Assembly: GCA_964291665.2 (NCBI GenBank) | Contig: OZ219814.1 | Location: 359,525 to 423,524, forward strand | Direction: 5' to 3' | DNA from: Thermodesulfobacteriota bacterium | GTDB lineage: Bacteria > Desulfobacterota_D > UBA1144 > Nemesobacterales > Nemesobacteraceae | Length of the DNA: 64,000 bases | Program-made: the position numbers and the translations under genes | Shown: positions 1 through 64,000 of the stretch, piece after piece | How positions within the stretch are numbered: the stretch's first letter is position 1 | How the letters are laid out: the number at the start of each line of letters is the position of its first letter | Notes under the pieces: model-generated | Seen by the model: only the letters and a program-made list of their open reading frames with translations | Database searches by the model: none | What the model was told of the DNA's origin: nothing

Positions 1-514
1 CTTTCGCCATAACCATAGCCCCTTTAAACTGAGAAATCAGGAATTCGGGAATCAGGTTCGTATCAATTCCGTCTTGAAGCATTCCCGCTTCCTTGCAATC
101 TTCTACGCTTGCATCCATACCTTTTTTGGTTATCTGGAAAAACGTATCGATAACAGAACGGAATTTCTGGTTTATGGAACCCTGTTCCAAGTCCATCCTC
201 GCAATAAAGCTGCCTGTCTGTAAAAAAAGGTCACGCTTGGCGTAAACTCCTTCTATATAGAACTTGACACAGCGCTCAAGGGGATTTGTATAGCGGGCAA
301 GGAGAATTTCCGATACGATTTTTTCCTGATAATCGACGTGCAGTTTGAGTATCTTAAGCCCCAACTCCTCCTTGTTTTCGAAATGGTAGTAGAAATTACT
401 CTTGGAAATCCCCGCCGCCTTTATGAGCATGTCAATAGAAGTTCCACTGTACCCATAAAAACGAAAATGCTCGTAGGCGGTCTCAATAATTTTACCTTTG
501 TTAGTACTTTTCAT
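1..514 (-). CDS. TetR/AcrR-family transcriptional regulator (C-terminal end runs off the window)
   Basis: Absent from the ORF track because there is no stop in the window. Reverse-strand translation from ATG (514..512) reads MKSTNKGKIIETAYEHFRFYGYSGTSIDMLIKAAGISKSNFYYHFENKEELG, the TetR N-terminal helix-turn-helix signature. Confidence 0.8.
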   Translation of the reverse strand, partial: MKSTNKGKIIETAYEHFRFYGYSGTSIDMLIKAAGISKSNFYYHFENKEELGLKILKLHVDYQEKIVSEILLARYTNPLERCVKFYIEGVYAKRDLFLQTGSFIARMDLEQGSINQKFRSVIDTFFQITKKGMDASVEDCKEAGMLQDGIDTNLIPEFLISQFKGAMVMAK

Positions 515-560
515 TCCCAATACCTATTAGCTAGTACTTTTCATTCCTAATACCTACTTA
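501..560. repeat. Imperfect 30-bp tandem duplication covering the TetR start-codon region
   Basis: 501-530 ttagtacttttcattcccaatacctattag vs 531-560 ctagtacttttcattcctaatacctactta (25/30 identical). The upstream copy gives the mini-ORF ATG AAA AGT ACT AGC TAA on the minus strand. Confidence 0.85.
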
Positions 561-937
561 TTAAACTCCCTAGAAGAATTTTGTCAATCGGTTTTAGAAG
601 TGATTACAAAATAATACGGGACCGTTAAACCTCATGAGACACTGAAAACCAACACCGACGGTCATATCCCGCCCTCGACTCTCAGGTAAAGACGGAACCC
701 GGTTCGCGGCCATAAAAAACTCAGACACCCTTTCGTCTCCGGGCGAGAAAAGCATTAAAAAACAAGGGAACCGAGGCACGGTTCAGAACAGATCTTTTTT
801 GAGCCGCACTCTCAGACCCAGCAAGTCATTTCCCCGTAACCAGGCGGGATTGAGTCTCGCCGCCCTGCTTCTGCTAGGCGGGGCGGCGTCTTGAGAACTC
901 TTAAGCCAGATGCCGTTTTTTCGCTCTCCTGCTCGGT

Positions 938-2044
938 TCATCGATGATCGGAACCGGTAATCTCGCTTATGTCGCTGATTCCGTTTTTATCCATGAACCG
1001 GATAAGCCCCCTGTTTATCGAGTTCGCGACCGAAAGACCCTCTCCGCGAAGTCCCGTGACCACCTGGAGGGCCTTGGCTCCCGCGCGAAGCTTCTCAAGC
1101 GCAGAAGCGGTGTCGGAGACGCCCCCCACCCCGATTATCTCAAGCTCCCCGCCCGCAGTACTGTAAACGTGGGAAATAATCGACGTTGAAAGCTCCCTGT
1201 ACTCAAGATCGTTTCCGCTTATTCCCCCGGGAAGACCCTCCCACTTCGCGCCGTACTTCGCCTTGAGGGACCGGTTGTCGCTCGTGTTGGTGGCTATTAC
1301 GCCCGAGATCCCGGAATCGACCACGACCCCAAGGAGATCGTCTATCGCCCCCAGGGAAAGATCGGGAGAGATCTTAACGAACAGGGGCCGCTCGACACCC
1401 GAAGGGTCCCCGAGGGACTCCCTCACGGCCCGTATTATTTCCCCAAGGCGTCCCCCGTCCTGAAGCTTCCTCAGCCCCGGGGTGTTGGGGGAGCTCACGT
1501 TTATAGCGAAGTAGGCGGCGTCCGAGCGGAATTTCCGGGCGACTGCGGCATAGGCCCGCGGGGCGTCATCGTGGCTTACGTCAGAGTTTATGCCAAGGTT
1601 CACTCCGACGGGCATATCGAGGCGGCCGTAGCGCCTGAGGTTCTCGAGGACCGCGTCCATCCCCGGGCTGTTTAACCCAAGGGAATTAAGGCACACCTCG
1701 GGGGTCACCATAAACTGCCGGGGCCTGGGATTTCCCCTCTGGGGCCTCTCTACGACAGAACCCACTTCGACCCCCGCAAACCCAAGGGAGTAAAGCGCCC
1801 GAAGCGCCCTTCCGGTCTTGTCCCATCCCGCCCCCACGATAAGGGGATTCTCAAAAGGCACGCCGGCCACCGCGGTGGCGAGTCTTTTGTCCCTGACCCT
1901 GGCCCCGCCGCTTGCGGAAAGCTCAAGCAGTCTCAGGGTAAGACCCGAGAACTCGCAGAGATGCATGAGCTCCTTTACGTTATGGTGCCACGTTTCTGAA
2001 TCAAGACGGTCAAGAACCGGCCTTAGGAAAGTTTTATAGATCAT
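938..2044 (-). CDS. pyrD: Dihydroorotate dehydrogenase (quinone-type, class 2)
   Basis: 368-aa ORF with motifs GVPFENPLIVGAGWDKTG, INVSSPNTPGLR and GVIATNTS, plus the N-terminal extension typical of class 2 DHODH. Confidence 0.9.
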   Translation of the reverse strand: MIYKTFLRPVLDRLDSETWHHNVKELMHLCEFSGLTLRLLELSASGGARVRDKRLATAVAGVPFENPLIVGAGWDKTGRALRALYSLGFAGVEVGSVVERPQRGNPRPRQFMVTPEVCLNSLGLNSPGMDAVLENLRRYGRLDMPVGVNLGINSDVSHDDAPRAYAAVARKFRSDAAYFAINVSSPNTPGLRKLQDGGRLGEIIRAVRESLGDPSGVERPLFVKISPDLSLGAIDDLLGVVVDSGISGVIATNTSDNRSLKAKYGAKWEGLPGGISGNDLEYRELSTSIISHVYSTAGGELEIIGVGGVSDTASALEKLRAGAKALQVVTGLRGEGLSVANSINRGLIRFMDKNGISDISEITGSDHR

Positions 2045-2115
2045 GCCCTTTTGAGAATTCTATCCGAACAAGGCCTCGGCAGGCAAAACCGGACCCGGAA
2101 CCAGGCGCGGGCGGA

Positions 2116-3216
2116 TCAGACGTTGAACCTGAAAAACATGACGTCCCCGTCGCAGACCTCGTAGTCCTTTCCCTCAAGCCTCATCTTCCCGGCCTCCCTG
2201 ACCATCTGCTCGGAACCCTCCCTCACGTAATCCTCGTACGATATGGTCTCGGCCCTTATGAAGCCCCTCTCAAAATCGGTGTGGATGATCCCGGCCGCCT
2301 GGGGCGCCCTGGTTCCGCGCCTCACGGTCCAGGCCCTAACCTCCTTGGGGCCCGTGGTGAAATAGGTAAGAAGCCCGAGATTCGAGTACGCGCAGTTAAC
2401 CAGCCTGTCAAGCCCGGAAGCGGAAAGCCCGAGCTCCTCGAGGAAAACAGCCTTCTCCTCTCCCTCAAGCTCGGCTATCTCAGCTTCTATCCTTGCCGAG
2501 ACGGTGATGACGTCGTCTCCCGAGCGCTCGGCGCACTCCCTTACCCTGCTTACCTCCGGGTTTTCCCCGGCCCCCGAGATATCTTCCTCAGAGACGTTGC
2601 AGACGTAGATAACGGGTTTTTCGCTTAGAAGAAAAAGCTTCCGTACCGTGTCCGCGTTTCCTTCCGGGCAGGGAAAATCCCTCGCGCGCCGCCCGGTCTC
2701 TATAAACTCCCGAAGCGCCTTCACCGTTTCAAGCTCCCTCACTACTCCCTTATCTCCGCTTTTTGCCTGGTTTGTGAGTTTTTCCTCCCTTTTCTCCACA
2801 GTCTCGAGATCCTTCAGGATAAGTTCGTCCTCGATAGTGAGGATATCGCGGATGGCGTCGATTCCCTCCTCGACGTGGATCACGTTTTCATCCTCAAAGC
2901 ATCTTACGACATGGAGTATGAGGTCGACTTCCCTTATGTGGGACAAAAAGGCGTTTCCCCTTCCCTTTCCCTCTGAAGCCCCCTTAACGAGCCCCGCTAT
3001 GTCGACTATCTCAAGGCTCGTGGGAACGGTCCTCCGGGGTTTTACGATGTCTGAGATGGCATAAAGCCTCGGGTCCGGGACCCCGACCACTCCCACGTTA
3101 GGATCTATGGTGCAGAAAGGAAAATTGGAGGCCGCGGCGCCCGCGTTTGTAAGCGCGTTAAAGAGAGTCGACTTCCCGACGTTAGGGAGTCCCACTATTC
3201 CGCATCGAATTCCCAT
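2116..3216 (-). CDS. ychF: Ribosome-binding ATPase YchF (Obg-like GTPase family)
   Basis: 366-aa ORF. P-loop GIVGLPNVGKSTLFNALT and C-terminal TGS-like IHTDFERGFIRAE. Confidence 0.95.
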   Translation of the reverse strand: MGIRCGIVGLPNVGKSTLFNALTNAGAAASNFPFCTIDPNVGVVGVPDPRLYAISDIVKPRRTVPTSLEIVDIAGLVKGASEGKGRGNAFLSHIREVDLILHVVRCFEDENVIHVEEGIDAIRDILTIEDELILKDLETVEKREEKLTNQAKSGDKGVVRELETVKALREFIETGRRARDFPCPEGNADTVRKLFLLSEKPVIYVCNVSEEDISGAGENPEVSRVRECAERSGDDVITVSARIEAEIAELEGEEKAVFLEELGLSASGLDRLVNCAYSNLGLLTYFTTGPKEVRAWTVRRGTRAPQAAGIIHTDFERGFIRAETISYEDYVREGSEQMVREAGKMRLEGKDYEVCDGDVMFFRFNV

Positions 3217-3239
3217 AAGTTTCCGTACCTGTTAGGAAA

Positions 3240-3318
3240 TGGGGTGGATGACCGGATTTGAACCGGCGACCTCTTGGGCCACAACCAAGTGCTCTAACCG
3301 GGCTGAGCTACACCCACC
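3240..3318 (-). tRNA. tRNA-His (anticodon GTG)
   Basis: The reverse complement GGTGGGTGTAGCTCAGCCCGGTTAGAGCACTTGGTTGTGGCCCAAGAGGTCGCCGGTTCAAATCCGGTCATCCACCCCA folds as a cloverleaf. It has the extra 5' G(-1) typical of tRNA-His, anticodon loop TTGTGGC, and an encoded CCA. Confidence 0.9.
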
Positions 3319-3569
3319 GTTGAAACCTTCATTGTCTATGGAGCAAAAACCGAATTTGCTAATATACCGGCAACCCGGTTAACAAACAAATCACCCAGGA
3401 AAAGGCCCGCGGATAAACCCGGACCGCGAAGGGAAAGAGGAGCATCCGCGCTGGCTCACCGCGTGGTTTCCCTTCGGGTTGCGGTTTCCCCGCAGATGAT
3501 TTCACCCGACCCGCAAACACGCCGTTTGGTCTCTCCGTCCCGCCGAATAACGCGGGGATGGGCAACGAT

Positions 3570-3598
3570 TTGACAGGTCCGGTTCTGTCTGTTATTTA
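3570..3598 (+). promoter_or_regulatory. Possible sigma70-like promoter upstream of the LRR locus
   Basis: TTGACA (3570-3575), 17-nt spacer, TATTTA (3593-3598). The -10 element is weak. Confidence 0.25.
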
Positions 3599-3755
3599 TA
3601 CTTACCGTACAGTAGCTACCAACCGGTTAGTTTTTATGGTATAGTGTGCTAGCTAAAAAGTAAATTCACCCCAGGAAAATGCTGAAATGCCGCTTGCCAG
3701 CCCGAATGAAATAAAACCTCTTTCCATGAAAAATCGTAAAAACCTGATCGCTCCA

Positions 3756-3766
3756 CCCCCCCCCCC
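3756..3766 (+). repeat. Homopolymeric C11 tract
   Basis: Eleven consecutive C residues 24 nt upstream of the first candidate start (TTG 3790) of the signal-peptide frame, and inside the ATG-3687 ORF. Confidence 0.95.
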
Positions 3767-3789
3767 GTTTTTCTTCGGAGCGAAGGATC

Positions 3790-4155
3790 TTGCGGCAGGT
3801 GGAAGCAGTGAGGCGTTTGTCCGCGTTCTCCGTAAAGTGCTTCCTTGTGTGCCTGGCCGCGGCGTTTTTCGTTATTGCGGGAGACGCGCACGGGCAAACG
3901 ACCTGCAGCAATCATTGCCATCCACACCGCTGACTGACAAGGACGTTCTTATAATTCTTTACTGCGCTACTGACGGCGCTAACTGGAGAAACAAGACAAC
4001 TGGCTTAGCGCCATGGCGCTTGACAGTTGGAATGGCGTGACGGCTACGGACAACGGTACGACAGCTAATAACGATGATATGGTAACAAGATTAGGCCTCA
4101 ACTTTAATCAGTTAAGCGGGACAATACCCGCCGAGCTTAAGCGGTACTGACCAGC
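3790..4155 (+). pseudogene. 5' part of the LRR surface-protein gene: signal peptide plus LRRNT-like cap, split over three frames
   Basis: Frame 1 (3790-3933) reads LRQVEAVRRLSAFSVKCFLVCLAAAFFVIAGDAHGQ then a stop. Frame 0 reads LTDKDVLIILYCATDGANWRNK. Frame 2 reads NWLSAMALDSWNGVTATDNG...LNFNQLSGTIPAEL then a stop at about 4147. Confidence 0.6.
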
Positions 4156-4810
4156 TTGCTGCAACTGGGTTTCTTTATCAATCAGTTAAGCGGGACAATA
4201 CCCGCCGAGCTTGGAGGTCTGACCAGCCTGAAGACACTGGTTCTCTATGGCAATCAGTTAACCGGTACAATACCCACCGAGCTTGGAGGTCTGACCAGCC
4301 TGACCTGGCTGTATCTCCATGACAATCAGTTAAGCGGAACAATACCCACCGAGCTTGGAAGTCTGACCAGCCTGACGCATCTGTGGTTCAGTAACAATCA
4401 GTTAAGCGGAACAATACCCACCGAGCTTGGGGGTCTGACCAGCCTGGAGGAACTGAGGCTCGAAGAAAATCAGTTAAGCGGAACAATACCCACCGAACTT
4501 GGAGCTCTGACCAGCCTGAAGGCACTGCTTCTCGATAACAATCAGTTAAGCGGAACAATCCCCACAGAACTTGGAGCTCTGACCAGCCTGGAGGCACTGT
4601 ATCTCAACGATAACGAACTGAGCGGAGATATCCCTTCCGAGCTTGGAAGCCTGACCAGCCTGACGCAACTGTATCTCAATGACAACGAACTGAGCGGCAA
4701 CATCCCTCCTGAACTTGGAAGCCTCTCAACCCTTAAGTTTCTCTGGCTTGACGACAACGACCTGGTCACGGTTCCGACAGAACTTGAAACCCTGACCGAG
4801 GGCGCCTTGT
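4090..4810 (+). repeat. Tandem array of about ten 72-bp units (24-residue LRRs)
   Basis: aatcagttaagcgg[ga]acaataccc.ccgagcttgg recurs with an exact 72-nt period at about 4108, 4180, 4252, 4324, 4396, 4468 and 4540. Diverged units occur at 4612, 4684 and 4756. Confidence 0.9.
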
Positions 4811-4905
4811 TGGAATTATCCCTCTGGGGCAATGAACGATCTCGTATGGGAGATGCCAATGTCAAACGAGCTTGGCAGGAGAGCGGACAGGGCGGCTTTA
4901 CGTGA
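4156..4905 (+). CDS. Leucine-rich repeat protein fragment (plant-type 24-residue LRRs); probably part of a frameshifted larger gene
   Basis: 249-aa ORF made of NQLSGTIPTELGGLTSLxxLxLxx repeats. It has no signal peptide of its own, a TTG start inside a repeat, and overlaps the next fragment. Confidence 0.7.
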   Translation: MLQLGFFINQLSGTIPAELGGLTSLKTLVLYGNQLTGTIPTELGGLTSLTWLYLHDNQLSGTIPTELGSLTSLTHLWFSNNQLSGTIPTELGGLTSLEELRLEENQLSGTIPTELGALTSLKALLLDNNQLSGTIPTELGALTSLEALYLNDNELSGDIPSELGSLTSLTQLYLNDNELSGNIPPELGSLSTLKFLWLDDNDLVTVPTELETLTEGALLELSLWGNERSRMGDANVKRAWQESGQGGFT

Positions 4906-6199
4906 ACTTTACGACAATACCAAAGGTCTTACCTGGAAAAACTCCGGCAATTGGTTTTTCCATCAACTCCCCTCCTCCGATTGGTACGGGGTCACAACAA
5001 ATGACGACAATCGGGTAAGCGAACTCGATCTCTCCGATAACAACCTTAATGGAGAGCTTACAAACGCGTTTGAGGCGCTTGACAACCTTGAATCGCTCAA
5101 TCTCTCCGCAAACCCGCTAAGGGGAGAGATTCCCCCGGAACTCGGAAAGCTCACCAACCTGCAGGGGCTGTACCTAAGAGAAGACTCACTGAGCGGAGAA
5201 ATTCCCCCGGAACTTGGAGGCCTCACCAGACTGGCTCTACTGTTTCTTGACGGTAACTCACTAAGAGGAGAAATTCCCCCGGAACTTGGAGATCTGAGTG
5301 AACTGAGAGAACTGCATCTTGAGGAGAACTCATTAACAGAAATTCCCCCGGAACTCGGAAACTTGAGCAACCTGCGACAACTGGTGCTTGAAGAGAACCA
5401 ATTAAGCAGAATTCCCCCGGAACTCGGAAACCTGAGCAACCTGCGACAGCTGGCGCTTGCCTTTAACTCGTTAAGCGGGACAATCCCCACCGAACTTGGA
5501 GGTCTCTCCAACCTGCAATACCTGCTTCTTAACGACAATCCCATGCTGGGCGGAACGCTTCCGCTTGAACCGGCGGTTCATACCTCTTTTGATACTCTGG
5601 ACATAAGCAATACGGGTATCTGCGTGCCTGACACAGCGGAGTTTCGGGAATGGCTGGGAAGCGGAAGGTTCTTATTCTATGAAAGCGGTATTACCTGCGA
5701 ACAGAGCCCGGGAAAGGTAACGGGGGTGACGGTGGAGCCGGGAGAGTCGAGTCTCTCGGTATCGTGGGACCAGGTAACGGATGCAGACGGCTACAAGGTG
5801 CAGTGGAAGTCGGGTTCGGAGGAGTACGGGGCGATGGACCGTGAAGAGGAGGTCATGGGCGGGGACACGACCAGCTACACGATTACCGAACTTGTCCCGG
5901 GCACCACTTACACAGTAAGGGTGATAGCAACCAAGGGCGCTGAAGACTATGAGCCGTCAGACGACGTAACAGGTACGCCGATAGGACCAGAGCCTCCACC
6001 GCCACCGCCACCACCACCGCCACCTCCTCCACCTCCACCACCTCCACCGCCACTAGTGACTCTGGTACAGGTAACGGGGGTAACGGTGACTCCAGAGGTT
6101 TTGAGTCTCTCGGTATCTTGGGACCCAGGTAACGGATGCAGACGGCTACAAAGTGCAGTGGAAGTCGGGTTCGGAGGAATACGGAGCAATGGACCGTGA
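4832..6199 (+). CDS. LRR + fibronectin type III + polyproline protein fragment
   Basis: 455-aa ORF. Cap RAALRELYDNTKGLTWKNSGNW..SDWYGVTT, about 7 LRRs (NSLSGEIPPELGxLxxL), an FN3-like module (LSVSWDQVTDADGYKVQWKSG...YTVRVIA), and a run of about 20 Pro. Confidence 0.7.
   Translation: MNDLVWEMPMSNELGRRADRAALRELYDNTKGLTWKNSGNWFFHQLPSSDWYGVTTNDDNRVSELDLSDNNLNGELTNAFEALDNLESLNLSANPLRGEIPPELGKLTNLQGLYLREDSLSGEIPPELGGLTRLALLFLDGNSLRGEIPPELGDLSELRELHLEENSLTEIPPELGNLSNLRQLVLEENQLSRIPPELGNLSNLRQLALAFNSLSGTIPTELGGLSNLQYLLLNDNPMLGGTLPLEPAVHTSFDTLDISNTGICVPDTAEFREWLGSGRFLFYESGITCEQSPGKVTGVTVEPGESSLSVSWDQVTDADGYKVQWKSGSEEYGAMDREEEVMGGDTTSYTITELVPGTTYTVRVIATKGAEDYEPSDDVTGTPIGPEPPPPPPPPPPPPPPPPPPPPLVTLVQVTGVTVTPEVLSLSVSWDPGNGCRRLQSAVEVGFGGIRSNGP
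5020..5570 (+). repeat. Second LRR repeat block (69-72-bp units, about 7-8 copies)
   Basis: Recurring ...ggagaaattcccccggaacttgga... units encoding GEIPPELG. Confidence 0.8.
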
Positions 6200-6620
6200 A
6201 GAGGAGGTCATGGGCGGGGACACGACCAGCTACACGATTCCTGACCTCACAGCCGGCACTGAGTACACAGTGAGGGTGATAGCGACAAGGTCAGGCGCCG
6301 ATGACGGGCAGCCGTCAGATGAGAAAACAGGCACGCCGAAGTTTCCGGCTCCCGCACAGGTAACGGGGGTAACGGTGACTCCAGGGGTTTTGAGTCTCTC
6401 GGTATCTTGGACCCAGGTAGCGGATGCAGACGGTTACAAGGTGCAGTGGAAATCGGGCACGGAGAGCTTTGGCACCCACCAGCATGTGATCACTGAAGGC
6501 GGCACGACCACCTACACCATTCCTGACCTCGCAGCCGGCACTGAGTACACAGTGAGGGTGATAGCGACAAGGTCAGGCGCCGATGACGGGCAGCCGTCAG
6601 ACGAGGCAACAGGTACGCCG
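5704..6620 (+). repeat. Three near-identical FN3-encoding cassettes (about 290 bp each)
   Basis: Long identical nucleotide stretches are shared pairwise. One example, gcagacggctacaa.gtgcagtggaagtcgggttcggagga, is in cassettes 1 and 2. Another, gccggcactgagtacacagtgagggtgatagcgacaaggtcaggcgccgatgacgggcagccgtcaga, is in cassettes 2 and 3. Confidence 0.85.
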
Positions 6621-6692
6621 ATGGGATTAACACCACCTGCTCCAGAACCTCCTCCACCTCCAGACCTCCGCCGGTGGAGCCGGGGCCGATAA
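6153..6692 (+). CDS. FN3-repeat protein fragment (continuation of the LRR/FN3 gene in another frame)
   Basis: 179-aa ORF. It starts inside an FN3 module (QWKSGSEEYGAMDREEEV) and contains a second complete FN3 plus a Pro-rich linker. Confidence 0.6.
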   Translation: MQWKSGSEEYGAMDREEEVMGGDTTSYTIPDLTAGTEYTVRVIATRSGADDGQPSDEKTGTPKFPAPAQVTGVTVTPGVLSLSVSWTQVADADGYKVQWKSGTESFGTHQHVITEGGTTTYTIPDLAAGTEYTVRVIATRSGADDGQPSDEATGTPMGLTPPAPEPPPPPDLRRWSRGR

Positions 6693-7195
6693 TCCCCACT
6701 GAACCAGAACCTACAACACCCACCGAACCGGAGCAGCCGGAAAAGCCGGGGCCCGGCCAGATAACCGGATTAGAGGTAACAGAAGGGGTGGAGGAACTTT
6801 CGGTGTCATGGGATGAGTTTCCGGGGGCGAGCGGATACATAATCCGGTGGAAGTCCGAGGATTCGCAGGAGTTCGATCATGAGATGACCGTTACGGGAGA
6901 GAGTACGACAAGCTACACCATTACGGGTCTCGACCCGGAAATTAAGTACGTGGTGAGAGTGATGGCAACCGGCACCGAAAACCTGCCGTCGGAAGCTACG
7001 GGTGCTCCGAGAGCGAAGGATATTTCTGGTCCGCCACTAACCCAAGAGGCGGGACAGCAGGGTTGCGGAGCGTGCGCCATCGGTTCCGATGTTCCGGGAG
7101 AAGTCTCTCAAAGCGCCTTGCTTAATTTGCTTCTCGTCATGTCAGTGCTGCTTTTCGCTTCAAAAAGGGGAAGAACAAGGCCAGGGTCGGCGTAA
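6674..7195 (+). CDS. Pro/Glu/Thr-rich linker + FN3 + C-terminal Gly-Cys/hydrophobic/basic tail fragment
   Basis: 173-aa ORF. PTEPEPTTPTEPEQPEKPGPG linker, FN3 (LSVSWDEFPGASGYIIRWKS...YVVRVMA), and tail GCGACAIGSDVPGEVSQSALLNLLLVMSVLLFASKRGRTR. Confidence 0.6.
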   Translation: MEPGPIIPTEPEPTTPTEPEQPEKPGPGQITGLEVTEGVEELSVSWDEFPGASGYIIRWKSEDSQEFDHEMTVTGESTTSYTITGLDPEIKYVVRVMATGTENLPSEATGAPRAKDISGPPLTQEAGQQGCGACAIGSDVPGEVSQSALLNLLLVMSVLLFASKRGRTRPGSA

Positions 7196-7526
7196 GTTTC
7201 CAGGCAAGAGCCGCTGGCAAAAGCCGGCAGTCTGCAAGACTCCGGAGGATCTTCTTCTCTGCGGTTGCGGGAGACAGGCGCCGTCAACGGGTGAGTTTCG
7301 CTAAAACACGCGGAGGGTTGCCCGACGGAATGAACCGGTGGATTCGGGCATGGAAGGTTTTAGCCGAGTTAATCAGAAAGGACAGTTTCCCACCCACTCG
7401 TCCTTTACTTGAGAGTCCCAGCGTATCGGCAGCTTAAAAACCCCGTATTTATTCGCCCGGCTGACTCCCCGCAAAGGTGAAAAACCGCCGTTTTCCCCGC
7501 CGCCCGAGAGGTCTCGGCGGGGATAT

Positions 7527-7554
7527 TTGATTTAATCGAGAACTTGTTTATACT
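7527..7554 (+). promoter_or_regulatory. Candidate sigma70-type promoter of aceB-aceA
   Basis: TTGATT (7527-7532), 16-nt spacer, TATACT (7549-7554), about 50 nt upstream of the aceB start. Confidence 0.4.
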
Positions 7555-7602
7555 AGGCAGTTTTTATTCAATAATAACAGGCATCCGAGGAGCGAAGAAC
7601 AG

Positions 7603-9486
7603 ATGGGCACCACACTGCACATAAGAGACAACATAGAGCAATCCTACGGGGACGTGTACACGCCGGAGGCGCTTGAGGCCCTTGAATTCATGGCCCGCTA
7701 TAACGGCGAGCAGAAGGCCATCATGGAAAAAAGGACCCAGAGAAGAAAAAGGCGCTACGAATCCAAGGAAAGAATAACCTTTCTCGATCCAGATTCCCTC
7801 ATTCCGCGCACCAGTATCAAGGTCCGAGACGCAAGGGACGGAAAATTCGAGGGACCGGAGATTCCCCATGACCTGAAAAGACAGTGGATACAGGGAACCG
7901 GACCCGCGGCAAAACCGAACTCCCCTGTTGAAAAAAGCATAAGAAACGTCGCCTACGCACTTCTCTCGGGCGCGGACGGGTGGATGTTCGACGGAGAGGA
8001 CGCCCTGGGGCAGATCTCAACCATGTCCCTAGATAACCAGCGCAATCTAAAGCTCGCGATCGCGAGGGACGAGGTGTTCATGAGGACCGCGGAAGGCGTG
8101 GCCGGGGAGATGAACAGGTGGGGACAGAGCTTCTTCGGACACGACATAATAGAGGACTGGGAAAAGCAGCTTGACTTCACCACGGTCATTTTCAGGGCGA
8201 GGGGACTTCACCTCGATGACCGCCACATACGCGACGCAGACGGCGTAGCGCTTTCTGCTTCCGTGGTCGACATTACTCTCTTTGTCGTTAACAACTACAG
8301 GGAGCTCGCCAGGAGAAACTCATCCATAGTCCTTTACCTCCCGAAGATCCAGACCGCCGAGGAAGCGGCGCTCTGGAACGAGATGCTCTCGGCCCTTGAG
8401 GGCCACGTCGGGCTTCCCGAAGGCACGATAAAGGTGTACGTGCTTATAGAGCAGCTTGAGGAGACGTTCCAGCTAATGGAGATAAGGGCAGCCCTCGGGA
8501 AACACTTCGTCGGATTTAACACCGGCAGATGGGATTACATAAACAGCGTCTCTGACGCCATGGCGTGGGATGAGGATTTCATTAACCCTAACATAGAGTC
8601 TATCACCATGACCTACGGATACATGAGAAACTACGAGGACCGCGTGAGAAGAGCCGTTAACACCCCGGACGTAAACGGGAACTTCGCGCTCTGGCAGGGA
8701 GGAATGGAGCCTAACATTCCCGTCGGGTCAAAGGAAGGGGTAGAGAGCAGCATGGAGAAGGCCTACGCCGGGGCCGTTAGGGAGCAGCAGGAAGGGGCAA
8801 GCGGCAAATGGGTCGCCCACTGGAAGATGGTTCACATAATAAGACCCGTGTGGGAGAAGGAGGGCGAGGAGAACCAGCTCGGAAGGGAGTTTCCCCCGCT
8901 TACCTACACCCAGGAGGACTCAGACGGCCTCATACTCCTTGAGCCCGCCCCGAGAACCATAAGGGGAGCCCGCAACCTGCTTAGCGTGGGACTTCAGTAC
9001 GGAAACGCGTTCGGCCAAGGATTCCAGGCCGCGGCGCTTAAGCCCGCCGATTTCTTCGGAAACGACGACATCCTCTACCTGATGGAGGACGCCGCCACCG
9101 GGGAGATAAGGCTGAGCATTCTCTGGGAGTGGGTACACAAGGGAGCAAAGCTCACCGAGGACGACCCCGAGACCGGGCTTAATGCCGGGGACACTTTCAC
9201 CGCGGAGGTTTTCGAGAGGCTGCTCGAGGAAGAGTACGCAAAGCTCCAGGCGGCAAGCGACAGGGACGTGCACGACATCTCAAAGCCCACCACCCTTCCC
9301 ATAGCCAGGCAGATAGTGAGGGCCTACGTGCTTGACGACGTGAAGGTGCCGTGGTACATAGACCTGCTCAACATAAACCTAAACAACCACGACCATGACG
9401 TGGCCTCGCAGAGAATCGAACTCTACATGACGGAGTTTGCGGGCAATGACAGGAGAATCACCGAGAACCTCGATTTCGTAATCTAG
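7603..9486 (+). CDS. aceB: Malate synthase (A-type, with insertions)
   Basis: 627-aa ORF. Blocks match E. coli AceB by eye: [69 protein letters not shown] and [19 protein letters not shown]. Confidence 0.93.
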
Positions 9487-9530
9487 GTTCCCGAAGAAAC
9501 AACCATCTTTATTTTCAGGAGAACATATCC

Positions 9531-11801
9531 ATGAGCCAGTTAGAAGCTGAGATACGGAAGACGAAGAGGTATTTCTCAAGCAGGCGCTTTAGGGGAATAA
9601 CCCGTCTTTACTCGCCCCGCCAGGTGGTGGAGCAGAGAGGAACCATAAGAAGGGACTACTCTATCGCGAAAAACGCCGCGGAGGCATTCTACAAGAGACT
9701 CCGCGAGCTTTTCGCGGAGAAAAAGCAGATAACGTCCTTCGGTCCCTATTCGCCCGGACAGGCGGTCATGATGAAAAGAAAGGGAATAGAGGGCATATAT
9801 CTCGGCGGATGGGCCACGTCGGCCAAGGGATCGATCGGCGAGGACCAGGGAGCGGATCTCGCAAGCTATCCGCTGAGCCAGGTGCCGGACGAGGCGGCCC
9901 CCATAGTGAGGGCTCTTCTCGCCGCGGACAAAAACCAGAGATACAACCGCGCGAGGATGACCGAGAAGGAAAGGCAGCAGACGCCCGAGATCGACTACAG
10001 CCCCTTCATAGTCGCCGACGCGGACACGGGACACGGCGGGGACGCCCACGTGAGAAACCTTGTCAGAAGGTTCGTCGAGGCCGGCGTCACGGGCTATCAC
10101 ATAGAAGACCAGAAGCCCGGAACCAAGAAATGCGGTCACCAGGGCGGAAAGGTTCTCGTGCCTTCTGATGAGCAGATAAAAAGACTTAACGCCGCCCGCT
10201 TTCAGCTCGATATAATGGAAGTGCCGGGGATAATAGTTTCAAGGACCGACGCCGAAGCCGCCACCCTTCTTGACGGAAACGGGGACGAGCGCGACCAGCC
10301 GTTTGTCCTGGGAGCGACCAAACTCAATATCCCGAGCTACAAGAACGCCTATCTCACGATCCTTAAAAGGATCCACGAGGGGGGCGTAAAGGAGATAAAC
10401 GGACACAAGCTCTACAAGATAAGCAAGGAGACCTACGCGGAAACGGACAGCTGGCTTGAGGAAACCGGAATAGCGTCGTTTATAGACGAGAACATAGAGG
10501 CGATGAAGGGGGACACCCAGGAGCTTGAGACCGCCTTGGATTCCGTAGTCACCAAGTTCGTCGAGATATGGGAAGAGGAATCCGGCCTCAGCACCTTCGG
10601 CGAAACGATAGAGACGCTCATGGAGTTTAACATGGAGCAGGGCATTGAATTCGACATGACCGTCGAGCAGTGGAGGGAGTTTGCCAGGACCGCTTCCACG
10701 AAAGACGCTATGGAGAAGGCCGATTCCCTGGGAATCGATTACATATGGGATCCCGAGATTTCAAGAACGCCCGAAGGGTACTACCAGGTAAAGGGCGGTA
10801 TAGAATACGCGATCGCCAAATCTCTTGCCGTGGCGCCTTTTGCCGACCTGCTCTGGATGGAGACCAAGACTGCGGACCTTGAGGACGCAAGGCAGTTCGC
10901 AGACGCTATCCACGAGGTTTTTCCGGACAAGATGCTTGCCTACAACCTCTCTCCCTCCTTTAACTGGGACACGACGGGAATGACCGACGAGGAGATGAAG
11001 AAATTCCCCGAGGAGATAGGAAAGCTCGGCTTCGTGTTCGACTTCATAACCTACGGAGGCCACCAGATAGACGGCATGGCCGCAGAAGAGTTCGCGACCG
11101 CGCTCATGGAAGACGGCATGCTCGCCCTGGCGCGCGTGCAGAGAAGACTGAGGCTCATAGATTCGCCTTACAAGACTCCGCAGACCCATGTCGGGGGACC
11201 CCGCATGGACGGAGCGCTCGTGGCAAGTTCCGGAAGAACCGCGACCACGAAGGCAATGGGCAAGGGCTCGACCCAGTTCCAGCACCTGGTTCAGACGGAG
11301 ATTTCCATCAACCTTCTCGAGGAGTGGCTTGAGGCCTGGGCAAGGCACAACAAGCTCAAGGACACCCTCTCCGCCGAACTTAAGCCCCATACCGTGGGAA
11401 CTTTCGTTCTCGAGCTTAACATCCTAAACGGCAAGGGCGAGAAGGTGGCGGACGTCATATTCGAAATACTGCAGGACAGGAAGGGAGAGAAGATACTGAC
11501 TGTGAGGGACGAAAACATTGCTGAGGCCCTTCGCCAGAAACGCCTCGCGACCCTGCTTCACCTGTTCCTGATTCACCGCTACAGAACGGATTTCGTGCAT
11601 TACGTAAGCCCCACGGAAGACAACCTCATGCAGACCAAGGGTATGATGAGGCTCGGGATCTACGAATCGGTCAACACCGAAGTCGGTCACATAATAGTGG
11701 CGAAGACAAACGTCGAATACGTAAAGGAGCTGCTTAGCCCCGATCGCAGGGAACTCAAGAAGCTCATCGCGAAAAAGACCGGCAGACGCAAGAAGAAGTA
11801 A
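9531..11801 (+). CDS. aceA: Isocitrate lyase, long form (about 750 aa, ICL2/eukaryote-like)
   Basis: 756-aa ORF. ICL signature [12 protein letters not shown] and DADTGHGG, with a large internal insertion and a C-terminal extension relative to 430-aa bacterial ICL. Confidence 0.93.
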
Positions 11802-12092
11802 CGGGGCGGCGGACTGAAAAGATTCTGTTTTTGTACGTGCTCAAGGTGAAAAGTGTTGCTTTTCGCCTTGGGCACAGCTTTTTGTCTGCTCCTTCCGCGA
11901 GATATCGCTTACTGATCAAATCTCGCTTCCCGAGTGACTGTCGTATCTTCCCACCACTACAGCTTCAAAGAAAAAAACCGCAGAGTATATTTTTTGTAGT
12001 AATCGATACTGAAAACTGTATTCTAATCTGTTCAGAAAAGGGGCAGTGTTTCTACACGCCTCCTGAAAAAATACGGAATCGAGGGTAATGCG

Positions 12093-13466
12093 ATGCCGGT
12101 TAACGTCAAAAAAACTGTAAGGAGAATAGACAGGGCTCTTAAGAAAGGGAACTGGGATGCCGTAAGAAGCATAACCCAGTCCATGCACCCCTCAGAGATA
12201 GCGTCCCTTATACAGGCTTCTTCGCGGAAAGAAAAGCATCTCATCCTCGAGGCCCTCGACGCTGAAGTAGCATCCGAGGTCTATTTCCAGCTTAACCCTG
12301 AGGAACGCGTAAGCATACTGAAGCCCTTGCGGGAGGCTTCCCTCACCGCGATGGCCGAAGAAATGGAATCGGATGACGCCGCCGACTTCCTGGGAGAACT
12401 AGCGGAAGATGTGGCGAAGAAGGTTCTCGAAGCCATGGATCCGGAAAAACGCGAGGAGGTGACGCCGCTTCTAAAGTATCCCCAAGATTCCGCGGGCGGA
12501 ATCATGCAGACCGAGGTTCTTAAAAGTCCGCACGACGCCACCTCGAGAGAAACCGTTGAACTCATAAGGCAAATCGAGGAAGAAGACGAAGACGACGTAG
12601 AGGACCTTCATATGGTCTACGTGGTAAACGAAACGGGGAGACTCGTCGGAAGGGTATTCCCGCTTAAGCTATCGACGGCGGCGCCCGATTCTCCCCTCTG
12701 GACCATAATGGACCCGGTCGAGGTCACAGTCACTCCGGAAATGGACCAGGAGGAAGTAGCCAAAATCTTCAGAAAATACGACGAAGTGTCGCTTCCCGTG
12801 GTAGACAGTGCCGGAGCGCTGCTCGGTAGGATAACCGCCGACGACATACTCGACGTCATATCCGAAGAGGCTGGAGAAGACATATACAAACTCGGAGGTA
12901 TAACCGGCGAGGGACTGCACCCTGTACACACGTCCATATACGACAACGTGAGGCTGAGAGCTCCGTGGATAATGCTGGCCCTCGCGGGAGAACTTGTCCT
13001 GGCTATTATAATAATGCAGAAGTTTCAGACCACTCTTGAGAATTTCATCGTACTCGCGGCCCTGCTTCCCCTGGTCATGGCTACGGGCGGAAACGTGGGG
13101 GTTCAGACAAACACTATCACCGTCAGAACAATAGCCACCGGTGATTTCGTTAAAAGCCAGATAAAAGATCTTCTTCTGGGAGAACTCAAGGTGGGATTGG
13201 TTCTGGGGATCATAAGCGGCATTTTGGGTTCCCTGATCGGACTTCTGCTGAATACCGCGGAGGCTGATGTTACAAGATTGTTTCTGGTAATATTCGCGGG
13301 GATCGTAGGAGCCACGCTTACAACTTCGTTCCTTGGAGTCGCGGGCCCGCTGGTTCTTAACAAGCTAAAGATGGACCCGGCGGTATCATCGGGACCGTTT
13401 CTCGTCACGTTCAACGATATATTCGGTAGCGCTTTCTACCTTTTCCTAGGCGCTGCGCTGCTCTGA
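12093..13466 (+). CDS. mgtE: Magnesium transporter MgtE
   Basis: 457-aa ORF. N-terminal MgtE_N-like acidic domain, CBS pair (VYVVNETGRLVGRV..., LPVVDSAGALLGRITADDILDV), and C-terminal TM domain with GGNVGVQ. Confidence 0.92.
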   Translation: MPVNVKKTVRRIDRALKKGNWDAVRSITQSMHPSEIASLIQASSRKEKHLILEALDAEVASEVYFQLNPEERVSILKPLREASLTAMAEEMESDDAADFLGELAEDVAKKVLEAMDPEKREEVTPLLKYPQDSAGGIMQTEVLKSPHDATSRETVELIRQIEEEDEDDVEDLHMVYVVNETGRLVGRVFPLKLSTAAPDSPLWTIMDPVEVTVTPEMDQEEVAKIFRKYDEVSLPVVDSAGALLGRITADDILDVISEEAGEDIYKLGGITGEGLHPVHTSIYDNVRLRAPWIMLALAGELVLAIIIMQKFQTTLENFIVLAALLPLVMATGGNVGVQTNTITVRTIATGDFVKSQIKDLLLGELKVGLVLGIISGILGSLIGLLLNTAEADVTRLFLVIFAGIVGATLTTSFLGVAGPLVLNKLKMDPAVSSGPFLVTFNDIFGSAFYLFLGAALL

Positions 13467-13492
13467 AAAAGAAATTCCGCAGCACCGAAATG

Positions 13493-13567
<75 letters not shown>

Positions 13568-13603
13568 GAAAAAAACCAAGTCACGCATCAAATCACGAAG
13601 AAA

Positions 13604-13679
13604 TGGTCGGGGTGAGAGGGCTCGAACCTCCGACCTCAGCATCCCAAATGCTGCGCGCTCCCAGCTGCGCCACACCCCG
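13604..13679 (-). tRNA. tRNA-Pro (anticodon TGG)
   Basis: The reverse complement CGGGGTGTGGCGCAGCTGGGAGCGCGCAGCATTTGGGATGCTGAGGTCGGAGGTTCGAGCCCTCTCACCCCGACCA has anticodon loop TTTGGGA and an encoded CCA. Confidence 0.9.
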
Positions 13680-13746
13680 ATTCAAAAACGAATAATTATA
13701 ACGACAGGAACCGAAGAAAACAAAACCGTTGCCACGGTGAAAAGAC

Positions 13747-14640
13747 TCAGGAATCAGAAAGCCTGTGTCTCTTCCAGTACCTTATGAGACCTCCAGCGTT
13801 CATGTGGTAAGGAGTCATGAGATCGTACTTGCGGTAAACATCCTCGCTTGTGCCCTCACGCTCGAATATCTCTTTGAAGAAGACGCCAAACTCCTCTGTT
13901 ATTTCCTCATCGCTCTTTCCGGCTGACAATCTCTCGCCGATCCACTCAGACCACTCTTCAAGTTTTTCGGCGGCTGTGTCAAGCATGGGGCCCACATCCG
14001 TGTATCCACCGAAATGGGTAAGATAAATAATGTCGGGGGATATCTCCCTCATCTTCTCAATAGAAGCGTTCCACTTCTCAAGGTGTATCTCGGGAGGAGG
14101 AGTAGCCGGAATCATGGGACCGCCCGCCATCAGGCACCCCGCAGTATCCCCGGTAAAAAGGGCGTTCTCGATCAGGTAGCAGTGATGATGCCCGGCATGT
14201 CCGGCTGTCTCAACAACTTTTATTTCAACGCCTCCTATGTTGATGACCTGGCCATCCTCGATTGCAACCACGCTGTTTTGATCCATTCCCCTTACCTCGC
14301 CCCAGAGCTCATCCATTTTATCCCCGTATATCCTTGCGGCGGACCTCATGAGCTTCTCCGGGTCAATAAGGTGTGGAGCTCCCACCGGGTGAACGTATAT
14401 GGTGGATCCCGCTTCGGCGAAATGCCAAGCGGCACCCGAGTGGTCAAGATGAATGTGGGTTACGAACACGTGTTTTACGTCAGAGGGCGCGTAGCCGAGG
14501 TCCGAAAGACCGCTTTTAAGATTCTCAAACGACGTGTCGGGACCGGTTTCTATCAGCATCGGCCCCTCTCCGGTCTCTATGAGGTAAGACGCTACCGCCT
14601 CCGTTGTAAAGAAATTAACGTCAATTATCTTCAGGTCCAT
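13747..14640 (-). CDS. MBL-fold metallo-hydrolase
   Basis: 297-aa ORF with the metallo-beta-lactamase motif THIHLDHSGA and a downstream TAGHAGHH. Confidence 0.85.
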   Translation of the reverse strand: MDLKIIDVNFFTTEAVASYLIETGEGPMLIETGPDTSFENLKSGLSDLGYAPSDVKHVFVTHIHLDHSGAAWHFAEAGSTIYVHPVGAPHLIDPEKLMRSAARIYGDKMDELWGEVRGMDQNSVVAIEDGQVINIGGVEIKVVETAGHAGHHHCYLIENALFTGDTAGCLMAGGPMIPATPPPEIHLEKWNASIEKMREISPDIIYLTHFGGYTDVGPMLDTAAEKLEEWSEWIGERLSAGKSDEEITEEFGVFFKEIFEREGTSEDVYRKYDLMTPYHMNAGGLIRYWKRHRLSDS

Positions 14641-14671
14641 TTAGTTATGTCCTCCTGCGTTTGTTTCATTC

Positions 14672-15133
14672 TTAGAATCCAAAACGTAAACCCGCGTGAA
14701 AAGTAGTGTTGTTGATTGATGGTGAGTCTATTAGGTCGCTGCTTCTGGCAATCCCCAGTTTCAGCCTTGCGCTCTCGCCCAAGTTAACAAAACCCGCCAC
14801 GGCCAACGCGGTGTTTCCTACGCAAGGATCTCCGTCCTTTACCGGGTAAGACGTCCCGTTTGTATAGTGGCTGATGCCCATACCTAGTTTCACTCCCGCT
14901 ACCTTGAAGCCCGCTCCCCCCGTAAACACGCTGATATTATCAATCTCAGAGTACTTTTCATCAAACGGGGTATGCGACGCCGTTGCGTCAAACGTAACCT
15001 TCTGGTGAACGAGTTCCGGCACCGCGTGAATCGCAAGATTGTTGTTTTCAACCGTGCTGCAATCGTCCGCGGCCGCCAGCGTCGGCATAATAGCTACTAA
15101 GCCCGCTATCAAAATCAGATTGATTTTATACAT
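14672..15133 (-). CDS. Small outer-membrane beta-barrel-like protein (hypothetical)
   Basis: Signal peptide MYKINLILIAGLVAIMPTLAAA, alternating beta-strand pattern, and C-terminal ...AGLRFGF ending in an aromatic residue. AAGGAGG lies 7 nt upstream of ATG 15133, whereas the track starts at an upstream TTG (15151). Confidence 0.6.
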   Translation of the reverse strand: MYKINLILIAGLVAIMPTLAAADDCSTVENNNLAIHAVPELVHQKVTFDATASHTPFDEKYSEIDNISVFTGGAGFKVAGVKLGMGISHYTNGTSYPVKDGDPCVGNTALAVAGFVNLGESARLKLGIARSSDLIDSPSINNTTFHAGLRFGF

Positions 15134-15242
15134 TTCACTGCCTCCTTTCAAGAAACTTACATTTTCCCCTGATGATTAATCAATTACGACAAAATTTTTC
15201 TTCTTTTTGGCAATTCCGTAAAAATAATTTGTACGCTACTTC

Positions 15243-16403
15243 TCACGCACCGGCTTTCACCCGGCCTGAGTCAACGAGAAACGAGTGAAATTCCCCCCGA
15301 CGGGGTATCTCGTTCTTATCGGTCGAGGTGACGAATACCTGCCCGGTGAATTCCGAGAGAGTTCTGAAAAGAAAACTTCTGCGCTTTATGTCAAGCTCGC
15401 TCGTTATGTCGTCGAGAAGAAGTATTGGGTTAGTCCCCGTGTGTTCCTTAAAAAGCCTTATCTCTGAGGCCTTAAGCGCCAGAACCAGATTTTTCGACTG
15501 TCCCTGCGAGGCAAAGCGCGAAGCGTCCTGTCCGTTAAGCAGAAAACCGACCCGGTCCCTGTGGGGACCCACTGTCGTGTGCCCCCTTTTCCTGTCAGAA
15601 GGGAATTTTTTAGAAAGCTCTTCCCTTATCGCCTCTGCGATATCCGCCCCGCGTTCATACGAAAACCCGTAGCTAACACGCGCCGACATGTCTGATTCCC
15701 CGTGCTCCCCGTAAACCTCGGCGAGCTTGCGGTTAAAGCTTTTTATCATCTCGATGCGCCTGTCCACGATTTCGGCTCCGATTCTGGCTATCTGTTCGTC
15801 CCAGAGTTCCACGGAAAGCGGGGACACTTTCTCCTTTGATCCGAGCATGTGGTTTCTCTGGCTTACTGCCCTCTGGTAATCGCGAAGCTGCTTTATGTGG
15901 GCCGGGTGCACGGCGCTTACCACCGAATCGAGGTAATTCCTCCTCGCCTGAAGCCCGCCCTTCACTATTTCTATGTCCGAGGGAAGGAACAAAACGACCT
16001 TGAACCGGCCGAAATGCTGGCTTATGCTCCGCACGGTCTTTGAGTTAAGTCGGGTGTGGCGGCCCTCTTTCTTTATGGTTATGTGGACCTCATTGAGACC
16101 GTTTGCGGAAAGAATCTCCCCTTTAACGAGCGACGCCTCGCAGCCGAAGCGAACGAGCTCGGAGTTTTTCGCGCCCGAAAAAGGCCGCATCCCGCAGACA
16201 AGATAGATGGCCTCGAGAAGGTTGGTTTTCCCTTGGGCATTTCGTCCGTGAATGACGTTCAGTCCCGTATGGAACGGAAGGGAGAGGCTCTCGTAATTTC
16301 TGTAGTTCCTGAGGCTCAGATGTTTTAGCTGCACTTGACTCGCCGAGTGGTTTTCTCTGGAAAAAACCGCTTTCGCCCTTCCCTCGGGCGCTTTCTTGAC
16401 CAT
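15243..16403 (-). CDS. recF: DNA replication and repair protein RecF
   Basis: LKHLSLRNYRNYESL...VIHGRNAQGKTNLLEAIYL Walker A and C-terminal LLLDDITSELD. The true start may be GTG at 16334 (VQLKHLSL...), which would also widen the divergent intergenic region. Confidence 0.9.
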   Translation of the reverse strand: MVKKAPEGRAKAVFSRENHSASQVQLKHLSLRNYRNYESLSLPFHTGLNVIHGRNAQGKTNLLEAIYLVCGMRPFSGAKNSELVRFGCEASLVKGEILSANGLNEVHITIKKEGRHTRLNSKTVRSISQHFGRFKVVLFLPSDIEIVKGGLQARRNYLDSVVSAVHPAHIKQLRDYQRAVSQRNHMLGSKEKVSPLSVELWDEQIARIGAEIVDRRIEMIKSFNRKLAEVYGEHGESDMSARVSYGFSYERGADIAEAIREELSKKFPSDRKRGHTTVGPHRDRVGFLLNGQDASRFASQGQSKNLVLALKASEIRLFKEHTGTNPILLLDDITSELDIKRRSFLFRTLSEFTGQVFVTSTDKNEIPRRGEFHSFLVDSGRVKAGA

Positions 16404-16445
16404 AAAATTTTAAGCGTTAATATCTTTTTTGAAAGGTACTGACTT

Positions 16446-18545
16446 ATGATATCTCTTAAAATATCGGAAATCCACTCGAGGGACTCGGGCAAGGGTTACG
16501 CAAGGATAAGCCCCATGGACATGCGGGAACTGGGCCTTACGTCCTGGGACCTGGTACAGATAGACGGAAGGAGAAAAACCGTCGTGAGAGCCCTGCCGCT
16601 TGACGCCGAAGAACAAGAAATGGATTCCGTAATAGAAATAGACACTGTAACCAGAGAGAACGCAGGGGTTGAGCTTGACGACATAGTAATAGTGACGAAA
16701 GCCGACCTTGAGAAGGCAAGCAGGATAACCCTGTGTCCCAGAAACAAGGCATTTCTCTACGACCCGTCCAAAAGCAAGCACCTCTGCAACAGGCTCGAAG
16801 GGCTCGCCGTAACAGTCGGAGACAGGGTATCTGTGAGAGTGTCCGCCGCCAAGACCGAAGATTTCGACGTGCTTACCACGATGCCTGAGCACTCGGTTGT
16901 CATAAGCCAGAAAACCCGCATGGACGTGATACAGAGGCCAAAAACCAAGGTGGACGCTGAAAAGGTCTCGTATACGGACATAGGCGGGCTTTCAAGCCAG
17001 ATAAAAAGAATAAAAGAGATTCTCGAACTTCCGATACGCTTCCCCTCGCTTTTTGAAAAGCTCGGGGTCCAGCCGCCCAGGGGAATCCTTCTCACGGGAC
17101 CCCCGGGAAGCGGAAAAACCCTGCTCGCAAAAGCCATAGCGTTTGAGACGGATTCAAATTTCCAGGTAATAAACGGCCCCGAGGTAATTCACAGGTTCTA
17201 CGGAGAGAGCGAAGCCAATCTGCGCCAGATATTCGAGAACGCTACCAAGAACCAGCCGTCAATAATATTCCTGGATGAACTGGACGCGATAGCTCCCCGC
17301 CGAGACAAGGTTACGGGAGACGTTGAAAAAAGGGTGGTGGCCCAGCTTCTATCCCTCATGGACGGTCTCACGCACAGAGGAAACGTTACGGTTATCGGAG
17401 CGACCAATCTTCCGGACATGATCGACCCCGCGCTTCGCCGCCCGGGCAGGTTTGACAGGGAAATTCACCTTCCGGTTCCCGATACCGAGGCCCGTCTGGA
17501 GATATTCCAGGTTCATTCAAGAAGCATGCCGCTTTCAAACGACGTGGATCTTCAGAGGCTCTCCGAGCTCTCAAGCGGCTACGTGGGAGCCGATATAGAA
17601 AATCTCTGCAGGGAAGCTGCCATAAACTCTCTTACCAACATTCTGCCGGACATGGAACCGAATTTCGTCTCCAACGTCGCACACAGCTTTCTCGTGGAAG
17701 TAAGCATGGAAGACTTCCTTGAGGCACTTCGAAATATCCATCCCTCCGCGATAAGGGAGATAGTGGCTGAGATACCGAAAACCTCCTGGGATGACGTCGG
17801 AGGTCTTGAGAGCGTAAAAGACGACCTGATTGAATCCGTCATATGGCCCATGAAGCACAGAAATTTCTACGAGGCCCTGGACGTAGAGTCACCCAAGGGA
17901 ATACTTCTTCACGGCCCTCCGGGAACGGGTAAGACCCTTCTCGCAAAAGCTCTTGCCAACAGAACGGAAGTCAACTTCATTTCCATAAAGGGAGCGGAGC
18001 TTCTCTCCAAGTATGTAGGAGAATCGGAGCGCGCCGTAAGGGAAGTCTTCAAAAAGGCAAAGCAGGTTTCTCCCTGCATAGTGTTCTTCGACGAGCTTGA
18101 CGCCCTTTGCCCGAGACGCTCAGAATCCAACTCGACCCGCGTGAGCGAAAGAGTGGTAAGCCAGCTGCTCGCCGAGATTGACGGGGTCGAAGAACTCCCG
18201 GATGTTCTGGTGCTTGCCGCGACAAACAGGATCGACATGGTAGAACCGGCGCTTCTTAGACCGGGAAGATTCGATCTGGTGGTTGAGATTCCAACTCCGT
18301 CAAAACAGGAAATTCTCGAGATCCTGAAAATCCACACCCGGAAAAAGCCTCTCGGAACGGACGTGAAACTCACCGCGCTCGCAGAACAGCTCGAGGGCAG
18401 AACCGGAGCTGACGTAAAGCTCGTATGCAACAGGGCTTCCCTTCACGCGATAAAAGAACATCTGGGGAAAAACAGAAAAATCATCAAACTCTGCAGAAGA
18501 CATTTTGACCTGGCGCTTTCGGAACTGCAGAAAAGAAACGCTTAA
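16446..18545 (+). CDS. Cdc48/p97/VAT-like AAA+ ATPase (N domain + two AAA modules)
   Basis: 699-aa ORF. Cdc48-N-like start ([37 protein letters not shown]), two Walker A motifs ([16 protein letters not shown]), two DELD Walker B motifs, and RPGRFD sensor motifs in both modules. Confidence 0.9.
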
Positions 18546-18574
18546 CGAAAGCCGAAGCTGGGACAGGAGTCACC

Positions 18575-19429
18575 TTGGAAAGTTCTTTTTTCTTTTTTCA
18601 TAGCATCGTTCCCGAAATATGGTTTTTCATTCTGGGAGCGGCACTTGGAAGCTTCGCGAACGTCTGCGTGAAGAGAATTCCAGCCGGAATCTCAATAGTC
18701 TCTCCCCGTTCCCGCTGCACAAGCTGCAAAACCCCCATAAAAAACTACCACAACATTCCGATCCTGAGTTGGCTATTGCTAGGAGGCAGATGTGCCTACT
18801 GCGAAAAGCGGATATCAGCTGAGTACCCGCTTGTGGAGCTTCTCTGCGCGGTGCTGGCGGTTTTCCTTTACAGGGAGTTCGGAGTGTCGCTTGAACTGCT
18901 TTTCTATCTGGCGCTCTGCACGGGGCTTGTGACCATAACCCTGATAGACATAAGGCACCTGATCATTCCCGACATGATAACGCTTCCCGGAATAGCGGCC
19001 GGGGTTGCGCTAAACGCGATCAGAACCGACTGGGGGGCCGTGTCCGATGTGGTTTTTTCCTCCGGCCTTGCGGACTTTCTGCCCGCGACGGCCAGTATCG
19101 CCATTTTTAACTCCATAGGAGGAGCACTGCTCGGAGGAGGAGCTTTTTTGCTGATCGCCACGGCGTACAGAAACCTGAGAAAAAAAGAAGGAATGGGAAT
19201 GGGCGACGTAAAGCTCGTAGCGATGCTGGGAGCTTTTTTCGGAATGTGGGGGGTGCTGGTCATAATATTCCTGAGTTCCATACTGGGAACCCTGATCGGA
19301 CTCTCGGTTATAATACTGCGCAAGAAAGATCCGGGACATGCCATAGCCTACGGCCCCTTTCTTTCACTTTCGGCCGTTCTGTACCTGCTCGGAGCTGATC
19401 TTTTTCTCCTTGCCGGAATAAACATCTGA
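18575..19429 (+). CDS. pilD: Prepilin peptidase (A24 family, PilD-like)
   Basis: 284-aa polytopic ORF. N-terminal Cys cluster CTSCKTPIKNYHNIPILSW...GRCAYCEKRIS and GMGDVKL aspartyl-protease motif. Confidence 0.88.
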   Translation: MESSFFFFHSIVPEIWFFILGAALGSFANVCVKRIPAGISIVSPRSRCTSCKTPIKNYHNIPILSWLLLGGRCAYCEKRISAEYPLVELLCAVLAVFLYREFGVSLELLFYLALCTGLVTITLIDIRHLIIPDMITLPGIAAGVALNAIRTDWGAVSDVVFSSGLADFLPATASIAIFNSIGGALLGGGAFLLIATAYRNLRKKEGMGMGDVKLVAMLGAFFGMWGVLVIIFLSSILGTLIGLSVIILRKKDPGHAIAYGPFLSLSAVLYLLGADLFLLAGINI

Positions 19430-19445
19430 CTGCCGGGATAGAAAC

Positions 19446-20261
19446 ATGAACAGGATAATCAAAAATCTCTTTCTTCTGGTCATCATAGTCATCGCGGCCA
19501 AGTTTCTGCTCACGGTCTTCGGAAAGGACTTCTCGACCGCACACTTAGAAAAGGTGGTTCTCGGGGACTGGACGCAACAGGAGATAGAAACCCTGATGGA
19601 ACAGTCTGCCTTAAAAGACGGTTCCGGCGCCAGAATAGAATTTCTCTCTGAGAAGTTTCTCGGAACTCCCTACGCGGAAAACACCCTTGGGGGAGCAAGC
19701 GGCGAGACGGAGCAACTTACAGTGGATCTCTCGGGGGTTGACTGCTTTACCTATATCGACTACGTGGAGTCGCTCAGGCTTTCGGGAAGCTTCGGGGAAT
19801 TTAAGGAAAAGCTTGTGAAAACAAGATACAAAGACGGCGCGGTGCGGTGGGAAAACAGGAGACATTTTTTCTCCGACTGGGTAAGCGGCAACGACAGGAA
19901 CGCCCGTGATGTAACACGGGAAGTGGGGGGCGACGCAACGGTGACCGTGACCAAGGAGCTGAACAGAAAGACAGACGGCTCTCCCTGGCTTCCGGGGCTT
20001 TCGGAAGTAAAAAGGGATGTAAGTTATGTCCCCCCTGAAAAATTAAGCCCCGCGGTACTTCAGGAAATAAAAACGGGGGACTACCTCGGGATATACTCCG
20101 ATAAAGACGGCCTTGACGTCTCTCACACCGGAATAGCCGTCAGAAAGGGCGGCGTGGTCTACCTGCGCCACGCTTCCACGATACACGGAAAGGTGCTTGA
20201 CGAGGAGCTTTCGGCCTACATGAAGAACAAGCCCGGACTTCTTGTATACAGGGTAAAGTGA
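19446..20261 (+). CDS. DUF1460-like (amidase-like) membrane-anchored protein
   Basis: 271-aa ORF with an N-terminal TM/signal anchor. The FLGTPYAENTLGG...VDCFTYIDYVESL...RRHFFSDW pattern resembles DUF1460. Assignment is from memory only. Confidence 0.5.
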   Translation: MNRIIKNLFLLVIIVIAAKFLLTVFGKDFSTAHLEKVVLGDWTQQEIETLMEQSALKDGSGARIEFLSEKFLGTPYAENTLGGASGETEQLTVDLSGVDCFTYIDYVESLRLSGSFGEFKEKLVKTRYKDGAVRWENRRHFFSDWVSGNDRNARDVTREVGGDATVTVTKELNRKTDGSPWLPGLSEVKRDVSYVPPEKLSPAVLQEIKTGDYLGIYSDKDGLDVSHTGIAVRKGGVVYLRHASTIHGKVLDEELSAYMKNKPGLLVYRVK

Positions 20262-20327
20262 TGAATTATGTGTTAGAATCAGAACTGTCCCCGGGCGGGG
20301 CATGATAGCAATCAAGGAGGCAGGTTA

Positions 20328-20750
20328 ATGTCTTTAAATACTAACGTAAAGGAACTCACGGGATGTCTTAAGGAAGTGAAGAAGGCGCAGGACTCTCTTG
20401 ATAATCTTCTTGACTTCGTAGACCTCATGAAAAACATAAAGGAATCTTTTCCGGGAGATGTAGCAACCCCGGCTGAGAAAATCAAGGAGATTTCGAGAGC
20501 CGCGGCGCCCTACATAAAGGAGATAAAGGCCATTTTTGACGGCGAGCTCAACAAGCTTCCGATAAACGACGAAGAGGTTGCCGACGCCGCGAAGAAACTG
20601 GTGCTATATCACGGGGACCACATGCAGGTTCTCATCTGGGCCGAACAGCAGAAGGCAAACCACGAACCGGATTCCTACTGGTGGAAATACTGGGACGGTA
20701 TAACGGGAAACGTAAAAAAAGACATAGCGGAGCATCAAAAACAGCTCTAG
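20328..20750 (+). CDS. Hypothetical helical protein (140 aa)
   Basis: The ORF fits the intergenic gap and is co-directional with its neighbours. No recognisable motif. Confidence 0.55.
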   Translation: MSLNTNVKELTGCLKEVKKAQDSLDNLLDFVDLMKNIKESFPGDVATPAEKIKEISRAAAPYIKEIKAIFDGELNKLPINDEEVADAAKKLVLYHGDHMQVLIWAEQQKANHEPDSYWWKYWDGITGNVKKDIAEHQKQL

Positions 20751-20843
20751 GGCTTCTCCCCGTAGGGGGGGCTTCCCAAAAACCGCCCGGCCATCCGCAA
20801 GACCGAAGCCCCGGCGAGATGATTCGCGCCCATCCAAACCAAA

Positions 20844-21881
20844 ATGCAGTTCATAGACGAGGCGAAAATAACCGTTATATCAGGTAACGGCGGCGACGGA
20901 TGCGTAAGCTTCAGAAGGGAAAAGTTCGTTCCCAAGGGAGGTCCCAACGGCGGCGACGGCGGCAAGGGGGGAAACGTGGTGGTAGTCGCCGACGCGAATA
21001 TGTCCTCGCTTCTTGACTACAGGTACAAAAAAGAATACAGAGCCCAAAACGGCCAGCCCGGCAGGGGCAAGGACCAGCACGGAAAATCGGGTTCCGACCT
21101 CGTCATCCCCGTTCCCGCTGGAACCGTGATAACGTCCTTTGAAGACGGGGAGACGTTGGCCGACCTCATTGAGGACGGAGAGCGCTTTACCATAGCTGAG
21201 GGAGGAGGCGGAGGCAGGGGAAACTCAAGGTTCGTATCGCCGACTAACCGGGCGCCGAGACAAGTGGAGAGCGGCCGCCCCGGAGTACGAAGGGAAATAA
21301 AGCTTGAACTCAAGGTGCTTGCCGACGTCGGCATTCTCGGCTTTCCAAACGCGGGGAAATCAACCCTCATATCCAAAATCTCGGCTGCAAGACCCAAAAT
21401 CTCGGGCTATCCGTTCACAACTTTGGTTCCCAATCTCGGGGTAGTAAGCTACGGAGACCATCAGTCTTTCGTAATCGCGGACATCCCCGGAATCATCGAG
21501 GGCGCCCACAAGGGACTGGGGCTGGGTATCCAGTTTCTAAAACACGTGGAGAGGACCCGCCTTCTGGTTCACATGCTTGATCTTGACCCGATTTCGGGGA
21601 GAGATCCCGTAGAGGATTTTGACAAGATCAACTCGGAACTAAAAGAGTACTCGGCGAAGCTTGCCGAGAAACCTCAGTTGGTCGTTCTCAACAAAATCGA
21701 TATCGTCGAGGCCAGAGAGAGAGAAGTGGAGACGGCAAGACGGCTCAAGGAAAGGGACATCGAGACCCTAAGCATATCCGCAGTCACGGGAGAAGGTTCC
21801 CAGCAGCTGGTCTACTTAATCGGGGAGAGACTCAGTCTCCTTACTGAAGATTCTCGTAATCAATCTCCTTGCGAGGAATAG
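20844..21881 (+). CDS. obg: GTPase Obg/CgtA
   Basis: MQFIDEAKITVISGNGGDGCVSFRREKFVPKGGPNGGDGGKGG Gly-rich Obg fold, then G domain GFPNAGKSTLIS, DIPGIIEGA and NKID. Confidence 0.95.
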   Translation: MQFIDEAKITVISGNGGDGCVSFRREKFVPKGGPNGGDGGKGGNVVVVADANMSSLLDYRYKKEYRAQNGQPGRGKDQHGKSGSDLVIPVPAGTVITSFEDGETLADLIEDGERFTIAEGGGGGRGNSRFVSPTNRAPRQVESGRPGVRREIKLELKVLADVGILGFPNAGKSTLISKISAARPKISGYPFTTLVPNLGVVSYGDHQSFVIADIPGIIEGAHKGLGLGIQFLKHVERTRLLVHMLDLDPISGRDPVEDFDKINSELKEYSAKLAEKPQLVVLNKIDIVEAREREVETARRLKERDIETLSISAVTGEGSQQLVYLIGERLSLLTEDSRNQSPCEE

Positions 21882-22272
21882 GCATCAGGGAAGCGTGGTG
21901 AAGCGCCATTTTCCACTCTCCATCGGCAAGCTCGAATATGTTGGTTGCCTGTGCCAGCACCACAACCCTGCGATCGTCTATTGAGTAAGTCGCTCTCTCT
22001 ACGCAGTTAAGCCAGGCCGAATTTCCCTTCACCTCAACAAAGAAATCCGAAATATCAATGCGGTCAAATCCACCCGTCTCGAAAATGGTCTTCCAGCTCT
22101 CCCTTATCGCTTCCCATCCGAGAATTATCGGCCAGCCCGCGTGAACGCACTTGGCCCTGCCATCGGTAAGCCAGACCCGCTCTATGAGCTCAACATCGTA
22201 GCGATTACGGGCGTCGTAGAATTTTCTGTTCGCCTTTATTATTTCGTCTTCTTCATGACTCATGAGAAACAA
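21841..22272 (-). CDS. NTF2-like (SnoaL/DUF4440-type) protein
   Basis: 143-aa ORF. The FYDARNRYDVELIERVW...GWEAIRESW pattern resembles NTF2-fold/DUF4440 proteins. Its 3' end overlaps the obg 3' end by 41 nt (convergent). Confidence 0.55.
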   Translation of the reverse strand: MFLMSHEEDEIIKANRKFYDARNRYDVELIERVWLTDGRAKCVHAGWPIILGWEAIRESWKTIFETGGFDRIDISDFFVEVKGNSAWLNCVERATYSIDDRRVVVLAQATNIFELADGEWKMALHHASLMPIPRKEIDYENLQ

Positions 22273-22275
22273 ACC

Positions 22276-23415
22276 TCAGTTTCGCGGGGAACCAACAGCA
22301 TGGTGAATCTCTTCCAGCACTTCCCCGTCGGTTTCGGTCTCAAGCAGCCGCTCAAGCTCACCCCGGCAATCCTCTCCTCCCAGCTTCCAGAGCGCCCAGA
22401 CCGCGTGAGCCCTTACGATCGGCTCATCATCCCCTAGAAGGCTCCTTGCGTATTTTATATACTCCTTATTTCCCGAATTTCCAACAGCCACGAGCACATT
22501 TCTCATGAAACCCCTGCGCTTGGCCCTCTTGACCGGACTCTTTCTGAAAACCTCCCGGAAACCGTCCCCGTCAAGCCCGAGAAGCCATTTAAAATCGGGG
22601 CTGAGCAGTTTTTCGCGCGGCCTGAAGCTTTCCTTGAGAGTAAAAAGGGCGTCGCGGTTCCACGGACACACGTCCTGACACACGTCGCATCCGAAAACAT
22701 TGTTCTCCACCCCTTCCCTCAGTTCAAGCGGCATTTTCCCCTTAAGCTCTATCGTGAGATAGGAAATGCATTTCCTTGCGTCAAGCACGTAAGGTTCAAC
22801 TATGGCATCGGTGGGACAGGCGTCTATGCACCTGGTGCAGGTGCCGCAGCGGTCCTCGGCCGCCGAGTCGTAGTCAAGCTCGATATCGGTTATCACCTCT
22901 CCGAGAAAAAGCCAGGAACCGACCCTCTGATTTATAAGACAGGTATTTTTGCCCACCCATCCTACTCCCGAGCGGCTTGCGTGCACTTTCTCAAGAACCG
23001 GCCCCGTATCCACGTAAGCCCTGACGCCGGTTTCCTCGGGGAAAAGACCCGTTATGTAGTCGGCAAGCCCGCTGAGCATCTCTCCCATTACGTCGTGGTA
23101 ATCGTCTCCCCAGGCGTACCTCGATATCCAGCCGTCGCCCGAGGTTTCCGTCGAGAGTGGATTCTCCGTATTGTAGTTAACGGCGCAGGAAACGACCGAC
23201 CTGGCGCCGGAGAGAACCCTTTTCACTTCCTTTCTCTTAAGAAGCCCTCTCTCAAGATAGTTCATCTCCCCCGCGTACCCCCGCCCGAGCCACCGCTCAA
23301 AAAAGTCCGCTTCCGCGTAATGGCTCTCGGCCGGGCTTATCCCCACGAGGTCAAAGCCCAGGGCAAGCGCGCGGTTCTTTATAAGCATCGAGAGTCGCGT
23401 AGTTTCTTTCATCAA
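22276..23415 (-). CDS. queG: tRNA epoxyqueuosine(34) reductase QueG
   Basis: 379-aa ORF. Ferredoxin-type clusters CGTCTRCIDACPT and CDVCQDVCPWN, and a C-terminal HEAT-like repeat (DDEPIVRAHAVWALWKLG). Confidence 0.9.
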   Translation of the reverse strand: MMKETTRLSMLIKNRALALGFDLVGISPAESHYAEADFFERWLGRGYAGEMNYLERGLLKRKEVKRVLSGARSVVSCAVNYNTENPLSTETSGDGWISRYAWGDDYHDVMGEMLSGLADYITGLFPEETGVRAYVDTGPVLEKVHASRSGVGWVGKNTCLINQRVGSWLFLGEVITDIELDYDSAAEDRCGTCTRCIDACPTDAIVEPYVLDARKCISYLTIELKGKMPLELREGVENNVFGCDVCQDVCPWNRDALFTLKESFRPREKLLSPDFKWLLGLDGDGFREVFRKSPVKRAKRRGFMRNVLVAVGNSGNKEYIKYARSLLGDDEPIVRAHAVWALWKLGGEDCRGELERLLETETDGEVLEEIHHAVGSPRN

Positions 23416-23424
23416 AACTGATTC

Positions 23425-23922
23425 CTAATCTGCGCTTTTCGAGTTAACGATCAGATTTCCAAGCTCCGTGAAAACCGCTTCTCCGTCAAAGTTAGACACA
23501 TAGTCCGAGACCGTCTTGAGGTCAAGCGGAGCGGAGGCGGGCGCTACGGAAAAAACCCCGGAGAGAAGAAAATCAATGTCGGAGAGTTCAGAACCCAGCA
23601 GCACGCAGTCCCCTCTCCCCGCCCTGCCCAGAACGTAGGAACGATCGTCGGTTATGCGGTGACCGTTTTCTTCGATCAGTCCCCCAAACCCGTTTGTCGA
23701 GGTGAAGTCCCCGTCCCCGGAACCGTAAAAGACGATCTCGGCCCCGAGTGAACCAAGCTCCCTAAGAAGCTCCGGCGAAGACAAGTTCTCAGGAATCCCG
23801 AGGTCGCCGCTTGAGGTGGAGTCAAACACACCGACGTTTACCAGAAGGCAAGTGGCCTCGCGGAACCTCTTTTCCATATCCGTCCTTATCTTTGTCAGAA
23901 CATCCGTGCGGCGTTTTCGCAA
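23425..23922 (-). CDS. Hypothetical protein, possibly a degenerate HAD/KdsC-like fold
   Basis: 165-aa ORF immediately upstream of queG on the same strand. By-eye alignment to KdsC: LLVNVGVFDSTSSG vs LILDVDGVLSDG, and CVLLGSELSDIDFLLSGVFSVAPASAP vs VAYVGDDLIDWPVMEKVGLSVAVADAHP. The catalytic Asp residues are not conserved. Confidence 0.45.
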   Translation of the reverse strand: MRKRRTDVLTKIRTDMEKRFREATCLLVNVGVFDSTSSGDLGIPENLSSPELLRELGSLGAEIVFYGSGDGDFTSTNGFGGLIEENGHRITDDRSYVLGRAGRGDCVLLGSELSDIDFLLSGVFSVAPASAPLDLKTVSDYVSNFDGEAVFTELGNLIVNSKSAD

Positions 23923-23967
23923 TTTACTCTAACTCCCACAACTGCCTTAAGTATAATTGTCACGATA

Positions 23968-24684
23968 ATGATACCGATTAGAAGCACAATAAAAACCGAA
24001 ATCGTACCCTATGTGAATTACGTGCTTTTGGCCGCAAACGTGCTGGTCTTTGTGTACACCCTTTCTCTTACAGGGGAGACGCTTGAGGTTTTCTACCAGA
24101 CACACGGTATTGTGCCCAGCAAGATAACCGCCCTTGAGACCTACGGATTCTTCGACAGAACGGCAAAATATTTCAGTTCCATGTTCATCCATGAAAACTG
24201 GCTTCACCTGGCCGGAAACCTGATCTTTCTATACATATTCGGAAACGCAATCGAGGACCTGCTGGGTCACGCAAGATACCTGCTTTTCTATCTCGTGTGC
24301 GGGCTGGTAGCCGTATTCATCCAGGTGGCCTTAAACTCCCTCTCCGCGGTTCCGGTAATAGGAGCAAGCGGGGCAATTTCCGGAGTCCTGGGCGCGTACA
24401 TGCTCTTTTTTCCAAGATCAAGAATTCTTACGCTTCTCATAGTCCTGGTGTTTGTCTACTTCGTGCGCATAAGGGCTTATCTTTTCATAATTTTCTGGTT
24501 TGCCGTTCAGTTTCTGACCGGAATCGGCTATATTGGTGACGCGGGAACCGAGGGTCTGTGGGCGCATATGTCAGGATTCGCCTGCGGAGCCGTAGCCGGA
24601 GGGAGTTTTCTTTACACGCGGGGATACCGAAGCAAAAAGTACAAAGCCGGTTACGGAACGGGGTGGTACGGAGAAAATGACTAG
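23968..24684 (+). CDS. Rhomboid-family intramembrane serine protease
   Basis: 238-aa polytopic ORF. FIHENWLHLAGNLIFLYIFG (rhomboid WR/HxxxN region) and GASGAISGVLGAYM (GxSG catalytic Ser), with a downstream His in WAHMSGF. Confidence 0.88.
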   Translation: MIPIRSTIKTEIVPYVNYVLLAANVLVFVYTLSLTGETLEVFYQTHGIVPSKITALETYGFFDRTAKYFSSMFIHENWLHLAGNLIFLYIFGNAIEDLLGHARYLLFYLVCGLVAVFIQVALNSLSAVPVIGASGAISGVLGAYMLFFPRSRILTLLIVLVFVYFVRIRAYLFIIFWFAVQFLTGIGYIGDAGTEGLWAHMSGFACGAVAGGSFLYTRGYRSKKYKAGYGTGWYGEND

Positions 24685-25924
24685 CAGGAAAATGGATAAC
24701 TTGGGAATAATCGCGGCCGGAGGACCCGCCCCCGGGATAAACGGCGTGATAAGCTCAGTCACTATAGAGGCCAGAAACAGGGGGAAAAAAGTAATTGGAA
24801 TCCTCGACGGATTTAAGTGGGTCTCCATGGGAGACACCTCGAAAGTCCTGGATCTTGATATTCAGAACACCTCGAGGATCCATACGACCGGCGGCTCTAT
24901 TATCGGAATATCAAGGCAAAGTCCCCTCGCTACCGAACAAACCTTTAAAAACACCGTATCTTCAATCGAGAAACTGGGCATAGGCAGCCTGATAACCATA
25001 GGCGGAGACGGAACAATGTTTCTCGCAAAGACGCTTCACGAGCACTTCGGGGGAAGATTAAAAATAGCGCACCTGCCCAAAACAATAGACAACAATATCG
25101 CCCTTCCCGACTACATATCAACCTTCGGATTCGAAACCGCAAGGGATGTGGGAGCGAAGATAATGAACAATATAATGGAAGAGGCGAGGACCACGGCAAG
25201 GTGGTTTCTGGTTATAACCATGGGCAGGAGAACAGGCCACCTGGCACTGGGTATCGGACAGTCATCCGGAGCTACAATCACCATAATCCCCGAAGATTTC
25301 GAAGAGGAGAAAGTGCCGCTTGAAAAAGTCATAGCAATTCTTGAGGGGGCTATAATAAAAAGAATGAGTATGGGGAGGGAGTACGGGGTGGCGATACTCG
25401 CCGAAGGGATGCTTGACAAGATAGATCCCGTCGACCTGGGGCTTATGGACAAGGACGGCATGGGAAGAATAAGATACGTTGACGTTAACTTCGGTCAGCT
25501 TTTAAAAAACACTCTTAGCGAAAAGCTCTCCGAAAAAGGAGTCGAAGTGGAACTGGTGCACAAAAGACTGGGCTATGAGATGCGCTCGGCCAATCCGATT
25601 CCGTTTGACGTGGATTATACGCGAAAGCTCGGCTACTGCGCCGTCAAGTACCTGCTTGACGGAGAGGGAGACGGGGCTCTTGTATACGTAAGAACGGGCA
25701 AAATGCAGGCGGTCCCGTTTCAGGAACTCATAGATGAAGAGACAAACAGCATCAAAGTGAGATATATGGACAAGAACACCGAAGCCTACGAGGTTTCGCA
25801 GAAATACATGATCAAGTTAAACCGCGACGATATCGAAATGCCTTCGACTCTAGAAAAACTTTCAGAGCTGACCAGCCTTAGCAGCAGCGAATTCAGGGAG
25901 TACTTTTCGAAAATCTTTTGCTGA
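24677..25924 (+). CDS. pfkA: 6-phosphofructokinase (PfkA family; ATP vs PPi specificity not resolved)
   Basis: 415-aa ORF. GIIAAGGPAPGINGVI, ITIGGDGT, PKTIDNNI, MGRRTGHLAL. An alternative start is ATG 24692. Confidence 0.88.
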   Translation: MTSRKMDNLGIIAAGGPAPGINGVISSVTIEARNRGKKVIGILDGFKWVSMGDTSKVLDLDIQNTSRIHTTGGSIIGISRQSPLATEQTFKNTVSSIEKLGIGSLITIGGDGTMFLAKTLHEHFGGRLKIAHLPKTIDNNIALPDYISTFGFETARDVGAKIMNNIMEEARTTARWFLVITMGRRTGHLALGIGQSSGATITIIPEDFEEEKVPLEKVIAILEGAIIKRMSMGREYGVAILAEGMLDKIDPVDLGLMDKDGMGRIRYVDVNFGQLLKNTLSEKLSEKGVEVELVHKRLGYEMRSANPIPFDVDYTRKLGYCAVKYLLDGEGDGALVYVRTGKMQAVPFQELIDEETNSIKVRYMDKNTEAYEVSQKYMIKLNRDDIEMPSTLEKLSELTSLSSSEFREYFSKIFC

Positions 25925-25933
25925 CGCCGCACG

Positions 25934-27196
25934 CTACGTTCGTCTACGGCACAAGCGGTTTCTCCACAAAACCGCCGGGAACACGGCGGATATGATCAAA
26001 AGCAGGTTGAACAGGGAGCTTTTAGAAGCACCGACCGTCCCCCCAGCAACCGCACATCCCTTCTCAACCTTCTCCACTTTCGGATAGATGCCGGAACCGA
26101 AAATAATAACCCGGTCACTCTTGGGCAGGTTCAAGGCTTTTACATAGCCCAGCTTGGGCGAAATGCCGGGGGCGCCACCCGGGTCATAGACATCGTCCTC
26201 CTTTGTTCTCGGGTCGTCCCAAAGATATAGAATAAAGCCGTCCTCTCCGGGTTCTTTCGCCTCTTTAATGATGGTGGGACCTATATGTACTCCGTTGGCG
26301 TCCGTAACCAGCAGGCTTGCATCCTCAAGGGATTTATTGTTCCCGTTAAAAAACACTTTCTCGCCCTCATCATACATCATAAAAAGGTAGACAGCGTTCT
26401 TGTCAGATTTCCAAGGCCCTTCTGCCGACCTCATGACCGGACGGTAGAGTGAAATTTTCGAAAGATCGCAAGTCGTCGGGTCAGAAGAATCAACGCAGTG
26501 CCTAATGCTGAAGACCTTGTAGGCCTTAATCGCCTCCTCAACGAATTTCTTCAGGGTCTCGCGGTCATTCACCTCGCTGGCCGTTATTGAAGGCTTGTAA
26601 TCTGAACCCGGAAGTTGCGCAAAAGTTCGGGCGGGCAACTTATCATGATGATAGCCTGCGATCAAAAGAAGCTGCTTGCCGAAGTCCAGGCTGGAGAAAT
26701 AGGTGACCGCGCAGCTCCATCTCTGTGTGCCGGAATAATCATACTTCAAGCAGACTTCCTGCCCGTCTGCCGCTACTGCGGCTGTGCTCAGCCGCTTCAG
26801 ACTCGCAATGTCGATTCCTTCGGTATCGGATGGAAGACTGAACAACCTTCTTTCTTCCGCTTCTCCGCCGTTTCCGTGAATGAAGACCTGGCCATCTTTT
26901 GGATCCATGACAATAAGATAGACGGAACCGGACTTCCAGAGCCCCTCCCGCCTCATCTCCCGGCGGAACCTTGAAGCCGTAACAAAGTCAAGGCTCTCCA
27001 TATGCTCTTTTGCGTGCAGCAGAAATTCTCTCAGGGTCGCTTCCTTCGTTTCGCCCGCTGCGGCCGCTACGTCGCCGGCCGTTTTGCTCGGGACGTTGAA
27101 ATCCTCATAATGCGCGCTTGCGGGACGCAAGTCGGAAAAAAGGCCGACCAACATGAGTACGCACGAAAAAAGACCTGCCAATGCTGTGGTTTTCAT
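25934..27196 (-). CDS. Secreted protein with two Cache-like modules and a Gly-Cys/hydrophobic/Arg-rich C-terminal tail
   Basis: 420-aa ORF. Signal peptide MKTTALAGLFSCVLMLVGLFSDLRPASA. Internal duplication (GLWKSGSVYLIVMDPKDGQVFIHGNG vs GPWKSDKNAVYLFMMYDEGEKVFFNGNN). Tail GCAVAGGTVGASKSSLFNLLLIISAVFPAVLWRNRLCRRRT. Confidence 0.7.
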   Translation of the reverse strand: MKTTALAGLFSCVLMLVGLFSDLRPASAHYEDFNVPSKTAGDVAAAAGETKEATLREFLLHAKEHMESLDFVTASRFRREMRREGLWKSGSVYLIVMDPKDGQVFIHGNGGEAEERRLFSLPSDTEGIDIASLKRLSTAAVAADGQEVCLKYDYSGTQRWSCAVTYFSSLDFGKQLLLIAGYHHDKLPARTFAQLPGSDYKPSITASEVNDRETLKKFVEEAIKAYKVFSIRHCVDSSDPTTCDLSKISLYRPVMRSAEGPWKSDKNAVYLFMMYDEGEKVFFNGNNKSLEDASLLVTDANGVHIGPTIIKEAKEPGEDGFILYLWDDPRTKEDDVYDPGGAPGISPKLGYVKALNLPKSDRVIIFGSGIYPKVEKVEKGCAVAGGTVGASKSSLFNLLLIISAVFPAVLWRNRLCRRRT

Positions 27197-27228
27197 GACA
27201 CCCCCGTTTTATTCCACTCTAGCACACA

Positions 27229-28923
27229 TCAGTCCTTTATGTGATGTTTTTCGTGAACCGGTCTTATCAGGATGTTGCTTATCAAAGCGATTATTAATAA
27301 CGCTGCCATCACATACATCGTCGAGTTGTACAACGAAGCCGTCGGGTCTACTGTCCCCTCAGGCGCGATATCCATGAGTTTCGCGAGCGTTACGGTTTTA
27401 TTCTGCACCAGTATCTCGAGGTCGTTAACTCCGGCTCCGAAAGTCTTGACGAACTCATACGGCGATACCCTTTCGGCAAGGCGATTGATTTCGACCATAA
27501 GCGAATGATCTCTAAGCGAGGTGACTGCCAAGGGACCGAGCACGCCGGCGACGCTCCAAGCGGTCAGCAGACGTCCATAGATACCGCCGACGTAACGGGT
27601 ACCGAACAGGTCAGCGAGATATGCCGGAACAGTAGCGAAGACTCCCCCATAGAAAGTAAAAATTATCATCGTCGCCGCATAAAACATTAACAGCCAGAGA
27701 ATCGAAGGATTAAGATTCACCTGATGGGCGGCCACGGGAATGGACAAATACAACAAAAGACCGACCGCGCAAAATATCGAACACGTATTGCGTCGCCCGA
27801 GTTTGTCAGAGGCGCTCGCCCACATAATGCGCCCCAGCATGTTGAACACGCCGATCATCAAAACGTAAGTGGCGGCAAAGGTGACGTCAACAATATCCGG
27901 AAGCGCGTTACTGAATATCTCAGTCATCATTGTTTTGGCGACAGAGATAATTCCGATTCCGGCTGTAACGTTAAGGCACAATATGAGCCATACCTGGTAG
28001 AACTGAGGTGTTTTTAACGCCTGATCGGTATGCACATCTTTCTGACTGATCATTCGCTTGCTAGAATCCTCGCCGGCCGGCGGTTCCCATCCTCGCGGCT
28101 TATACCCTGGAACCGGGACACGATATAAAAATGCCGAGACCATTATCACAAGAAAATAAACCACTCCGAAGAGAAGAAAGGTCTCGGCGACTCCCGCGGA
28201 ACCGGTGCCAACCAAATACACCCCGGCCGCTTCGGTTCCGGGAACAAGCACATGTGCCGCATCCGCAGCTCCCGCGATGACGACCTCCTTGAGCTTGCCG
28301 CCGACTTCGGCAAAGCGTCGGCCTGAATGAATGATCATATCGACGGCGTCGACCGTCCCCAAGTATTGAGGCGCCTTGTAAAAGTACTGGAGGAAAAATT
28401 CCTTAAGCGGCACTGCGATTATCGCCCCGCCGCCGAAGCCCATGATCGCCATTCCGGTAGCCAGGCCGCGTCGGTCCGGAAACCAGCGAATTAAATTGCT
28501 GACCGGAGAAACATAAGCAAGACCCAGACCGATACCGCCGATTACGCCGTAACCCAGATAGATCAGCCACAGTTGATGCAAGGTAACACCGAGACTGCTG
28601 ATCATGTAGCCACCACCCCAAAGACACGCTGCCACCACGCCGACTGTGCGTGGTCCCACTTCCTCAATCCATTTGCCGGCAAACGCTGCCGTAAGCCCAG
28701 TGAACGCGATCGCGACGGTGAATATCCACACTACCTGGCGCAGGGTCCAGTCGTCCGCCGCGCTAGTGGCAGCGCCAAGCACCTCAATTAACGCAGGGTT
28801 GTATATGCTCCAGGCGTAAACGGAACCAATGCACAGGTGAACCGCAATAGAGGGAGGCGCAACCAGCCAGCGGTTGAATTCCGGACCTCTAACGATACGT
28901 TCCTTTGATAAAAGACTCGCCAT
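27229..28923 (-). CDS. MFS transporter (oxalate/formate antiporter-like family)
   Basis: Polytopic ORF. N-terminus MASLLSKERIVRGPEFNRWLVAPPSIAVHLCIGSVYAWSIY resembles OFA-family MFS. The start is set at the internal ATG 28923 because the longer track ORF (to 29007) overlaps tRNA-Thr. Confidence 0.8.
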   Translation of the reverse strand: MASLLSKERIVRGPEFNRWLVAPPSIAVHLCIGSVYAWSIYNPALIEVLGAATSAADDWTLRQVVWIFTVAIAFTGLTAAFAGKWIEEVGPRTVGVVAACLWGGGYMISSLGVTLHQLWLIYLGYGVIGGIGLGLAYVSPVSNLIRWFPDRRGLATGMAIMGFGGGAIIAVPLKEFFLQYFYKAPQYLGTVDAVDMIIHSGRRFAEVGGKLKEVVIAGAADAAHVLVPGTEAAGVYLVGTGSAGVAETFLLFGVVYFLVIMVSAFLYRVPVPGYKPRGWEPPAGEDSSKRMISQKDVHTDQALKTPQFYQVWLILCLNVTAGIGIISVAKTMMTEIFSNALPDIVDVTFAATYVLMIGVFNMLGRIMWASASDKLGRRNTCSIFCAVGLLLYLSIPVAAHQVNLNPSILWLLMFYAATMIIFTFYGGVFATVPAYLADLFGTRYVGGIYGRLLTAWSVAGVLGPLAVTSLRDHSLMVEINRLAERVSPYEFVKTFGAGVNDLEILVQNKTVTLAKLMDIAPEGTVDPTASLYNSTMYVMAALLIIALISNILIRPVHEKHHIKD

Positions 28924-28971
28924 TGGCTGTATCACGCAGTTAGTCGCCGAGGTGGAACTGAAACTACATAC

Positions 28972-29043
28972 AGCCGACGAGGGGATTCGAACCCCTGACC
29001 TGCTCATTACGAATGAGCTGCTCTACCACTGAGCTACATCGGC
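28972..29043 (-). tRNA. tRNA-Thr (anticodon CGT)
   Basis: The reverse complement GCCGATGTAGCTCAGTGGTAGAGCAGCTCATTCGTAATGAGCAGGTCAGGGGTTCGAATCCCCTCGTCGGCT forms a cloverleaf with anticodon loop TTCGTAA. Confidence 0.88.
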
Positions 29044-29191
29044 AGTAATCATCTGACTAATTATTACACAGGAAAAAATTTTGTGAATAAATATGTGTGG
29101 GAATTATATACAATGCTAGCCAAACTGCCGATTTGTTTAAGAACGGTGGTAGGTTATAACACGCTCGGTAGTGCTCGGCATAAAGAAGAAG

Positions 29192-29208
29192 TGATCAAAC
29201 CATTTTTG
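29192..29208 (+). repeat. 17-bp direct repeat, left copy (tgatcaaaccatttttg)
   Basis: Exact match to 30363-30379. Related gat[ac]aaacca motifs lie nearby (29213-29225). Confidence 0.9.
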
Positions 29209-29305
29209 TGATTTGATAAAACCACCTCTCAAACTATACTTTTTGTCAACTTTCTTTACAATTCCAATTCCCATAAGTTAAAAATAACTTTAAGGAGGTA
29301 TAAAT

Positions 29306-30331
29306 ATGAAATTCGGCATTGGTTATTACAGTCTTCAATCACCCTCTCACCATCCAAGACCACATAGTGACCTGTACAGCGAAATGCTTACTGAAGTGGA
29401 GATGGCAGATCAGATGGGGTTTGACTCCGTATGGCTGACGGAGCATCACTTTCTGGACGATGGTTACTGTCCCTCAATGCTTATAGCAGCTTCGGCAATG
29501 GCCGCCAGAACTAAGAATATCCGTATAGGTACAGGTGTGTTGCTGATACCCCTTCATGATCCGATCCGAATAGCCGAAGATGCTTCCGTTGTTGATCTCA
29601 TTTCCGGCGGAAGATTTATACTGGGGCTGGGACTGGGTTACAGGAAAGAAGAGTTTGATGGATTTGGCAGGCAGTTAAAGGAGCGCAGGGGCAGGATTGA
29701 AGAAAGCCTTGAGATACTGAACAAGAGTTGGAGTGATGATCCGTTCAGCTTTGATGGAAAGTATTATCAGGTAGAGAATTTGAATGTAACTCCCAAACCC
29801 ATTCAACAGCCAATACCAATATGGATCGGTGCTTTTACAGAACCCGCCATAAGGAGAGCAGCTCGGATTGGTGCTCCGCTTTACGTTCCGGCAATCGGCG
29901 TAATACCGATTATCAAATACCTTTTTGATATGCATTCATCTTTCTTGAAGGAATATGGCAAAGACCCCGATGAAGTTGAAAAGCCACTTGTCAGAGAAAT
30001 TTATATTTCCAACAAAAAAGCCGACGATGCTTGGGAGGATATAAAAGAGCACGTTACTTATACGGCCAAGGGATATGCTTCATGGGGTTCAATGGTGGAT
30101 ACTGAGGGCAACTTGCTGAGTGATCCGTCAGATCCGATCCTGTATGACATTGCAAGGCAGCAGTCAATTATAGGAACCCCCGAAGAATGTGTTGAGACTA
30201 TCATAAAATACCGGGAAAGTTTACCTATAGACAACCTGATATGTAGATTTAAATTCCCAGGTATTTCGCATGAAGAAGCAGTAAGGTCAATGAAGTTGTT
30301 TGTGGATAAGGTGCTGCCTGAAGTAGTATAG
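29306..30331 (+). CDS. LLM-class (luciferase-like) flavin-dependent oxidoreductase
   Basis: 341-aa ORF. MKFGIGYYS...GFDSVWLTEHHF...IRIGTGVLLIPLHDPIRIAEDA..., typical of the bacterial luciferase family. Perfect AAGGAGG SD 8 nt upstream. Visibly AT-richer codon usage than the neighbours. Confidence 0.88.
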   Translation: MKFGIGYYSLQSPSHHPRPHSDLYSEMLTEVEMADQMGFDSVWLTEHHFLDDGYCPSMLIAASAMAARTKNIRIGTGVLLIPLHDPIRIAEDASVVDLISGGRFILGLGLGYRKEEFDGFGRQLKERRGRIEESLEILNKSWSDDPFSFDGKYYQVENLNVTPKPIQQPIPIWIGAFTEPAIRRAARIGAPLYVPAIGVIPIIKYLFDMHSSFLKEYGKDPDEVEKPLVREIYISNKKADDAWEDIKEHVTYTAKGYASWGSMVDTEGNLLSDPSDPILYDIARQQSIIGTPEECVETIIKYRESLPIDNLICRFKFPGISHEEAVRSMKLFVDKVLPEVV

Positions 30332-30362
30332 TTCGGCTATTTCTCAAACCATTTTTTAAATT

Positions 30363-30379
30363 TGATCAAACCATTTTTG
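30363..30379 (+). repeat. 17-bp direct repeat, right copy (tgatcaaaccatttttg)
   Basis: Exact match to 29192-29208. It overlaps the perfect palindrome tttgatcaaa (30361-30370). Confidence 0.9.
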
Positions 30380-30467
30380 CAACCACAGTTACCCAACTCA
30401 AAACTCTTGGGCACCCGAAATATAATCCCTGAGAACATATTCCTCCCCGTTTTAGTCCTTTCCCCGC

Positions 30468-31865
30468 TCAACGGGTCATATCCGCGTATATTTTCCTAGC
30501 CGCGAGGTCTCCCGAGCGTACGCAGTCCGGGATTCCGATGCCATGGTAAGCCGATCCGCAAAGAGCAAGCCCCAAGTGCCGCGAGAGTCTATGCATAACC
30601 CCCGAAATCTCCTCTCTATGTCCAAGTGCAAAGCGTGGCATGGACATCGGGTATCTCCTGATATAAATCTCCGTCGGATGGTTGTCAAACCCGAGGATTT
30701 GTGCAAGTTCTTCATTTAAAACCGCCTTTATCTTTTCCTCATCCCAGAGTACAGTCTCGGGGTTAAGCTCTCCTCCTAAAAAACACCTTATCACCACTTT
30801 TCCGCTCCCGGATTTTTCGGGAAATTTGCTGCTGTAAAGCGAACACGCCACAAGGTTCATCTTCTCTGTGGAAGGAATTATGATCCCTAAACCTTCGGGA
30901 AGACCGCGGAAATCCTTTTCCTCAAAAACAAGAGTCGCGACAACAGAAGAAACATAACGCACGCCCGATAGCCTCACTCCAAGCTGCGGATCCACATCGG
31001 AAAGCAACTGCCCTGCTGTATCGGCGCGGGTGGACAGAACCACGGCGTCAAATTCTTCTGCTCCCCGGTCGGAACCGACAAGCCATCCCTTTTCTGATTT
31101 CTTGAGGGAAAGGACCGGGGTTTTGTAATCCTGCCTATAAAATTCTGCACTCTCGCAAAGTTTTTCAATGACAATGGACATTCCCTCCGCCGGAGTGAGA
31201 AAAAGGCCGTACCTAGCCCCGCTTTCCCCTTGGGACGTGGGAGGATTTCGAAGAAGATCCCAAAGGACGCTTCTGCTTCGCTGCTCCATCTCAATGAACT
31301 GCGGCATTGTGGCCAAAAGACTCAATTTCTCGGGGTCGGCCATGTAGATCCCGCCCAGAAGAGGTTGCGCGGCCTTCTCAAAAATCTCTCTCCCGAATCT
31401 CCTCTCTACAAAAGAACGGATGCTTTCGTCCTCTCCGCCGCCTCGCGGAACTAAGGGTTCAAAAAGCACTCTGAGCTTGGCACCGGCACTGAACAGTCGG
31501 TTGCGCAGAAACGGGAGAAGCCTTGAGGGAGCCATGAGGAAAAAACCTTCGGGAAGCGCCCAAAGTCTTCCCGCCTGATACACGAACGTATTTTTTCCCT
31601 TGCCGTATCCCACCCCAAGGAGCGAATCCTCTAGTCCGAGTTCCCTTGCAAGATCAAGCGCCCAAGGCTTTGAAGTTATAAAGGAATCGGGCCCGAGCTC
31701 AAGAACCATGTCCTCCTTTTTTACGGTATCGAAGACCCCGCCCGGATGTGCGGAGGACTCGAAAAGAACAAGCTCAAGAGGAACATTTTCCTCCCGGTAA
31801 AGCTTTCTCAGGTAGTGGGCAGAAGAAAGACCCGAGATTCCTGCGCCGACAATCGCGACTTTCAT
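30468..31865 (-). CDS. hemY: Protoporphyrinogen/coproporphyrinogen III oxidase (HemY-type, FAD)
   Basis: 465-aa ORF. N-terminal dinucleotide fold MKVAIVGAGISGLSSAHYL, HemY-like length, and position after hemH. Confidence 0.85.
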   Translation of the reverse strand: MKVAIVGAGISGLSSAHYLRKLYREENVPLELVLFESSAHPGGVFDTVKKEDMVLELGPDSFITSKPWALDLARELGLEDSLLGVGYGKGKNTFVYQAGRLWALPEGFFLMAPSRLLPFLRNRLFSAGAKLRVLFEPLVPRGGGEDESIRSFVERRFGREIFEKAAQPLLGGIYMADPEKLSLLATMPQFIEMEQRSRSVLWDLLRNPPTSQGESGARYGLFLTPAEGMSIVIEKLCESAEFYRQDYKTPVLSLKKSEKGWLVGSDRGAEEFDAVVLSTRADTAGQLLSDVDPQLGVRLSGVRYVSSVVATLVFEEKDFRGLPEGLGIIIPSTEKMNLVACSLYSSKFPEKSGSGKVVIRCFLGGELNPETVLWDEEKIKAVLNEELAQILGFDNHPTEIYIRRYPMSMPRFALGHREEISGVMHRLSRHLGLALCGSAYHGIGIPDCVRSGDLAARKIYADMTR

Positions 31866-31880
31866 ACCGAACTATCTTAC

Positions 31881-32822
31881 TTATTGCTGGGGGTTTTCTG
31901 AATCGATGAGCCTCAGCACTCCGTCACCCAAGGCCTTTATGTAGCGGTCATCATCGTTTACGGTCTCGGCCCTGTAGAGATTCACCCCGCACTCGCGCGC
32001 AGCTTCGGTGGCCTCGACCCCTATATCGAAAAGCACCTCTATATGATCGCACACAAACCCTATCGGCTGAATAATGATGTCCGTAAAACCCCGGGCAGCA
32101 AGGGCCCCTATCACGTCGCATACATCCGGTTCAAGCCACTCCTCGTTCGGAGAACCGCTCCTGCTCTGATAGGCAATCATCCATTTTTTGTGCCCCGCTC
32201 TGTCCGCCACCAGCATGGCAGAAGTTTCAAACTGCAAAGCGTAAGGGGATGAATCCGACATCCTCTTGGGAATACTGTGAGCCGTGAAGATCAGCATGGT
32301 GGTATCGAGCCTGCTCTCGGGAATTTCCCGCATTCGCTCCATCACCTTGGCCGCCGAGCCTTCTATGAAAAGAGGATGGTTAAAAAGCGGAGGCACATAT
32401 TCCACGTGAAGTTCCATCTTGAGATCTTCGCAGGCCTCGCTCACATCCCTCATGTACCTCTCCCAGCTTGCATCGGAGCGGTAAACGGCCATTATGAGGC
32501 CCACCAGGTTCTTCACACCATTTTCCCGCATCTGCTCGAGGGAATCCTTAATAAACGGATGCCAGTTTCTCATCCCGACGTAAACCGGAAGATCGTACCC
32601 CCACCCTGAAAGAAGCTTCTCAAGTTTCTGGGCCTGCTTGTAAGTGAATTCGTTGAGCGGAGATTTTCCGTCGAAGATTTCGTAGTGATGGGCAACCTCC
32701 CGAAGCCTGTCCTCGGGTATCGGCCTCCCGCTCGCAACGTTTCTGAGAAAAGGCATTATGTCCTCTTTTTTCTCAGGAGCTCCGTATCCGATCATCATTA
32801 CGGCGTCAAAATTATTTTGCAT
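31881..32822 (-). CDS. hemH: Ferrochelatase
   Basis: 313-aa ORF. MMIGYGAPEKKEDIMPFLRNV, FTAHSIP, and QSRSGSP..WLEPD...PIGFVCDHIEVLFD. Confidence 0.92.
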   Translation of the reverse strand: MQNNFDAVMMIGYGAPEKKEDIMPFLRNVASGRPIPEDRLREVAHHYEIFDGKSPLNEFTYKQAQKLEKLLSGWGYDLPVYVGMRNWHPFIKDSLEQMRENGVKNLVGLIMAVYRSDASWERYMRDVSEACEDLKMELHVEYVPPLFNHPLFIEGSAAKVMERMREIPESRLDTTMLIFTAHSIPKRMSDSSPYALQFETSAMLVADRAGHKKWMIAYQSRSGSPNEEWLEPDVCDVIGALAARGFTDIIIQPIGFVCDHIEVLFDIGVEATEAARECGVNLYRAETVNDDDRYIKALGDGVLRLIDSENPQQ

Positions 32823-32833
32823 GGAACTTCTTC

Positions 32834-34795
32834 CTAAGCATCCCTTCGCGCGGAATACTCGTGAACTTCATCAATCAGCCTCAGAACATTATCAACCGGC
32901 GTCTGCGGCAGTACTCCGTGACCCAGGTTGAATATATGCCCGGGCCTCCCTCCCACCCTGTCCAGTATTTTCCTCGCCTCCTCCACTACATGAGACGGGG
33001 TTGAGAGCATTGAAACCGGATCAAGATTCCCCTGAACCGCAAGAGAACTTCCGGCCTTCTGCCAGCCGTCAAGAATATCGACCCTCCAGTCAAGACCGAT
33101 AACTCCAGCCCCGGTCTTTCCCATGAGTTCGAGCAAGGAACCGGTTCCGGTCCCGAACAGTATCACCGGGACTTCCGGCGGAAGCGCCGAGATAAGTTTC
33201 TTTACGTGCGGAAAGACGAATCTTTCGTAATCCGCCGGGGAAAGACAGCCCACCCAGCTGTCGAAAATCTGCACGGCATCGGCCCCGGCATCCACCTGGG
33301 CGCAGAGATAATCCGAAATGCTCCCGGTCAGAATCTCCATCAGCCTCTCCCACAGGGAAGAGTCTCCATACATCAGTTTTTTCGTGTTTACGTAGTTTTT
33401 CGAACCGCTTCCCTCAACCGCGTAGGAAGCCACGGTAAAAGGAGCGCCGCTAAAACCGATGAGCGAAACTTCAGGGGCAAGCGCCTTTCTCGTGATACGC
33501 AGGGCCTCGTAGACAAAATCCATGCTTTCGGGATCAAAGTCCCTCAGGGCCTCTATGCGTTTTCGGGTCCTAAGAGGCTTGCCTATCACAGGGCCGTCGA
33601 CGCTTGAGTACTCAAGGGAGAGTCCCAGGGGCTCCAGTATGAGAAGTATGTCTGAGAAAATGATGGCCGCGTCCACGCCGAAGCGGTCAACCACCATCAG
33701 CGTAATTTCAGAGGCCATATCCGGGGTCTTGCAGAACTCCTTGAAAGAAACGCGGGAGCGGGCCTCCCTGTATTCCCGGAGAAACCTGCCCGCCTGGCGC
33801 ATAAGCCAGATGGGAGTATGATCGGCTTTCTCGAGCCGACACGCCTTCATAAATGCCCCTGCAGAAGTGATTTCTTTTCTTTGGTCCTGCGCGGCGTCCC
33901 CTGACCAGACCATCTGCGTGCGGTTCCAGTTCCGGGTATCCACACCGTTTTGAAAAGCCGTTCTTTTTTTGGCGAGAAGCGCCGCCGACCTTCTGGCCAC
34001 CTCTCTAACCAGATTTCCCATCTTCGGGCTGTCGGGCTCATAGTCAACGGATATTCCGTTTTCCCTGAGCGTCTCCGTGGTAGTCGGCCCAATTGAGCAT
34101 ATAAGCGCTTTTTTTATTCCCTCCATGAAGTTGGCTCCTCTCTCCTCCTTGCCGGCAACCTCAAAAAGGTTTGATACCTGCCGGGAACTTGTGAACAGAA
34201 GACAATCCTCTTCACCTTCGGATATGGACCTCACCGCATCCTGCAGAGGACCCAGATCCTCCGGCAGCGCCCACCTGTAAATGGGGATCCTTCTTACGTC
34301 AGCCCCTCTTCTCTCAAGGGAAGCGAGAAACTCCTCGTTGGAAACCCCGTATTCCTGAACGTACACGACCAGATTTTCAAGTGACATGTCCCTCTGGTCA
34401 AAAGTGGAAAGTATGTCCCTCCACGTGTTCGGCTCAGGAACGGTTATATTCGGTCTTATCCCGAATTTTCGAAGGGCCGCGACGGGTTTCGGGCCTCTGG
34501 CAAGAATCGTCGTCGCGCGCAGGGCATCCACATATTTCTCTTCCTCCGACTCCGCAATCACCATGTCGGAGAGAATCCGGGTGCCCACCCCAGTCATGAG
34601 AACAAGAAGGTCAACGTTGCCCGAGAAAAGGTCATCGGCGAACCTGTCAACGTAAGGAGTTTTCAGATCCGGAACTTCTCTCATCGAGGGTGCGACTCTG
34701 GGCACTCCACCATGATAAGAGATGAGTTTCTTCATCTCCTCGCAGCGGCGACTCTCAAAAGACGTTACCTTAAGCCCGTTAAAATCCTGTTTCAT
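32834..34795 (-). CDS. hemE: Fusion protein: uroporphyrinogen-III synthase (HemD-like N-terminal about 300 aa) + uroporphyrinogen decarboxylase (HemE)
   Basis: 653-aa ORF. The N-terminal half has the two-lobed HEM4-like pattern (LKVTSFESRR..., LLVLMTGVGTRIL, CLLFTSSRQVSNLF, ICSIGPTTTETL). The C-terminal half has the HemE signature PIWLMRQAGRFLREYR and ...IFNLGHGVLP. Confidence 0.85.
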   Translation of the reverse strand: MKQDFNGLKVTSFESRRCEEMKKLISYHGGVPRVAPSMREVPDLKTPYVDRFADDLFSGNVDLLVLMTGVGTRILSDMVIAESEEEKYVDALRATTILARGPKPVAALRKFGIRPNITVPEPNTWRDILSTFDQRDMSLENLVVYVQEYGVSNEEFLASLERRGADVRRIPIYRWALPEDLGPLQDAVRSISEGEEDCLLFTSSRQVSNLFEVAGKEERGANFMEGIKKALICSIGPTTTETLRENGISVDYEPDSPKMGNLVREVARRSAALLAKKRTAFQNGVDTRNWNRTQMVWSGDAAQDQRKEITSAGAFMKACRLEKADHTPIWLMRQAGRFLREYREARSRVSFKEFCKTPDMASEITLMVVDRFGVDAAIIFSDILLILEPLGLSLEYSSVDGPVIGKPLRTRKRIEALRDFDPESMDFVYEALRITRKALAPEVSLIGFSGAPFTVASYAVEGSGSKNYVNTKKLMYGDSSLWERLMEILTGSISDYLCAQVDAGADAVQIFDSWVGCLSPADYERFVFPHVKKLISALPPEVPVILFGTGTGSLLELMGKTGAGVIGLDWRVDILDGWQKAGSSLAVQGNLDPVSMLSTPSHVVEEARKILDRVGGRPGHIFNLGHGVLPQTPVDNVLRLIDEVHEYSARRDA

Positions 34796-34823
34796 GACTT
34801 AACTACCAGACGCCGTTTCGATA

Positions 34824-36089
34824 CTAGAGAAATTCCGCAATGCTCTCAGCTTTCAGCAGATCCTCGAGAGTTTCCCTGGCCCTTATCTCGCAATACCTCT
34901 CACCGCTTACAAGAACCTCGGCAGCCCGGGGCCTTGTGTTGTAATTAGACGACATAACGAAACCGTACGCCCCCGCGCTGAAAACCGCAAGCAGTTCTCC
35001 CGCGGAAACTTCGGGGAAGCTCCTGTCTCTGGCCAGAAAATCACCCGATTCGCATATCGGGCCGACTATGTCCACCACCTCGCGGGATTCAGAACCTCCC
35101 GCACGCACCGGCTCTATTCGGTGGAACGAATCGTAAAACGCGGGTCTCACAAGGTCGTTCATCGCGGCGTCGACTATTACAAATTTCTTCGAGGTCCCCT
35201 CCTTAACATAAAGCACTCTGGTGGACATTATTCCCGCGTTGCCCACCATCGACCTCCCGGGCTCAAGGACCAGTCCGTAACTGGTATCGCGAAGATGTTC
35301 CTCGAAAACCCGCGCGTACTCGGATTTCGCCGGGGGCTTCTCCTCGCTCTCGTAGCTTATCGCGAGACCCCCTCCTATATCTATGTAGGAAACTTCAATT
35401 CCGTCGCTCCCGAGCCTGTCGGCCAGATAAACGAGCTTCGATATGGATTCGGAAAAAGAGGAAAGATCAAATATCTGGGAACCTATATGGGCGTCAATCC
35501 CCCTTATCTCGATTCCCCCCATCCGTGATGCGTTTCTGTATACATCCACCGCTTTTTCGATCCCGATCCCAAACTTGCTTTTCTCAAAACCCGTCGATAT
35601 GTACGGATGGGTGTCGGGGTCAATATCAGGATTAACCCTTATCGCGACCGGGGCCTTCTCTCCGAGCGAGACGGCCACCTCGTTTATTTTCTGAAGCTCC
35701 GCCTCGGATTCCACGTTGAAAAAGAGTATCCGAGAGCGAATTGCGGCCTCTATCTCCTCTTCGGTCTTCCCGACTCCCGAAAACACCACTTTCGAGGTGT
35801 CTCCACCGGCGGCAACAACCCTCCGCAGTTCCCCCGACGAAACTATATCGAAACCGGAGTCCATGGAGGAGAAAATCTTGAGCACGGATAAATTGGAGTT
35901 CGCCTTTACGGAATAGCAGATCAGGGGGTCAATCTCGGAAAACGCCTCCCTGTACTCAAGGAAGCTTGAGCGGATGGAATTGTGGCTGTAGATATAGACG
36001 GGAGTTCCAAACTCCTCGCATATCTTGCTCACGGGAACTTTCTCCACGTAAAGTTCGCCGTCAGTATATTCAAAATCGGAAGTCATCAT
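34824..36089 (-). CDS. lysA: Diaminopimelate decarboxylase
   Basis: GTPVYIYS, CYSVKANSNLSVLK (PLP Lys), IDIGGGLAISY, and GPICESGDF. The start is set at ATG 36089 (MMTSDFEYTDGELYV). The 73-codon upstream extension in the track is hydrophobic/low-complexity and unlike LysA. Confidence 0.9.
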   Translation of the reverse strand: MMTSDFEYTDGELYVEKVPVSKICEEFGTPVYIYSHNSIRSSFLEYREAFSEIDPLICYSVKANSNLSVLKIFSSMDSGFDIVSSGELRRVVAAGGDTSKVVFSGVGKTEEEIEAAIRSRILFFNVESEAELQKINEVAVSLGEKAPVAIRVNPDIDPDTHPYISTGFEKSKFGIGIEKAVDVYRNASRMGGIEIRGIDAHIGSQIFDLSSFSESISKLVYLADRLGSDGIEVSYIDIGGGLAISYESEEKPPAKSEYARVFEEHLRDTSYGLVLEPGRSMVGNAGIMSTRVLYVKEGTSKKFVIVDAAMNDLVRPAFYDSFHRIEPVRAGGSESREVVDIVGPICESGDFLARDRSFPEVSAGELLAVFSAGAYGFVMSSNYNTRPRAAEVLVSGERYCEIRARETLEDLLKAESIAEFL

Positions 36090-36322
36090 CCAGGTCTCCG
36101 TGCGTTTGAAGCTAGAAAATCTACCCGAAAAAAACGGCGGAAAACAATTATAGAACCTGAAACCAAGCAAAGCCCAGCAAGGCCAAGGCGCTAACTTATG
36201 AACAAGGGAATAAAGCGATTCACCAAATCTGGGGACTATATACTTGACTGCCCAGATGATGAAAACGGGGAGCTCACTTATGCTGTTTGATTTCTTTCCG
36301 GTATCCATGTACCGTCAGAGCG

Positions 36323-36682
36323 ATGAGTATTCGGGACGATCAACTTGAGTTCCGGTCCGACCAGATCGAGGGCGTTCTGGTAATAAGCGTGTCCGGGCGG
36401 ATTGACGGCGTGAACATGCAGGAATTCCACGACAACTTGTACATGGCAACCAGAGCTTCTGAGAGCCCCGTAGTTCTGGACTTTGAGAACCTCTCCTATA
36501 TCAACAGCGGAGGGTTGCGTTCAATCCTGGTTACCGCAAAAAGATTAAGAGAGAGAAAGACGGAATTTATAGTGTGCTCCCTGTCCGACTCCGTAGAGAA
36601 GACCTTTGAGCTCGTAGCTTTCGGAAAAATCATCAAGGTGCTGAAATCCCGCTCTGATGCTCTAGCTGCAATAACGGATTAA
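36323..36682 (+). CDS. STAS-domain protein (anti-sigma-factor antagonist, SpoIIAA-like)
   Basis: About 119 aa. VLVISVSGRIDGVNMQEFHDNL...VVLDFENLSYINSGGLRSILVTAKRL. The track ORF starts at 36287; the internal ATG 36323 is preferred. Confidence 0.8.
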   Translation: MSIRDDQLEFRSDQIEGVLVISVSGRIDGVNMQEFHDNLYMATRASESPVVLDFENLSYINSGGLRSILVTAKRLRERKTEFIVCSLSDSVEKTFELVAFGKIIKVLKSRSDALAAITD

Positions 36683-36792
36683 AACACACGACGACACGGA
36701 ATACTCAGGGCAAGTTGCCTTCGGTGCAATCTCCTTCGTGGGCCCGCCGCTTATATTACAGGTAGTTAAATATATAAGTCCCCAAATTTTGC

Positions 36793-36821
36793 TTGGACAA
36801 AACCCGGATTTGTTTTATAAT
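36793..36821 (+). promoter_or_regulatory. Candidate sigma70 promoter of the exbB/exbD-like operon
   Basis: TTGGAC (36793-36798), 17-nt spacer, TATAAT (36816-36821), about 65 nt upstream of ATG 36886. Confidence 0.5.
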
Positions 36822-36885
36822 GGTTTCGTTGTATCGAAAACCCAGACTCTGGAGCAAAAACCTCTCTATTCAAGGATAAATCCCA

Positions 36886-37506
36886 ATGGACGCAATTATT
36901 GATCTGTTTACCAAAGGCGGAATATATATTTTCCCCCTGATTTTATGTTCCATATTCGGACTCGCGATCTTTCTTCAGAAGCTTAATCTCCTTCAGAGGA
37001 AAAAGATTCTCCCCGAAGAATTTCTTTCAAATCTGTACGAGACTGTCGAGACAAAGGGGCTTGAAGGGGCGAAATCCCTTTCCGCGTCAAACGACTCCGC
37101 AGTGGCCAAAATGGCTCTAGCGGCCGCGCAGAACTCGGGTAAATCGAAAACGGATATGCACGAAGCCATTGAGGCCGTAGGAAAGAACGAGGCCCAAGGT
37201 CTTGAAAAATATATAGACACTCTGCTCACCATAAGCAGCATAAGCACCCTTATCGGGCTTCTCGGAACGATCTCGGGAATGATAAAGGTGTTCGCCGTCA
37301 TATCGGAGAAGGACATAGTGGACCCGCCTTCCCTCGCGGGAGGTATCTCGGAAGCCCTCTACACGACGGCTCTCGGACTCACGATAGCGATCCCGGCATA
37401 CATAGCCTACAAGTACACCGACGGAAAATTCCGGGAGCTGATCTCTGAGCTTGAGGACGAAGGTAAGAAAATACTTGAAGCTTTTTCCGCAAAGGCATCC
37501 TTATGA
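36886..37506 (+). CDS. MotA/TolQ/ExbB proton-channel family protein
   Basis: 206-aa ORF with 3 TM segments. C-terminal signature GLLGTISGMI...ISEALYTTALGLTIAIPA. Confidence 0.88.
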   Translation: MDAIIDLFTKGGIYIFPLILCSIFGLAIFLQKLNLLQRKKILPEEFLSNLYETVETKGLEGAKSLSASNDSAVAKMALAAAQNSGKSKTDMHEAIEAVGKNEAQGLEKYIDTLLTISSISTLIGLLGTISGMIKVFAVISEKDIVDPPSLAGGISEALYTTALGLTIAIPAYIAYKYTDGKFRELISELEDEGKKILEAFSAKASL

Positions 37507-37901
37507 GATTCACGAAGAGAAGAGGATCCGGTAAATCTCCAATAGATCTCGCTCCCATAGTGGACGTGGTCTTTAACCTCCTTATTTTCTTTGCTCTTAC
37601 GCTCAATTTCGCCATATCAAGCGGCATAAAAGTCAACCTCCCGAAAGCGACCGGTGAAATCGTTGAGATAAAAGACGTAAACATACACATTGCCAAAGAC
37701 GGAAAAGTTTACTTCAACGACGAACTCATGCGTTCCGCCAACTCTTTGAAGCGGGAGTTTGAGAAAATACCCAACAAAGACACCCTTGTAATAATCAGGG
37801 CGGACTCCGAGGCCTTGCACGGCCCGGTGGTAAGCACCATGGACCTGGCGAAAACCCAGGGGTTCTCGAAAATAGCAATCGGAGTTGAACCGAAGCGATA
37901 G
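37503..37901 (+). CDS. ExbD/TolR biopolymer transport protein
   Basis: 132-aa ORF overlapping the upstream stop by 4 nt. IDLAPIVDVVFNLLIFF TM helix with the conserved Asp, then a periplasmic domain. Confidence 0.88.
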   Translation: MRFTKRRGSGKSPIDLAPIVDVVFNLLIFFALTLNFAISSGIKVNLPKATGEIVEIKDVNIHIAKDGKVYFNDELMRSANSLKREFEKIPNKDTLVIIRADSEALHGPVVSTMDLAKTQGFSKIAIGVEPKR

Positions 37902-37949
37902 AACTCCCCTGCAACCGCTCCCCGGCGCCCCCGACGGTAACAAACAAAA

Positions 37950-38903
37950 TTGAATTCAACGAAAAGCGCTTTAACCTCGCTGGCAGACCTTATAACAAGG
38001 TTCTTCATCCTCTGGATAGTTCTGTTCTCAACCGTAGCGTTCTTTTCCCCTTCCCTCTTTCAGGATCTCGGATTCCTCATAGTGCCGATGCTCGCGGTGA
38101 TAATGTTCGCTATGGGAATAACGCTAAGAACGGATGACTTCAGGAGAGTGTTTTCAAGACCACTTGAGATCCTGACGGGTGTCTTCGCTCAATACGCAGT
38201 AATGCCTCTTTTGGGGTTCCTCCTCGTCTTTGCCTTCGGTACAAGCCCCCTTATCGCCGCGGGGGTCGTTCTCGTGGGTTCATGCCCCGGAGGAACGGCG
38301 TCAAACGTGATCACCTATCTGGCAAGGGGCGATCTAGCGCTTTCCGTAACGCTGACTTCGGTTTCAACGCTCCTTTGCCCGTTTCTCCTGCCCGCGCTCA
38401 TGTACGTTTACGCGGGAAGATGGATAGATGTTCCGGTCGCCGATCTTTTTGTCTCCGCGCTTCAGATAGTACTGCTGCCGGTGCTTCTTGGGGTGGTCTT
38501 GAGGAAATTGCTCGGGAGAAAATCAGAGGCTGTCCTGCCCTTTCTGCCCTCAGTATCGTCCCTTGTTATAGCTCTTGTGGTGGGAATAATAGTGGCTTTG
38601 AACGCGGAATCCATAAAAACCATCGGCGCGGTGGTTTTCCTCATAGTAATAATCCATAACGCTCTTGGTCTCACATTCGGCTATCTTATAGCGAAGGCAA
38701 TGGGTTTCGGAGAAAGCAGCGCCAGGGCGATATCCGTTGAAGTGGGAATGCAGAACTCGGGGCTCGCGGCAGCTCTTTCCCAGATGCACTTCGGCTATCT
38801 CTCCGCCCTTCCCGCCGCGCTTTTCAGCATCTGGCATAATATCTCGGGCGCAGCTATAGCTTGGTCGTGGAGAAACAGAAGGATTAATGAACAAAACCGA
38901 TAA
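37950..38903 (+). CDS. Bile acid:sodium symporter (BASS/SBF) family transporter
   Basis: 317-aa polytopic ORF. GSCPGGTASNVITYLARGDLALSV and VEVGMQNSGLAAAL motifs. Confidence 0.85.
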   Translation: MNSTKSALTSLADLITRFFILWIVLFSTVAFFSPSLFQDLGFLIVPMLAVIMFAMGITLRTDDFRRVFSRPLEILTGVFAQYAVMPLLGFLLVFAFGTSPLIAAGVVLVGSCPGGTASNVITYLARGDLALSVTLTSVSTLLCPFLLPALMYVYAGRWIDVPVADLFVSALQIVLLPVLLGVVLRKLLGRKSEAVLPFLPSVSSLVIALVVGIIVALNAESIKTIGAVVFLIVIIHNALGLTFGYLIAKAMGFGESSARAISVEVGMQNSGLAAALSQMHFGYLSALPAALFSIWHNISGAAIAWSWRNRRINEQNR

Positions 38904-39798
38904 AAAAGAAAAGCTTCCCATAAGGGGCTATCTCTTTCTGATAGCCACCGCTTTTTTCACGGCGCTTTCCTACGCGATAGGAAAGGCGCTCGAGCGAAGC
39001 GACCTTCACCCCGAGACCACCACTTTTTTCTGGTTCTTCGGGGCTTTTATAGTCGCCTTAATCCTGTTCCCCTTTCTTCGCTCGCAGAGAAAGGAACTCA
39101 GAAGAATCCGCGAGTACCGCGCCATTTTCATCTGGAGTTCCGTTATAACCTCGGCAGGGGCCGCCTTGTGGATGGTTGCGCTCTGGACTATCGGGCCGGC
39201 CCTTACCTCGTTCCTGATGAAGGCTCAGACGCTTTTCGCGCTTCTGCTCGGCATAATCTTTCTCGGCGAAAGGCTCAACAAGGGAGAAAGCGTAGGAATA
39301 GCCTTGACGGTGGCCGGCGGAGCGGTGGTCGCCTACCAGAGAGAGGATTATCTCATTTTCGGAACCGCTATGGCCCTCGGGGCCGCGTTTTTGTATTCCT
39401 TTCTCTCTTTCATGGTAAAGAAGATAGCGCAGGACCTTAACATGCTGACAGTCGCGACGCTTAGAACCCTGGGAGTCTCCATAGTCCTTTTCATTTACCT
39501 AATACTCACCGGCACATTTGAGCCTCCAAGCCTAAACCAGGCGCTTGTGATGGCGTGCGGAGGTGCGTGCGGAGCGTATATAGCAAAAGGAAGCCAGTTT
39601 CACGCCATAAAGCTTCTTGATATCTCAAGAACAACCGCCGTCATGCCAATGGAATCGATCTTCGTGCTGATCCTCGCGCATGTCTTCTTCGATGACCTGC
39701 CGTCGGTTACGAAACTGCTCGGCGGAGCCTCAATAATCATCGGAGTCGTCTTCTTGGTGCTTTTCCGGGGACAGAAAAACGACATTCTCGGCAAGTGA
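38887..39798 (+). CDS. EamA/DMT-family transporter
   Basis: 303-aa ORF with about 10 TM segments arranged as two EamA-like halves. It overlaps the upstream gene by 17 nt. Confidence 0.8.
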   Translation: MNKTDKKEKLPIRGYLFLIATAFFTALSYAIGKALERSDLHPETTTFFWFFGAFIVALILFPFLRSQRKELRRIREYRAIFIWSSVITSAGAALWMVALWTIGPALTSFLMKAQTLFALLLGIIFLGERLNKGESVGIALTVAGGAVVAYQREDYLIFGTAMALGAAFLYSFLSFMVKKIAQDLNMLTVATLRTLGVSIVLFIYLILTGTFEPPSLNQALVMACGGACGAYIAKGSQFHAIKLLDISRTTAVMPMESIFVLILAHVFFDDLPSVTKLLGGASIIIGVVFLVLFRGQKNDILGK

Positions 39799-39801
39799 AT
39801 C

Positions 39802-40914
39802 CTAGCCGGAGCCGGAGAAATCAGTTCTGAGACCCCTTCTCATCCGATGCCTCTGCTCGGCAAGTTCAACAAGCATCTCGAGCATCTCCCCGACGCAGAG
39901 CCCGCTTGCCTCCCACAGTTTCGGGTACATGCTTATGGGAGTAAACCCGGGGATTGTGTTTATCTCGCTTACAAACACCTGGTCCGTATCGGCGTCAACC
40001 AGAAAATCCACCCTCGCCATACCGGTGCAGCAAAGGGCAGCATACGAAGCAAGAGCGAGGGTTCTCACCCTCTCCTGAATCTCGGGGGGAAGGTCGCATG
40101 GAATCCGGAATTCCGTTGACTCGTCGTGGTACTTCTTTTGGTAATCGTAAAATCCTCCTTCCACAACCAGTTCCCCCGGAACCGACGCCTGCGGGTCCTG
40201 ATTCCCTATTACGCTTACCTCCACTTCTCTTAGATTCATCACGGCCTTCTCAACAACCACCCTTTCGGAAAAATCAAAAGAGGCCTCCACCGCATCGGCA
40301 ACCACCCCAGGAGAACTCACCCTTGAAACTCCCACGCTTGAACCCAGATTTGAGGATTTAACGAAGCAGGGAAATCCTATTTCGTCTTCTATGCGACGGA
40401 GAACCGCCCCCTTATTATTTTCCCAGTCCGTCCTTGCGAAACCGAAAAACGGGACAACCGGAATACCGCTATCCCTGAGGATGGTTTTTGAGACTATCTT
40501 GTCAATGCAAAGCGAAGACCCAAGCAGGTCCACTCCCACGCAGGCAACACCCATAAGATCGATGAGACCCTGTACCGACCCATCTTCGCCGAAGGTTCCG
40601 TGAAGAACGGGGAAAACGGCGTCCACGGAAAAAATCTCCTTTACCTCTCCCCTGACTATTTCGGCGAAACGGCCGGGGGGAGAACCGTAGAGCATGGGAA
40701 CGATCTCGGAGTCGGGAACCAGGGCGGGAGGTTGGCCATCATCCCAGTTCTCAAGAACGGCCCTCTGCCATCTGCCCTCCTTAGAAATGAAGATCGGCAG
40801 CAGAGAAAATTTTGAAGGATCAAGGTTGCTGATGATGAATCTTGAGGAAACAAGCGACACCTCATGCTCAACCGAAACGCCGCCGAAAAGAACCGCAATT
40901 GTTTTTCTGCTCAA
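39802..40914 (-). CDS. ddl: D-alanine--D-alanine ligase
   Basis: IAVLFGGVSVEHEVSLVS, HGTFGEDGSVQGLIDL, ATP-grasp region, and VSEINTIPGFT. Confidence 0.93.
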   Translation of the reverse strand: MSRKTIAVLFGGVSVEHEVSLVSSRFIISNLDPSKFSLLPIFISKEGRWQRAVLENWDDGQPPALVPDSEIVPMLYGSPPGRFAEIVRGEVKEIFSVDAVFPVLHGTFGEDGSVQGLIDLMGVACVGVDLLGSSLCIDKIVSKTILRDSGIPVVPFFGFARTDWENNKGAVLRRIEDEIGFPCFVKSSNLGSSVGVSRVSSPGVVADAVEASFDFSERVVVEKAVMNLREVEVSVIGNQDPQASVPGELVVEGGFYDYQKKYHDESTEFRIPCDLPPEIQERVRTLALASYAALCCTGMARVDFLVDADTDQVFVSEINTIPGFTPISMYPKLWEASGLCVGEMLEMLVELAEQRHRMRRGLRTDFSGSG

Positions 40915-41014
40915 CCTGTGACCCCCGACATGCTTAAGGAAAAGATTTTATGAAAAACTCTGAAAAATAACAACCCGAGAAGTCCCGTTCTTGCTAAGTT
41001 TCCCATAACATACT

Positions 41015-41042
41015 TTGACTATTGAAACTATGTGGTTAGAAT
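41015..41042 (+). promoter_or_regulatory. Candidate sigma70 promoter of mltD
   Basis: TTGACT (41015-41020), 16-nt spacer, TAGAAT (41037-41042), about 90 nt upstream of the mltD start. Confidence 0.4.
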
Positions 41043-41134
41043 TATTGTACAAATAACTTACGGAAAAATAAACCGGAAGTCCCTCTGCAGGATATTATCA
41101 TCCCGTCTTTGACTTAAGAATCACGCAAGTTAAG

Positions 41135-42724
41135 ATGAATGGCTTTCTGCAGAGAAAAATTAACATGAATTTAACAGTCATATTTTCCGTTCTCCTCGCT
41201 GTTTTTCTCCCATGGGCATCCGTTACCGCCTCAAGTCTGGCGGAACTCCCTAAGCTTTCGCAAGAAGCACAGGCTGAATCCGCTGAGCTAACCGAAGAAA
41301 CCGAAAAAGCTGCGGAAGCAGGTGCTGATTCTTCAGCCCAATTACTTTCTGGCTTCAACGAACAAACTCCGCAGGCCCGGAAGACAGAATCCGACCCCGA
41401 AGAACTCTCAGAAGCCGGACCCTCAGAAGCTCCGCAGAGTTATGAAGACATAAAATACGAGATAAAAAGAAACTCCAAGGTTGATCGCTACATCCGACGG
41501 TTTTCAGGAAAAGGAAAGAAAAATTTCGCCGTGGTTCTCAGACGCTCCGGAAAATACCTTCCAGAGATCAAGGAAACGCTTCGCTCAGAGGGTGTCCCCC
41601 AAGAGATCGCGTATCTGCCCATTATAGAAAGCGGGTTTAATCCCCGCGCCGTTTCAAAAAAGAACGCCGTCGGGCTATGGCAATTCATAAGGCCGACCGG
41701 ACTAAAATACGGACTGAAAATAAACTACTGGACAGACGAGAGAATGCACGCCGAGAAATCGACCTTGGCGGCGGCCAGGTATCTCAGGAAGTTGTTTGAT
41801 GAATTCGGTTCATGGGAACTTGCCCTCGCCGCCTACAACTGCGGAGAGAAAAGGGTGGCGAAGGCTATCAGGAGAACAGGTTCAACCGATTTCTGGACAG
41901 TATCAAGAAGGCTTCCCAGGGAAACAAGAACCTACGTGCCGAAATTCAACGCCGCCTTGATAATAGCCCAGAACCCTGACAGATACGGTTTCAGGATTAC
42001 GGAAACAGGAAAAGATTATGAAGCCGTGAGCGTTCCACCCAGAAAAAGCCTTGCGGAAATCGCCAACCTCCTTGACATGGGATACAAGGAGATTTCCAAT
42101 TACAACCCTTCGCTCGTCGGACTCTCCACCCCTCCCGGAGAGAGTTATGAGCTTAAGGTTCCCAAGGGCTACGGAGAAAAACTCCTTGCCGTCAAAAGCG
42201 AAGTGGAGACCCTAAAGGACGTTAAGACCCCTTTCAGGACAAGGCCCGTAAGATACACGGTAAGGCCTGACGACAGCCTCTGGAAGATAGCCAAGAGATT
42301 CGGAACGTCTGTTGAGAAACTCAAGTACGCAAACGACCTCTCGGGTTCGATCATACGCCCCGGGCAGAGGCTTAAGATACCCACAAGAGGAAACGTCATA
42401 TACGTAAAGCACAAAATCCGCCCCGGGGAAAATATTTACGTTCTGGCAAAAAGGTACGGAACTTCAATCGACGAGATAAAAAGAGCTAATAACCTCAAGG
42501 GCTCCCTGATAATAGCGGGAAAAACCCTTTCCATCCCACAGAGACTTTCCTATACTTACGCGCCACGGGACGTTCCGAGGAAGTTGCACCACAAGATAAT
42601 CCCCGGCGACACACTGAGCGAGCTGGCGCTTCGCTACAGGGTATCGGTCTCCCAGATCAAGAGGTGGAACAACATGTCTTCAACCACGCTGATCGCCGGA
42701 AGAAACCTCGTCATCTACAAATAA
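41135..42724 (+). CDS. mltD: Membrane-bound lytic murein transglycosylase D-like (SLT domain + three LysM)
   Basis: Signal sequence, SLT catalytic block IIESGFNPRAVSKKNAVGLWQFIRPTG, and three LysM repeats (YTVRPDDSLWKIAKRFG..., HKIRPGENIYVLAKRYG..., HKIIPGDTLSELALRYR...). The start may be ATG 41165. Confidence 0.9.
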   Translation: MNGFLQRKINMNLTVIFSVLLAVFLPWASVTASSLAELPKLSQEAQAESAELTEETEKAAEAGADSSAQLLSGFNEQTPQARKTESDPEELSEAGPSEAPQSYEDIKYEIKRNSKVDRYIRRFSGKGKKNFAVVLRRSGKYLPEIKETLRSEGVPQEIAYLPIIESGFNPRAVSKKNAVGLWQFIRPTGLKYGLKINYWTDERMHAEKSTLAAARYLRKLFDEFGSWELALAAYNCGEKRVAKAIRRTGSTDFWTVSRRLPRETRTYVPKFNAALIIAQNPDRYGFRITETGKDYEAVSVPPRKSLAEIANLLDMGYKEISNYNPSLVGLSTPPGESYELKVPKGYGEKLLAVKSEVETLKDVKTPFRTRPVRYTVRPDDSLWKIAKRFGTSVEKLKYANDLSGSIIRPGQRLKIPTRGNVIYVKHKIRPGENIYVLAKRYGTSIDEIKRANNLKGSLIIAGKTLSIPQRLSYTYAPRDVPRKLHHKIIPGDTLSELALRYRVSVSQIKRWNNMSSTTLIAGRNLVIYK

Positions 42725-42731
42725 ATCCCGG

Positions 42732-43376
42732 ATGCTGACAGTACGGTCAATAAGAGAAGACCTTCCGCATAAAGCCCCGGAAATAAGAAAGAGACTCGGG
42801 GAGTTTGAGAATATAATCAAAAACGCCTCCGAAGAAGTAATCTTCGAGGAACTAGTCTTCTGCATATTCACAGCCGGAACGAGCGCAAAGATGGGACTGA
42901 ACGCGCTCAGTACCGTAAAGAGCATACTCCCGAGGGCAAGCGAGGATGAACTGAAGGCGAAACTGCGGGGAGTTTACAGATTTCCAAACGTGCGCTCAAA
43001 ACACGTGATCCACACAAGAGACTATTTGGCAAGCCGATACGGGCTCAGGCTTAGGCCGCTTCTTCTCTCCTTTAAAGACCCGGCGGAGCGGAGAGACTTC
43101 CTCGCACTCAACAAGGATGTAAAGGGGCTCGGCTTCAAGGAAGCAAGCCATTTTCTAAGAAATGTCGGTTTTCGCGGCTACGCGATTCTTGACAAGCACA
43201 TACTCCAGTGTCTCTTCGAACTAGGCATAACGGAGTCCGCCCGTGCACCGCACTCAAGGTCAAAATATATTGAGATTGAAAACAAGTTTAAGAGATTCAC
43301 GGAGAAAAACGGATTTGATTTCGATGAAATGGACCTGTTTCTGTGGAGCGAGAAAACAGGCGAAATACTGAAATGA
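42732..43376 (+). CDS. ogg: 8-oxoguanine DNA glycosylase/AP lyase, archaeal Ogg2 type
   Basis: 214-aa ORF. FEELVFCIFTAGTSAK and GLGFKEASHFLRNVGFRGYAILDKHIL closely match the M. jannaschii Ogg HhH-GPD motif GIGYKEASHFLRNVGY..AIIDRHIL. Confidence 0.85.
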   Translation: MLTVRSIREDLPHKAPEIRKRLGEFENIIKNASEEVIFEELVFCIFTAGTSAKMGLNALSTVKSILPRASEDELKAKLRGVYRFPNVRSKHVIHTRDYLASRYGLRLRPLLLSFKDPAERRDFLALNKDVKGLGFKEASHFLRNVGFRGYAILDKHILQCLFELGITESARAPHSRSKYIEIENKFKRFTEKNGFDFDEMDLFLWSEKTGEILK

Positions 43377-43401
43377 CGCCTCGGGAAAAAGGATCCCTCG
43401 G

Positions 43402-44052
43402 ATGACGGAAAAACAAAGACGGGAGCTTCTAGAACTCTACGAGCTTAAAAAGGAAGAAATACGGAACCGGCTTCTGGAATTCAAACAGGGTTTTCAGGAG
43501 GCCGACGACCACCAGGTCTTCCGTGAACTCTCATTCTGCGTACTGAGTTCCGGGGTTGGCCCCAAAATAGCCGGCCAATGCATGAGCGCCATAGGAGAAA
43601 AACTCGTGGACGGAGAAGAAGGTGAACTGCTGGAACGCATTGGAGCAATTCACAAATACGCCGAGAACGCATCCCGCTATATTGTTTTCACTAGGGAATA
43701 TCTTAAGGAAGAACACGGATTTCTTCTGAAATCACTTGTCAGCTCCTTTGAAGACAGAGTGAAGAGAAGAGATTTCTTCGCGAAAAACCCAGGAATAAAA
43801 GGACTCGGATACATGCAGGCAAGCCATTTTCTGAGAAATCTGGGATTCTCAGGTTACGCGATTCTTGACCGAAACAATCTGGCATCCCTTTTCGAACTGG
43901 GGGTCATAGGCGAGATGAAATATCCCCTGACGAAAAAAAGATACCTTGAAACCGAAAGCCTCATGACGGAAGCCGCTCACGAGCTGGGAATCAGTCTTGA
44001 TGAATTTGACCTGCTTCTTTGGTCTAGGAAAAGAAAATACGTTCCCAGATAA
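43402..44052 (+). CDS. Ogg2-family paralogue lacking the catalytic lysine
   Basis: 216-aa ORF. FRELSFCVLSSGVGPK and GLGYMQASHFLRNLGFSGYAILDRNNL. Met occupies the position of the Schiff-base Lys, and the Asp is retained. Confidence 0.8.
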   Translation: MTEKQRRELLELYELKKEEIRNRLLEFKQGFQEADDHQVFRELSFCVLSSGVGPKIAGQCMSAIGEKLVDGEEGELLERIGAIHKYAENASRYIVFTREYLKEEHGFLLKSLVSSFEDRVKRRDFFAKNPGIKGLGYMQASHFLRNLGFSGYAILDRNNLASLFELGVIGEMKYPLTKKRYLETESLMTEAAHELGISLDEFDLLLWSRKRKYVPR

Positions 44053-44054
44053 GA

Positions 44055-44720
44055 TCACCCGGAGTCGTGCTTTATGAAAACCTCGGCCCAAAGCGGCGCG
44101 AATCCGTCCGCGGTGTCGTGAAAAGCCCCCCGGTATCTGTTAAGGCCCATTATGCCGTCGGTGTAGTCCTTGTAGGCCGTCTGGCTTCTGTGCGCCTCGA
44201 TCGCCCGGCGCTTGCAGTCGGCAAAAGAAGTTATATCCTCGATCCGGTCGTAGGAGGGAAAAGGCGTCCATACCTCATAAAACCAGCATTCGCACTCAAA
44301 AGGGGGTTCTCCAAGCGCCGCGTCAAGACAATCAAGCGTCAGACGGGAAACCGTCCTGTGGGTTTTGTGCTTGTCGATTTCGGGATGCGGGAGGTATATT
44401 TCCCCCGGGCGGAGATTTGTTATTATTTCCGCCATCCTGGAGCTGAATTCACGCCTGTTCGAATCGGATTCCATATCGGATAACCCCAGAAGAGAAATCT
44501 CCACTCCGAGTATCTCCGAGGATGCCCTGACTTCCCGTTCCCTTGTCCGCACAAGTTCTTCCTGCGAGATACCAAGGGGATTCGCACTTCTTCTTCCATC
44601 CGTAACGACAAAGGAGATCACGTCAATACCTTTTTCCAGAAGCAGGCAGGCAGTTCCTCCCATGCCTATTTCAAGATCGTCGGGGTGGGGAGAAATTATA
44701 AGAGCTTTTGTCTCTTGCAT
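44055..44720 (-). CDS. PIG-L/LmbE-family deacetylase
   Basis: 221-aa ORF. LIISPHPDDLEIGMGGT plus a downstream HxxH-type (HKTHR) region. Confidence 0.85.
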   Translation of the reverse strand: MQETKALIISPHPDDLEIGMGGTACLLLEKGIDVISFVVTDGRRSANPLGISQEELVRTREREVRASSEILGVEISLLGLSDMESDSNRREFSSRMAEIITNLRPGEIYLPHPEIDKHKTHRTVSRLTLDCLDAALGEPPFECECWFYEVWTPFPSYDRIEDITSFADCKRRAIEAHRSQTAYKDYTDGIMGLNRYRGAFHDTADGFAPLWAEVFIKHDSG

Positions 44721-44902
44721 ATCGGTCCTTCTCAGTGGAAAAAGTACCGGAATCTACATTACACCGTGAACTAAAATTAGGGAAATTCAAAGATGGAATC
44801 GAGCGGGCAATGGAGAAAACAACAGGGGTGAAAACAGGCTATCGGATCGCCGCTTGATTACGCTCCTATGCACCAGATTTGACTATATCTCTAAATGCAC
44901 CC

Positions 44903-46168
44903 CTAGAAGTAGGTCTGAACCTGCGCTCTTACCATCGACTCATCAGACTCTACGCCAGCTAGATCCTCTTCCCTCTGGAACGTGTAGTCAAGCTGCACTT
45001 TCCACCTGTGATTGCTGCTCAGGTAGTAGCTAAGCCCCTGCGTGAACGTCCATACGTTGTCAAGGTCATTTCCCCCGAGAACGTTGGCGTCATCGTCAAA
45101 CATGACCATCGCGTACCTTGAGGCAAGCTCAATCTTTTTCGGAATGAGGAAGAAACCTCCCTGAACCCTGAAACCGGAGTCGTAGGCAGTTCCTACGCCG
45201 GCATCGTCGGGATCGGCCCACCTTCCGACATACTCACCGGTGAGGTTGAACCTTGGATCCCTGTAGTTTATGTCCGCCGTGAAAGAAGTGACTCTCCCGC
45301 TTTCAAGATCTCTCTCTCCAGATGGAATTCCTATATTGCCATCACTTCCATCCTCAACATCTATACCCGCAACAGCGGCCGCAACCGTGAGCGTTGGCCT
45401 CTTGGCAAAATTCTCTTTTACACTCTTGGCCTTCCCGCCGATAATAGCCGCCTGAACCCTTCCTGCCCAGAGCATACCAGTGTCATTCTTGTCGTTCTTG
45501 GTGTTCGCACCTTCTCCCTGGAAAACACCCGCATCATAGCGGATCATCCCGTCGCCGAGAAAACCGTAAACACCACCACCGATATCCCTGCCATACCGAA
45601 AGTAATCGTCTATGATCGAGGTTCCCACAAGCTGCAGGGCGGTAATTGAGGTAAGAAACTCTCTGCTAAACGGAACCTTGTACTGACCTACCGTGGGGAC
45701 AAAAGCCTTGTTCTTGGCAAACGAAAGTCTCATGTCCTTTAATCCACCACCTGCGAGATCATACTGAACCGTGTATTTCATCCAGGGAGCGAAAGCGTTA
45801 CCGTCCCAGATCAACCAGAGGTTTCTTACACTGAAACCAAGACCCTCTTCGTCAGTGTCAGGATCTGTGTAGTTGGCCAGAAACTGACCAAAAAAGCGCA
45901 TCCTGAGCTTGTAGTTACTGTCCGCAGTCTGGAATGTAAGATCCCTGCCTTTTTTGGCTTTGACCTTTATTTTGTTGTGCCAGGCCTTAGAATCTTTCGC
46001 CGTGGCCTCGTACTCCTTCATGTTCATCTGCTGCTCAAGCTCTTCTATTTTCTTCTTAAGTTCCTCTATCTGCTCCTTTATGCTCTGGTCGCCGCCGGCC
46101 TGGGCGGGAAGTGACATAAAGGTAAGCAGAGTGAAAAAAGAAACAGCTAAAACTGCTAAAATCCTCAT
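44903..46168 (-). CDS. Outer-membrane porin (phosphate-selective porin O/P-like)
   Basis: Signal peptide, N-terminal coiled coil (IKEQIEELKKKIEELEQQM), a beta-strand-rich body, and a C-terminal ...VRAQVQTYF. Confidence 0.7.
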   Translation of the reverse strand: MRILAVLAVSFFTLLTFMSLPAQAGGDQSIKEQIEELKKKIEELEQQMNMKEYEATAKDSKAWHNKIKVKAKKGRDLTFQTADSNYKLRMRFFGQFLANYTDPDTDEEGLGFSVRNLWLIWDGNAFAPWMKYTVQYDLAGGGLKDMRLSFAKNKAFVPTVGQYKVPFSREFLTSITALQLVGTSIIDDYFRYGRDIGGGVYGFLGDGMIRYDAGVFQGEGANTKNDKNDTGMLWAGRVQAAIIGGKAKSVKENFAKRPTLTVAAAVAGIDVEDGSDGNIGIPSGERDLESGRVTSFTADINYRDPRFNLTGEYVGRWADPDDAGVGTAYDSGFRVQGGFFLIPKKIELASRYAMVMFDDDANVLGGNDLDNVWTFTQGLSYYLSSNHRWKVQLDYTFQREEDLAGVESDESMVRAQVQTYF

Positions 46169-46471
46169 CTTACGTCCTCCTCTGAGTTATATTCAAATCT
46201 GGTGTACGGAGGGTTTGAAAAAAAGCGGCATACCCGGTTGATTTGAATTCACTTAAACTAACCAACAGGAGGATACACCTCCATGGGCAGAAAGAATAAA
46301 GTTTTTGAGACGAAAGGTCAAAAAGAAACAATGGACCCGTTGAGAGAGCTTTTCGCCAGATCTATTCCCTGTTCTGGACAGAAATACGCGTACCAGAGGT
46401 TGCCTGCTGGCCAAGGACATATATAATTTTCGCTCGGCTGCTTTATCAAATTTCCCCCGAAGGAACGATCA

Positions 46472-47896
46472 ATGGAATACGAAGCGGTAATCGGTCTCGA
46501 AGTACACGCACAACTCGCCACTGAATCCAAGATATTTTCTTCTTCCTCAACGAAATTCGGAAGTCCCCCCAACTCCCAGGTAAATCCGGTCTGTCTGGGC
46601 ATGCCGGGGGTGTTGCCGGTCTTTAACGAAAGGGTTCTTGAGTACGCCATAAAGGCCGGACTGGCGACTAACTGCGAAATCGCCCGGAAGTCCAGATTCG
46701 CAAGGAAGAACTACTTCTACCCGGACCTTCCGAAGGGCTATCAGATTTCGCAGTACGACGAACCGCTTTGCCTCAGGGGGCATCTCGAGATAGATTCGGG
46801 GGACGGCAGAAAAAAGATCAGGATAACCCGAATACACCTGGAAGAAGACGCGGGGAAACTAGTGCACGAATACTCCGACTTTGAAAGCCACGTCGATCTC
46901 AACAGGGCAGGAGTGCCGCTTGTGGAGATAGTCAGCGAACCCGACATCTCGACTGCCGAAGAAGCGGTTGAATACGTAAAGAAACTTAGGACAATCCTCA
47001 GGTATATCGAGGTTTGCGACGGAAACATGGAGGAAGGAAGCCTGCGCTGCGACGCGAACGTTTCCGTGCGGCCGGCAGGACAGAGCGAACTCGGAACTAA
47101 AACTGAGATCAAAAACCTTAATTCCTTCCGCTTCATACAAAGAGCCATAGAATACGAAATAAAGAGGCAGGAGACGGTTCTGCGAAGCGGAGGAGAGGTT
47201 GTTCAGGAAACAAGGCTTTTCGACTCCCAAAGAGGGGTCACGTTTGCGATGAGATCAAAAGAAGAAGCTCACGACTACAGGTATTTCCCGGACCCGGACC
47301 TTCTGCCGGTCGTGGTGATGGAGGATTATCTCGAGAAAATCGGCCTGTCCCTCCCTGAACTTCCCGAAGAAAAGCTCACTAGGTTCGTGGATGAATTCAA
47401 TATACCGAGAAACGACGCCGAGACGCTTTCGTCCTCAAGACCGCTTGCCGAATACTTTGAAGAGTGCGCAAAACACGTAAAAGACAAGAAAGCGGCGAGC
47501 AACTGGATATTAAACGAAATGCTGAGAGAAGTTGAGAACGAAGACAGCATAGCCGAATTTCCGGTTAAGCCCGAGAACCTCGCTGAACTGCTTAACCTTA
47601 TCGGAGAAGGAAAAGTAAACCGAAAGACCGCCAAGGAAATATTCTCAGAGATGATAGGCGGGGGAAAACGCGCGGAAGAAATAGTGACCGAGAAGGGGCT
47701 TACCCAGATTACCGATGAAGATGAAATTTCTTCAATCATAAACAAACTAATCGACGAAAACCCGAAGGAAGTCGAGAGGTACAGGGGTGGAGATACTAAG
47801 CTTCTCGGCTTTTTCGTTGGTCAAGTAATGAAGGCAACAAGAGGAAAGGCTGATCCCGCAGTTGTAAATCAAATGCTCAGGAATTCTCTCGGATAA
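46472..47896 (+). CDS. gatB: Asp-tRNA(Asn)/Glu-tRNA(Gln) amidotransferase subunit B
   Basis: MEYEAVIGLEVHAQL, NYFYPDLPKGYQISQ, LEEDAGK, and a C-terminal GatB_Yqey domain (GFFVGQVMKATRGKADP). Confidence 0.95.
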   Translation: MEYEAVIGLEVHAQLATESKIFSSSSTKFGSPPNSQVNPVCLGMPGVLPVFNERVLEYAIKAGLATNCEIARKSRFARKNYFYPDLPKGYQISQYDEPLCLRGHLEIDSGDGRKKIRITRIHLEEDAGKLVHEYSDFESHVDLNRAGVPLVEIVSEPDISTAEEAVEYVKKLRTILRYIEVCDGNMEEGSLRCDANVSVRPAGQSELGTKTEIKNLNSFRFIQRAIEYEIKRQETVLRSGGEVVQETRLFDSQRGVTFAMRSKEEAHDYRYFPDPDLLPVVVMEDYLEKIGLSLPELPEEKLTRFVDEFNIPRNDAETLSSSRPLAEYFEECAKHVKDKKAASNWILNEMLREVENEDSIAEFPVKPENLAELLNLIGEGKVNRKTAKEIFSEMIGGGKRAEEIVTEKGLTQITDEDEISSIINKLIDENPKEVERYRGGDTKLLGFFVGQVMKATRGKADPAVVNQMLRNSLG

Positions 47897-47945
47897 TCTA
47901 TGGGTGCGCATGAACATATGCGCCAGCGTACTTGCACGACACCGT

Positions 47946-49619
47946 TCATACTCCCCCGCTAGGCTTCGTTTCATCGGCACTGCGCTCGTGGAGGAGATGC
48001 TTGGATAACCGTTTCGCCTCGTCAAGACTGTCCACAAAATGCCCGGCGGGGACACGGCGGAACACCTCGAGAGATTCCAAAATCTTGGCCACGTCACCAG
48101 ACAGACCCAACACGATGCAGTCGGTGTCGTTGTCGATTGCTGCTTGGACGAGTTCCTCGATCGCAAGCGCAGCGCTATCGTCCACGCCGGTGGTCTCAGA
48201 AAAGTCGAGGATAATGATGTTGTGATCTTCAATGTCCGCAGCAATCACCCGGGTCAGTTCGTTTGCGGAAGCAATCGAGAAACTTCCTTTCAGCTTGATG
48301 AGTCCGACCGGCAAGCTATAGGGATCAATGTCCGCTAGGGACGGTAAAGAATCGAAGTCCAAAACCGGCAGGGAAAACACGCCTTCGAGTTCGTTCTGCG
48401 TCAAGTCTCTTGAGCGCACCACGCCCGCAGCGATTAACCCAACCGCGACGGCGGTGACTAAATCAACGAACACGGTCACAAGGAAGGTAAGGAGCATTAC
48501 AAGAACATACTCAAGGCGAATCGCCCGTAGGTGGGCGACGAAGCGCCAATCAATAATATCCCAGCCAATTTTAATGAGAATGCCGGCCAGAACAGCGAGC
48601 GGAATCGGTTCAGCAATCCAGCCGAAGCCGAGCAGCAGGCCAAGCAAGAGGACCGCGGTTAAGATGCCCGCCAGCGGGCGCCGCCCGCCGGCCCGGATGT
48701 TGGTGACCGTGCCCAGAGTGGCGCCTGAGCCCGGCAACGCACCCAGAATACCAGCCGCCAGATTGCCGAGGCCTTGCCCCACGAGCTCCCGGTCGGGGTT
48801 GTGGCGCGTACGGGTTTGAGAATCCGCTATCAACGAAGTCAGCAGGCTGTCGATGGAACCGAGAAGCGCTAGGATCAGTGCTGGCTCCAAGAAACCCCCG
48901 ATTGAGTCCAACTCTATCTGCGGCGCCTGGAACGTGGGAAGACCCGCAGGGATCGCACCGATGGTTCGTGCCTCGGTGAGCCCGAAGAACGCAATGCAGG
49001 TGCCGATCGTCAAGGCGGCCAGCGCAGGGGGCAGGAAGCGTCGTATCCGGCGGGGCCAGAAAACGCAAATAGCCAGGGCGGTTAACCCAACAGCGAGATC
49101 GTGCGGATTGGGGTTGGTGATTGCCTCCGGCCAAGCAGCAATCTGGACAAATGGCCCTCCCGAGACCGGGTCGGCGCCGAGGATGGTCACGATCTGGAGG
49201 ACTATGATAATCGCGCCGATCCCGGTCATGAAACCGGAAATCACGGAGTATGGAGTGTAACCCACAAAGCGGCCGATCCCGAGAAACCCCAGAGAGATCT
49301 GTATCAGGCCGGCTAGCATGACGATGGTGAATGCGCTCGCCAGATCTTGGGCATATAGGGTGACGATCGCAGCCATGGCAATAGTCATCGGGCCGGTGGG
49401 ACCAGAGATCTGCGCAGGCGTACCGCCGAACGCGGCGGCAAAAAATCCCACCGCGACGGCGCCGTAGATTCCAGCAACTGGCCCTAGCCCCGAGGCAACC
49501 CCAAAGGCTAACGCCAGCGGCAGCATTACGATCGCGGAAGTGACGCCGCCGAATATATCACCTAGAAAAGTGGACCTTATCGACCCGAAAGAAGATTTTC
49601 CCTTTTTTTTCCCGAACAA
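47946..49619 (-). CDS. SulP-family anion transporter with C-terminal STAS domain
   Basis: 557-aa ORF. Polytopic N-terminal domain (GDIFGGVTSAIVMLPLALAFGVASG) and a STAS-like tail (IIILDFSETTGVDDSAALAIEEL). Confidence 0.88.
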   Translation of the reverse strand: MFGKKKGKSSFGSIRSTFLGDIFGGVTSAIVMLPLALAFGVASGLGPVAGIYGAVAVGFFAAAFGGTPAQISGPTGPMTIAMAAIVTLYAQDLASAFTIVMLAGLIQISLGFLGIGRFVGYTPYSVISGFMTGIGAIIIVLQIVTILGADPVSGGPFVQIAAWPEAITNPNPHDLAVGLTALAICVFWPRRIRRFLPPALAALTIGTCIAFFGLTEARTIGAIPAGLPTFQAPQIELDSIGGFLEPALILALLGSIDSLLTSLIADSQTRTRHNPDRELVGQGLGNLAAGILGALPGSGATLGTVTNIRAGGRRPLAGILTAVLLLGLLLGFGWIAEPIPLAVLAGILIKIGWDIIDWRFVAHLRAIRLEYVLVMLLTFLVTVFVDLVTAVAVGLIAAGVVRSRDLTQNELEGVFSLPVLDFDSLPSLADIDPYSLPVGLIKLKGSFSIASANELTRVIAADIEDHNIIILDFSETTGVDDSAALAIEELVQAAIDNDTDCIVLGLSGDVAKILESLEVFRRVPAGHFVDSLDEAKRLSKHLLHERSADETKPSGGV

Positions 49620-49669
49620 TTTAAAGCTGCTTCCTTTTTCAGCAACTTTCCACCCAAACCGTAATAAAC

Positions 49670-49801
49670 TTAATCCAGCGTATGCCCCTCAATCTCCTGA
49701 CGGCGCCGAAGCTCGCTGTAAAATCCTACACCCCTCCCCATAAACCTCTTTGCCTCTCTAACCGAACCATAAGCGTTCAGATACACCTGCTCGTATTTCA
49801 A
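49670..49801 (-). mobile_element. Remnant: last about 43 codons of an IS3-family (rve integrase-core) transposase
   Basis: Minus-strand translation LKYEQVYLNAYGSVREAKRFMGRGVGFYSELRRRQEIEGHTLD* resembles the conserved IS3 OrfB C-terminus (LKxExVY...Y.S..EA......FYN..RPHxxLxGxTP). It begins 4 nt after the nuoF stop, and no upstream part is present. Confidence 0.55.
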
Positions 49802-49805
49802 ACCA

Positions 49806-51068
49806 TCAGGGCTGAGAATGCCCTCTTTTTATATGCTCCTCGAACTCGTCCCTGAATTTCCTCACTATTGATTCAATGGGCATGGCGCAGCCGTCGGCAA
49901 GGGCGCATATGGTCGTTCCCCTCATCTGCGAGCACGCGTCAAGCATTATGTCGAGGTACTCAAGGGATCCCTTACCTTCGTCAATCTCCCTCAGTATCTT
50001 CTCAAGCCACCACGTTCCTTCCCTGCACTGAACGCACTGCCCGCATGACTCATCCCTGTAGAAATGGGCAAGGTTCTGGGCTACCTTGATCATGCTCACC
50101 GTTTCATCCATCACAGTTACTCCCGCCGTCCCAAGCATGGAGCCCGCGGCCGCCACGGTATCGAAATCCATCACAATATCCAGTTCATCCGCGGAAAAAA
50201 CCGCAGAAGAAGAACCGCCGGGGGAAACTGCTTTTATTTTTCTTCCTCCGGGAACTCCTCCGCCGTACTCTTCAATCAGCTCAAGAAGGTTTATTCCGAG
50301 GGGGAGTTCGTAAAGCCCGGGGTTGTTTACATGCCCGCTCAGCCCGAAAATCTTGGTTCCGGTGTTTCTGGGAGTCCCTATCGAGGCAAACCAGTCCGCC
50401 CCGTTGTTTATTATATGGGGAACGCATGCGAGCGTCTCCACGTTATTGACTATGGTGGGACAGCCGAAAAGGCCCACCTGAGCCGGGAAAGGAGGTTTGG
50501 GTCTCGGCTCTCCCTTTTTTCCCTCTATTGACTCAAGAAGACCGGTCTCCTCCCCGCATATATAGGCGCCGGCGCCTATATACAGCTTCATATCGAGATC
50601 AAAACCGCTTAGGAGTATGTTCTTTCCGAGATAGCCGTGCTCGTAAGCTTCCTCTATGGCCTGCTGTATCCTCTTGGCTCCGTACGGCATCTCCCCTCTT
50701 ATGTATATGTAGGCCTTGTGGGAGCGGATAGCGTAGCAGGCGATTATTATGCCCTCTATCATCTGGTGGGGATCTTTCTCCAGAATCTCCCTGTCCTTGA
50801 AGCTTCCGGGTTCGCTTTCATCAGCGTTGCAGCAGAGGTAAACCGGTTTCTTGGAATCGGGCGGGATGAAGCTCCACTTTATCCCCGCAGGAAAGCCAGC
50901 CCCTCCCCTTCCCCGCAGGCCCGATTTCTTGACCGCGTCGGTTACTTCTCCAGGGGCCATGCCAAGGGCCTTTCTGAGCGCCGAGTATCCACCCGAGGAC
51001 AGATACGACCCGATGGTGTAGGAGTCAGGCCTGTCGACGTAATTTCTTATGATTCTCTGCTCGGGCAT
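49806..51068 (-). CDS. nuoF: NADH-quinone oxidoreductase subunit F-like (NuoF; FMN/NADH-binding, 4Fe-4S)
   Basis: 420-aa ORF. GLRGRGGAGFPAGIKW, NADESEPG, YICGEETGLLESIEG, and ESCGQCVQCREG....C. No nuoE or nuoG is adjacent. Confidence 0.9.
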   Translation of the reverse strand: MPEQRIIRNYVDRPDSYTIGSYLSSGGYSALRKALGMAPGEVTDAVKKSGLRGRGGAGFPAGIKWSFIPPDSKKPVYLCCNADESEPGSFKDREILEKDPHQMIEGIIIACYAIRSHKAYIYIRGEMPYGAKRIQQAIEEAYEHGYLGKNILLSGFDLDMKLYIGAGAYICGEETGLLESIEGKKGEPRPKPPFPAQVGLFGCPTIVNNVETLACVPHIINNGADWFASIGTPRNTGTKIFGLSGHVNNPGLYELPLGINLLELIEEYGGGVPGGRKIKAVSPGGSSSAVFSADELDIVMDFDTVAAAGSMLGTAGVTVMDETVSMIKVAQNLAHFYRDESCGQCVQCREGTWWLEKILREIDEGKGSLEYLDIMLDACSQMRGTTICALADGCAMPIESIVRKFRDEFEEHIKRGHSQP

Positions 51069-51205
51069 CTTCGAGTCCGGTTAAAGCAGTTTCTCAGCGG
51101 AAAAAAGGAATAAGTACGGATAAATATTAAATGCGATTGCCGGAATTTTTCAAGGAAAAACGGAAAAAATAAGACCGGGAGTAAAAAACCTCACGTTCAC
51201 TGCGC

Positions 51206-52411
51206 CTAGTGAGCTTCTTCCTCAAGCAGAATGTCCGCCACGTACTTGGCAAACGACATGGAGGAGGTAAAAGCGGGCGATATGGCGTTTAGCACGTGAA
51301 CAGTGTCTTCCTCCTTGCAGACAACGTAATCCATAACCAGTTTCTTCTCCTTCCAGTCCACAAGCTGCGAGCGGATGCCGGTTTTCGCGGAAGAGACCAG
51401 ATGATGAGGCAGGAGACCGGGAATCAGCTTTCTGGCTTCTGAGTAGAAATGGGATCCCATATATTTTTTCACCTCAGATAGCGCGTTTGCCCTGAACCCG
51501 CTGTCACTTACGAACATCGACGCGTTTCTGTAAAGAAACCGGAACGACTCAAGTCCCAGATCCTCAAGAAATCCGTAGCTCTCCCTTCCCAGCACCGGCA
51601 CGGCGGTAGGACCGATAAAGACACGCCCCGAAGTGCTCTTAGTAAAGTGCACCCCCAGAAAAGGCATTCTCGGGTCGGGAACCGGATAGATATTGCCGCG
51701 GACAAGGTAAGTGCTTTTCTTTGTAAGCTCTCTGTAGGAACCCATAAAGGGGATGGCTCTGTACCCAAGACCCACTTCGAACTTACGCGCTACGGCGTCC
51801 GCGTGGAGCCCGGCGGCGTTTATGAGTTTTCCGTAACCTATCTCTCCCGCGCTCGTAAGGGCGACGCGGTCCTTTTTCTGTCCGATAAAAACCGTGTCAA
51901 AAAGCACGCGGGCTTTCCCGGTTTTTTCAATCCTCGAGCAAAGAGCCTCCAGAACCCCCAGAGGGTCAAACACCGATGTCGCGGGAGAATATATGGCTTT
52001 CTCAAACGTATAGGCATGCGGTTCTACCTCCGCGAGCTCTTTTTCATCGATAAGATAGGACTCCACTCCGTTTCTCTGTGCCCTCTGCTGAAGCGCCTCG
52101 AGTCCTTCAAGCTTCTCCTCGGAGTCCGCCACGATGACCTTGCCGCATTCGGATATCGCAACTCCGTTTTCGCGGCAGAAATCTCTCATCAGCCGGTTTC
52201 CCTCAATGCAGTACCGCGCCTTCAGAGAATCGGGCGTGTAGTAGATCCCGGCGTGGAGAACTCCGCTGTTTCGGCCGCTTGAGTGCGCTCCTAGGCTTCT
52301 TTCCTTTTCCAAGACAATGATGTTACTGCAGCCGCGCAGAAGAAGCTCATTTGTGATTGCAAGACCCACAATTCCTCCGCCAACAACAAGAAAATCGCAA
52401 CTTTTCTCCAT
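51206..52411 (-). CDS. lhgO: L-2-hydroxyglutarate oxidase-like FAD-dependent oxidoreductase
   Basis: Start set at ATG 52411 (MEKSCDFLVVGGGIVGLAI, GxGxxG). HSSGRNSGVLHAGIYY. About 400 aa, typical of LhgO. Confidence 0.8.
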   Translation of the reverse strand: MEKSCDFLVVGGGIVGLAITNELLLRGCSNIIVLEKERSLGAHSSGRNSGVLHAGIYYTPDSLKARYCIEGNRLMRDFCRENGVAISECGKVIVADSEEKLEGLEALQQRAQRNGVESYLIDEKELAEVEPHAYTFEKAIYSPATSVFDPLGVLEALCSRIEKTGKARVLFDTVFIGQKKDRVALTSAGEIGYGKLINAAGLHADAVARKFEVGLGYRAIPFMGSYRELTKKSTYLVRGNIYPVPDPRMPFLGVHFTKSTSGRVFIGPTAVPVLGRESYGFLEDLGLESFRFLYRNASMFVSDSGFRANALSEVKKYMGSHFYSEARKLIPGLLPHHLVSSAKTGIRSQLVDWKEKKLVMDYVVCKEEDTVHVLNAISPAFTSSMSFAKYVADILLEEEAH

Positions 52412-52490
52412 TAATCCAGCCCTTCTCGTCCGTTTTCTGGCAAACCGGGTGTAAATCGGGTATACTGACCGTTTCATATAACTTAATAAA

Positions 52491-52988
52491 ATGGGCAGGA
52501 AATTTAAAGCAGGACAGAACGCCGTGTATCCAGTTCACGGTGTAGTTGAGGTTCAGGGAGTTGAGGAAAAGGAAATACTGGGTTCGAGAAAAGCCTTTTA
52601 CATACTTAACGTTCTTGAAAGTAACGTAACACTCATGGTCCCCACGGATAACATAGAGTCCGTGGGCTTAAGGCCCGTAGTGCCCAGGAAGGAAGTAAAG
52701 AAGATCCTTGACATACTAAAAGAAGAAAACGGCGAATTACCCAAGCTGGGAGTTCAAAGTTGGAACAAAAGATATAAGGAATACGCCGACAAGGTTAAAA
52801 GCGGCGACATATACGAAATAGCCAGGGTGCTAAGGGACATACACCACCTGAAAAAGGTAAAAAACCTCTCTTTCGGCGAGAAAAGAATAATGGAAAACGC
52901 CCTTTCCCACGTAGTTAAGGAACTTTCCATAGCTCTTAGGAAAAAAGAGGGGGAAGTCAGCAGCCAGATAGAGGAAATCTTCTCCTAA
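52491..52988 (+). CDS. carD: CarD/CdnL-family RNA-polymerase-binding transcription factor
   Basis: 165-aa ORF. FKAGQNAVYPVHGVVEVQGVEEKEILG (Tudor-like RID) and a C-terminal helical domain. Confidence 0.88.
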   Translation: MGRKFKAGQNAVYPVHGVVEVQGVEEKEILGSRKAFYILNVLESNVTLMVPTDNIESVGLRPVVPRKEVKKILDILKEENGELPKLGVQSWNKRYKEYADKVKSGDIYEIARVLRDIHHLKKVKNLSFGEKRIMENALSHVVKELSIALRKKEGEVSSQIEEIFS

Positions 52989-52994
52989 ATCCCC

Positions 52995-54413
52995 TCACTC
53001 AAGAATATCCTCTCCGTCAACGCCTCGGGGAACTTCAAACCCGAGATAACTGACGATGCTCGAGAAGATATCTGCGGTTCTTACGCAGTCATGTCGGGCC
53101 GGGCGGCTTATAAGAATGGGGACCACCATGTGGTCTTTGTGCAGGGAGCCATGGGAGCCGTGATGTTCTGGGTTCTCGTGCGTGGCCCGAAGGTCATAGC
53201 CCGGTTTTGAACTGATTACCACATCGCCGGTTCGAGGCGATTCGAAAAGCTGGAGAATCTGGAGGGGGGCATCCGGATAGTCAGAATCGATTGTGAGTCG
53301 AAGCGACTCCGAGGGATTCATCTTCTTTGAGGAAAAACCGTAGCCGAGAGGGTCGCCCGAAACATTGCTGTAGCGGATCAGACCTTCTTCATCCACACTC
53401 ACGAGAGCCTCTCCCCTGGGGTTAGTTATTTTCACCTCCCCTCCAGCCCCGCCGGTTCTGGCGCAGACAACATCCACTTCCGGCCGCCCGGAGAGCTCGT
53501 CAACTATATCCGTTATTTCTTCGCAAAAAGTGTGTCTTTTCCATCCATCGGAATTTTTGAAATAGTAATGCGCCATGGCGTTTCCGGAAACCATGACGGA
53601 TGAATCGGCGTCAAGGTAATGCCTGAACACGTTGGTGTAGTAAAGCGGCTTGAAGCCCCGGTTGCGAAGAAAACCCAGGGAATCGAAATGGGAGTGCGTG
53701 GACGTAAGTCCGTGGTCGCTTCCCACGACAAAAAGCGTATCGTCAAGTTCACCTTGCTCGGCGATCTTTTCCGCAACCGCTCCAACGTACCGGTCAAGCC
53801 TTCTGTAGGACTCCATAACCTTGTGGTGAAACGGATGGTAACGGTGGGAGTAGGCATCCGCCGCAGTGAAAACGCAGAAAATAAAACGCGGAGAATCCTT
53901 AAGAGAATCAATCAGAATTCTTCCCGCGGCTTCTTCAACACTGTCGCTTCTGTCCGTGAAGTGGCTTTTTACGACCAGGTAATACTTAAGATACTTGGTC
54001 CTGTTTCTCCCCGAGGGACTTATATCCCTGGTTATTTCGTTTAGGATGCTTACGCTCCCCGGAACCATGCCGAAAAGAGTCGGGGAGTCGCTCTCTATGT
54101 CCCGGTTGATAAGAGACGCTTGGGGACCCGCGTAGCTTCTGAATCTTCGCAGGGAAAGTGGGGTCTTATCGTAATATCTTCTGTCAAACCACCTTATGCC
54201 GGGGAGGTTGCACCTGCCTGGAAACTTGCCGAGAAGGTACGGGGTATAGGCCGGACCCGTTGTGGAAGGAAAAACCGTGATTCCCTTAAGGAACTCTCCA
54301 GGTTCAACAACGTATTTCTGTATATTTTCAAGGTCGCCTCTTTTCAGAAGTTCAGCGAAGACATCCAGTCTCGTACCATCGGCAAGAAAAAAAACGCATC
54401 TCCTTCTATTCAT
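52995..54413 (-). CDS. Alkaline-phosphatase-superfamily protein (type I phosphodiesterase/nucleotide pyrophosphatase-like)
   Basis: FFLADGTR, VFPSTTGPAYTPYLLG (nucleophile Thr region), VVGSDHGL, and HGSHGSL. The ATG overlaps the glnE stop as TGATG. The track starts one codon earlier at TTG 54416. Confidence 0.8.
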   Translation of the reverse strand: MNRRRCVFFLADGTRLDVFAELLKRGDLENIQKYVVEPGEFLKGITVFPSTTGPAYTPYLLGKFPGRCNLPGIRWFDRRYYDKTPLSLRRFRSYAGPQASLINRDIESDSPTLFGMVPGSVSILNEITRDISPSGRNRTKYLKYYLVVKSHFTDRSDSVEEAAGRILIDSLKDSPRFIFCVFTAADAYSHRYHPFHHKVMESYRRLDRYVGAVAEKIAEQGELDDTLFVVGSDHGLTSTHSHFDSLGFLRNRGFKPLYYTNVFRHYLDADSSVMVSGNAMAHYYFKNSDGWKRHTFCEEITDIVDELSGRPEVDVVCARTGGAGGEVKITNPRGEALVSVDEEGLIRYSNVSGDPLGYGFSSKKMNPSESLRLTIDSDYPDAPLQILQLFESPRTGDVVISSKPGYDLRATHENPEHHGSHGSLHKDHMVVPILISRPARHDCVRTADIFSSIVSYLGFEVPRGVDGEDILE

Positions 54414-57217
54414 CAAGTGCTTTCCACGAAATACCTGTTATAAATTTCCCTGATATCCCCGGTCACGCGCGCATATTCAGACATGAGAAAACCTCCCTCT
54501 CCACCGGAACCACCGAACTCAGGCGCCATTCGGTCAAAATCGCCCCGCGTGATTTCGTTTTTGCTCCTCTCGTTGAAAAGACTCAGCAGATTTCCCATTT
54601 TTCTTAAAAATAGATAGCCTTCGCTAAGCGTCAGGGCCTCGTCGCTTTTAATTAACCCGGCCCTGTAAAGCACCCCGATAGCCTCCATGGTGTTTGCCGT
54701 TCTTAGCTCGGGGTCTGCGGGACCATGGGCAAGCTGAAGCATCTGGATGAGGAACTCAATGTCAACCAATCCCCCCCTTCCCGTCTTCAGGTTAAATCTG
54801 GATTCCGTCTCGTTAGCGAGTTCTTTTTCGACCCTCCCGCGCAGCCTGTGGATTTCCTTGGGAAAATCCGCAGCGAGCTCTTTCGCATAAACGAAATTCT
54901 CTATGACTCTCATTACCTTCTCGCCGAGCGCGCGGTTTCCCGCGACGGCGCGGGCTTTTACAAGAGCCTGCCTCTCCCAGATATGAGCACTCGAATTATG
55001 ATATTCTTCAAAGGCCTCAAGCGAGGCGACGAGGGCGCCCGAATTTCCCGACGGGCGCAGTTCCACATCCACCTTGTAACAGAAGCTCTTGGAAGTGTAA
55101 ACCGAAAGATTGGATATAAATCTCTGACCGTACCTGGAGAAAAGCTCGTGGTCATCTCCCTCGTAAATGAAGATTATGTCCAGGTCTGAAGCGTAGCTCA
55201 TTTCCCCTCCTCCAAGCTTCCCAAGTCCCAGGACGACCATGTTATCAAGAAGTTTTCTCTTTCCCGGAGAACACTTAAGTGAATCCTTGGCAAGTTCGAG
55301 GCTTGAGTCCATTACAACGTCCGCAACCATCGACAGATATTTTCCCACGTAGATAGGTTCTAGGTCCTCGGAAAGTTCCTTGAAGCAAAGTTTAAGGGAC
55401 TCAATGTGCTTGAAGCTTCGAAGAGCGTCGAGTTTGCCCTCAAAGAACTCCTCCTCCGAGACGGCTTCCCCGAGAGCGCGCGCCATGGCATCTTTCGAAT
55501 CGTAAAACTGCGTCACGTCCTTCAGTATGATCGAGTCAAGATACTCGGGGTGCCTGATAAGAAAATTAGACAGCATGCCGCCTCTTGAAAAGAGTCTGGA
55601 GAGCAGAGGAATGATTTTTGGGTTTTCAGTCAGAAGAAAGTAGACCGACATCCTGGAACCCAGGCCGGAGATAAATCTTTCAAGATTTAAAAGCGCAGAG
55701 TCCTGATCGCTAAGCTTGATTATGTTTGAGAGAAAAGCCGGTATCACTTTCCTTGAAAGCACCCTTCCCCTTTCCGTGAGTCCGGCCCTTCGGGGATTCA
55801 TTAGGCTCGATATGATTTCGATCGCATCGTCCGGCGCCGAGAACCCGAGATTCGCGAGGGTCGAAATCGCTTCCTCGCGGTTTACATTTCCCTCGGCCAT
55901 AAAATCGGCCACCTCCCAGAATTCCCTGCCTTTCTCCTCAAGCTCCACCCCGGGATCGGAGAACAGGTTCCCGCAGTTCTTAACGACAAGCGAGGTTATC
56001 TCTTCGTAAGCAGCCTTGAAGTCCGCAGTCTTTTCAAAACCCATTCTCCTTGAGAGTCTGGTGAGCGAACCTTCCTCCGTGGGAATGCTGTGCGTCTGAA
56101 GTTCATCCCAGAGCTGAATCGAATGCTCCACTTTTCTAAGAAAAAGATAGCAATGCTCCATCTCTTCCCTTACCTGTTCTGTTATGAAACCCGTCGTCGC
56201 CATTGCGGAAAGGCCGTCAAGAGTGTTCATGAGTCCCCTGAGCTTCTTCACCGCCCCGCCGCTCATAAGCTGGGTCGCCTGCACGAAAAACTCGATATCC
56301 CTTATTCCTCCCCTTCCGAGCTTCACGTCGTTTTCCTTTCGGATGCCCTCGAGACGAATCTTCATGTCCTTGAGATCCTCTATGGACTCGTAATCAAGCA
56401 GCTTGCGGTATATTACCGGTTCAAGGTCCTCGAGGAATTCGCGACCGAGCTCAATATCCCCGGCAACAGGGGTCGCCTTGAGCAGAACCGCTCTCTCCCA
56501 GGTCTCGGCCCAGTGGTAATAATGATCAAGGGCCGCGTCAACCGACACCGCGACCGGACTCCTGCTGCCCCCGGGACGCAGACCCAGATCGACTCTGTAG
56601 AGAAAACCGCCGGGGGTGACGGAGCTTATCGTTCTGGTAACGGATGAGGAAAGCGTGAATATCTGTCGGGCGTACTCCTCGCTTCTGTAGAGATAAACGA
56701 GGTCTATATCCGAACTGAGGTTAAGGAGTCTTCCGCCGAGTTTCCCCATTCCCAGCACCACGAACTCAAACTGGTCTCCGCTATCGATTCGGGATCTGTA
56801 GAAATCAAGCACCGCCCTGACCACGGAGCTAGCGAGGTCGGAAATCTCCTCCATGGTCTGGCGAAACGTGCAGAGACCCAGAATTTCTCTGTAGATTATC
56901 CTCGAAAGTTCCGTGTACTTGTACTTCTTGAGCCTTTCCGATAGCCGCTCTGAATCCTGCGAATTCCTCACAATTGAACCGAGCGGAGTTCTGTGGGAAG
57001 AAAGCGTTTTTTTTCTCCTGAGGGTTTTTTCATTAGTAAGTACGTTTAGCGCGCGTGGATTTCTTATGATTGAATTGCCGAGGAATCTGCTGTGGGAAGA
57101 GATGACACGGAGGATTTTTTCTTTTTCCCCGGAGAGCCTGCCGTTTATCTCCCGGAATCTCTCAACGGTTAAGCGCGCGTTTTCCTCGTCGGGAAGAAGG
57201 ATTTTCTTTCTCATCAA
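54413..57217 (-). CDS. glnE: Bifunctional glutamine synthetase adenylyltransferase/adenylyl-removing enzyme
   Basis: 934-aa ORF with two nucleotidyltransferase modules (VLGMGKLGGRLLNLSSDIDLVYLY and VLGLGKLGGGEMSYASDLDIIFIY) plus GlnE-type helical domains. Confidence 0.92.
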   Translation of the reverse strand: MMRKKILLPDEENARLTVERFREINGRLSGEKEKILRVISSHSRFLGNSIIRNPRALNVLTNEKTLRRKKTLSSHRTPLGSIVRNSQDSERLSERLKKYKYTELSRIIYREILGLCTFRQTMEEISDLASSVVRAVLDFYRSRIDSGDQFEFVVLGMGKLGGRLLNLSSDIDLVYLYRSEEYARQIFTLSSSVTRTISSVTPGGFLYRVDLGLRPGGSRSPVAVSVDAALDHYYHWAETWERAVLLKATPVAGDIELGREFLEDLEPVIYRKLLDYESIEDLKDMKIRLEGIRKENDVKLGRGGIRDIEFFVQATQLMSGGAVKKLRGLMNTLDGLSAMATTGFITEQVREEMEHCYLFLRKVEHSIQLWDELQTHSIPTEEGSLTRLSRRMGFEKTADFKAAYEEITSLVVKNCGNLFSDPGVELEEKGREFWEVADFMAEGNVNREEAISTLANLGFSAPDDAIEIISSLMNPRRAGLTERGRVLSRKVIPAFLSNIIKLSDQDSALLNLERFISGLGSRMSVYFLLTENPKIIPLLSRLFSRGGMLSNFLIRHPEYLDSIILKDVTQFYDSKDAMARALGEAVSEEEFFEGKLDALRSFKHIESLKLCFKELSEDLEPIYVGKYLSMVADVVMDSSLELAKDSLKCSPGKRKLLDNMVVLGLGKLGGGEMSYASDLDIIFIYEGDDHELFSRYGQRFISNLSVYTSKSFCYKVDVELRPSGNSGALVASLEAFEEYHNSSAHIWERQALVKARAVAGNRALGEKVMRVIENFVYAKELAADFPKEIHRLRGRVEKELANETESRFNLKTGRGGLVDIEFLIQMLQLAHGPADPELRTANTMEAIGVLYRAGLIKSDEALTLSEGYLFLRKMGNLLSLFNERSKNEITRGDFDRMAPEFGGSGGEGGFLMSEYARVTGDIREIYNRYFVEST

Positions 57218-57223
57218 GCCGGG

Positions 57224-59665
57224 TCACATGAAATCATAGGGATCAACATCAACTACAAGCTTAATTCCCGAGGCGTGTTTTTTCAACGAGTCGTAAAGCG
57301 CCGAGGCGTAGCTGCGAAGCAGCCCCAGATTACTTGACACGATAACGATCTGCCATCTGAACCTGTTCCTAAGTTTGTATATGGGAGCCTCGGAGGGACC
57401 GAGCACCCTGAGCGATCCGGGCGGAAGCTTGAGAAGGAATCTCTCGGCCGTGTGTTTGATTCTCTCGGCGAAATCTCGCGTTTTCTCCTCATCAAGTCCG
57501 TTTATTCTGAAGGATATGAACCTCGAGAAGGGAGGCTGATCAAGAGACTTCCTAAGCTCCAGTTCTTCATCCAGAAACCCGGAACTGTTATGGGAAATGG
57601 CAAATCTTACCGAAGGATGCTCGGGGTTATATGTCTGCAGAATGGCCGTCCCGGGCTTTGTTCCCCTGCCCGTTCTTCCAGCTACCTGTGTGAGGACCTG
57701 GAAAGTTCTTTCTCCCGAGCGGAAGTCGGGAATCCCCAGCATATGATCGGCCGAGAGAACACCGACAAGCGTAACCCCCGGTAGATCATGTCCCTTGGCT
57801 ACCATCTGGGTTCCGATAAGAACGTCCACCTCCCCGGACTCAAGTTTTTTGTAAAGGTCAAGAAGCTTGGTTTTTCCGCGGGTGTAGTCCCTGTCCATAA
57901 TGAAAACCCTGGCATCGGGAAGCATGCTCTTTACCTGCTCCTCTACTTTCTGAGTCCCGAGACCCTTGCCCATGTATTCGGCGCCGCAACTTGAGCAGAT
58001 GTTTTCGAATTCCTGCATAATTCCGCAATAATGGCACTTAATCGAATTGTCCTTTTTGTGAAAGGTAAGGGTTATAGAGCAGTTGGGGCACCTGAAGATT
58101 TCACCGCAGTCCCCGCAGACCAGAAAGCTTGAAAAACCCCTCCTGTTAATAAAGAGAATCGACTGTTCCCCACGGCTGAAGTTCTCCACCAGTGCGTCCC
58201 TCAGGTGCGGGGAGAAAACAGCTTCATTCACGTTTTTCATATCCACGAGTTCAACATCGGGAAGTATGCTCGTCCCCACCCTTGCGGGAAGAGAAAGATA
58301 TTCGTACTTGCCCCTGATCGAGTTTGCGTAGGATTCAAGTGAAGGAGTCGCGGAACCCAGCAGCACTGGACAGCTGTATAGGGTTCCAAGCATGACCGCG
58401 GCGTCGCGGGCGTTATAACACGGCACTTCGTTCTGCTTGTAGGAGGACTCGTGCTCCTCGTCGACCACCACGAGGCCGAGATTCTCAAGCGGAGCGAAAA
58501 CCGCGGAGCGGGCACCTATCACCACGCTCAGATCTCCGCTACGGGCCTTTCTCCAGACATCAAACCTCTCGCCCTCGCTGAGGGCGCTGTGAATCACCGA
58601 TACAGAGTCGGCGAAACGTGAACGGAACCTCTTCACCAAAAGCGGGGTGAGCGCTATCTCGGGAACGAGAACAATCGCCTGCTTCCCTCTGGCTATGACT
58701 TCGCTGACGGTCCTTAAGTAGACCTCGGTCTTTCCACTTCCCGTGACACCGTGAAGAAGAAAACAGCGATACTCTTCTCTTTTAACGTAAGGCAGGATTT
58801 TCTCCATCGCCATACGCTGATCCTGGGTAAGTTTCTTCGGGGTCTCTTCCTCCGAATCAAGCGCGCCGTAGGGATCCCTTCCGATCTCTTTTTGCTCCAC
58901 GGAGACCAGAGCGTTATCCACAAGCCACTTTACGTGAACTGCGAAATTGCCGAATATTTCCCTCAGTTCCGAGCGGGGGACGGAACCGCGGAGGTTTATG
59001 AACTCAAGTATGGCGCCCTTGGCCGGTTTTTTCCGCTTAATCTCCGAGACGGTGTCGGGATCGCAGGAGATTCCATAGACCTTCTCGTACTTTACCTTCT
59101 CATCTCTTATGACCCTGTAGTCAAACTCTACATGCCCCCTCCTTTTAAGAGAGTTAAGGTTCTCAAGCGAGCCCCCGCCGCTGAGTTCAATAAGCTTCTC
59201 CGAGGCGAGTTCTCCTTCGAGCAGAAGAGTTTCCAGAATTCTTTGCTCGAGGCGGTCAAGGCCCGGTCCCTTAAGGCGACTTTCCCCCTCCTCCGTGATC
59301 CGCACGGTTTTCCCGACGCTTTTGCCAAGCCCTGAAGGATGGGCGAATTTAAGCACGATTCCGAGAGGCGCCATGTAGTACTCAGAAATCCAGCGGAAGA
59401 ATTCCAGGCGCTTCTCGTCAAAAAGCGGCAATTCATCTAGGATGTCGATTATATCCTTCAGCTCGAAATCGACTTTCCGTTTTCCCGCCTCTCCCACCAC
59501 ATATCCTATGGCCTTGCGATTTCCGAGTGGGACAAACACCCTCTTCCCCGTAGCGAGCCCTTGGCGGAAACGCTTCGGAACCGAATATAGAAAAAGCTGT
59601 TCGGAATGAATCGGCAAAGCTACCTGAACAATTTTTCCTGAAGCCATAACGATACCGGAAGACAC
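57224..59665 (-). CDS. priA: Primosomal protein N' (replication restart helicase PriA)
   Basis: 813-aa ORF. Walker A LHGVTGSGKTEVY, DEEH box, Cys-rich Zn region (CGDCGEIFRCPNCSITLTFHK...CHYCG....CSSCG), and QVAGRTGR. An alternative start is ATG 59647. Confidence 0.93.
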   Translation of the reverse strand: MSSGIVMASGKIVQVALPIHSEQLFLYSVPKRFRQGLATGKRVFVPLGNRKAIGYVVGEAGKRKVDFELKDIIDILDELPLFDEKRLEFFRWISEYYMAPLGIVLKFAHPSGLGKSVGKTVRITEEGESRLKGPGLDRLEQRILETLLLEGELASEKLIELSGGGSLENLNSLKRRGHVEFDYRVIRDEKVKYEKVYGISCDPDTVSEIKRKKPAKGAILEFINLRGSVPRSELREIFGNFAVHVKWLVDNALVSVEQKEIGRDPYGALDSEEETPKKLTQDQRMAMEKILPYVKREEYRCFLLHGVTGSGKTEVYLRTVSEVIARGKQAIVLVPEIALTPLLVKRFRSRFADSVSVIHSALSEGERFDVWRKARSGDLSVVIGARSAVFAPLENLGLVVVDEEHESSYKQNEVPCYNARDAAVMLGTLYSCPVLLGSATPSLESYANSIRGKYEYLSLPARVGTSILPDVELVDMKNVNEAVFSPHLRDALVENFSRGEQSILFINRRGFSSFLVCGDCGEIFRCPNCSITLTFHKKDNSIKCHYCGIMQEFENICSSCGAEYMGKGLGTQKVEEQVKSMLPDARVFIMDRDYTRGKTKLLDLYKKLESGEVDVLIGTQMVAKGHDLPGVTLVGVLSADHMLGIPDFRSGERTFQVLTQVAGRTGRGTKPGTAILQTYNPEHPSVRFAISHNSSGFLDEELELRKSLDQPPFSRFISFRINGLDEEKTRDFAERIKHTAERFLLKLPPGSLRVLGPSEAPIYKLRNRFRWQIVIVSSNLGLLRSYASALYDSLKKHASGIKLVVDVDPYDFM

Positions 59666-59744
59666 TAATGCACAGTCTTACGGAAAAGTATATATGAAAG
59701 CGGGAAAAGAACCTTGAGTTCGGTCCGGAAAGCCTCGCGCGGTA

Positions 59745-61457
59745 TCAGGCAAGATCCGCGGGCATCATTATCATGTTGTCCATCGACGCGCCGGGGGCTA
59801 TCATCGGATAAACCATTTCCGTACAATCGACTTCTATCTCCATGAGGACCACTCCCGGAGTGTTAAGGCCTTCCCTGAGAGTGGGCTCAAGCTCCTCGGG
59901 CTTAACTGCCCGAAGGCCGCGGGCCCCAAACGCTTCTGCGAGCTTCACGAAGTCCGGCAGCACTTCAAACCGAGACGCCGAGTAATTGCCCTCAAAAAAC
60001 ATCGTCTGCCACTGCCTTACCATTCCGTGATGACGGTTGTTGAAAACGATAATCTTGAGATCCAGATTGTTTTCAACCGCGGTCGCAAGCTCCTGGAAAT
60101 TCATCTGGAAGCTTCCGTCGCCGGCAACGCATACAACCTGCTCATCAGGCCTTGCGTATTTCGCTCCCATGGCCGCAGGGAAGCTGAATCCCATGGTTCC
60201 CAAGCCCCCCGAGGTGAGATGGGTTCTCGGTCTTTCGAACTTGTAGAACTGTGCTACCCACATCTGGTGCTGGCCCACGTCGGAAACTATTATGGCGTCT
60301 CCTTTCGTGAGCTTGTAAAGCGTGTCTATGGCGTAGGTAGTTAGAATTTTCTCGCTTCCCTGACAATAGGTGAGCGGATGCTTCTCGTTCCAGTCCCGTA
60401 TCCGCCTGAGCCATGACTCCCTTCCCTCAAGGTCAATCTCCCCGGGGAGAGCATCGAGTATCTGGCGCAGCACAATTTTAGCATCCCCTACTATCGGACA
60501 CTCAACCGGTATGTTCTTGTCTATCGAGGATGGGTCTATATCTATATGGATAATATCAGCGTTAGGGGCAAACTCTTCGAAGTTCCCGCCCGTAGCTCTG
60601 TCATCAAACCGCCCGCCGATCGAGATAACCAGGTCCGATTCGGTAACGGTCATATTGGCGGCGTAGGAACCATGCATCCCGAGCATGCTTATGAAAAGCG
60701 GATCGCTCGCCGGATAACCCCCCAGGCCCATAAGGGTCGAAGCTACAGGTATCTGAAGCCGGTGACAGAACTCAAGCAGTTCATCCGTAGCCCCCGACCA
60801 GATAACTCCTCCACCGGAATAAACAACCGGCTGCTTTGAGGCAAGCAGCATCTCCACAGCTCTTTTTATCTGCGAAGGATTTCCCCTCATAGTGGGCTTA
60901 TAACCTTTGATATCTATCTCGTGATCCTCGGGGATTACAAGCTCGTCCTCTCCTATGAGAACGTCCTTTGGCATATCAACCAGAACAGGGCTGGGTCTTC
61001 CGGTGCCGGCTATGTGGAAAGCCTCTTTCATTGCTCTCGGAAGATCCCGGGTCTCTCGTACAAGGTAGTTATGTTTCGTGCAAGGCCTTGTTATGCCGAT
61101 ATGGTCGGCTTCCTGAAAAGCGTCGCTTCCAAGGTACTGGGTAGGAACCTGTCCCGTGAAAATAACTATGGGAGATGAATCCATCTGCGCCGTCGCAATG
61201 CCGGTAACAGTATTGGTTGCCGCAGGACCCGAGGTGCAAAGCACCACTCCCGGTTTTCCCGAGGCCCTCGCGTACCCGTCGGCCATGTGCGTAGCTCCCT
61301 GCTCATGCCTCACGAGCACGTGATTTATCCTGTCGGTGTAATCGGTCATCACGTCATAGACCTTGAGAACGTAACCTCCCGGCAGTCCGAAGACCACGTC
61401 AATACCCTGGTGAAGAAGCGTCTCAAAGAACATCTGTGCGCCGAGCATCTTGGCCAT
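59745..61457 (-). CDS. ilvB: Acetolactate synthase, large (catalytic) subunit
   Basis: 570-aa ORF. GAQMFFETLLHQGIDVVFGLPGG and the ThDP motif GLGTMGFSFPAAMGA...VAGDGSFQMN. Confidence 0.93.
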   Translation of the reverse strand: MAKMLGAQMFFETLLHQGIDVVFGLPGGYVLKVYDVMTDYTDRINHVLVRHEQGATHMADGYARASGKPGVVLCTSGPAATNTVTGIATAQMDSSPIVIFTGQVPTQYLGSDAFQEADHIGITRPCTKHNYLVRETRDLPRAMKEAFHIAGTGRPSPVLVDMPKDVLIGEDELVIPEDHEIDIKGYKPTMRGNPSQIKRAVEMLLASKQPVVYSGGGVIWSGATDELLEFCHRLQIPVASTLMGLGGYPASDPLFISMLGMHGSYAANMTVTESDLVISIGGRFDDRATGGNFEEFAPNADIIHIDIDPSSIDKNIPVECPIVGDAKIVLRQILDALPGEIDLEGRESWLRRIRDWNEKHPLTYCQGSEKILTTYAIDTLYKLTKGDAIIVSDVGQHQMWVAQFYKFERPRTHLTSGGLGTMGFSFPAAMGAKYARPDEQVVCVAGDGSFQMNFQELATAVENNLDLKIIVFNNRHHGMVRQWQTMFFEGNYSASRFEVLPDFVKLAEAFGARGLRAVKPEELEPTLREGLNTPGVVLMEIEVDCTEMVYPMIAPGASMDNMIMMPADLA

Positions 61458-61588
61458 TTTATTCTGTCTCCCTGGTTGTTTTTAAAATGCGGAACACCAA
61501 AAACCCACTCGCTTAATCTATCACCGCGTGCAGACAACTTCAAGACTGACAGGGAAAAAGATTCTCATCGCGACTTCAGCAACGACGC

Positions 61589-62251
61589 TTAGCGCTCCGC
61601 AGCGGAGCGGCGAAGATAAAAGGGGATTAAAGTGAAGGGATCGTCCTTCTGTCCGGAAAGAATCTTTTTTCTCCCCAAAAGCGCGCAGCCAGACGCCCTC
61701 GGGGTGTTCAGATTCGCGGGCAGAAACACGGCCCTCTCCCCTACGGAATCCCGTATGAGATTTTCGTGGAGCAGGGCTCCGCTGCCCACAAAAACGGTCT
61801 TTCCCCTCACCCCGGCACACACAGACTCAGGTGTGGCGATTTTCGCGGGGGTCATCTCCGCGCCTTCGGGATCATAAAACGAAAAGAAAACCTCTCCCCT
61901 GCCAGCGTCGGTTATGGCGCACACGTCATCTCCGCACCAAAGCGCGTTTGACGCGAGAATTTCAAGGGATGGAACTCCCGCGAGGTCCGCTCCCAGTGAA
62001 TAGCAAAGGGCTTTCGCGGTGGAGACCCCTATGCGAAGAGAGGTGAAAGAACCCGGGCCCACTGATACGCAGACTGCTTCCAGATCATCTTTTCCGAGTC
62101 CGCAATCCGAAAGAAGTCGCTCGATCGTGGGAATAAGCACCTCGTTATGCCTTGGACCGGTGTTGAAAACATATTCGCAGAGAATAGCGTCATCATCGCA
62201 TATTGACACGCTTCCCGAGAAAGTGGACGTTTCGATTCCTAGGATTTTCAT
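61589..62251 (-). CDS. tsaB: tRNA threonylcarbamoyladenosine biosynthesis protein TsaB
   Basis: 220-aa ORF. MKILGIETSTFSGSVSI..., GPGSFTSLRIGVSTAKAL. Confidence 0.88.
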   Translation of the reverse strand: MKILGIETSTFSGSVSICDDDAILCEYVFNTGPRHNEVLIPTIERLLSDCGLGKDDLEAVCVSVGPGSFTSLRIGVSTAKALCYSLGADLAGVPSLEILASNALWCGDDVCAITDAGRGEVFFSFYDPEGAEMTPAKIATPESVCAGVRGKTVFVGSGALLHENLIRDSVGERAVFLPANLNTPRASGCALLGRKKILSGQKDDPFTLIPFYLRRSAAER

Positions 62252-62351
62252 ATCTATTTCTTAGCCGGAAACGAGGCTTTAAGGCGTGACGTTTATGCGC
62301 TCAGATTGGAGGAATCAGGCACACCGGAAACTGGTTCCCTCGGGTTTTTCC

Positions 62352-63371
62352 TTATTCCGCTTCCTCAGAAGAACCCATTCCCGAGGCCTTTATGATCTCA
62401 TTTGTTATTTTTTCCCGAATTTCCGGATTTTCGTGGAGAAACCTCTTGGAATTCTCCCTCCCCTGTCCTATCCTCTCCCCTTCGTAGGAATACCAAGTGC
62501 CGCTTTTCTTTATCACATTGAATCTGCTTCCCAAGTCCACAAGCTCTCCGAGTTTTGATATACCCCTTCCGAAAATCACTTCGAACTCCGCTTCCCTAAA
62601 AGGCGGAGCGACTTTGTTTTTGACAAGTTTCGCCCTGACCCTGTTGCCAATTATACGGTCGCCATCCTTAAGAGATCCAATGCGCCTTATATCAACTCTC
62701 ACTGATGAATAGAATCGAAGCGCGTTGCCCCCGGTGGTGGTCTCGGGGTTCATGTACGCCGGAACCCCAATCTTCATGCGAAGCTGGTTAACGAAAATAA
62801 CTATGGTTTTCGAGCGGCTCACGTTAGCCGTTATCTTACGAAGCGCCTGCGACATCAGTCTTGCCTGAAGACCTACGTGAGTGTCTCCCATCTCCCCCTC
62901 GATTTCAGCGCGGGGGGTAAGGGCCGCGACCGAGTCAAGCACTATGAGGTCAACCGCGTTGCTCCTTATAAGGGTATCGACAATTTCAAGTGCCTGTTCT
63001 CCGAAATCGGGCTGCGAAATAAGAAGATCCTCAACCTTGATCCCAAGTGCGGCCGCGTAGCTTGTCGAAAGAGCGTGCTCGGCATCGACAAATGCGGTTA
63101 TTCCGCCAGCCTTCTGGGCCTCCGCAATGGCGTGGAGCGCTATGGTGGTCTTGCCCGAGGCCTCAGGGCCGAAAACCTCGACGATCCTTCCCCTAGGAAA
63201 GCCCCCGACTCCAAGCGCTATGTCAAGTCCAAGGGAACCTGAGGTGATAACCGGAATGTCCGAGAGGGAAACATCCTCCCCCAGTCTCATTATAGAACCC
63301 TTTCCAAACTGCTTCTCTATGGTGTTTATGGCTACATCTATGTTCTTGTTTTTCTCGTCAAGATCGCTCAT
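62352..63371 (-). CDS. recA: Recombinase RecA
   Basis: [14 protein letters not shown], Walker [18 protein letters not shown], and IVLDSVAAL. Confidence 0.97.
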
Positions 63372-63413
63372 TCCGTTTTAATCTCCGTTCTGGTCTTTGT
63401 GGTTCTAAAATTA

Positions 63414-64000
63414 CTATGCTACATAATCAAGGCAGAACTTCCTAACCATATCAATGGCGGTGGAAGCGGCAAAGTTTTTTATTTCATCCCTCGTTCCGGT
63501 AAAATTCCGTTTCTCGCAGAAAGTCCCTGAGGAAACGTGACTGAATCCAAACCATACGGTGCCCACGGGCTTCTCCGCGGTTCCTCCTCCCGGACCCGCG
63601 ATCCCGGATATGGAAATCCCTATATCGGTTCCGAAAAGCTCCCTCGCCCCACTGGCCATTTCGAAAACCACCTGCTCGCTCACCGCGCCAAAGCGCGCGA
63701 GCGTATCCGCGCTTACCCCGAGAAGCTTTTCCTTTGAATCGTTGCTGTAAACCACCGCTCCACCCAGGAAATAAGCCGAACTTCCCGCAATGTCCGTAAA
63801 CCGGCTCGAGCAAAGCCCTCCTGTGCAGGACTCGGCAACAGAGAGGGTCAGGTCTTTCTCAAGCAACAAAGCTGCGGTCACCTCCTCAAGGGGTTCGTCT
63901 TCCTTGGAAAAGAGAAAGTCCCCTAGTCTTTCTTTCGCCTGCGCGCAGGCATCGCGCAGAAATGAATCCAGCACCTCGCCGTCATGGCCCGAGGCCGTAA
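63414..64000 (-). CDS. cinA: CinA-family protein, nicotinamide-nucleotide amidohydrolase (PncC) domain; N-terminus probably beyond the window
   Basis: LTLSVAESCTGGLCSSRFTDIAGSSAYFLGGAVVYSNDSKEKLLGV. The reading frame stays open upstream of the GTG at 63974 to the window edge (YGLGHDGE...), and the gene sits directly upstream of recA. Confidence 0.85.
   Translation of the reverse strand, partial: TASGHDGEVLDSFLRDACAQAKERLGDFLFSKEDEPLEEVTAALLLEKDLTLSVAESCTGGLCSSRFTDIAGSSAYFLGGAVVYSNDSKEKLLGVSADTLARFGAVSEQVVFEMASGARELFGTDIGISISGIAGPGGGTAEKPVGTVWFGFSHVSSGTFCEKRNFTGTRDEIKNFAASTAIDMVRKFCLDYVA

Follow-up and report, generated by a model that had tools for sequence, protein, structure and literature searches.

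Sponge symbionts are enriched in LRR and FN3 genes (PMC8163846). The locus described here lies in a 64-kb window (the whole stretch of DNA that was analysed) and shares with those systems eukaryotic-type LRR and FN3 repeat domains in a symbiont genome. The relatives closest to the organism were found in a metagenome of the sponge Aplysina aerophoba and in ENA long-read assemblies; one of them, L085, is contig MKWU01011923.1, and MKWU00000000 is an A. aerophoba sponge assembly (PMC5649159). Dadabacteria are among the sponge MAG lineages, YchF is 87% identical to that of a Ca. Dadabacteria MAG, and the source organism is a Dadabacteria-like, sponge-associated symbiont. Unlike the repeat proteins of other sponge symbionts, the window copy is untranslatable as assembled, its role in host interaction is putative, and its very small family has its own conserved poly-C leader and C-terminal tail.

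The repeats conform to the consensus of plant-specific LRRs, LxxLxLxxNxL(t/s)GxIPxxLGxLxx (10 regular-expression matches; PMC2946307), the subtype to which the earlier note had assigned them. As in plant LRR receptor-kinase ectodomains and PGIP, the units have 24 residues, and such ectodomains are the best matches among solved structures (At4g26540/RGFR, 508 bits; GSO1, FLS2, PEPR1 and BRI1), the best bacterial LRR being Leptospira LIC11098 (194 bits). Unlike the plant proteins, this one lacks a kinase, has FN3 modules in addition, along with a signal peptide and tail of bacterial type, and has no LRRNT_2 match: neither of the caps, the first of which the earlier note called LRRNT-like, matched that profile even at E<=10. 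The further statement that this LRR type is unusual in bacteria does not hold, given that thousands of bacterial proteins have it: 7994 database proteins matched at E<=1e-10, and the best 120 of them all carry at least eight plant-specific-type repeats. The W..W..WxGV cap variant is common in bacteria, being found in 110 of these 120. Many of the 120 are encoded on contigs of 3-6 Mb that carry bacterial domains.

Listeria internalins, Leptospira LIC proteins and Xanthomonas XopAC, XopAE and XopL likewise have a protein-binding LRR head, which in bacterial LRR surface proteins precedes a spacer and an anchor. Intact homologues of the window gene gave sub-threshold, LRR-level NCBIfam matches to XopAE, XopAC, XopL and LIC_11051, with scores far below the family cut-offs (e.g. 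155 vs 1000 bits). In contrast to these proteins, the window type has no LPXTG, NEAT module or type III signal, and its architecture combines two capped LRR blocks with four FN3 modules.

Homopolymer phase variation is exemplified by Neisseria pilC, with poly-G in the signal-peptide region, and Bordetella fim, with poly-C in the promoter. Here too, a 10-11-nt C tract occurs near the 5' end of the surface-protein gene, at a position conserved across family members, and differs by one base between near-identical strains; it is a candidate switch. The locus departs from phase-variable genes in its six extra, irreversible lesions and in a tract that is coding or leader depending on the copy.

One gene in seven frame segments

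Positions 3808-7195 of the + strand hold a single gene split over seven frame segments (Table 1), as the earlier note had proposed. Three-frame translation and the ORF list gave + strand ORFs at 3790-3933, 3687-4040, 4013-4150, 4156-4905, 4832-6199, 6153-6692 and 6674-7195; joined, they form one continuous protein while the frame (start mod 3) passes from 1 to 0, 2, 1, 2, 0 and 2. The domain order is the one claimed: signal peptide, cap, about 11 LRRs, second cap, about 8 LRRs and four FN3 modules with Pro-rich linkers, closed by a Cys/TM/basic tail. Pfam searches with the repaired 1131-aa translation gave strong matches to LRR_1 (4.7e-45), LRR_8 (1.4e-35), LRR_14 (1.3e-33) and, over four stretches, fn3 (3e-44). 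The repeats of segment D were also recovered by TRF (period 72, 8 copies), by Pfam on ORF 4156-4902 and in the PDB matches. The repaired frame runs for approximately 1120 codons with no in-frame stop, and all repeats still match the consensus.

The gene is homologous end to end to intact proteins of 984-1274 aa, namely P0001 (1274 aa, 94% coverage), P0007 (91%), P0006, P0010, P0018 and P0093, which have in common with it a signal peptide, two caps, FN3 modules and an unusual tail. The start codon is likely GTG 3808 (MRRLSAFSVKCFL...), as judged from the equivalent codon in the relatives P0127 and P0130; the segment A stretch is 95-100% identical in contigs L170 and L169. This start and the homology of the upstream ORF from ATG 3687 are additions to the earlier note.

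Table 1. Features of the locus, with positions in the window.
Feature	Position	Strand	Remarks
tRNA-His (GTG), left landmark of the slot	3240..3317	-	outside gene; ARAGORN; Rfam tRNA 65 bits
Strain-variable islet	3405..7426		tRNA-His to malate-synthase-like gene
Candidate -10 box TATAGT of the leader	3640..3645	+	suggested by conservation
Upstream ORF from ATG 3687	3687..3766	+	MPLASPNEIKPLSMKNRKNLIAPPPP; ends in poly-C tract
C11 homopolymer	3756..3766	+	candidate slippage tract in 5' leader or N-terminal extension
Segment A, frame 1	3808..3912	+	probable GTG start; SD-like AGGTGGAAG upstream
Signal peptide	3808-3894	+	MRRLSAFSVKCFLVCLAAAFFVIAGDAHG, then QTTCSN; called by eye
Frameshift 1, -1 nt	about 3913-3915	+	'CAT TG CCA' vs L170 'CAC ACG CCA'
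Segment B, frame 0	3915..3995	+	N-terminal cap, first half (LPSTPLTDKDVLIILYCATDGANWRNK)
Frameshift 2, -1 nt	about 3995-3997	+	'CAAGACAAC' vs L169 'CAAGGGCAAC'; L170 and L169 in frame
Segment C, frame 2	3998..4138	+	cap second half (NWLSAMALDSWNGVTAT...), LRR 1
Frameshift 3, net +2	4139..4146	+	8 nt 'AAGCGGTA' vs 6 nt GGAGCT/GGAGAA in relatives
Segment D, frame 1	4147..4836	+	LRRs 2-11, 24-residue plant-specific-type units
Frameshift 4, +1 nt	4837	+	'GAACGATCTCGT' vs L083/L084 'GAGCG-CCTTGT'
Segment E, frame 2	4838..6120	+	second cap, ~8 LRRs, Cys-containing C-cap, FN3-1
Segment E, remainder	5992-6053 (linker)	+	poly-Pro linker, then FN3-2 start
Frameshift 5, +1 nt	6119..6124	+	'TGGGACCCAGG' vs module 1 'TGGGACCAGG', module 3 and L170 'TGGACCCAGG'
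Segment F, frame 0	6123..6656	+	remainder of FN3-2, FN3-3
Frameshift 6, net -1 nt	about 6657-6661	+	Pro-rich linker; base anywhere in 6640-6690
Segment G, frame 2	6659..7195	+	Pro-rich linker, FN3-4, tail; stop 7193-7195
Segment G tail		+	GQQGCGACAIGSDVPGEVSQS-ALLNLLLVMSVLLFA-SKRGRTRPGSA

Frameshift-aware alignment to the intact homologues and DNA alignment to the orthologue and paralogues placed six 1-2-nt indels (near 3914, 3996, 4139-4146, 4837, 6119-6124 and 6659), bearing out the frame changes reported earlier. The orthologous contig L170 keeps its frame at each of the five sites that can be compared, including the first, where L169 and L171 are frameshifted in other ways, and it reads through the linker of the sixth in a single frame; if real, the window lesions are therefore derived and recent. 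Four of the six sites fit +/-1 changes in 2-3-nt runs. Two lesions, the 8-for-6-nt replacement at 4139-4146, where there is no homopolymer, and the extra base at 4837, are not homopolymer changes.

Elsewhere in the window, 44 long ORFs (53.7 kb) are unbroken despite 83 homopolymer runs of at least 6 nt, and in adjacent same-strand ORF pairs each member matches complete, distinct Pfam domains. The probability that all six events would land by chance within 3.4 of the 57 kb is P ~ (0.06)^6 = 4e-8. The clustering of lesions in this gene is not due to chance, and a uniform error rate fails to explain it, as had been argued from the sequence at the outset.

A strain-variable slot and a hypervariable family

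The gene occupies a slot whose left landmark, tRNA-His, keeps its position relative to YchF in L002, L085 and L170. L085 aligns with the window over 3306-3404 (87%) and 7427-11940 (90%), with a 582-aa permease ORF in between, and in L002 the slot holds a different, 2220-aa surface protein. The locus is thus dispensable, and the content of the slot varies between close relatives. The slot, the 5' poly-C tract and the hypervariable multigene family are additions to what the earlier note described.

In L170 the flanks are 98-100% identical to the window (up to about 3500), with a dS of 0.034 for YchF and 0.007 for the DHO dehydrogenase, whereas the gene is a mosaic with only 68-96% identity per 100-150 nt. 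Over its first 286 codons these near-identical strains differ by a dS of 0.28 and a dN of 0.20 (omega 0.71), a synonymous divergence 10-40x that of the flanks. The 5' part is closest to the paralogue L169 and the orthologue L170; the middle part (segment E) is closest to the P0006/P0018 type (L083/L084, 72-84% nt) and not to L170, which has no close match across about 4800-5700 of the window; segment F again has 92-96% identity with L170 (measured per 150 nt), and the tail 100%. This pattern suggests recombination with paralogues.

The family is small, lineage-specific and hypervariable. Of 1.84 billion representatives, no more than 7 clusters have its tail, and clusters of fragments, 17 of them N-terminal and 5 C-terminal, also occur in the databases. 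Fragmentation is frequent among the copies, and some lie next to IS110 elements: in L171, a 63x circular 2.0-Mb contig, the neighbouring genes are intact but the copy has two frameshifts and has been hit by an IS110 insertion, and that in L169 has at least four frameshifts.

It is unlikely, in our view, that the window gene serves as a silent donor cassette that is not itself expressed, with broken members of the family feeding segmental gene conversion into expressed copies as in bacterial antigenic-variation systems with a pseudogene archive. The mosaic of L169/L170, L083/L084-type and L170 parts, the raised synonymous divergence and the wealth of truncated or frameshifted members would fit such a role, and the leader/signal-peptide and tail DNA, 95-100% conserved among copies, could serve as recombination anchors. 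Ordinary recombination between strains explains the mosaic equally well, however; the analysis identified neither an expression site nor a recombination signal or dedicated recombinase, the 64-kb window holds no second copy, and the leader, start codon and signal peptide of the gene are all complete, which sets it apart from typical silent cassettes.

In the leader, 'TTATGGTATAGTGTG' is conserved with 'TTATGGTATAATGTG' 5' of the intact P0007 in L082; a sigma-70 consensus scan called no full promoter at 3640..3645. Frameshift-aware and protein alignments show homology between the upstream ORF and the N-terminal extension of the intact P0001/P0007; the ORF is out of frame across the C11 tract, which is the longest homopolymer of the window (the next longest has 8 nt). 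The equivalent tract is C10 in L081, L082 and L170, C11 in L169, and interrupted in other copies (C4TC6, C3TC7, C3TC6). The position of this tract in several members, the one-base difference from L170 and its location in P0001/P0007, inside the sole ORF available 5' of the signal peptide, are what would be expected of a working contingency gene with reversible poly-C length switching and fragments still in use. We nevertheless regard this as very unlikely: the six downstream frameshifts lie off repeat tracts and are irreversible by slippage, and correcting the tract restores nothing past codon 41. Moreover, the frame relation between upstream ORF and signal peptide is inconsistent among close relatives, and the tract is therefore probably non-coding in this lineage.

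Recent inactivation or local assembly error

The locus is either a freshly dead copy from a fast-changing family or else a local assembly error. The second reading, by which the gene is intact in the organism and the six frameshifts, perhaps with the length of the C11 tract, arose as errors of consensus or polishing, confined to a repetitive, strain-variable region by low or mixed read support, is a real possibility, if the less probable one. All lesions are 1-2-nt indels, and the repaired frame has no stop codon and keeps all motifs. Since the islet differs between strains that are otherwise 99-100% identical, several alleles probably coexist in one sample, and the sequence at site 5 exactly merges two variants that are each in frame, TGGGACCAGG and TGGACCCAGG, as a mixed-strain consensus would do. 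As this is the one strongly strain-divergent region of the window, coverage of the assembled allele may be low. Frameshift errors do occur in low-coverage related contigs: in L081, at 3x, UvrD is split into three pieces and DnaE into two, and UvrD is intact in orthologous contigs at 35-97x. The L170 copy has one stop and one frameshift in a G run, a density of lesions no higher than in the three-piece ArgJ of that contig, which fits contig noise over an intact gene, and many family fragments derive from similar ENA long-read assemblies. Against such errors stand the unbroken ORFs in the rest of the window and the two lesions that are not of homopolymer type; path switching among in-register 72-nt repeats would not by itself yield frameshifts. 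In addition, a family LRR gene (P0054) was assembled intact and identical in six contigs from at least three samples, and the frameshifted copy of L171 persists in a 63x circular genome.

The concentration of lesions in the gene, the two non-homopolymer changes and the broken family copies elsewhere argue for a recently inactivated allele (pseudogene) of a hypervariable, lineage-specific, eukaryotic-like surface-protein gene of a Dadabacteria-like bacterium, a reading to which we give about an even chance. Long decay normally brings nonsense mutations and bigger deletions. Given that neither in-frame stops nor larger deletions are present, inactivation was either very recent or not real, and the short-run changes and the hybrid site also weigh against it. 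The same allele was found in no independent assembly, and the lesions are unreplicated because the best database match has at most 58% identity to the 455-aa ORF.

For the intact form, the domain architecture predicts a protein exported via its Sec signal peptide. Its two capped LRR solenoids of plant-specific type would form a ligand-binding head, with host or other cell-surface proteins as likely ligands, on a stalk of four FN3 modules and Pro-rich linkers, and the conserved Cys motif, hydrophobic helix and basic tail would hold it at the membrane. As a pseudogene, the window allele would have had its reading frame wrecked by the six indels; translation from GTG 3808 would run for 41 codons to the stop at 3931-3933 and could yield no functional protein. 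The off-length C11 may mark a copy that was first switched off and later decayed.

Domain architecture and the plant-type repeats

Between the tRNA-His and malate-synthase-like genes, the + strand has no long single ORF; instead, overlapping ORFs follow one another in different frames. The earlier note had read across these frames one coherent secreted LRR/FN3 protein, and both the ORF chain and the Pfam matches agree with that reading, the domain order being as described. The repaired translation matched LRR_1 (4.7e-45), LRR_8 (1.4e-35) and LRR_14 (1.3e-33), and fn3 (PF00041) was matched in four stretches at 149.6 bits against a gathering cut-off of 25 (E 3e-44), so that the HMM check proposed for this protein returned both LRR_8 and fn3. 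No further copies of the LRR-FN3 gene were found within the 64-kb window, Rfam returned tRNA-His only over 3100-7700 and a sigma-70 promoter scan upstream of the gene gave nothing convincing.

Features of the LRR-FN3 gene, its flanking genes and its frameshift lesions (window coordinates)
Feature	Position	Strand	Description
tRNA-His	3240-3317	-	
Signal peptide			MRRLSAFSVKCFLVCLAAAFFVIAGDAHG
N-terminal cap			LTDKDVLIILYCATDGANWRNK / NWLSAMALDSWNGVTAT, then ~11 LRRs of 24 residues
Second cap			RAALRELYDNTKGLTWKNSGNW...SDWYGVTT, then ~8 LRRs and a Cys-containing C-cap
FN3 region			four FN3 modules after the C-cap, with Pro-rich linkers between
Tail			GQQGCGACAIGSDVPGEVSQS-ALLNLLLVMSVLLFA-SKRGRTRPGSA
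Lesion 1	3913-3915	+	one base missing
Lesion 2	3995-3997	+	one base missing
Lesion 3	4139-4146	+	'AAGCGGTA' against six bases in relatives; net +2
Lesion 4	4837	+	one extra base
Lesion 5	6119-6124	+	'TGGGACCCAGG', longer by one base than this motif in modules 1 and 3
Lesion 6	~6657-6661	+	within a Pro-rich linker, net loss of one base
Malate-synthase-like gene	7603-9486		

The layout of the tail (motif, helix, basic residues) is like that of known C-terminal sorting domains, a resemblance only: the tail matched none of the NCBIfam sorting-domain models (PEP-CTERM, MYXO-CTERM, GlyGly-CTERM, LPXTG and similar), and those of its relatives gave noise (E 0.2-0.8). A widely used sorting signal was rejected, given that only 7 clusters among 1.84 billion representatives carry the tail, all of them from the LRR-FN3 family and five of them C-terminal fragments.

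The plant-specific LRR class has repeats of 23-25 residues with the consensus LxxLxLxxNxL(t/s)GxIPxxLGxLxx (PMC2946307). The array has a 72-nt (24-aa) tandem period in 8 copies, the repaired protein gives 10 regex matches to this consensus, and its best PDB matches, plant LRR-RK ectodomains, score far above solved bacterial LRR proteins. The repeats can thus be kept in the plant-specific subtype to which they had been assigned, but the plant cap cannot, as LRRNT_2 (PF08263) matched neither cap at E<=10 nor the whole protein at E<=0.01. The accompanying statement that such proteins are unusual in bacteria does not hold: the repeat type with its cap gave 7994 database matches at E<=1e-10, the best 120 all with at least 8 such repeats, and the same cap motif occurs in 110 of the 120 best bacterial-data matches. 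A literature search on plant-specific LRRs in bacteria found the class definition and no accessible survey. Miyashita et al. (Natural Science, 2013) reportedly described the transfer of plant-specific LRRs between plants and bacteria.

Six frameshifts and their origin

The lesions were located with a frameshift-aware dynamic programme that set intact homologues against the DNA, together with DNA alignment to the orthologue and paralogues, and all six frame changes claimed earlier were recovered at or near their proposed sites. In this lineage translation probably starts at GTG 3808, the start used by its relatives P0130 and P0127, the latter being the fragment nearest to the N-terminus of the window gene; from there it ends at 3931-3933, after 41 codons. 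An in-frame TGA at 3809 arises only along an upstream frame like that of the intact homologue P0007 and, with the GTG start, falls outside the gene, so it was rejected as a nonsense mutation. The ~1120 codons of the repaired frame contain no stop codon and no larger deletion, and the repeat consensus positions are intact. Programmed frameshifting was also rejected, since the six shifts are of mixed sign, share no motif and have stop codons between them.

Outside the locus, 44 long ORFs (53.7 kb, with 83 homopolymer runs of at least 6 nt) are all unbroken, ORFs next to each other on the same strand each have complete Pfam domains of their own, and in the alignment of the neighbouring 4.5 kb to a relative both genes are full length. 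By our own arithmetic, six events all within 6% of the coding sequence have P ~4e-8 under uniformity. As had been argued from the sequence, a uniform error rate does not explain the breaks, and it was rejected on the intact 53.7 kb.

The orthologous contig L170 (ENA ERZ24894577) has the gene order of the window (DHO dehydrogenase, YchF, tRNA, LRR gene), with flanks 98-100% identical over 1-3500 and 96% identical at 7065-7432; dS is 0.034 for YchF and 0.007 for DHO dehydrogenase. Inside the LRR gene, identity drops to 68-96% per 100-150 nt, and the first 286 codons give dS 0.28, dN 0.20 and omega 0.71. The 5' part of the window gene is nearest to L170 and to L169, a contig with another family copy; the middle (~4800-5700) is of another type, closest to the family copies on L083/L084; the FN3 modules and tail are again nearest to L170. 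Since the nearest relative changes along its length, the gene is a mosaic. The DNA of the leader and signal peptide (window 3767-3895, L170 6474-6605, L169 8617-8745) is 95-100% identical, with divergence on both sides of it, L169 here being a paralogue at another locus. The short linker that follows the cleavage site is rich in indels in all copies (window -1, L169 +1, L171 +1), and the ORF P0136 terminates in it.

At the equivalents of five of the six lesions L170 is in a single frame, lesion 4 being comparable only with the paralogues L083 and L084, so the lesions are specific to the window sequence and, on this alignment, are derived at the five comparable sites. The L170 gene has defects of its own, one stop codon and one frameshift in a G run. 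It also lacks, in frame, most of the last FN3 module and its linker (L170 ~9800-9830, window 6825-7065) between two GCGGA pentamers, a microhomology deletion for which a read error is an unlikely cause. ArgJ on the same contig (1135-2316) is split into three ORFs, through contig noise or as a second pseudogene, and L170 may therefore simply be noisy.

Intact full-length family members do exist (P0001, P0006, P0007, P0010, P0012, P0054 and P0093), and six contigs, drawn from at least three samples and covered up to 97x, carry an identical P0054. Among the broken copies, that on L169 has at least four frameshifts, and that on L171, a 63x circular 2.0-Mb contig, has an IS110-family insertion and two frameshifts with intact neighbours; broken copies thus also occur in a high-coverage closed genome. 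A search with an N-terminal profile returned 17 clusters, all short fragments; several of them read through the LRRs out of frame at their end or have their start in the +1 frame of the signal peptide. Short proteins seem to be favoured by this search, since intact members that were part of the query did not come back.

The window gene combines full-length homology to intact proteins with a disrupted reading frame, two marks of a pseudogene. Given derived lesions, a dispensable locus and real decay elsewhere in the family, we regard a real, recent pseudogene as an even call. It is possible, if rather doubtful, that the gene is intact and the frameshifts are local consensus errors: all lesions are 1-2 nt long and decay shows in no other way, lesion 5 is exactly what two in-frame variants would give when merged, the affected region is where strains differ and related low-coverage contigs show such errors. 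Low-coverage contigs of this data type do carry frameshift errors. On L081 (3x), UvrD is split into three and the DNA polymerase III alpha subunit into two (5534-7617, 14095-17269); on the orthologous contigs L165-L168 (1-1117; 35-97x), UvrD is intact. Exact-match searches with YchF and the malate-synthase-like protein of the window, and a look-up of P0127, came back empty. The window allele was not found in a second assembly, and the best public match to the 455-aa ORF, for which a near-identical allele or fragment was sought, is 58% identical, so the lesions can be neither replicated nor refuted from public data.

The poly-C tract, the leader and IS110

No other homopolymer in the window is as long as the C11 at 3756-3766. 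At the equivalent position the tract is C11 in L169 and C10 in L170, L081 and L082, a length difference seen across five sequences only, and it is interrupted in other copies. In the intact homologues P0001 and P0007 it lies inside the sole possible ORF upstream of the signal peptide. With the probable start at GTG 3808, and with a frame relation between upstream ORF and signal peptide that differs among close relatives, the tract of the window copy probably lies in the leader. Between poly-C and signal peptide, the motif CTGCGGCA stands in different frames on L081 (8090-8130) and L082 (8095-8135), read as LRH in P0001 and as CG in P0007, both intact, so the amino-acid sequence of the N-terminal extension is probably not what is conserved.

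In form and conserved position the tract resembles a phase-variation tract, a candidate switch, but it cannot rescue the window copy. That this copy is a still-functional phase-variable gene is very improbable: six frameshifts lie outside repeat tracts, and tract change alone cannot restore it. A change in tract length as its sole ON/OFF switch was rejected for the same reason. Repeat number varies even at a stable locus, the UvrD-SelO locus, where the orthologues have 1274 aa and C10 (L081 8001-11825) and 1003 aa and C3TC6 (L165 1501-4512).

An IS110-family element (DEDD_Tnp_IS110 and Transposase_20) ends in '...TTGATAAAGGGTAGGAAGTCC' against the 3' edge of the tract (L084 ~9900-9950, L171 ~9860-9905; comparators L083 10060-10085, L082 8070-8095). 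Two distinct gene copies, from two samples, show this same end at the tract, which suggests that the element targets the leader. L171 also has three tandem copies of a ~58-nt unit (8290-8470), and this unit also precedes the intact P0006 (L083 9895-9955); the unit holds a near-consensus promoter-like TTGACA-N17-TATATA on one strand.

The variable slot and a probable sponge host

The interval between the tRNA-His and malate-synthase-like genes differs among relatives. The flanks of L085 (contig MKWU01011923.1) match the window at 3306-3404 (87%) and 7427-11940 (90%), with a 582-aa membrane permease (L085 218-1966) between them, and in the more distant relative L002 the occupant is an unrelated 2220-aa repeat-rich surface protein (L002 3052-9714). 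The slot looks like a gene-replacement hotspot. The contig of the GTDB Dadabacteria representative ends exactly there. A tRNA-linked integrative island was rejected, as no integrase is present and the islet adjoins tRNA-His on its 5' side; the longest direct repeats flanking it are of 8-9 nt, at chance level. Elsewhere in the window, G+C is 0.42 at 1-750 against ~0.55 over the rest, and two tandem full-length 8-oxoguanine DNA glycosylase (Ogg-HhH) genes lie at 42732-44052.

YchF (2116-3216) is 87% identical to that of a Ca. Dadabacteria MAG and 76% to that of a Thermodesulfobacteriota chromosome, and the malate-synthase-like protein shares 96% identity with one encoded on contig MKWU01011923.1. 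MKWU00000000 is the Illumina assembly made from the microbiome of the sponge Aplysina aerophoba (PMC5649159). Sponge-derived MAG lineages include Dadabacteria, and sponge-associated genomes are enriched in LRR and FN3 genes (PMC8163846). With its eukaryote-type repeat domains (Pfam LRR and fn3), the window gene resembles the eukaryotic-like proteins of sponge symbionts; the nearest relatives are a MAG of Dadabacteria and a contig from the A. aerophoba metagenome. It is probably a eukaryotic-like LRR/FN3 protein gene of known sponge-symbiont type, and it is non-functional as assembled.

Taken alone, one such broken gene is of little weight and may be a mere assembly blemish. Its context is of more use: two strains with 98-100% identical flanks carry alleles 5-30% different that are mosaics of family members, a third relative holds another gene in the slot, and copies across assemblies are often frameshifted, truncated or IS110-adjacent, several having a poly-C tract in common. 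Should these patterns be real, they would point to a rapid turnover, driven by recombination, of proteins thought to mediate symbiont-host recognition. The hypervariable mosaic locus, the common poly-C leader and the IS110 association are leads rather than findings. In metagenome assemblies, as this case shows, breaks in repeat genes that vary between strains should be checked against the reads before the genes are labelled pseudogenes.

It is unlikely, as a whole, that sponge-associated Dadabacteria use the LRR-FN3 genes as a programmed variation system. In such a system, the heads of a small family of 'eukaryotic-like' surface proteins would be reshuffled by segmental recombination, with the leader and signal-peptide block and the tail as anchors; broken copies would serve as a sequence archive; and the C10/C11 leader tract would act as an on/off switch and as the insertion target of the IS110-family element. 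That the window gene itself is a silent donor cassette we consider quite unlikely. If true, the variation system would give a symbiont of one of the earliest-branching animal groups a mechanism akin to antigenic variation.

Follow-up and report, generated by a model that had tools for sequence, protein, structure and literature searches.

The closest described relatives of the sequences considered here are the signals of the MYXO-CTERM type, in which an invariant Cys flanked by Gly precedes a spacer, an uncharged transmembrane (TM) helix and an Arg-rich end. The partners of MYXO-CTERM are the myxosortases MrtX, MrtC and MrtP, which belong to the CPBP family; MrtX, reportedly, was first demonstrated experimentally in 2025. 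The founding CPBP protease, Rce1, cleaves directly downstream of a lipid-modified Cys. Each of the four described Cys-containing tripartite signals has a CPBP protease as its partner, and the cleavage of TraA by MrtX was found by experiment to be Cys-dependent (10.1101/2023.06.07.544157; PMC11980579).

Here we address two C-terminal tails encoded in a 64,000-nucleotide stretch of contig OZ219814.1 of a Thermodesulfobacteriota bacterium, a sponge symbiont (hereafter, the window). We propose, with a probability of roughly 0.55 for the reading as a whole, mechanism included, that both tails are instances of a modular C-terminal sorting or anchoring domain which is confined to the lineage of (sponge-associated) Dadabacteria and belongs to the Cys-containing tripartite class typified by MYXO-CTERM.

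Two tails and their likeness

The first client is an exported Cache-like protein of 420 aa, encoded by an intact ORF on the minus strand (25934-27196, with the stop codon at 25934-25936). It consists of a clear signal peptide (27113-27196, MKTTALAGLFSCVLMLVGLFSDLRPASA), two tandem sCache_2/PAS-like modules and the tail; a cytoplasmic output domain is absent. Its Pfam matches, to dCache_2 and sCache_2, are weak (E = 1.2e-6 for dCache_2), and its Foldseek matches (4k08, 5g4y and 3ub6) are all sCache sensor domains. The tail (25937-26059, minus strand) translates to GCAVAGGTVGASKSSLFNLLLIISAVFPAVLWRNRLCRRRT, as originally predicted, and scores 64.8 bits against the Cache-tail HMM. In particular, the invariant Cys (codon 26054-26056) is followed by a disordered Gly/Ser/Ala spacer, by a TM helix (about 25964-26014) with the Asn of the FNLLL core (26006-26008), and by the basic cluster RNRLCRRRT (25937-25963). 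The AF2 model of the protein (mean pLDDT 84.6) places the Cys motif within a disordered linker (pLDDT below 50 for residues 376-394) and starts the terminal helix (residues 392-418) with the FNLLL stretch. The tail is present in about 50 of the 57 homologues of this protein and is kept at body identities down to 28-35%. Acidobacteriota homologues, in contrast, lack it and end directly after GSGIYP, and in one homologue it is replaced by another C-terminal domain (PF13860).

The second tail (7061-7195, plus strand) also translates as predicted, to GCGACAIGSDVPGEVSQSALLNLLLVMSVLLFASKRGRTRPGSA, ending at the stop codon 7193-7195; its TM helix spans about 7115-7162, with the Asn codon at 7124-7126, and precedes the basic cluster KRGRTR (7163-7180). 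The gene to which it belongs, however, cannot be read as the single LRR/FN3 protein that had been envisaged. The locus (3808-7195, plus strand) holds the remains, in three frames, of one or two genes for surface proteins with LRRs, FN3 modules and a poly-Pro linker. Pfam matches place LRR blocks at 4147-4836 and 4841-5650 and FN3 modules at 5699-6151, 6117-6632 and 6743-7060, and the ORF that bears the tail (6674-7195) comprises only 173 aa. A tblastn frame map against intact relatives (P0181, P0164 and P0185) shows that the homology runs over all three plus-strand frames, from about 3945 to 7195, with at least five frame changes, one of which, as judged from the DNA at the junctions, is an extra C at about 6126. 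The locus is probably a pseudogene or a repeat-driven assembly error. The N-terminal signal peptides claimed for both proteins were, accordingly, recovered for the Cache-like protein, whereas the assembly offers for the LRR/FN3 protein only a signal-peptide-like stretch at 3808-3897 that is out of frame with the remainder.

The Gly-Cys that the two tails were said to share is likewise correct in part. The Cys is indeed invariant, but the family alignment sets the register of the LRR/FN3 tail at its second Cys (codon 7073-7075) and not at the first Gly-Cys: GCGA-C-AIGSD pairs with GG-C-AIAAGSD, and a close relative (P0158) reads GSGACAIGSD, having lost the first Cys and retained the second.

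That the likeness exceeds what composition would give, as had also been claimed, can be judged from an HMM built from the Cache-family tails only, with the LRR tail left out. This HMM assigned 24.4 bits to the LRR/FN3 tail (E = 8.4e-7 among 981 segments from the six-frame translation of the window) and 6.5 to the runner-up; in a shuffle test, the real tail scored 25.9 bits as compared to 13.0 for the best of 2000 shuffles. The window holds only these two tails. Since both are short stretches with much Leu, Gly, Ser and Ala, a chance or purely compositional resemblance of two hydrophobic C-termini had to be considered; in view of the shuffle test, the window E-value and the sharp signature shared by the 181 carriers described below, it is rejected as wholly implausible.

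The tail family and its carriers

A profile of 26 tails, searched against 1.84 billion (1.84e9) representative proteins, retrieved 181 representative clusters at E <= 1e-3, with a best E-value of 7e-29; 41 remained at E <= 1e-10. The matches came via the full Cache-like protein and this exhaustive profile search; searching a word index with the 45-aa tail by itself gave no match because too few 5-mers are shared. In all carriers but 14, the match lies within 25 residues of the C-terminus, and in 7 of these 14 the signal peptide of the next paralogue follows directly after the tail, which marks them as merged tandem genes; the tails are thus terminal except where gene calls are merged or extended. 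Clients occur several per genome, often in tandem, with at least five tail genes in the sampled parts (60 kb) of the Dadabacteria chromosome OX638332.1. All traceable tail loci belong to Candidatus Dadabacteria or Thermodesulfobacteriota MAGs, or to sponge metagenomes. A genome scan with a second alignment (A2) yielded 8 genome and 3 metagenome loci, which is an undercount of the carriers owing to the strict pattern used (FNLLLI[VI]S..).

The consensus of the family is G-C-A-[IV]-A, 15-16 residues, [FL]-N-L-[LF]-L, a TM helix and a K/R cluster. Specifically, an acidic or Gly-rich linker leads to [GA]-C-A-[IV]-A-x-G and a short, polar, disordered spacer; the helix opens with [FL]-N-L-[LF]-L-[IV]-x-S at 15-16 residues past the Cys, and the K/R cluster is located at the C-terminus or a few residues short of it. 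The Cys is found in 198 of 199 unique tails, where it is preceded by G (180) or A (16) and followed by A at C+1 (166), I (162) or V (30) at C+2 (192 of 196 for the two together) and A at C+3 (166). The Asn is present in 175 of 196 tails, and the Cys-to-Asn spacing is 15-16 in 160 of 196. Most helices (166 of 197) contain neither charged nor Pro residues, and a mean of 3.65 K/R residues follows the helix. An N-terminal hydrophobic stretch is seen in 124 of the 152 long carriers. In many tails, moreover, the Cys is preceded by a GGG run and followed by small residues.

We consider it highly probable that the tail is a real shared domain family. As to its bodies, 154 carriers are Cache-like, 29 are of the LRR/FN3/SRCR/Calx-beta/PKD kind, 4 are of unknown family and 1 is other; hence, the claim that the tail sits on unrelated proteins can be extended to at least four unrelated ectodomain types. 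The broader suggestion of the original prediction, a candidate sorting signal, gains support on three sides: further carriers exist in number, the window tails have no match in NCBIfam or Pfam at a threshold as loose as E <= 10 and so do not fall into a described CTERM family, and the alignment of 199 tails sharpens the signature around a nearly universal Cys at a fixed spacing instead of dissolving it into generic TM similarity.

By analogy with the described systems, it appears fairly likely that the tail is a recognised or processed sorting signal and not a plain anchor. The opposite view, in which the tail would be an uncleaved C-terminal membrane anchor spread by duplication and shuffling within Dadabacteria, its Cys motif and intramembrane Asn serving other ends (for example, oligomer formation, contact with a partner in the membrane, or the chemistry of disulfides or cofactors), has several points in its favour. 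Signal peptide, ectodomain, TM helix and short basic tail amount to a bitopic topology; about 80% of the carriers come from one Cache-like superfamily, and such sensor modules are membrane-tethered in other bacteria; finally, no processing enzyme was found in the window and about 0.3 Mb of additional DNA. However, a plain anchor needs neither an invariant Cys at a spacing of 15-16 nor G-C-A-I-A in a disordered linker, the motif persists on unrelated ectodomains and on those with no more than 28-35% identity, and the Cache-like clients lack a cytoplasmic output domain that could profit from a permanent TM link. Moreover, the same architecture is a cleaved sorting signal in four systems (10.1101/2023.06.07.544157; PMC11980579). 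On balance, the plain anchor seems unlikely, although, given the lopsided diversity of the clients, part of the spread of the tail could reflect paralogue expansion rather than signal shuffling.

Candidates for the processing enzyme

A gene for a rhomboid-family intramembrane serine protease (23968-24684, plus strand; Pfam Rhomboid, E = 1.7e-26), with intact GASG and AH catalytic motifs, is separated from the Cache-like gene by a single PFK gene, and this layout is conserved at 7 syntenic loci. The tail could, therefore, be envisaged as the substrate of this rhomboid, in a rhombosortase-like system with a Cys-containing signal. The Gly run and the small residues around the Cys would fit such a substrate, and, according to a report on Vibrio (PMC11389362), a housekeeping rhomboid is also able to cut a GlyGly-CTERM protein. 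Nevertheless, the rhomboid gene overlaps, in the same orientation, the PFK gene and not the client, which is convergent. Distant Dadabacteria keep a QueG-hyp-rhomboid-PFK block with no tail gene within 10 kb, and at one locus (L020) the PFK gene adjoins the HemY/ferrochelatase genes, which indicates that the MFS and Cache-tail pair is an insertion; around the other tail loci, a rhomboid gene is absent. At E <= 0.001, no NCBIfam model, that of rhombosortase (TIGR03902) included, is matched by the window rhomboid, whose 5668 homologues include proteins of 43-51% identity in Bacteroidota and other lineages without the tail. No tail, in turn, matches the GlyGly-CTERM model. Assignment of the rhomboid as the processing enzyme by adjacency is thus rejected, since the block is conserved without a tail gene and the adjacency arose by insertion. 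The gene is a generic housekeeping gene, probably unrelated to the tail, and cleavage of the tail by it is improbable.

A CPBP-family (PF02517) gene was seen neither in the window nor in some 0.3 Mb from related Dadabacteria, a weak negative inasmuch as this covers at most 10-15% of a genome. The multi-TM ORFs near tail genes include neither a CPBP protease nor an exosortase; they encode MscS, AmiS/UreI, H+-PPase, permeases, MgtE, EamA, SulP, SBF and prepilin peptidase. The analogy with the Cys-containing signals points, tentatively, to an enzyme of the CPBP type.

By the same analogy, specifically with MYXO-CTERM and MrtX, the observed anatomy of the tail suggests the following sequence of events. 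The client would be exported by Sec via its N-terminal signal peptide, and the tail helix would anchor it in the inner membrane, leaving the basic cluster on the cytoplasmic side. The invariant Cys, exposed to the periplasm, would then be modified, probably by a lipid, whereupon a housekeeping intramembrane protease, most likely a CPBP/Rce1-type glutamic protease encoded elsewhere, would cut off the helix. The mature ectodomain, be it a Cache-like binding protein or an adhesin-type 'eukaryote-like' protein with LRR, FN3, SRCR or Calx-beta modules, would stay tethered to the envelope or cell surface.

Two other kinds of machinery deserve mention. Processing by a non-CPBP enzyme, namely, a ubiquitous housekeeping rhomboid or an undescribed enzyme that would act on the periplasmic CaaX-like C-A-I-A after a new type of Cys lipidation, is rather doubtful; if it did take place, none of the described CTERM systems would offer a parallel to this sorting route, by which sponge symbionts would present their 'eukaryote-like' LRR/FN3/SRCR/Calx-beta proteins at the cell surface. 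Still less probable is an exosortase/archaeosortase-type transpeptidase or a new enzyme class. The tripartite layout is common to PEP-CTERM and PGF-CTERM, and the DNA around the tail genes yielded no processing enzyme, which leaves room for such machinery; yet the scanned tails match neither the PEP- nor the PGF-CTERM model at E <= 10, PEP, PGF and LPXTG motifs are absent from the tail alignment, an exosortase gene did not turn up in the DNA covered, and the invariant Cys points to the CPBP-linked class.

If the tail is a Cys-containing sorting signal of the CPBP-linked class, as we prefer to think, sponge-associated Dadabacteria would possess a surface-protein sorting tag that no curated model captures, and the tail HMM would delineate the likely surface-tethered proteome of an uncultured symbiont straight from sequence. 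The list of tagged proteins covers the LRR, FN3, SRCR and Calx-beta 'eukaryote-like' proteins that are usually invoked in host interaction, and the tag would imply that these are displayed on the cell and not released. For annotation, the tail would account for the TM-helix ending of the stand-alone Cache-like proteins in Dadabacteria.

Comparison with described CTERM systems

Literature linking Dadabacteria with any CTERM signal was not found in our search, and membership in the known families has to be judged from the models. The tails of relatives gave sub-threshold matches to JDVT-, MYXO- and CGP-CTERM only, plus one marginal pass for MYXO-CTERM; in the set comprising PEP-, PGF-, Synerg- and CGP-CTERM and LPXTG, the sole signal was one faint CGP-CTERM match (13.4 bits vs the cutoff of 21), so that the tails belong to none of these families. 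With GlyGly-CTERM/rhombosortase they share the tripartite layout, a run of Gly ahead of the motif in the cleavage region, exported surface proteins as clients and, in the window, a rhomboid gene nearby. They are not members of this family either: none of 39 scanned tails matches GlyGly-CTERM (TIGR03501) at E <= 10, and an invariant Cys does not characterise GlyGly-CTERM.

The C-A-[IV]-A motif has the form Cys-aliphatic-aliphatic-X of the Rce1 substrate and, to judge by sequence, may be likened to a CaaX box. Unlike the latter, it is located some 40 residues from the C-terminus, on the extracytoplasmic side, with a TM helix after it, and prenylation is not known in an extracytoplasmic, TM-flanked setting. 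JDVT-CTERM (NF033191), the signal associated with MrtJ, is the commonest weak match (5 of 26 tails, best E-value 0.005). It, too, combines one invariant Cys with a Leu-rich helix that follows a polar element, and ...GSDSTPR... in one Dadabacteria subgroup recalls its DP motif. However, the best score listed for the Dadabacteria tails is 13.8 bits vs the cutoff of 27, the DP nine residues after the Cys is not invariant in them, and JDVT-CTERM occurs once per genome beside its protease, whereas Dadabacteria have several clients and no adjacent CPBP gene; hence, the tails fall outside this family as well.

MYXO-CTERM was named in the original prediction as the nearest analogue, and it has proved to be so. 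One Dadabacteria tail passes the cutoff of TIGR03901.2 (21.8 vs 20 bits), matching positions 5-34 of the 34 in the model; 2 of the 26 tails in the first alignment (A1) match, and an additional tail outside it scores 12.2 bits. The window tails and 24 of the 26 tested tails give no match, so that the former stay below the 20-bit cutoff, and the hosts are Dadabacteria, not Myxococcota or Bradymonadales; the tails are, accordingly, not MYXO-CTERM proper. The signatures also differ, C-A-[IV]-A-x-G in Dadabacteria vs GC(G)C in MYXO-CTERM. Between Cys and helix, the Dadabacteria tails have a longer polar spacer than MYXO-, Synerg- and CGP-CTERM, and the conserved Asn and the [FL]-N-L-[LF]-L at the helix start set them apart from MYXO-CTERM. 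Both, on the other hand, are domains of about 35-45 aa at the very end of proteins that have a signal peptide, with the same succession of Gly-flanked Cys, spacer, uncharged helix and Arg-rich end; both have many unrelated clients per genome, the enzyme gene is not expected beside them, and the Dadabacteria host lineage is a class of Thermodesulfobacteriota.

Taken together, the tails line up a short signature motif, a TM helix and a basic cluster at the very C-terminus and are modular on unrelated exported proteins, several per genome, as befits the Cys-containing tripartite class. If this assignment is correct, the recently established paradigm of Cys-containing CTERM signals and CPBP proteases would extend to another lineage, in which a sharply conserved variant, C-A-[IV]-A with an intramembrane Asn, could help define how CPBP proteases recognise their substrates.

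A shared C-terminal tail and its carriers

Does the likeness of the two tails (7061-7195, plus strand, and 25937-26059, minus strand), each a Cys motif, a transmembrane helix and a K/R cluster, exceed chance? It does. Both stretches translate exactly as in the original prediction, and an HMM built from Cache-family tails only, with the LRR/FN3 tail left out, gave the latter 24.4 bits (E = 8.4e-7, with 981 six-frame window segments searched); the runner-up among these reached 6.5 bits. In a shuffle test, the real LRR/FN3 tail scored 25.9 bits, while none of 2000 composition-preserving shuffles exceeded 13.0. There is no third tail in the 64-kb window. A wider search for carriers, proposed with the original prediction, yielded 181 at E <= 1e-3 and 41 at E <= 1e-10 (best E 7e-29) when a profile of 26 tails (alignment A1) was run against 1.84 billion representative proteins.

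Without their tails, the bodies of these proteins cluster into unrelated groups, namely 154 Cache-like, 29 LRR-type, four of an unknown family and one other; the Pfam architectures of the non-Cache clients are LRR+SRCR, LRR+FN3 and Calx-beta (+PKD-like). In 14 proteins, the match lies more than 25 residues from the C-terminus. Seven of these continue directly into the signal peptide of the next paralogue and are thus merged tandem genes; the other seven carry an extension of 27-70 aa, as does a second internal match in one protein, P0059. Tail-bearing Cache-like genes do form tandem arrays (locus L008, 2666-10138; three in 8 kb of OX638332.1), which gene callers at times fuse (merged ORFs P0058-P0062), so that the tail seems internal, with the next signal peptide following at once. 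Among the 57 homologues of the Cache-like protein, about 50 retain the tail, even at 28-35% body identity, four Acidobacteriota-type homologues terminate just past the final Cache strand (…FGSGIYP…), and one has a PF13860 C-terminal domain where the tail would be. Hence, the tail is a separable module.

The signature, derived from 199 unique tails, is sharp: [GA]-C-A-[IV]-A-x-G-x(8-12)-[FL]-N-L-[LF]-L-[IV]-x-S-x-L-F…R/K. The Cys is present in 198 of 199, preceded by G (180) or A (16) and followed by A at +1 (166), I (162) or V (30) at +2, and A at +3 (166). An Asn, found in 175 of 196 tails, lies 15-16 residues past the Cys in 160 of 196 (range 15-20) and is preceded by F (114) or L (70); the 13 residues beyond it are devoid of charged residues and Pro in 166 of 197, and the helix is followed by a mean of 3.65 K/R residues. 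The original register of the Gly-Cys in the LRR/FN3 tail needs correction: in the alignment, it is the second Cys of this tail that is conserved (GCGA-C-AIGSD), and the near-identical relative P0158 (GSGACAIGSD) has lost the first Cys and kept the second.

When one genome of each GTDB species was scanned with the strict pattern FNLLLI[VI]S.., eight loci were confirmed. They lie in five MAGs whose titles all read Candidatus Dadabacteria or Thermodesulfobacteriota bacterium; a scan of JGI metagenomes added three loci, from sponge metagenomes of Petrosia ficiformis (LXNJ) and Sarcotragus foetidus (LXNI). In the NCBI taxonomy, Dadabacteria is a class of Thermodesulfobacteriota that includes the order Candidatus Nemesobacterales, a sponge-specific clade according to the title of a 2023 ISME J paper. 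One chromosome, OX638332.1 (1.59 Mb), carries five or more tail genes in a 60-kb sample, with three packed into 8 kb. On a low-coverage contig (L017, 435-12522), the tail-bearing Calx-beta/PKD-like protein P0193 adjoins fragmented F-type conjugation genes (TraU, TrbC, TraF, TraH, TraG), a hint that mobile elements carry some of the clients.

The two loci in the window

The LRR/FN3 protein, originally taken as one gene, is not intact in the assembly. The tail-carrying ORF (6674-7195, plus strand) is only 173 aa long; upstream, ORFs with LRR and FN3 coding potential occupy other frames of the same strand (4156-4905, 4832-6199 and 6153-6692). In tblastn with intact LRR/FN3 tail proteins of relatives, the homology spreads over all three plus-strand frames of 3945-7195, with at least five frame changes, one of which, at about 6126, is a single surplus C (gac-C-cag) within an otherwise perfect FN3 repeat. 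Of the N-terminal signal peptides originally ascribed to both proteins, that of the Cache-like protein is canonical, and at the LRR/FN3 locus only a signal-peptide-like stretch, FLVCLAAAFFVIAGDAHG, persists at 3808-3897, in yet another frame. All other window genes, ~55 in number, are unbroken long ORFs; this locus is therefore a pseudogene in decay or an artefact of assembly or polishing driven by its repeats, and slippage-prone phase variation may also be considered. Some frame changes adjoin tracts of Pro codons, one of which is 20 codons long (5993-6052), and a tRNA-His gene (3240-3317, minus strand) directly adjoins the locus (3808-7195).

An unbroken ORF of 420 aa makes up the Cache-like gene (25934-27196, minus strand), whose product matches dCache_2/sCache_2 weakly. 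Its AlphaFold2 model (mean pLDDT 84.6) contains two confident tandem PAS/Cache-like modules, then a disordered segment that includes the Cys motif (residues 376-394) and a terminal helix (392-418) that starts at L-F-N; in Foldseek, the best-scoring single-domain structures are those of periplasmic sCache sensors (4k08, 5g4y and TlpB 3ub6). The client is thus a stand-alone binding protein of the Cache type, located outside the cytoplasm and lacking an output domain. Directly upstream, on the same strand, lies an MFS transporter gene that passes the NCBIfam cutoff for L-lactate MFS transporters, and this position, together with the lack of an output domain, suggests that the two sCache_2-like modules serve as a carboxylate-binding accessory protein of the transporter. 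The mechanical transporter ORF (27229-29007, minus strand) overlaps tRNA-Thr (28972-29043), so that its true start must be further downstream.

Elsewhere in the window, the genes of malate synthase (627 aa) and isocitrate lyase (756 aa) lie side by side (7603-11801, plus strand) as a glyoxylate-shunt pair, both products being far longer than the best-matching NCBIfam models (511 and 527 positions). A double-AAA ATPase (16446-18545, plus strand) passes the NCBIfam CDC48 subfamily cutoff (810 vs 802.65 bits); its gene adjoins that of a prepilin peptidase, a layout conserved across Dadabacteria loci.

The proposed processing enzyme

The window encodes a single intramembrane protease, a rhomboid (23968-24684, plus strand), one gene away from the Cache-like client, and seven syntenic loci share this layout. 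As evidence for a role in tail processing, however, the adjacency fails. The rhomboid gene overlaps the PFK gene in the same orientation, whereas the client runs towards them, on the strand of the MFS transporter; the rhomboid gives no match to an NCBIfam model, rhombosortase included, at E <= 0.001; and it has 5668 homologues at E <= 1e-10, with 43-51% identity in Bacteroidota and other lineages. Furthermore, more distant Dadabacteria keep the QueG–hypothetical–rhomboid–PFK block (orthologues 62%, 60% and 49% identical) with no tail gene within 10 kb. In L020, from one of the more distant Dadabacteria, PFK abuts the HemY/ferrochelatase genes, which in the window lie ~4.5 kb further on; the intervening segment (25934-30331, compared with L020 10713-13541), with the Cache-tail gene, the MFS transporter, tRNA-Thr and a luciferase-like monooxygenase, is therefore an insertion. 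Neighbourhoods examined around other tail loci contained no rhomboid, CPBP or exosortase gene, as expected for a housekeeping sortase serving many clients.

The following sequence of events can be envisaged. The protein would be exported by Sec and held in the inner membrane by the tail helix, with the K/R cluster in the cytoplasm; the periplasmic Cys would be modified, and an intramembrane protease, most likely of the CPBP type, would cut just past it, so that the ectodomain would finally be tethered to the envelope or surface. The tail is useful for predicting the symbiont surface proteome and for defining CPBP-sortase recognition; the paradigm would shift only if the enzyme turned out to be other than a CPBP protease.

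Relation to known C-terminal signals

Searches of NCBIfam (release 20.0) and Pfam gave no match for either window tail at a threshold as loose as E <= 10, in keeping with the original view that the core lies outside described families. Within A1, five of the 26 tails match JDVT-CTERM (best E 0.005; highest printed score 13.8 bits vs a cutoff of 27), two match MYXO-CTERM and one CGP-CTERM (13.4 bits vs 21); the tail of P0015 reaches 21.8 bits over positions 5-34 of the 34-position MYXO-CTERM model, just over the 20-bit cutoff. GlyGly-, PEP-, PGF-, Synerg-CTERM and LPXTG models were matched by no tail scanned, and among the papers searched none tied Dadabacteria to a CTERM signal. The tails of P0184 and P0176, the weakest profile matches, have GCGGC or GGCAVSG signatures and no Asn; they appear to fall between the Dadabacteria tail and classical MYXO-CTERM.

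Taken together, these data show a modular, C-terminal tail family with a sharp signature, restricted to this taxon among the traced loci and related to the MYXO/JDVT class; they support its interpretation as a sorting signal, for which we infer cleavage and lipidation. Exactly four Cys-containing tripartite signals have been described by Haft, each paired computationally with a glutamic intramembrane protease of the CPBP/Rce1 type (MrtX/C/P, MrtJ, MrtS and MrtA), with lineage-specific forms that diverge and require custom models (10.1101/2023.06.07.544157); the MYXO-CTERM of TraA is cleaved by MrtX in a Cys-dependent manner, in E. coli too (Guo, Haft and Wall, PMC11980579). The Dadabacteria tail is therefore best regarded as the fifth of these signals, specific to its lineage and at the edge of the reach of the MYXO-CTERM model, with features of its own: the C-A-[IV]-A motif, which would have the form of a eukaryotic-type CaaX box, a polar spacer of greater length, and an intramembrane Asn that is conserved.
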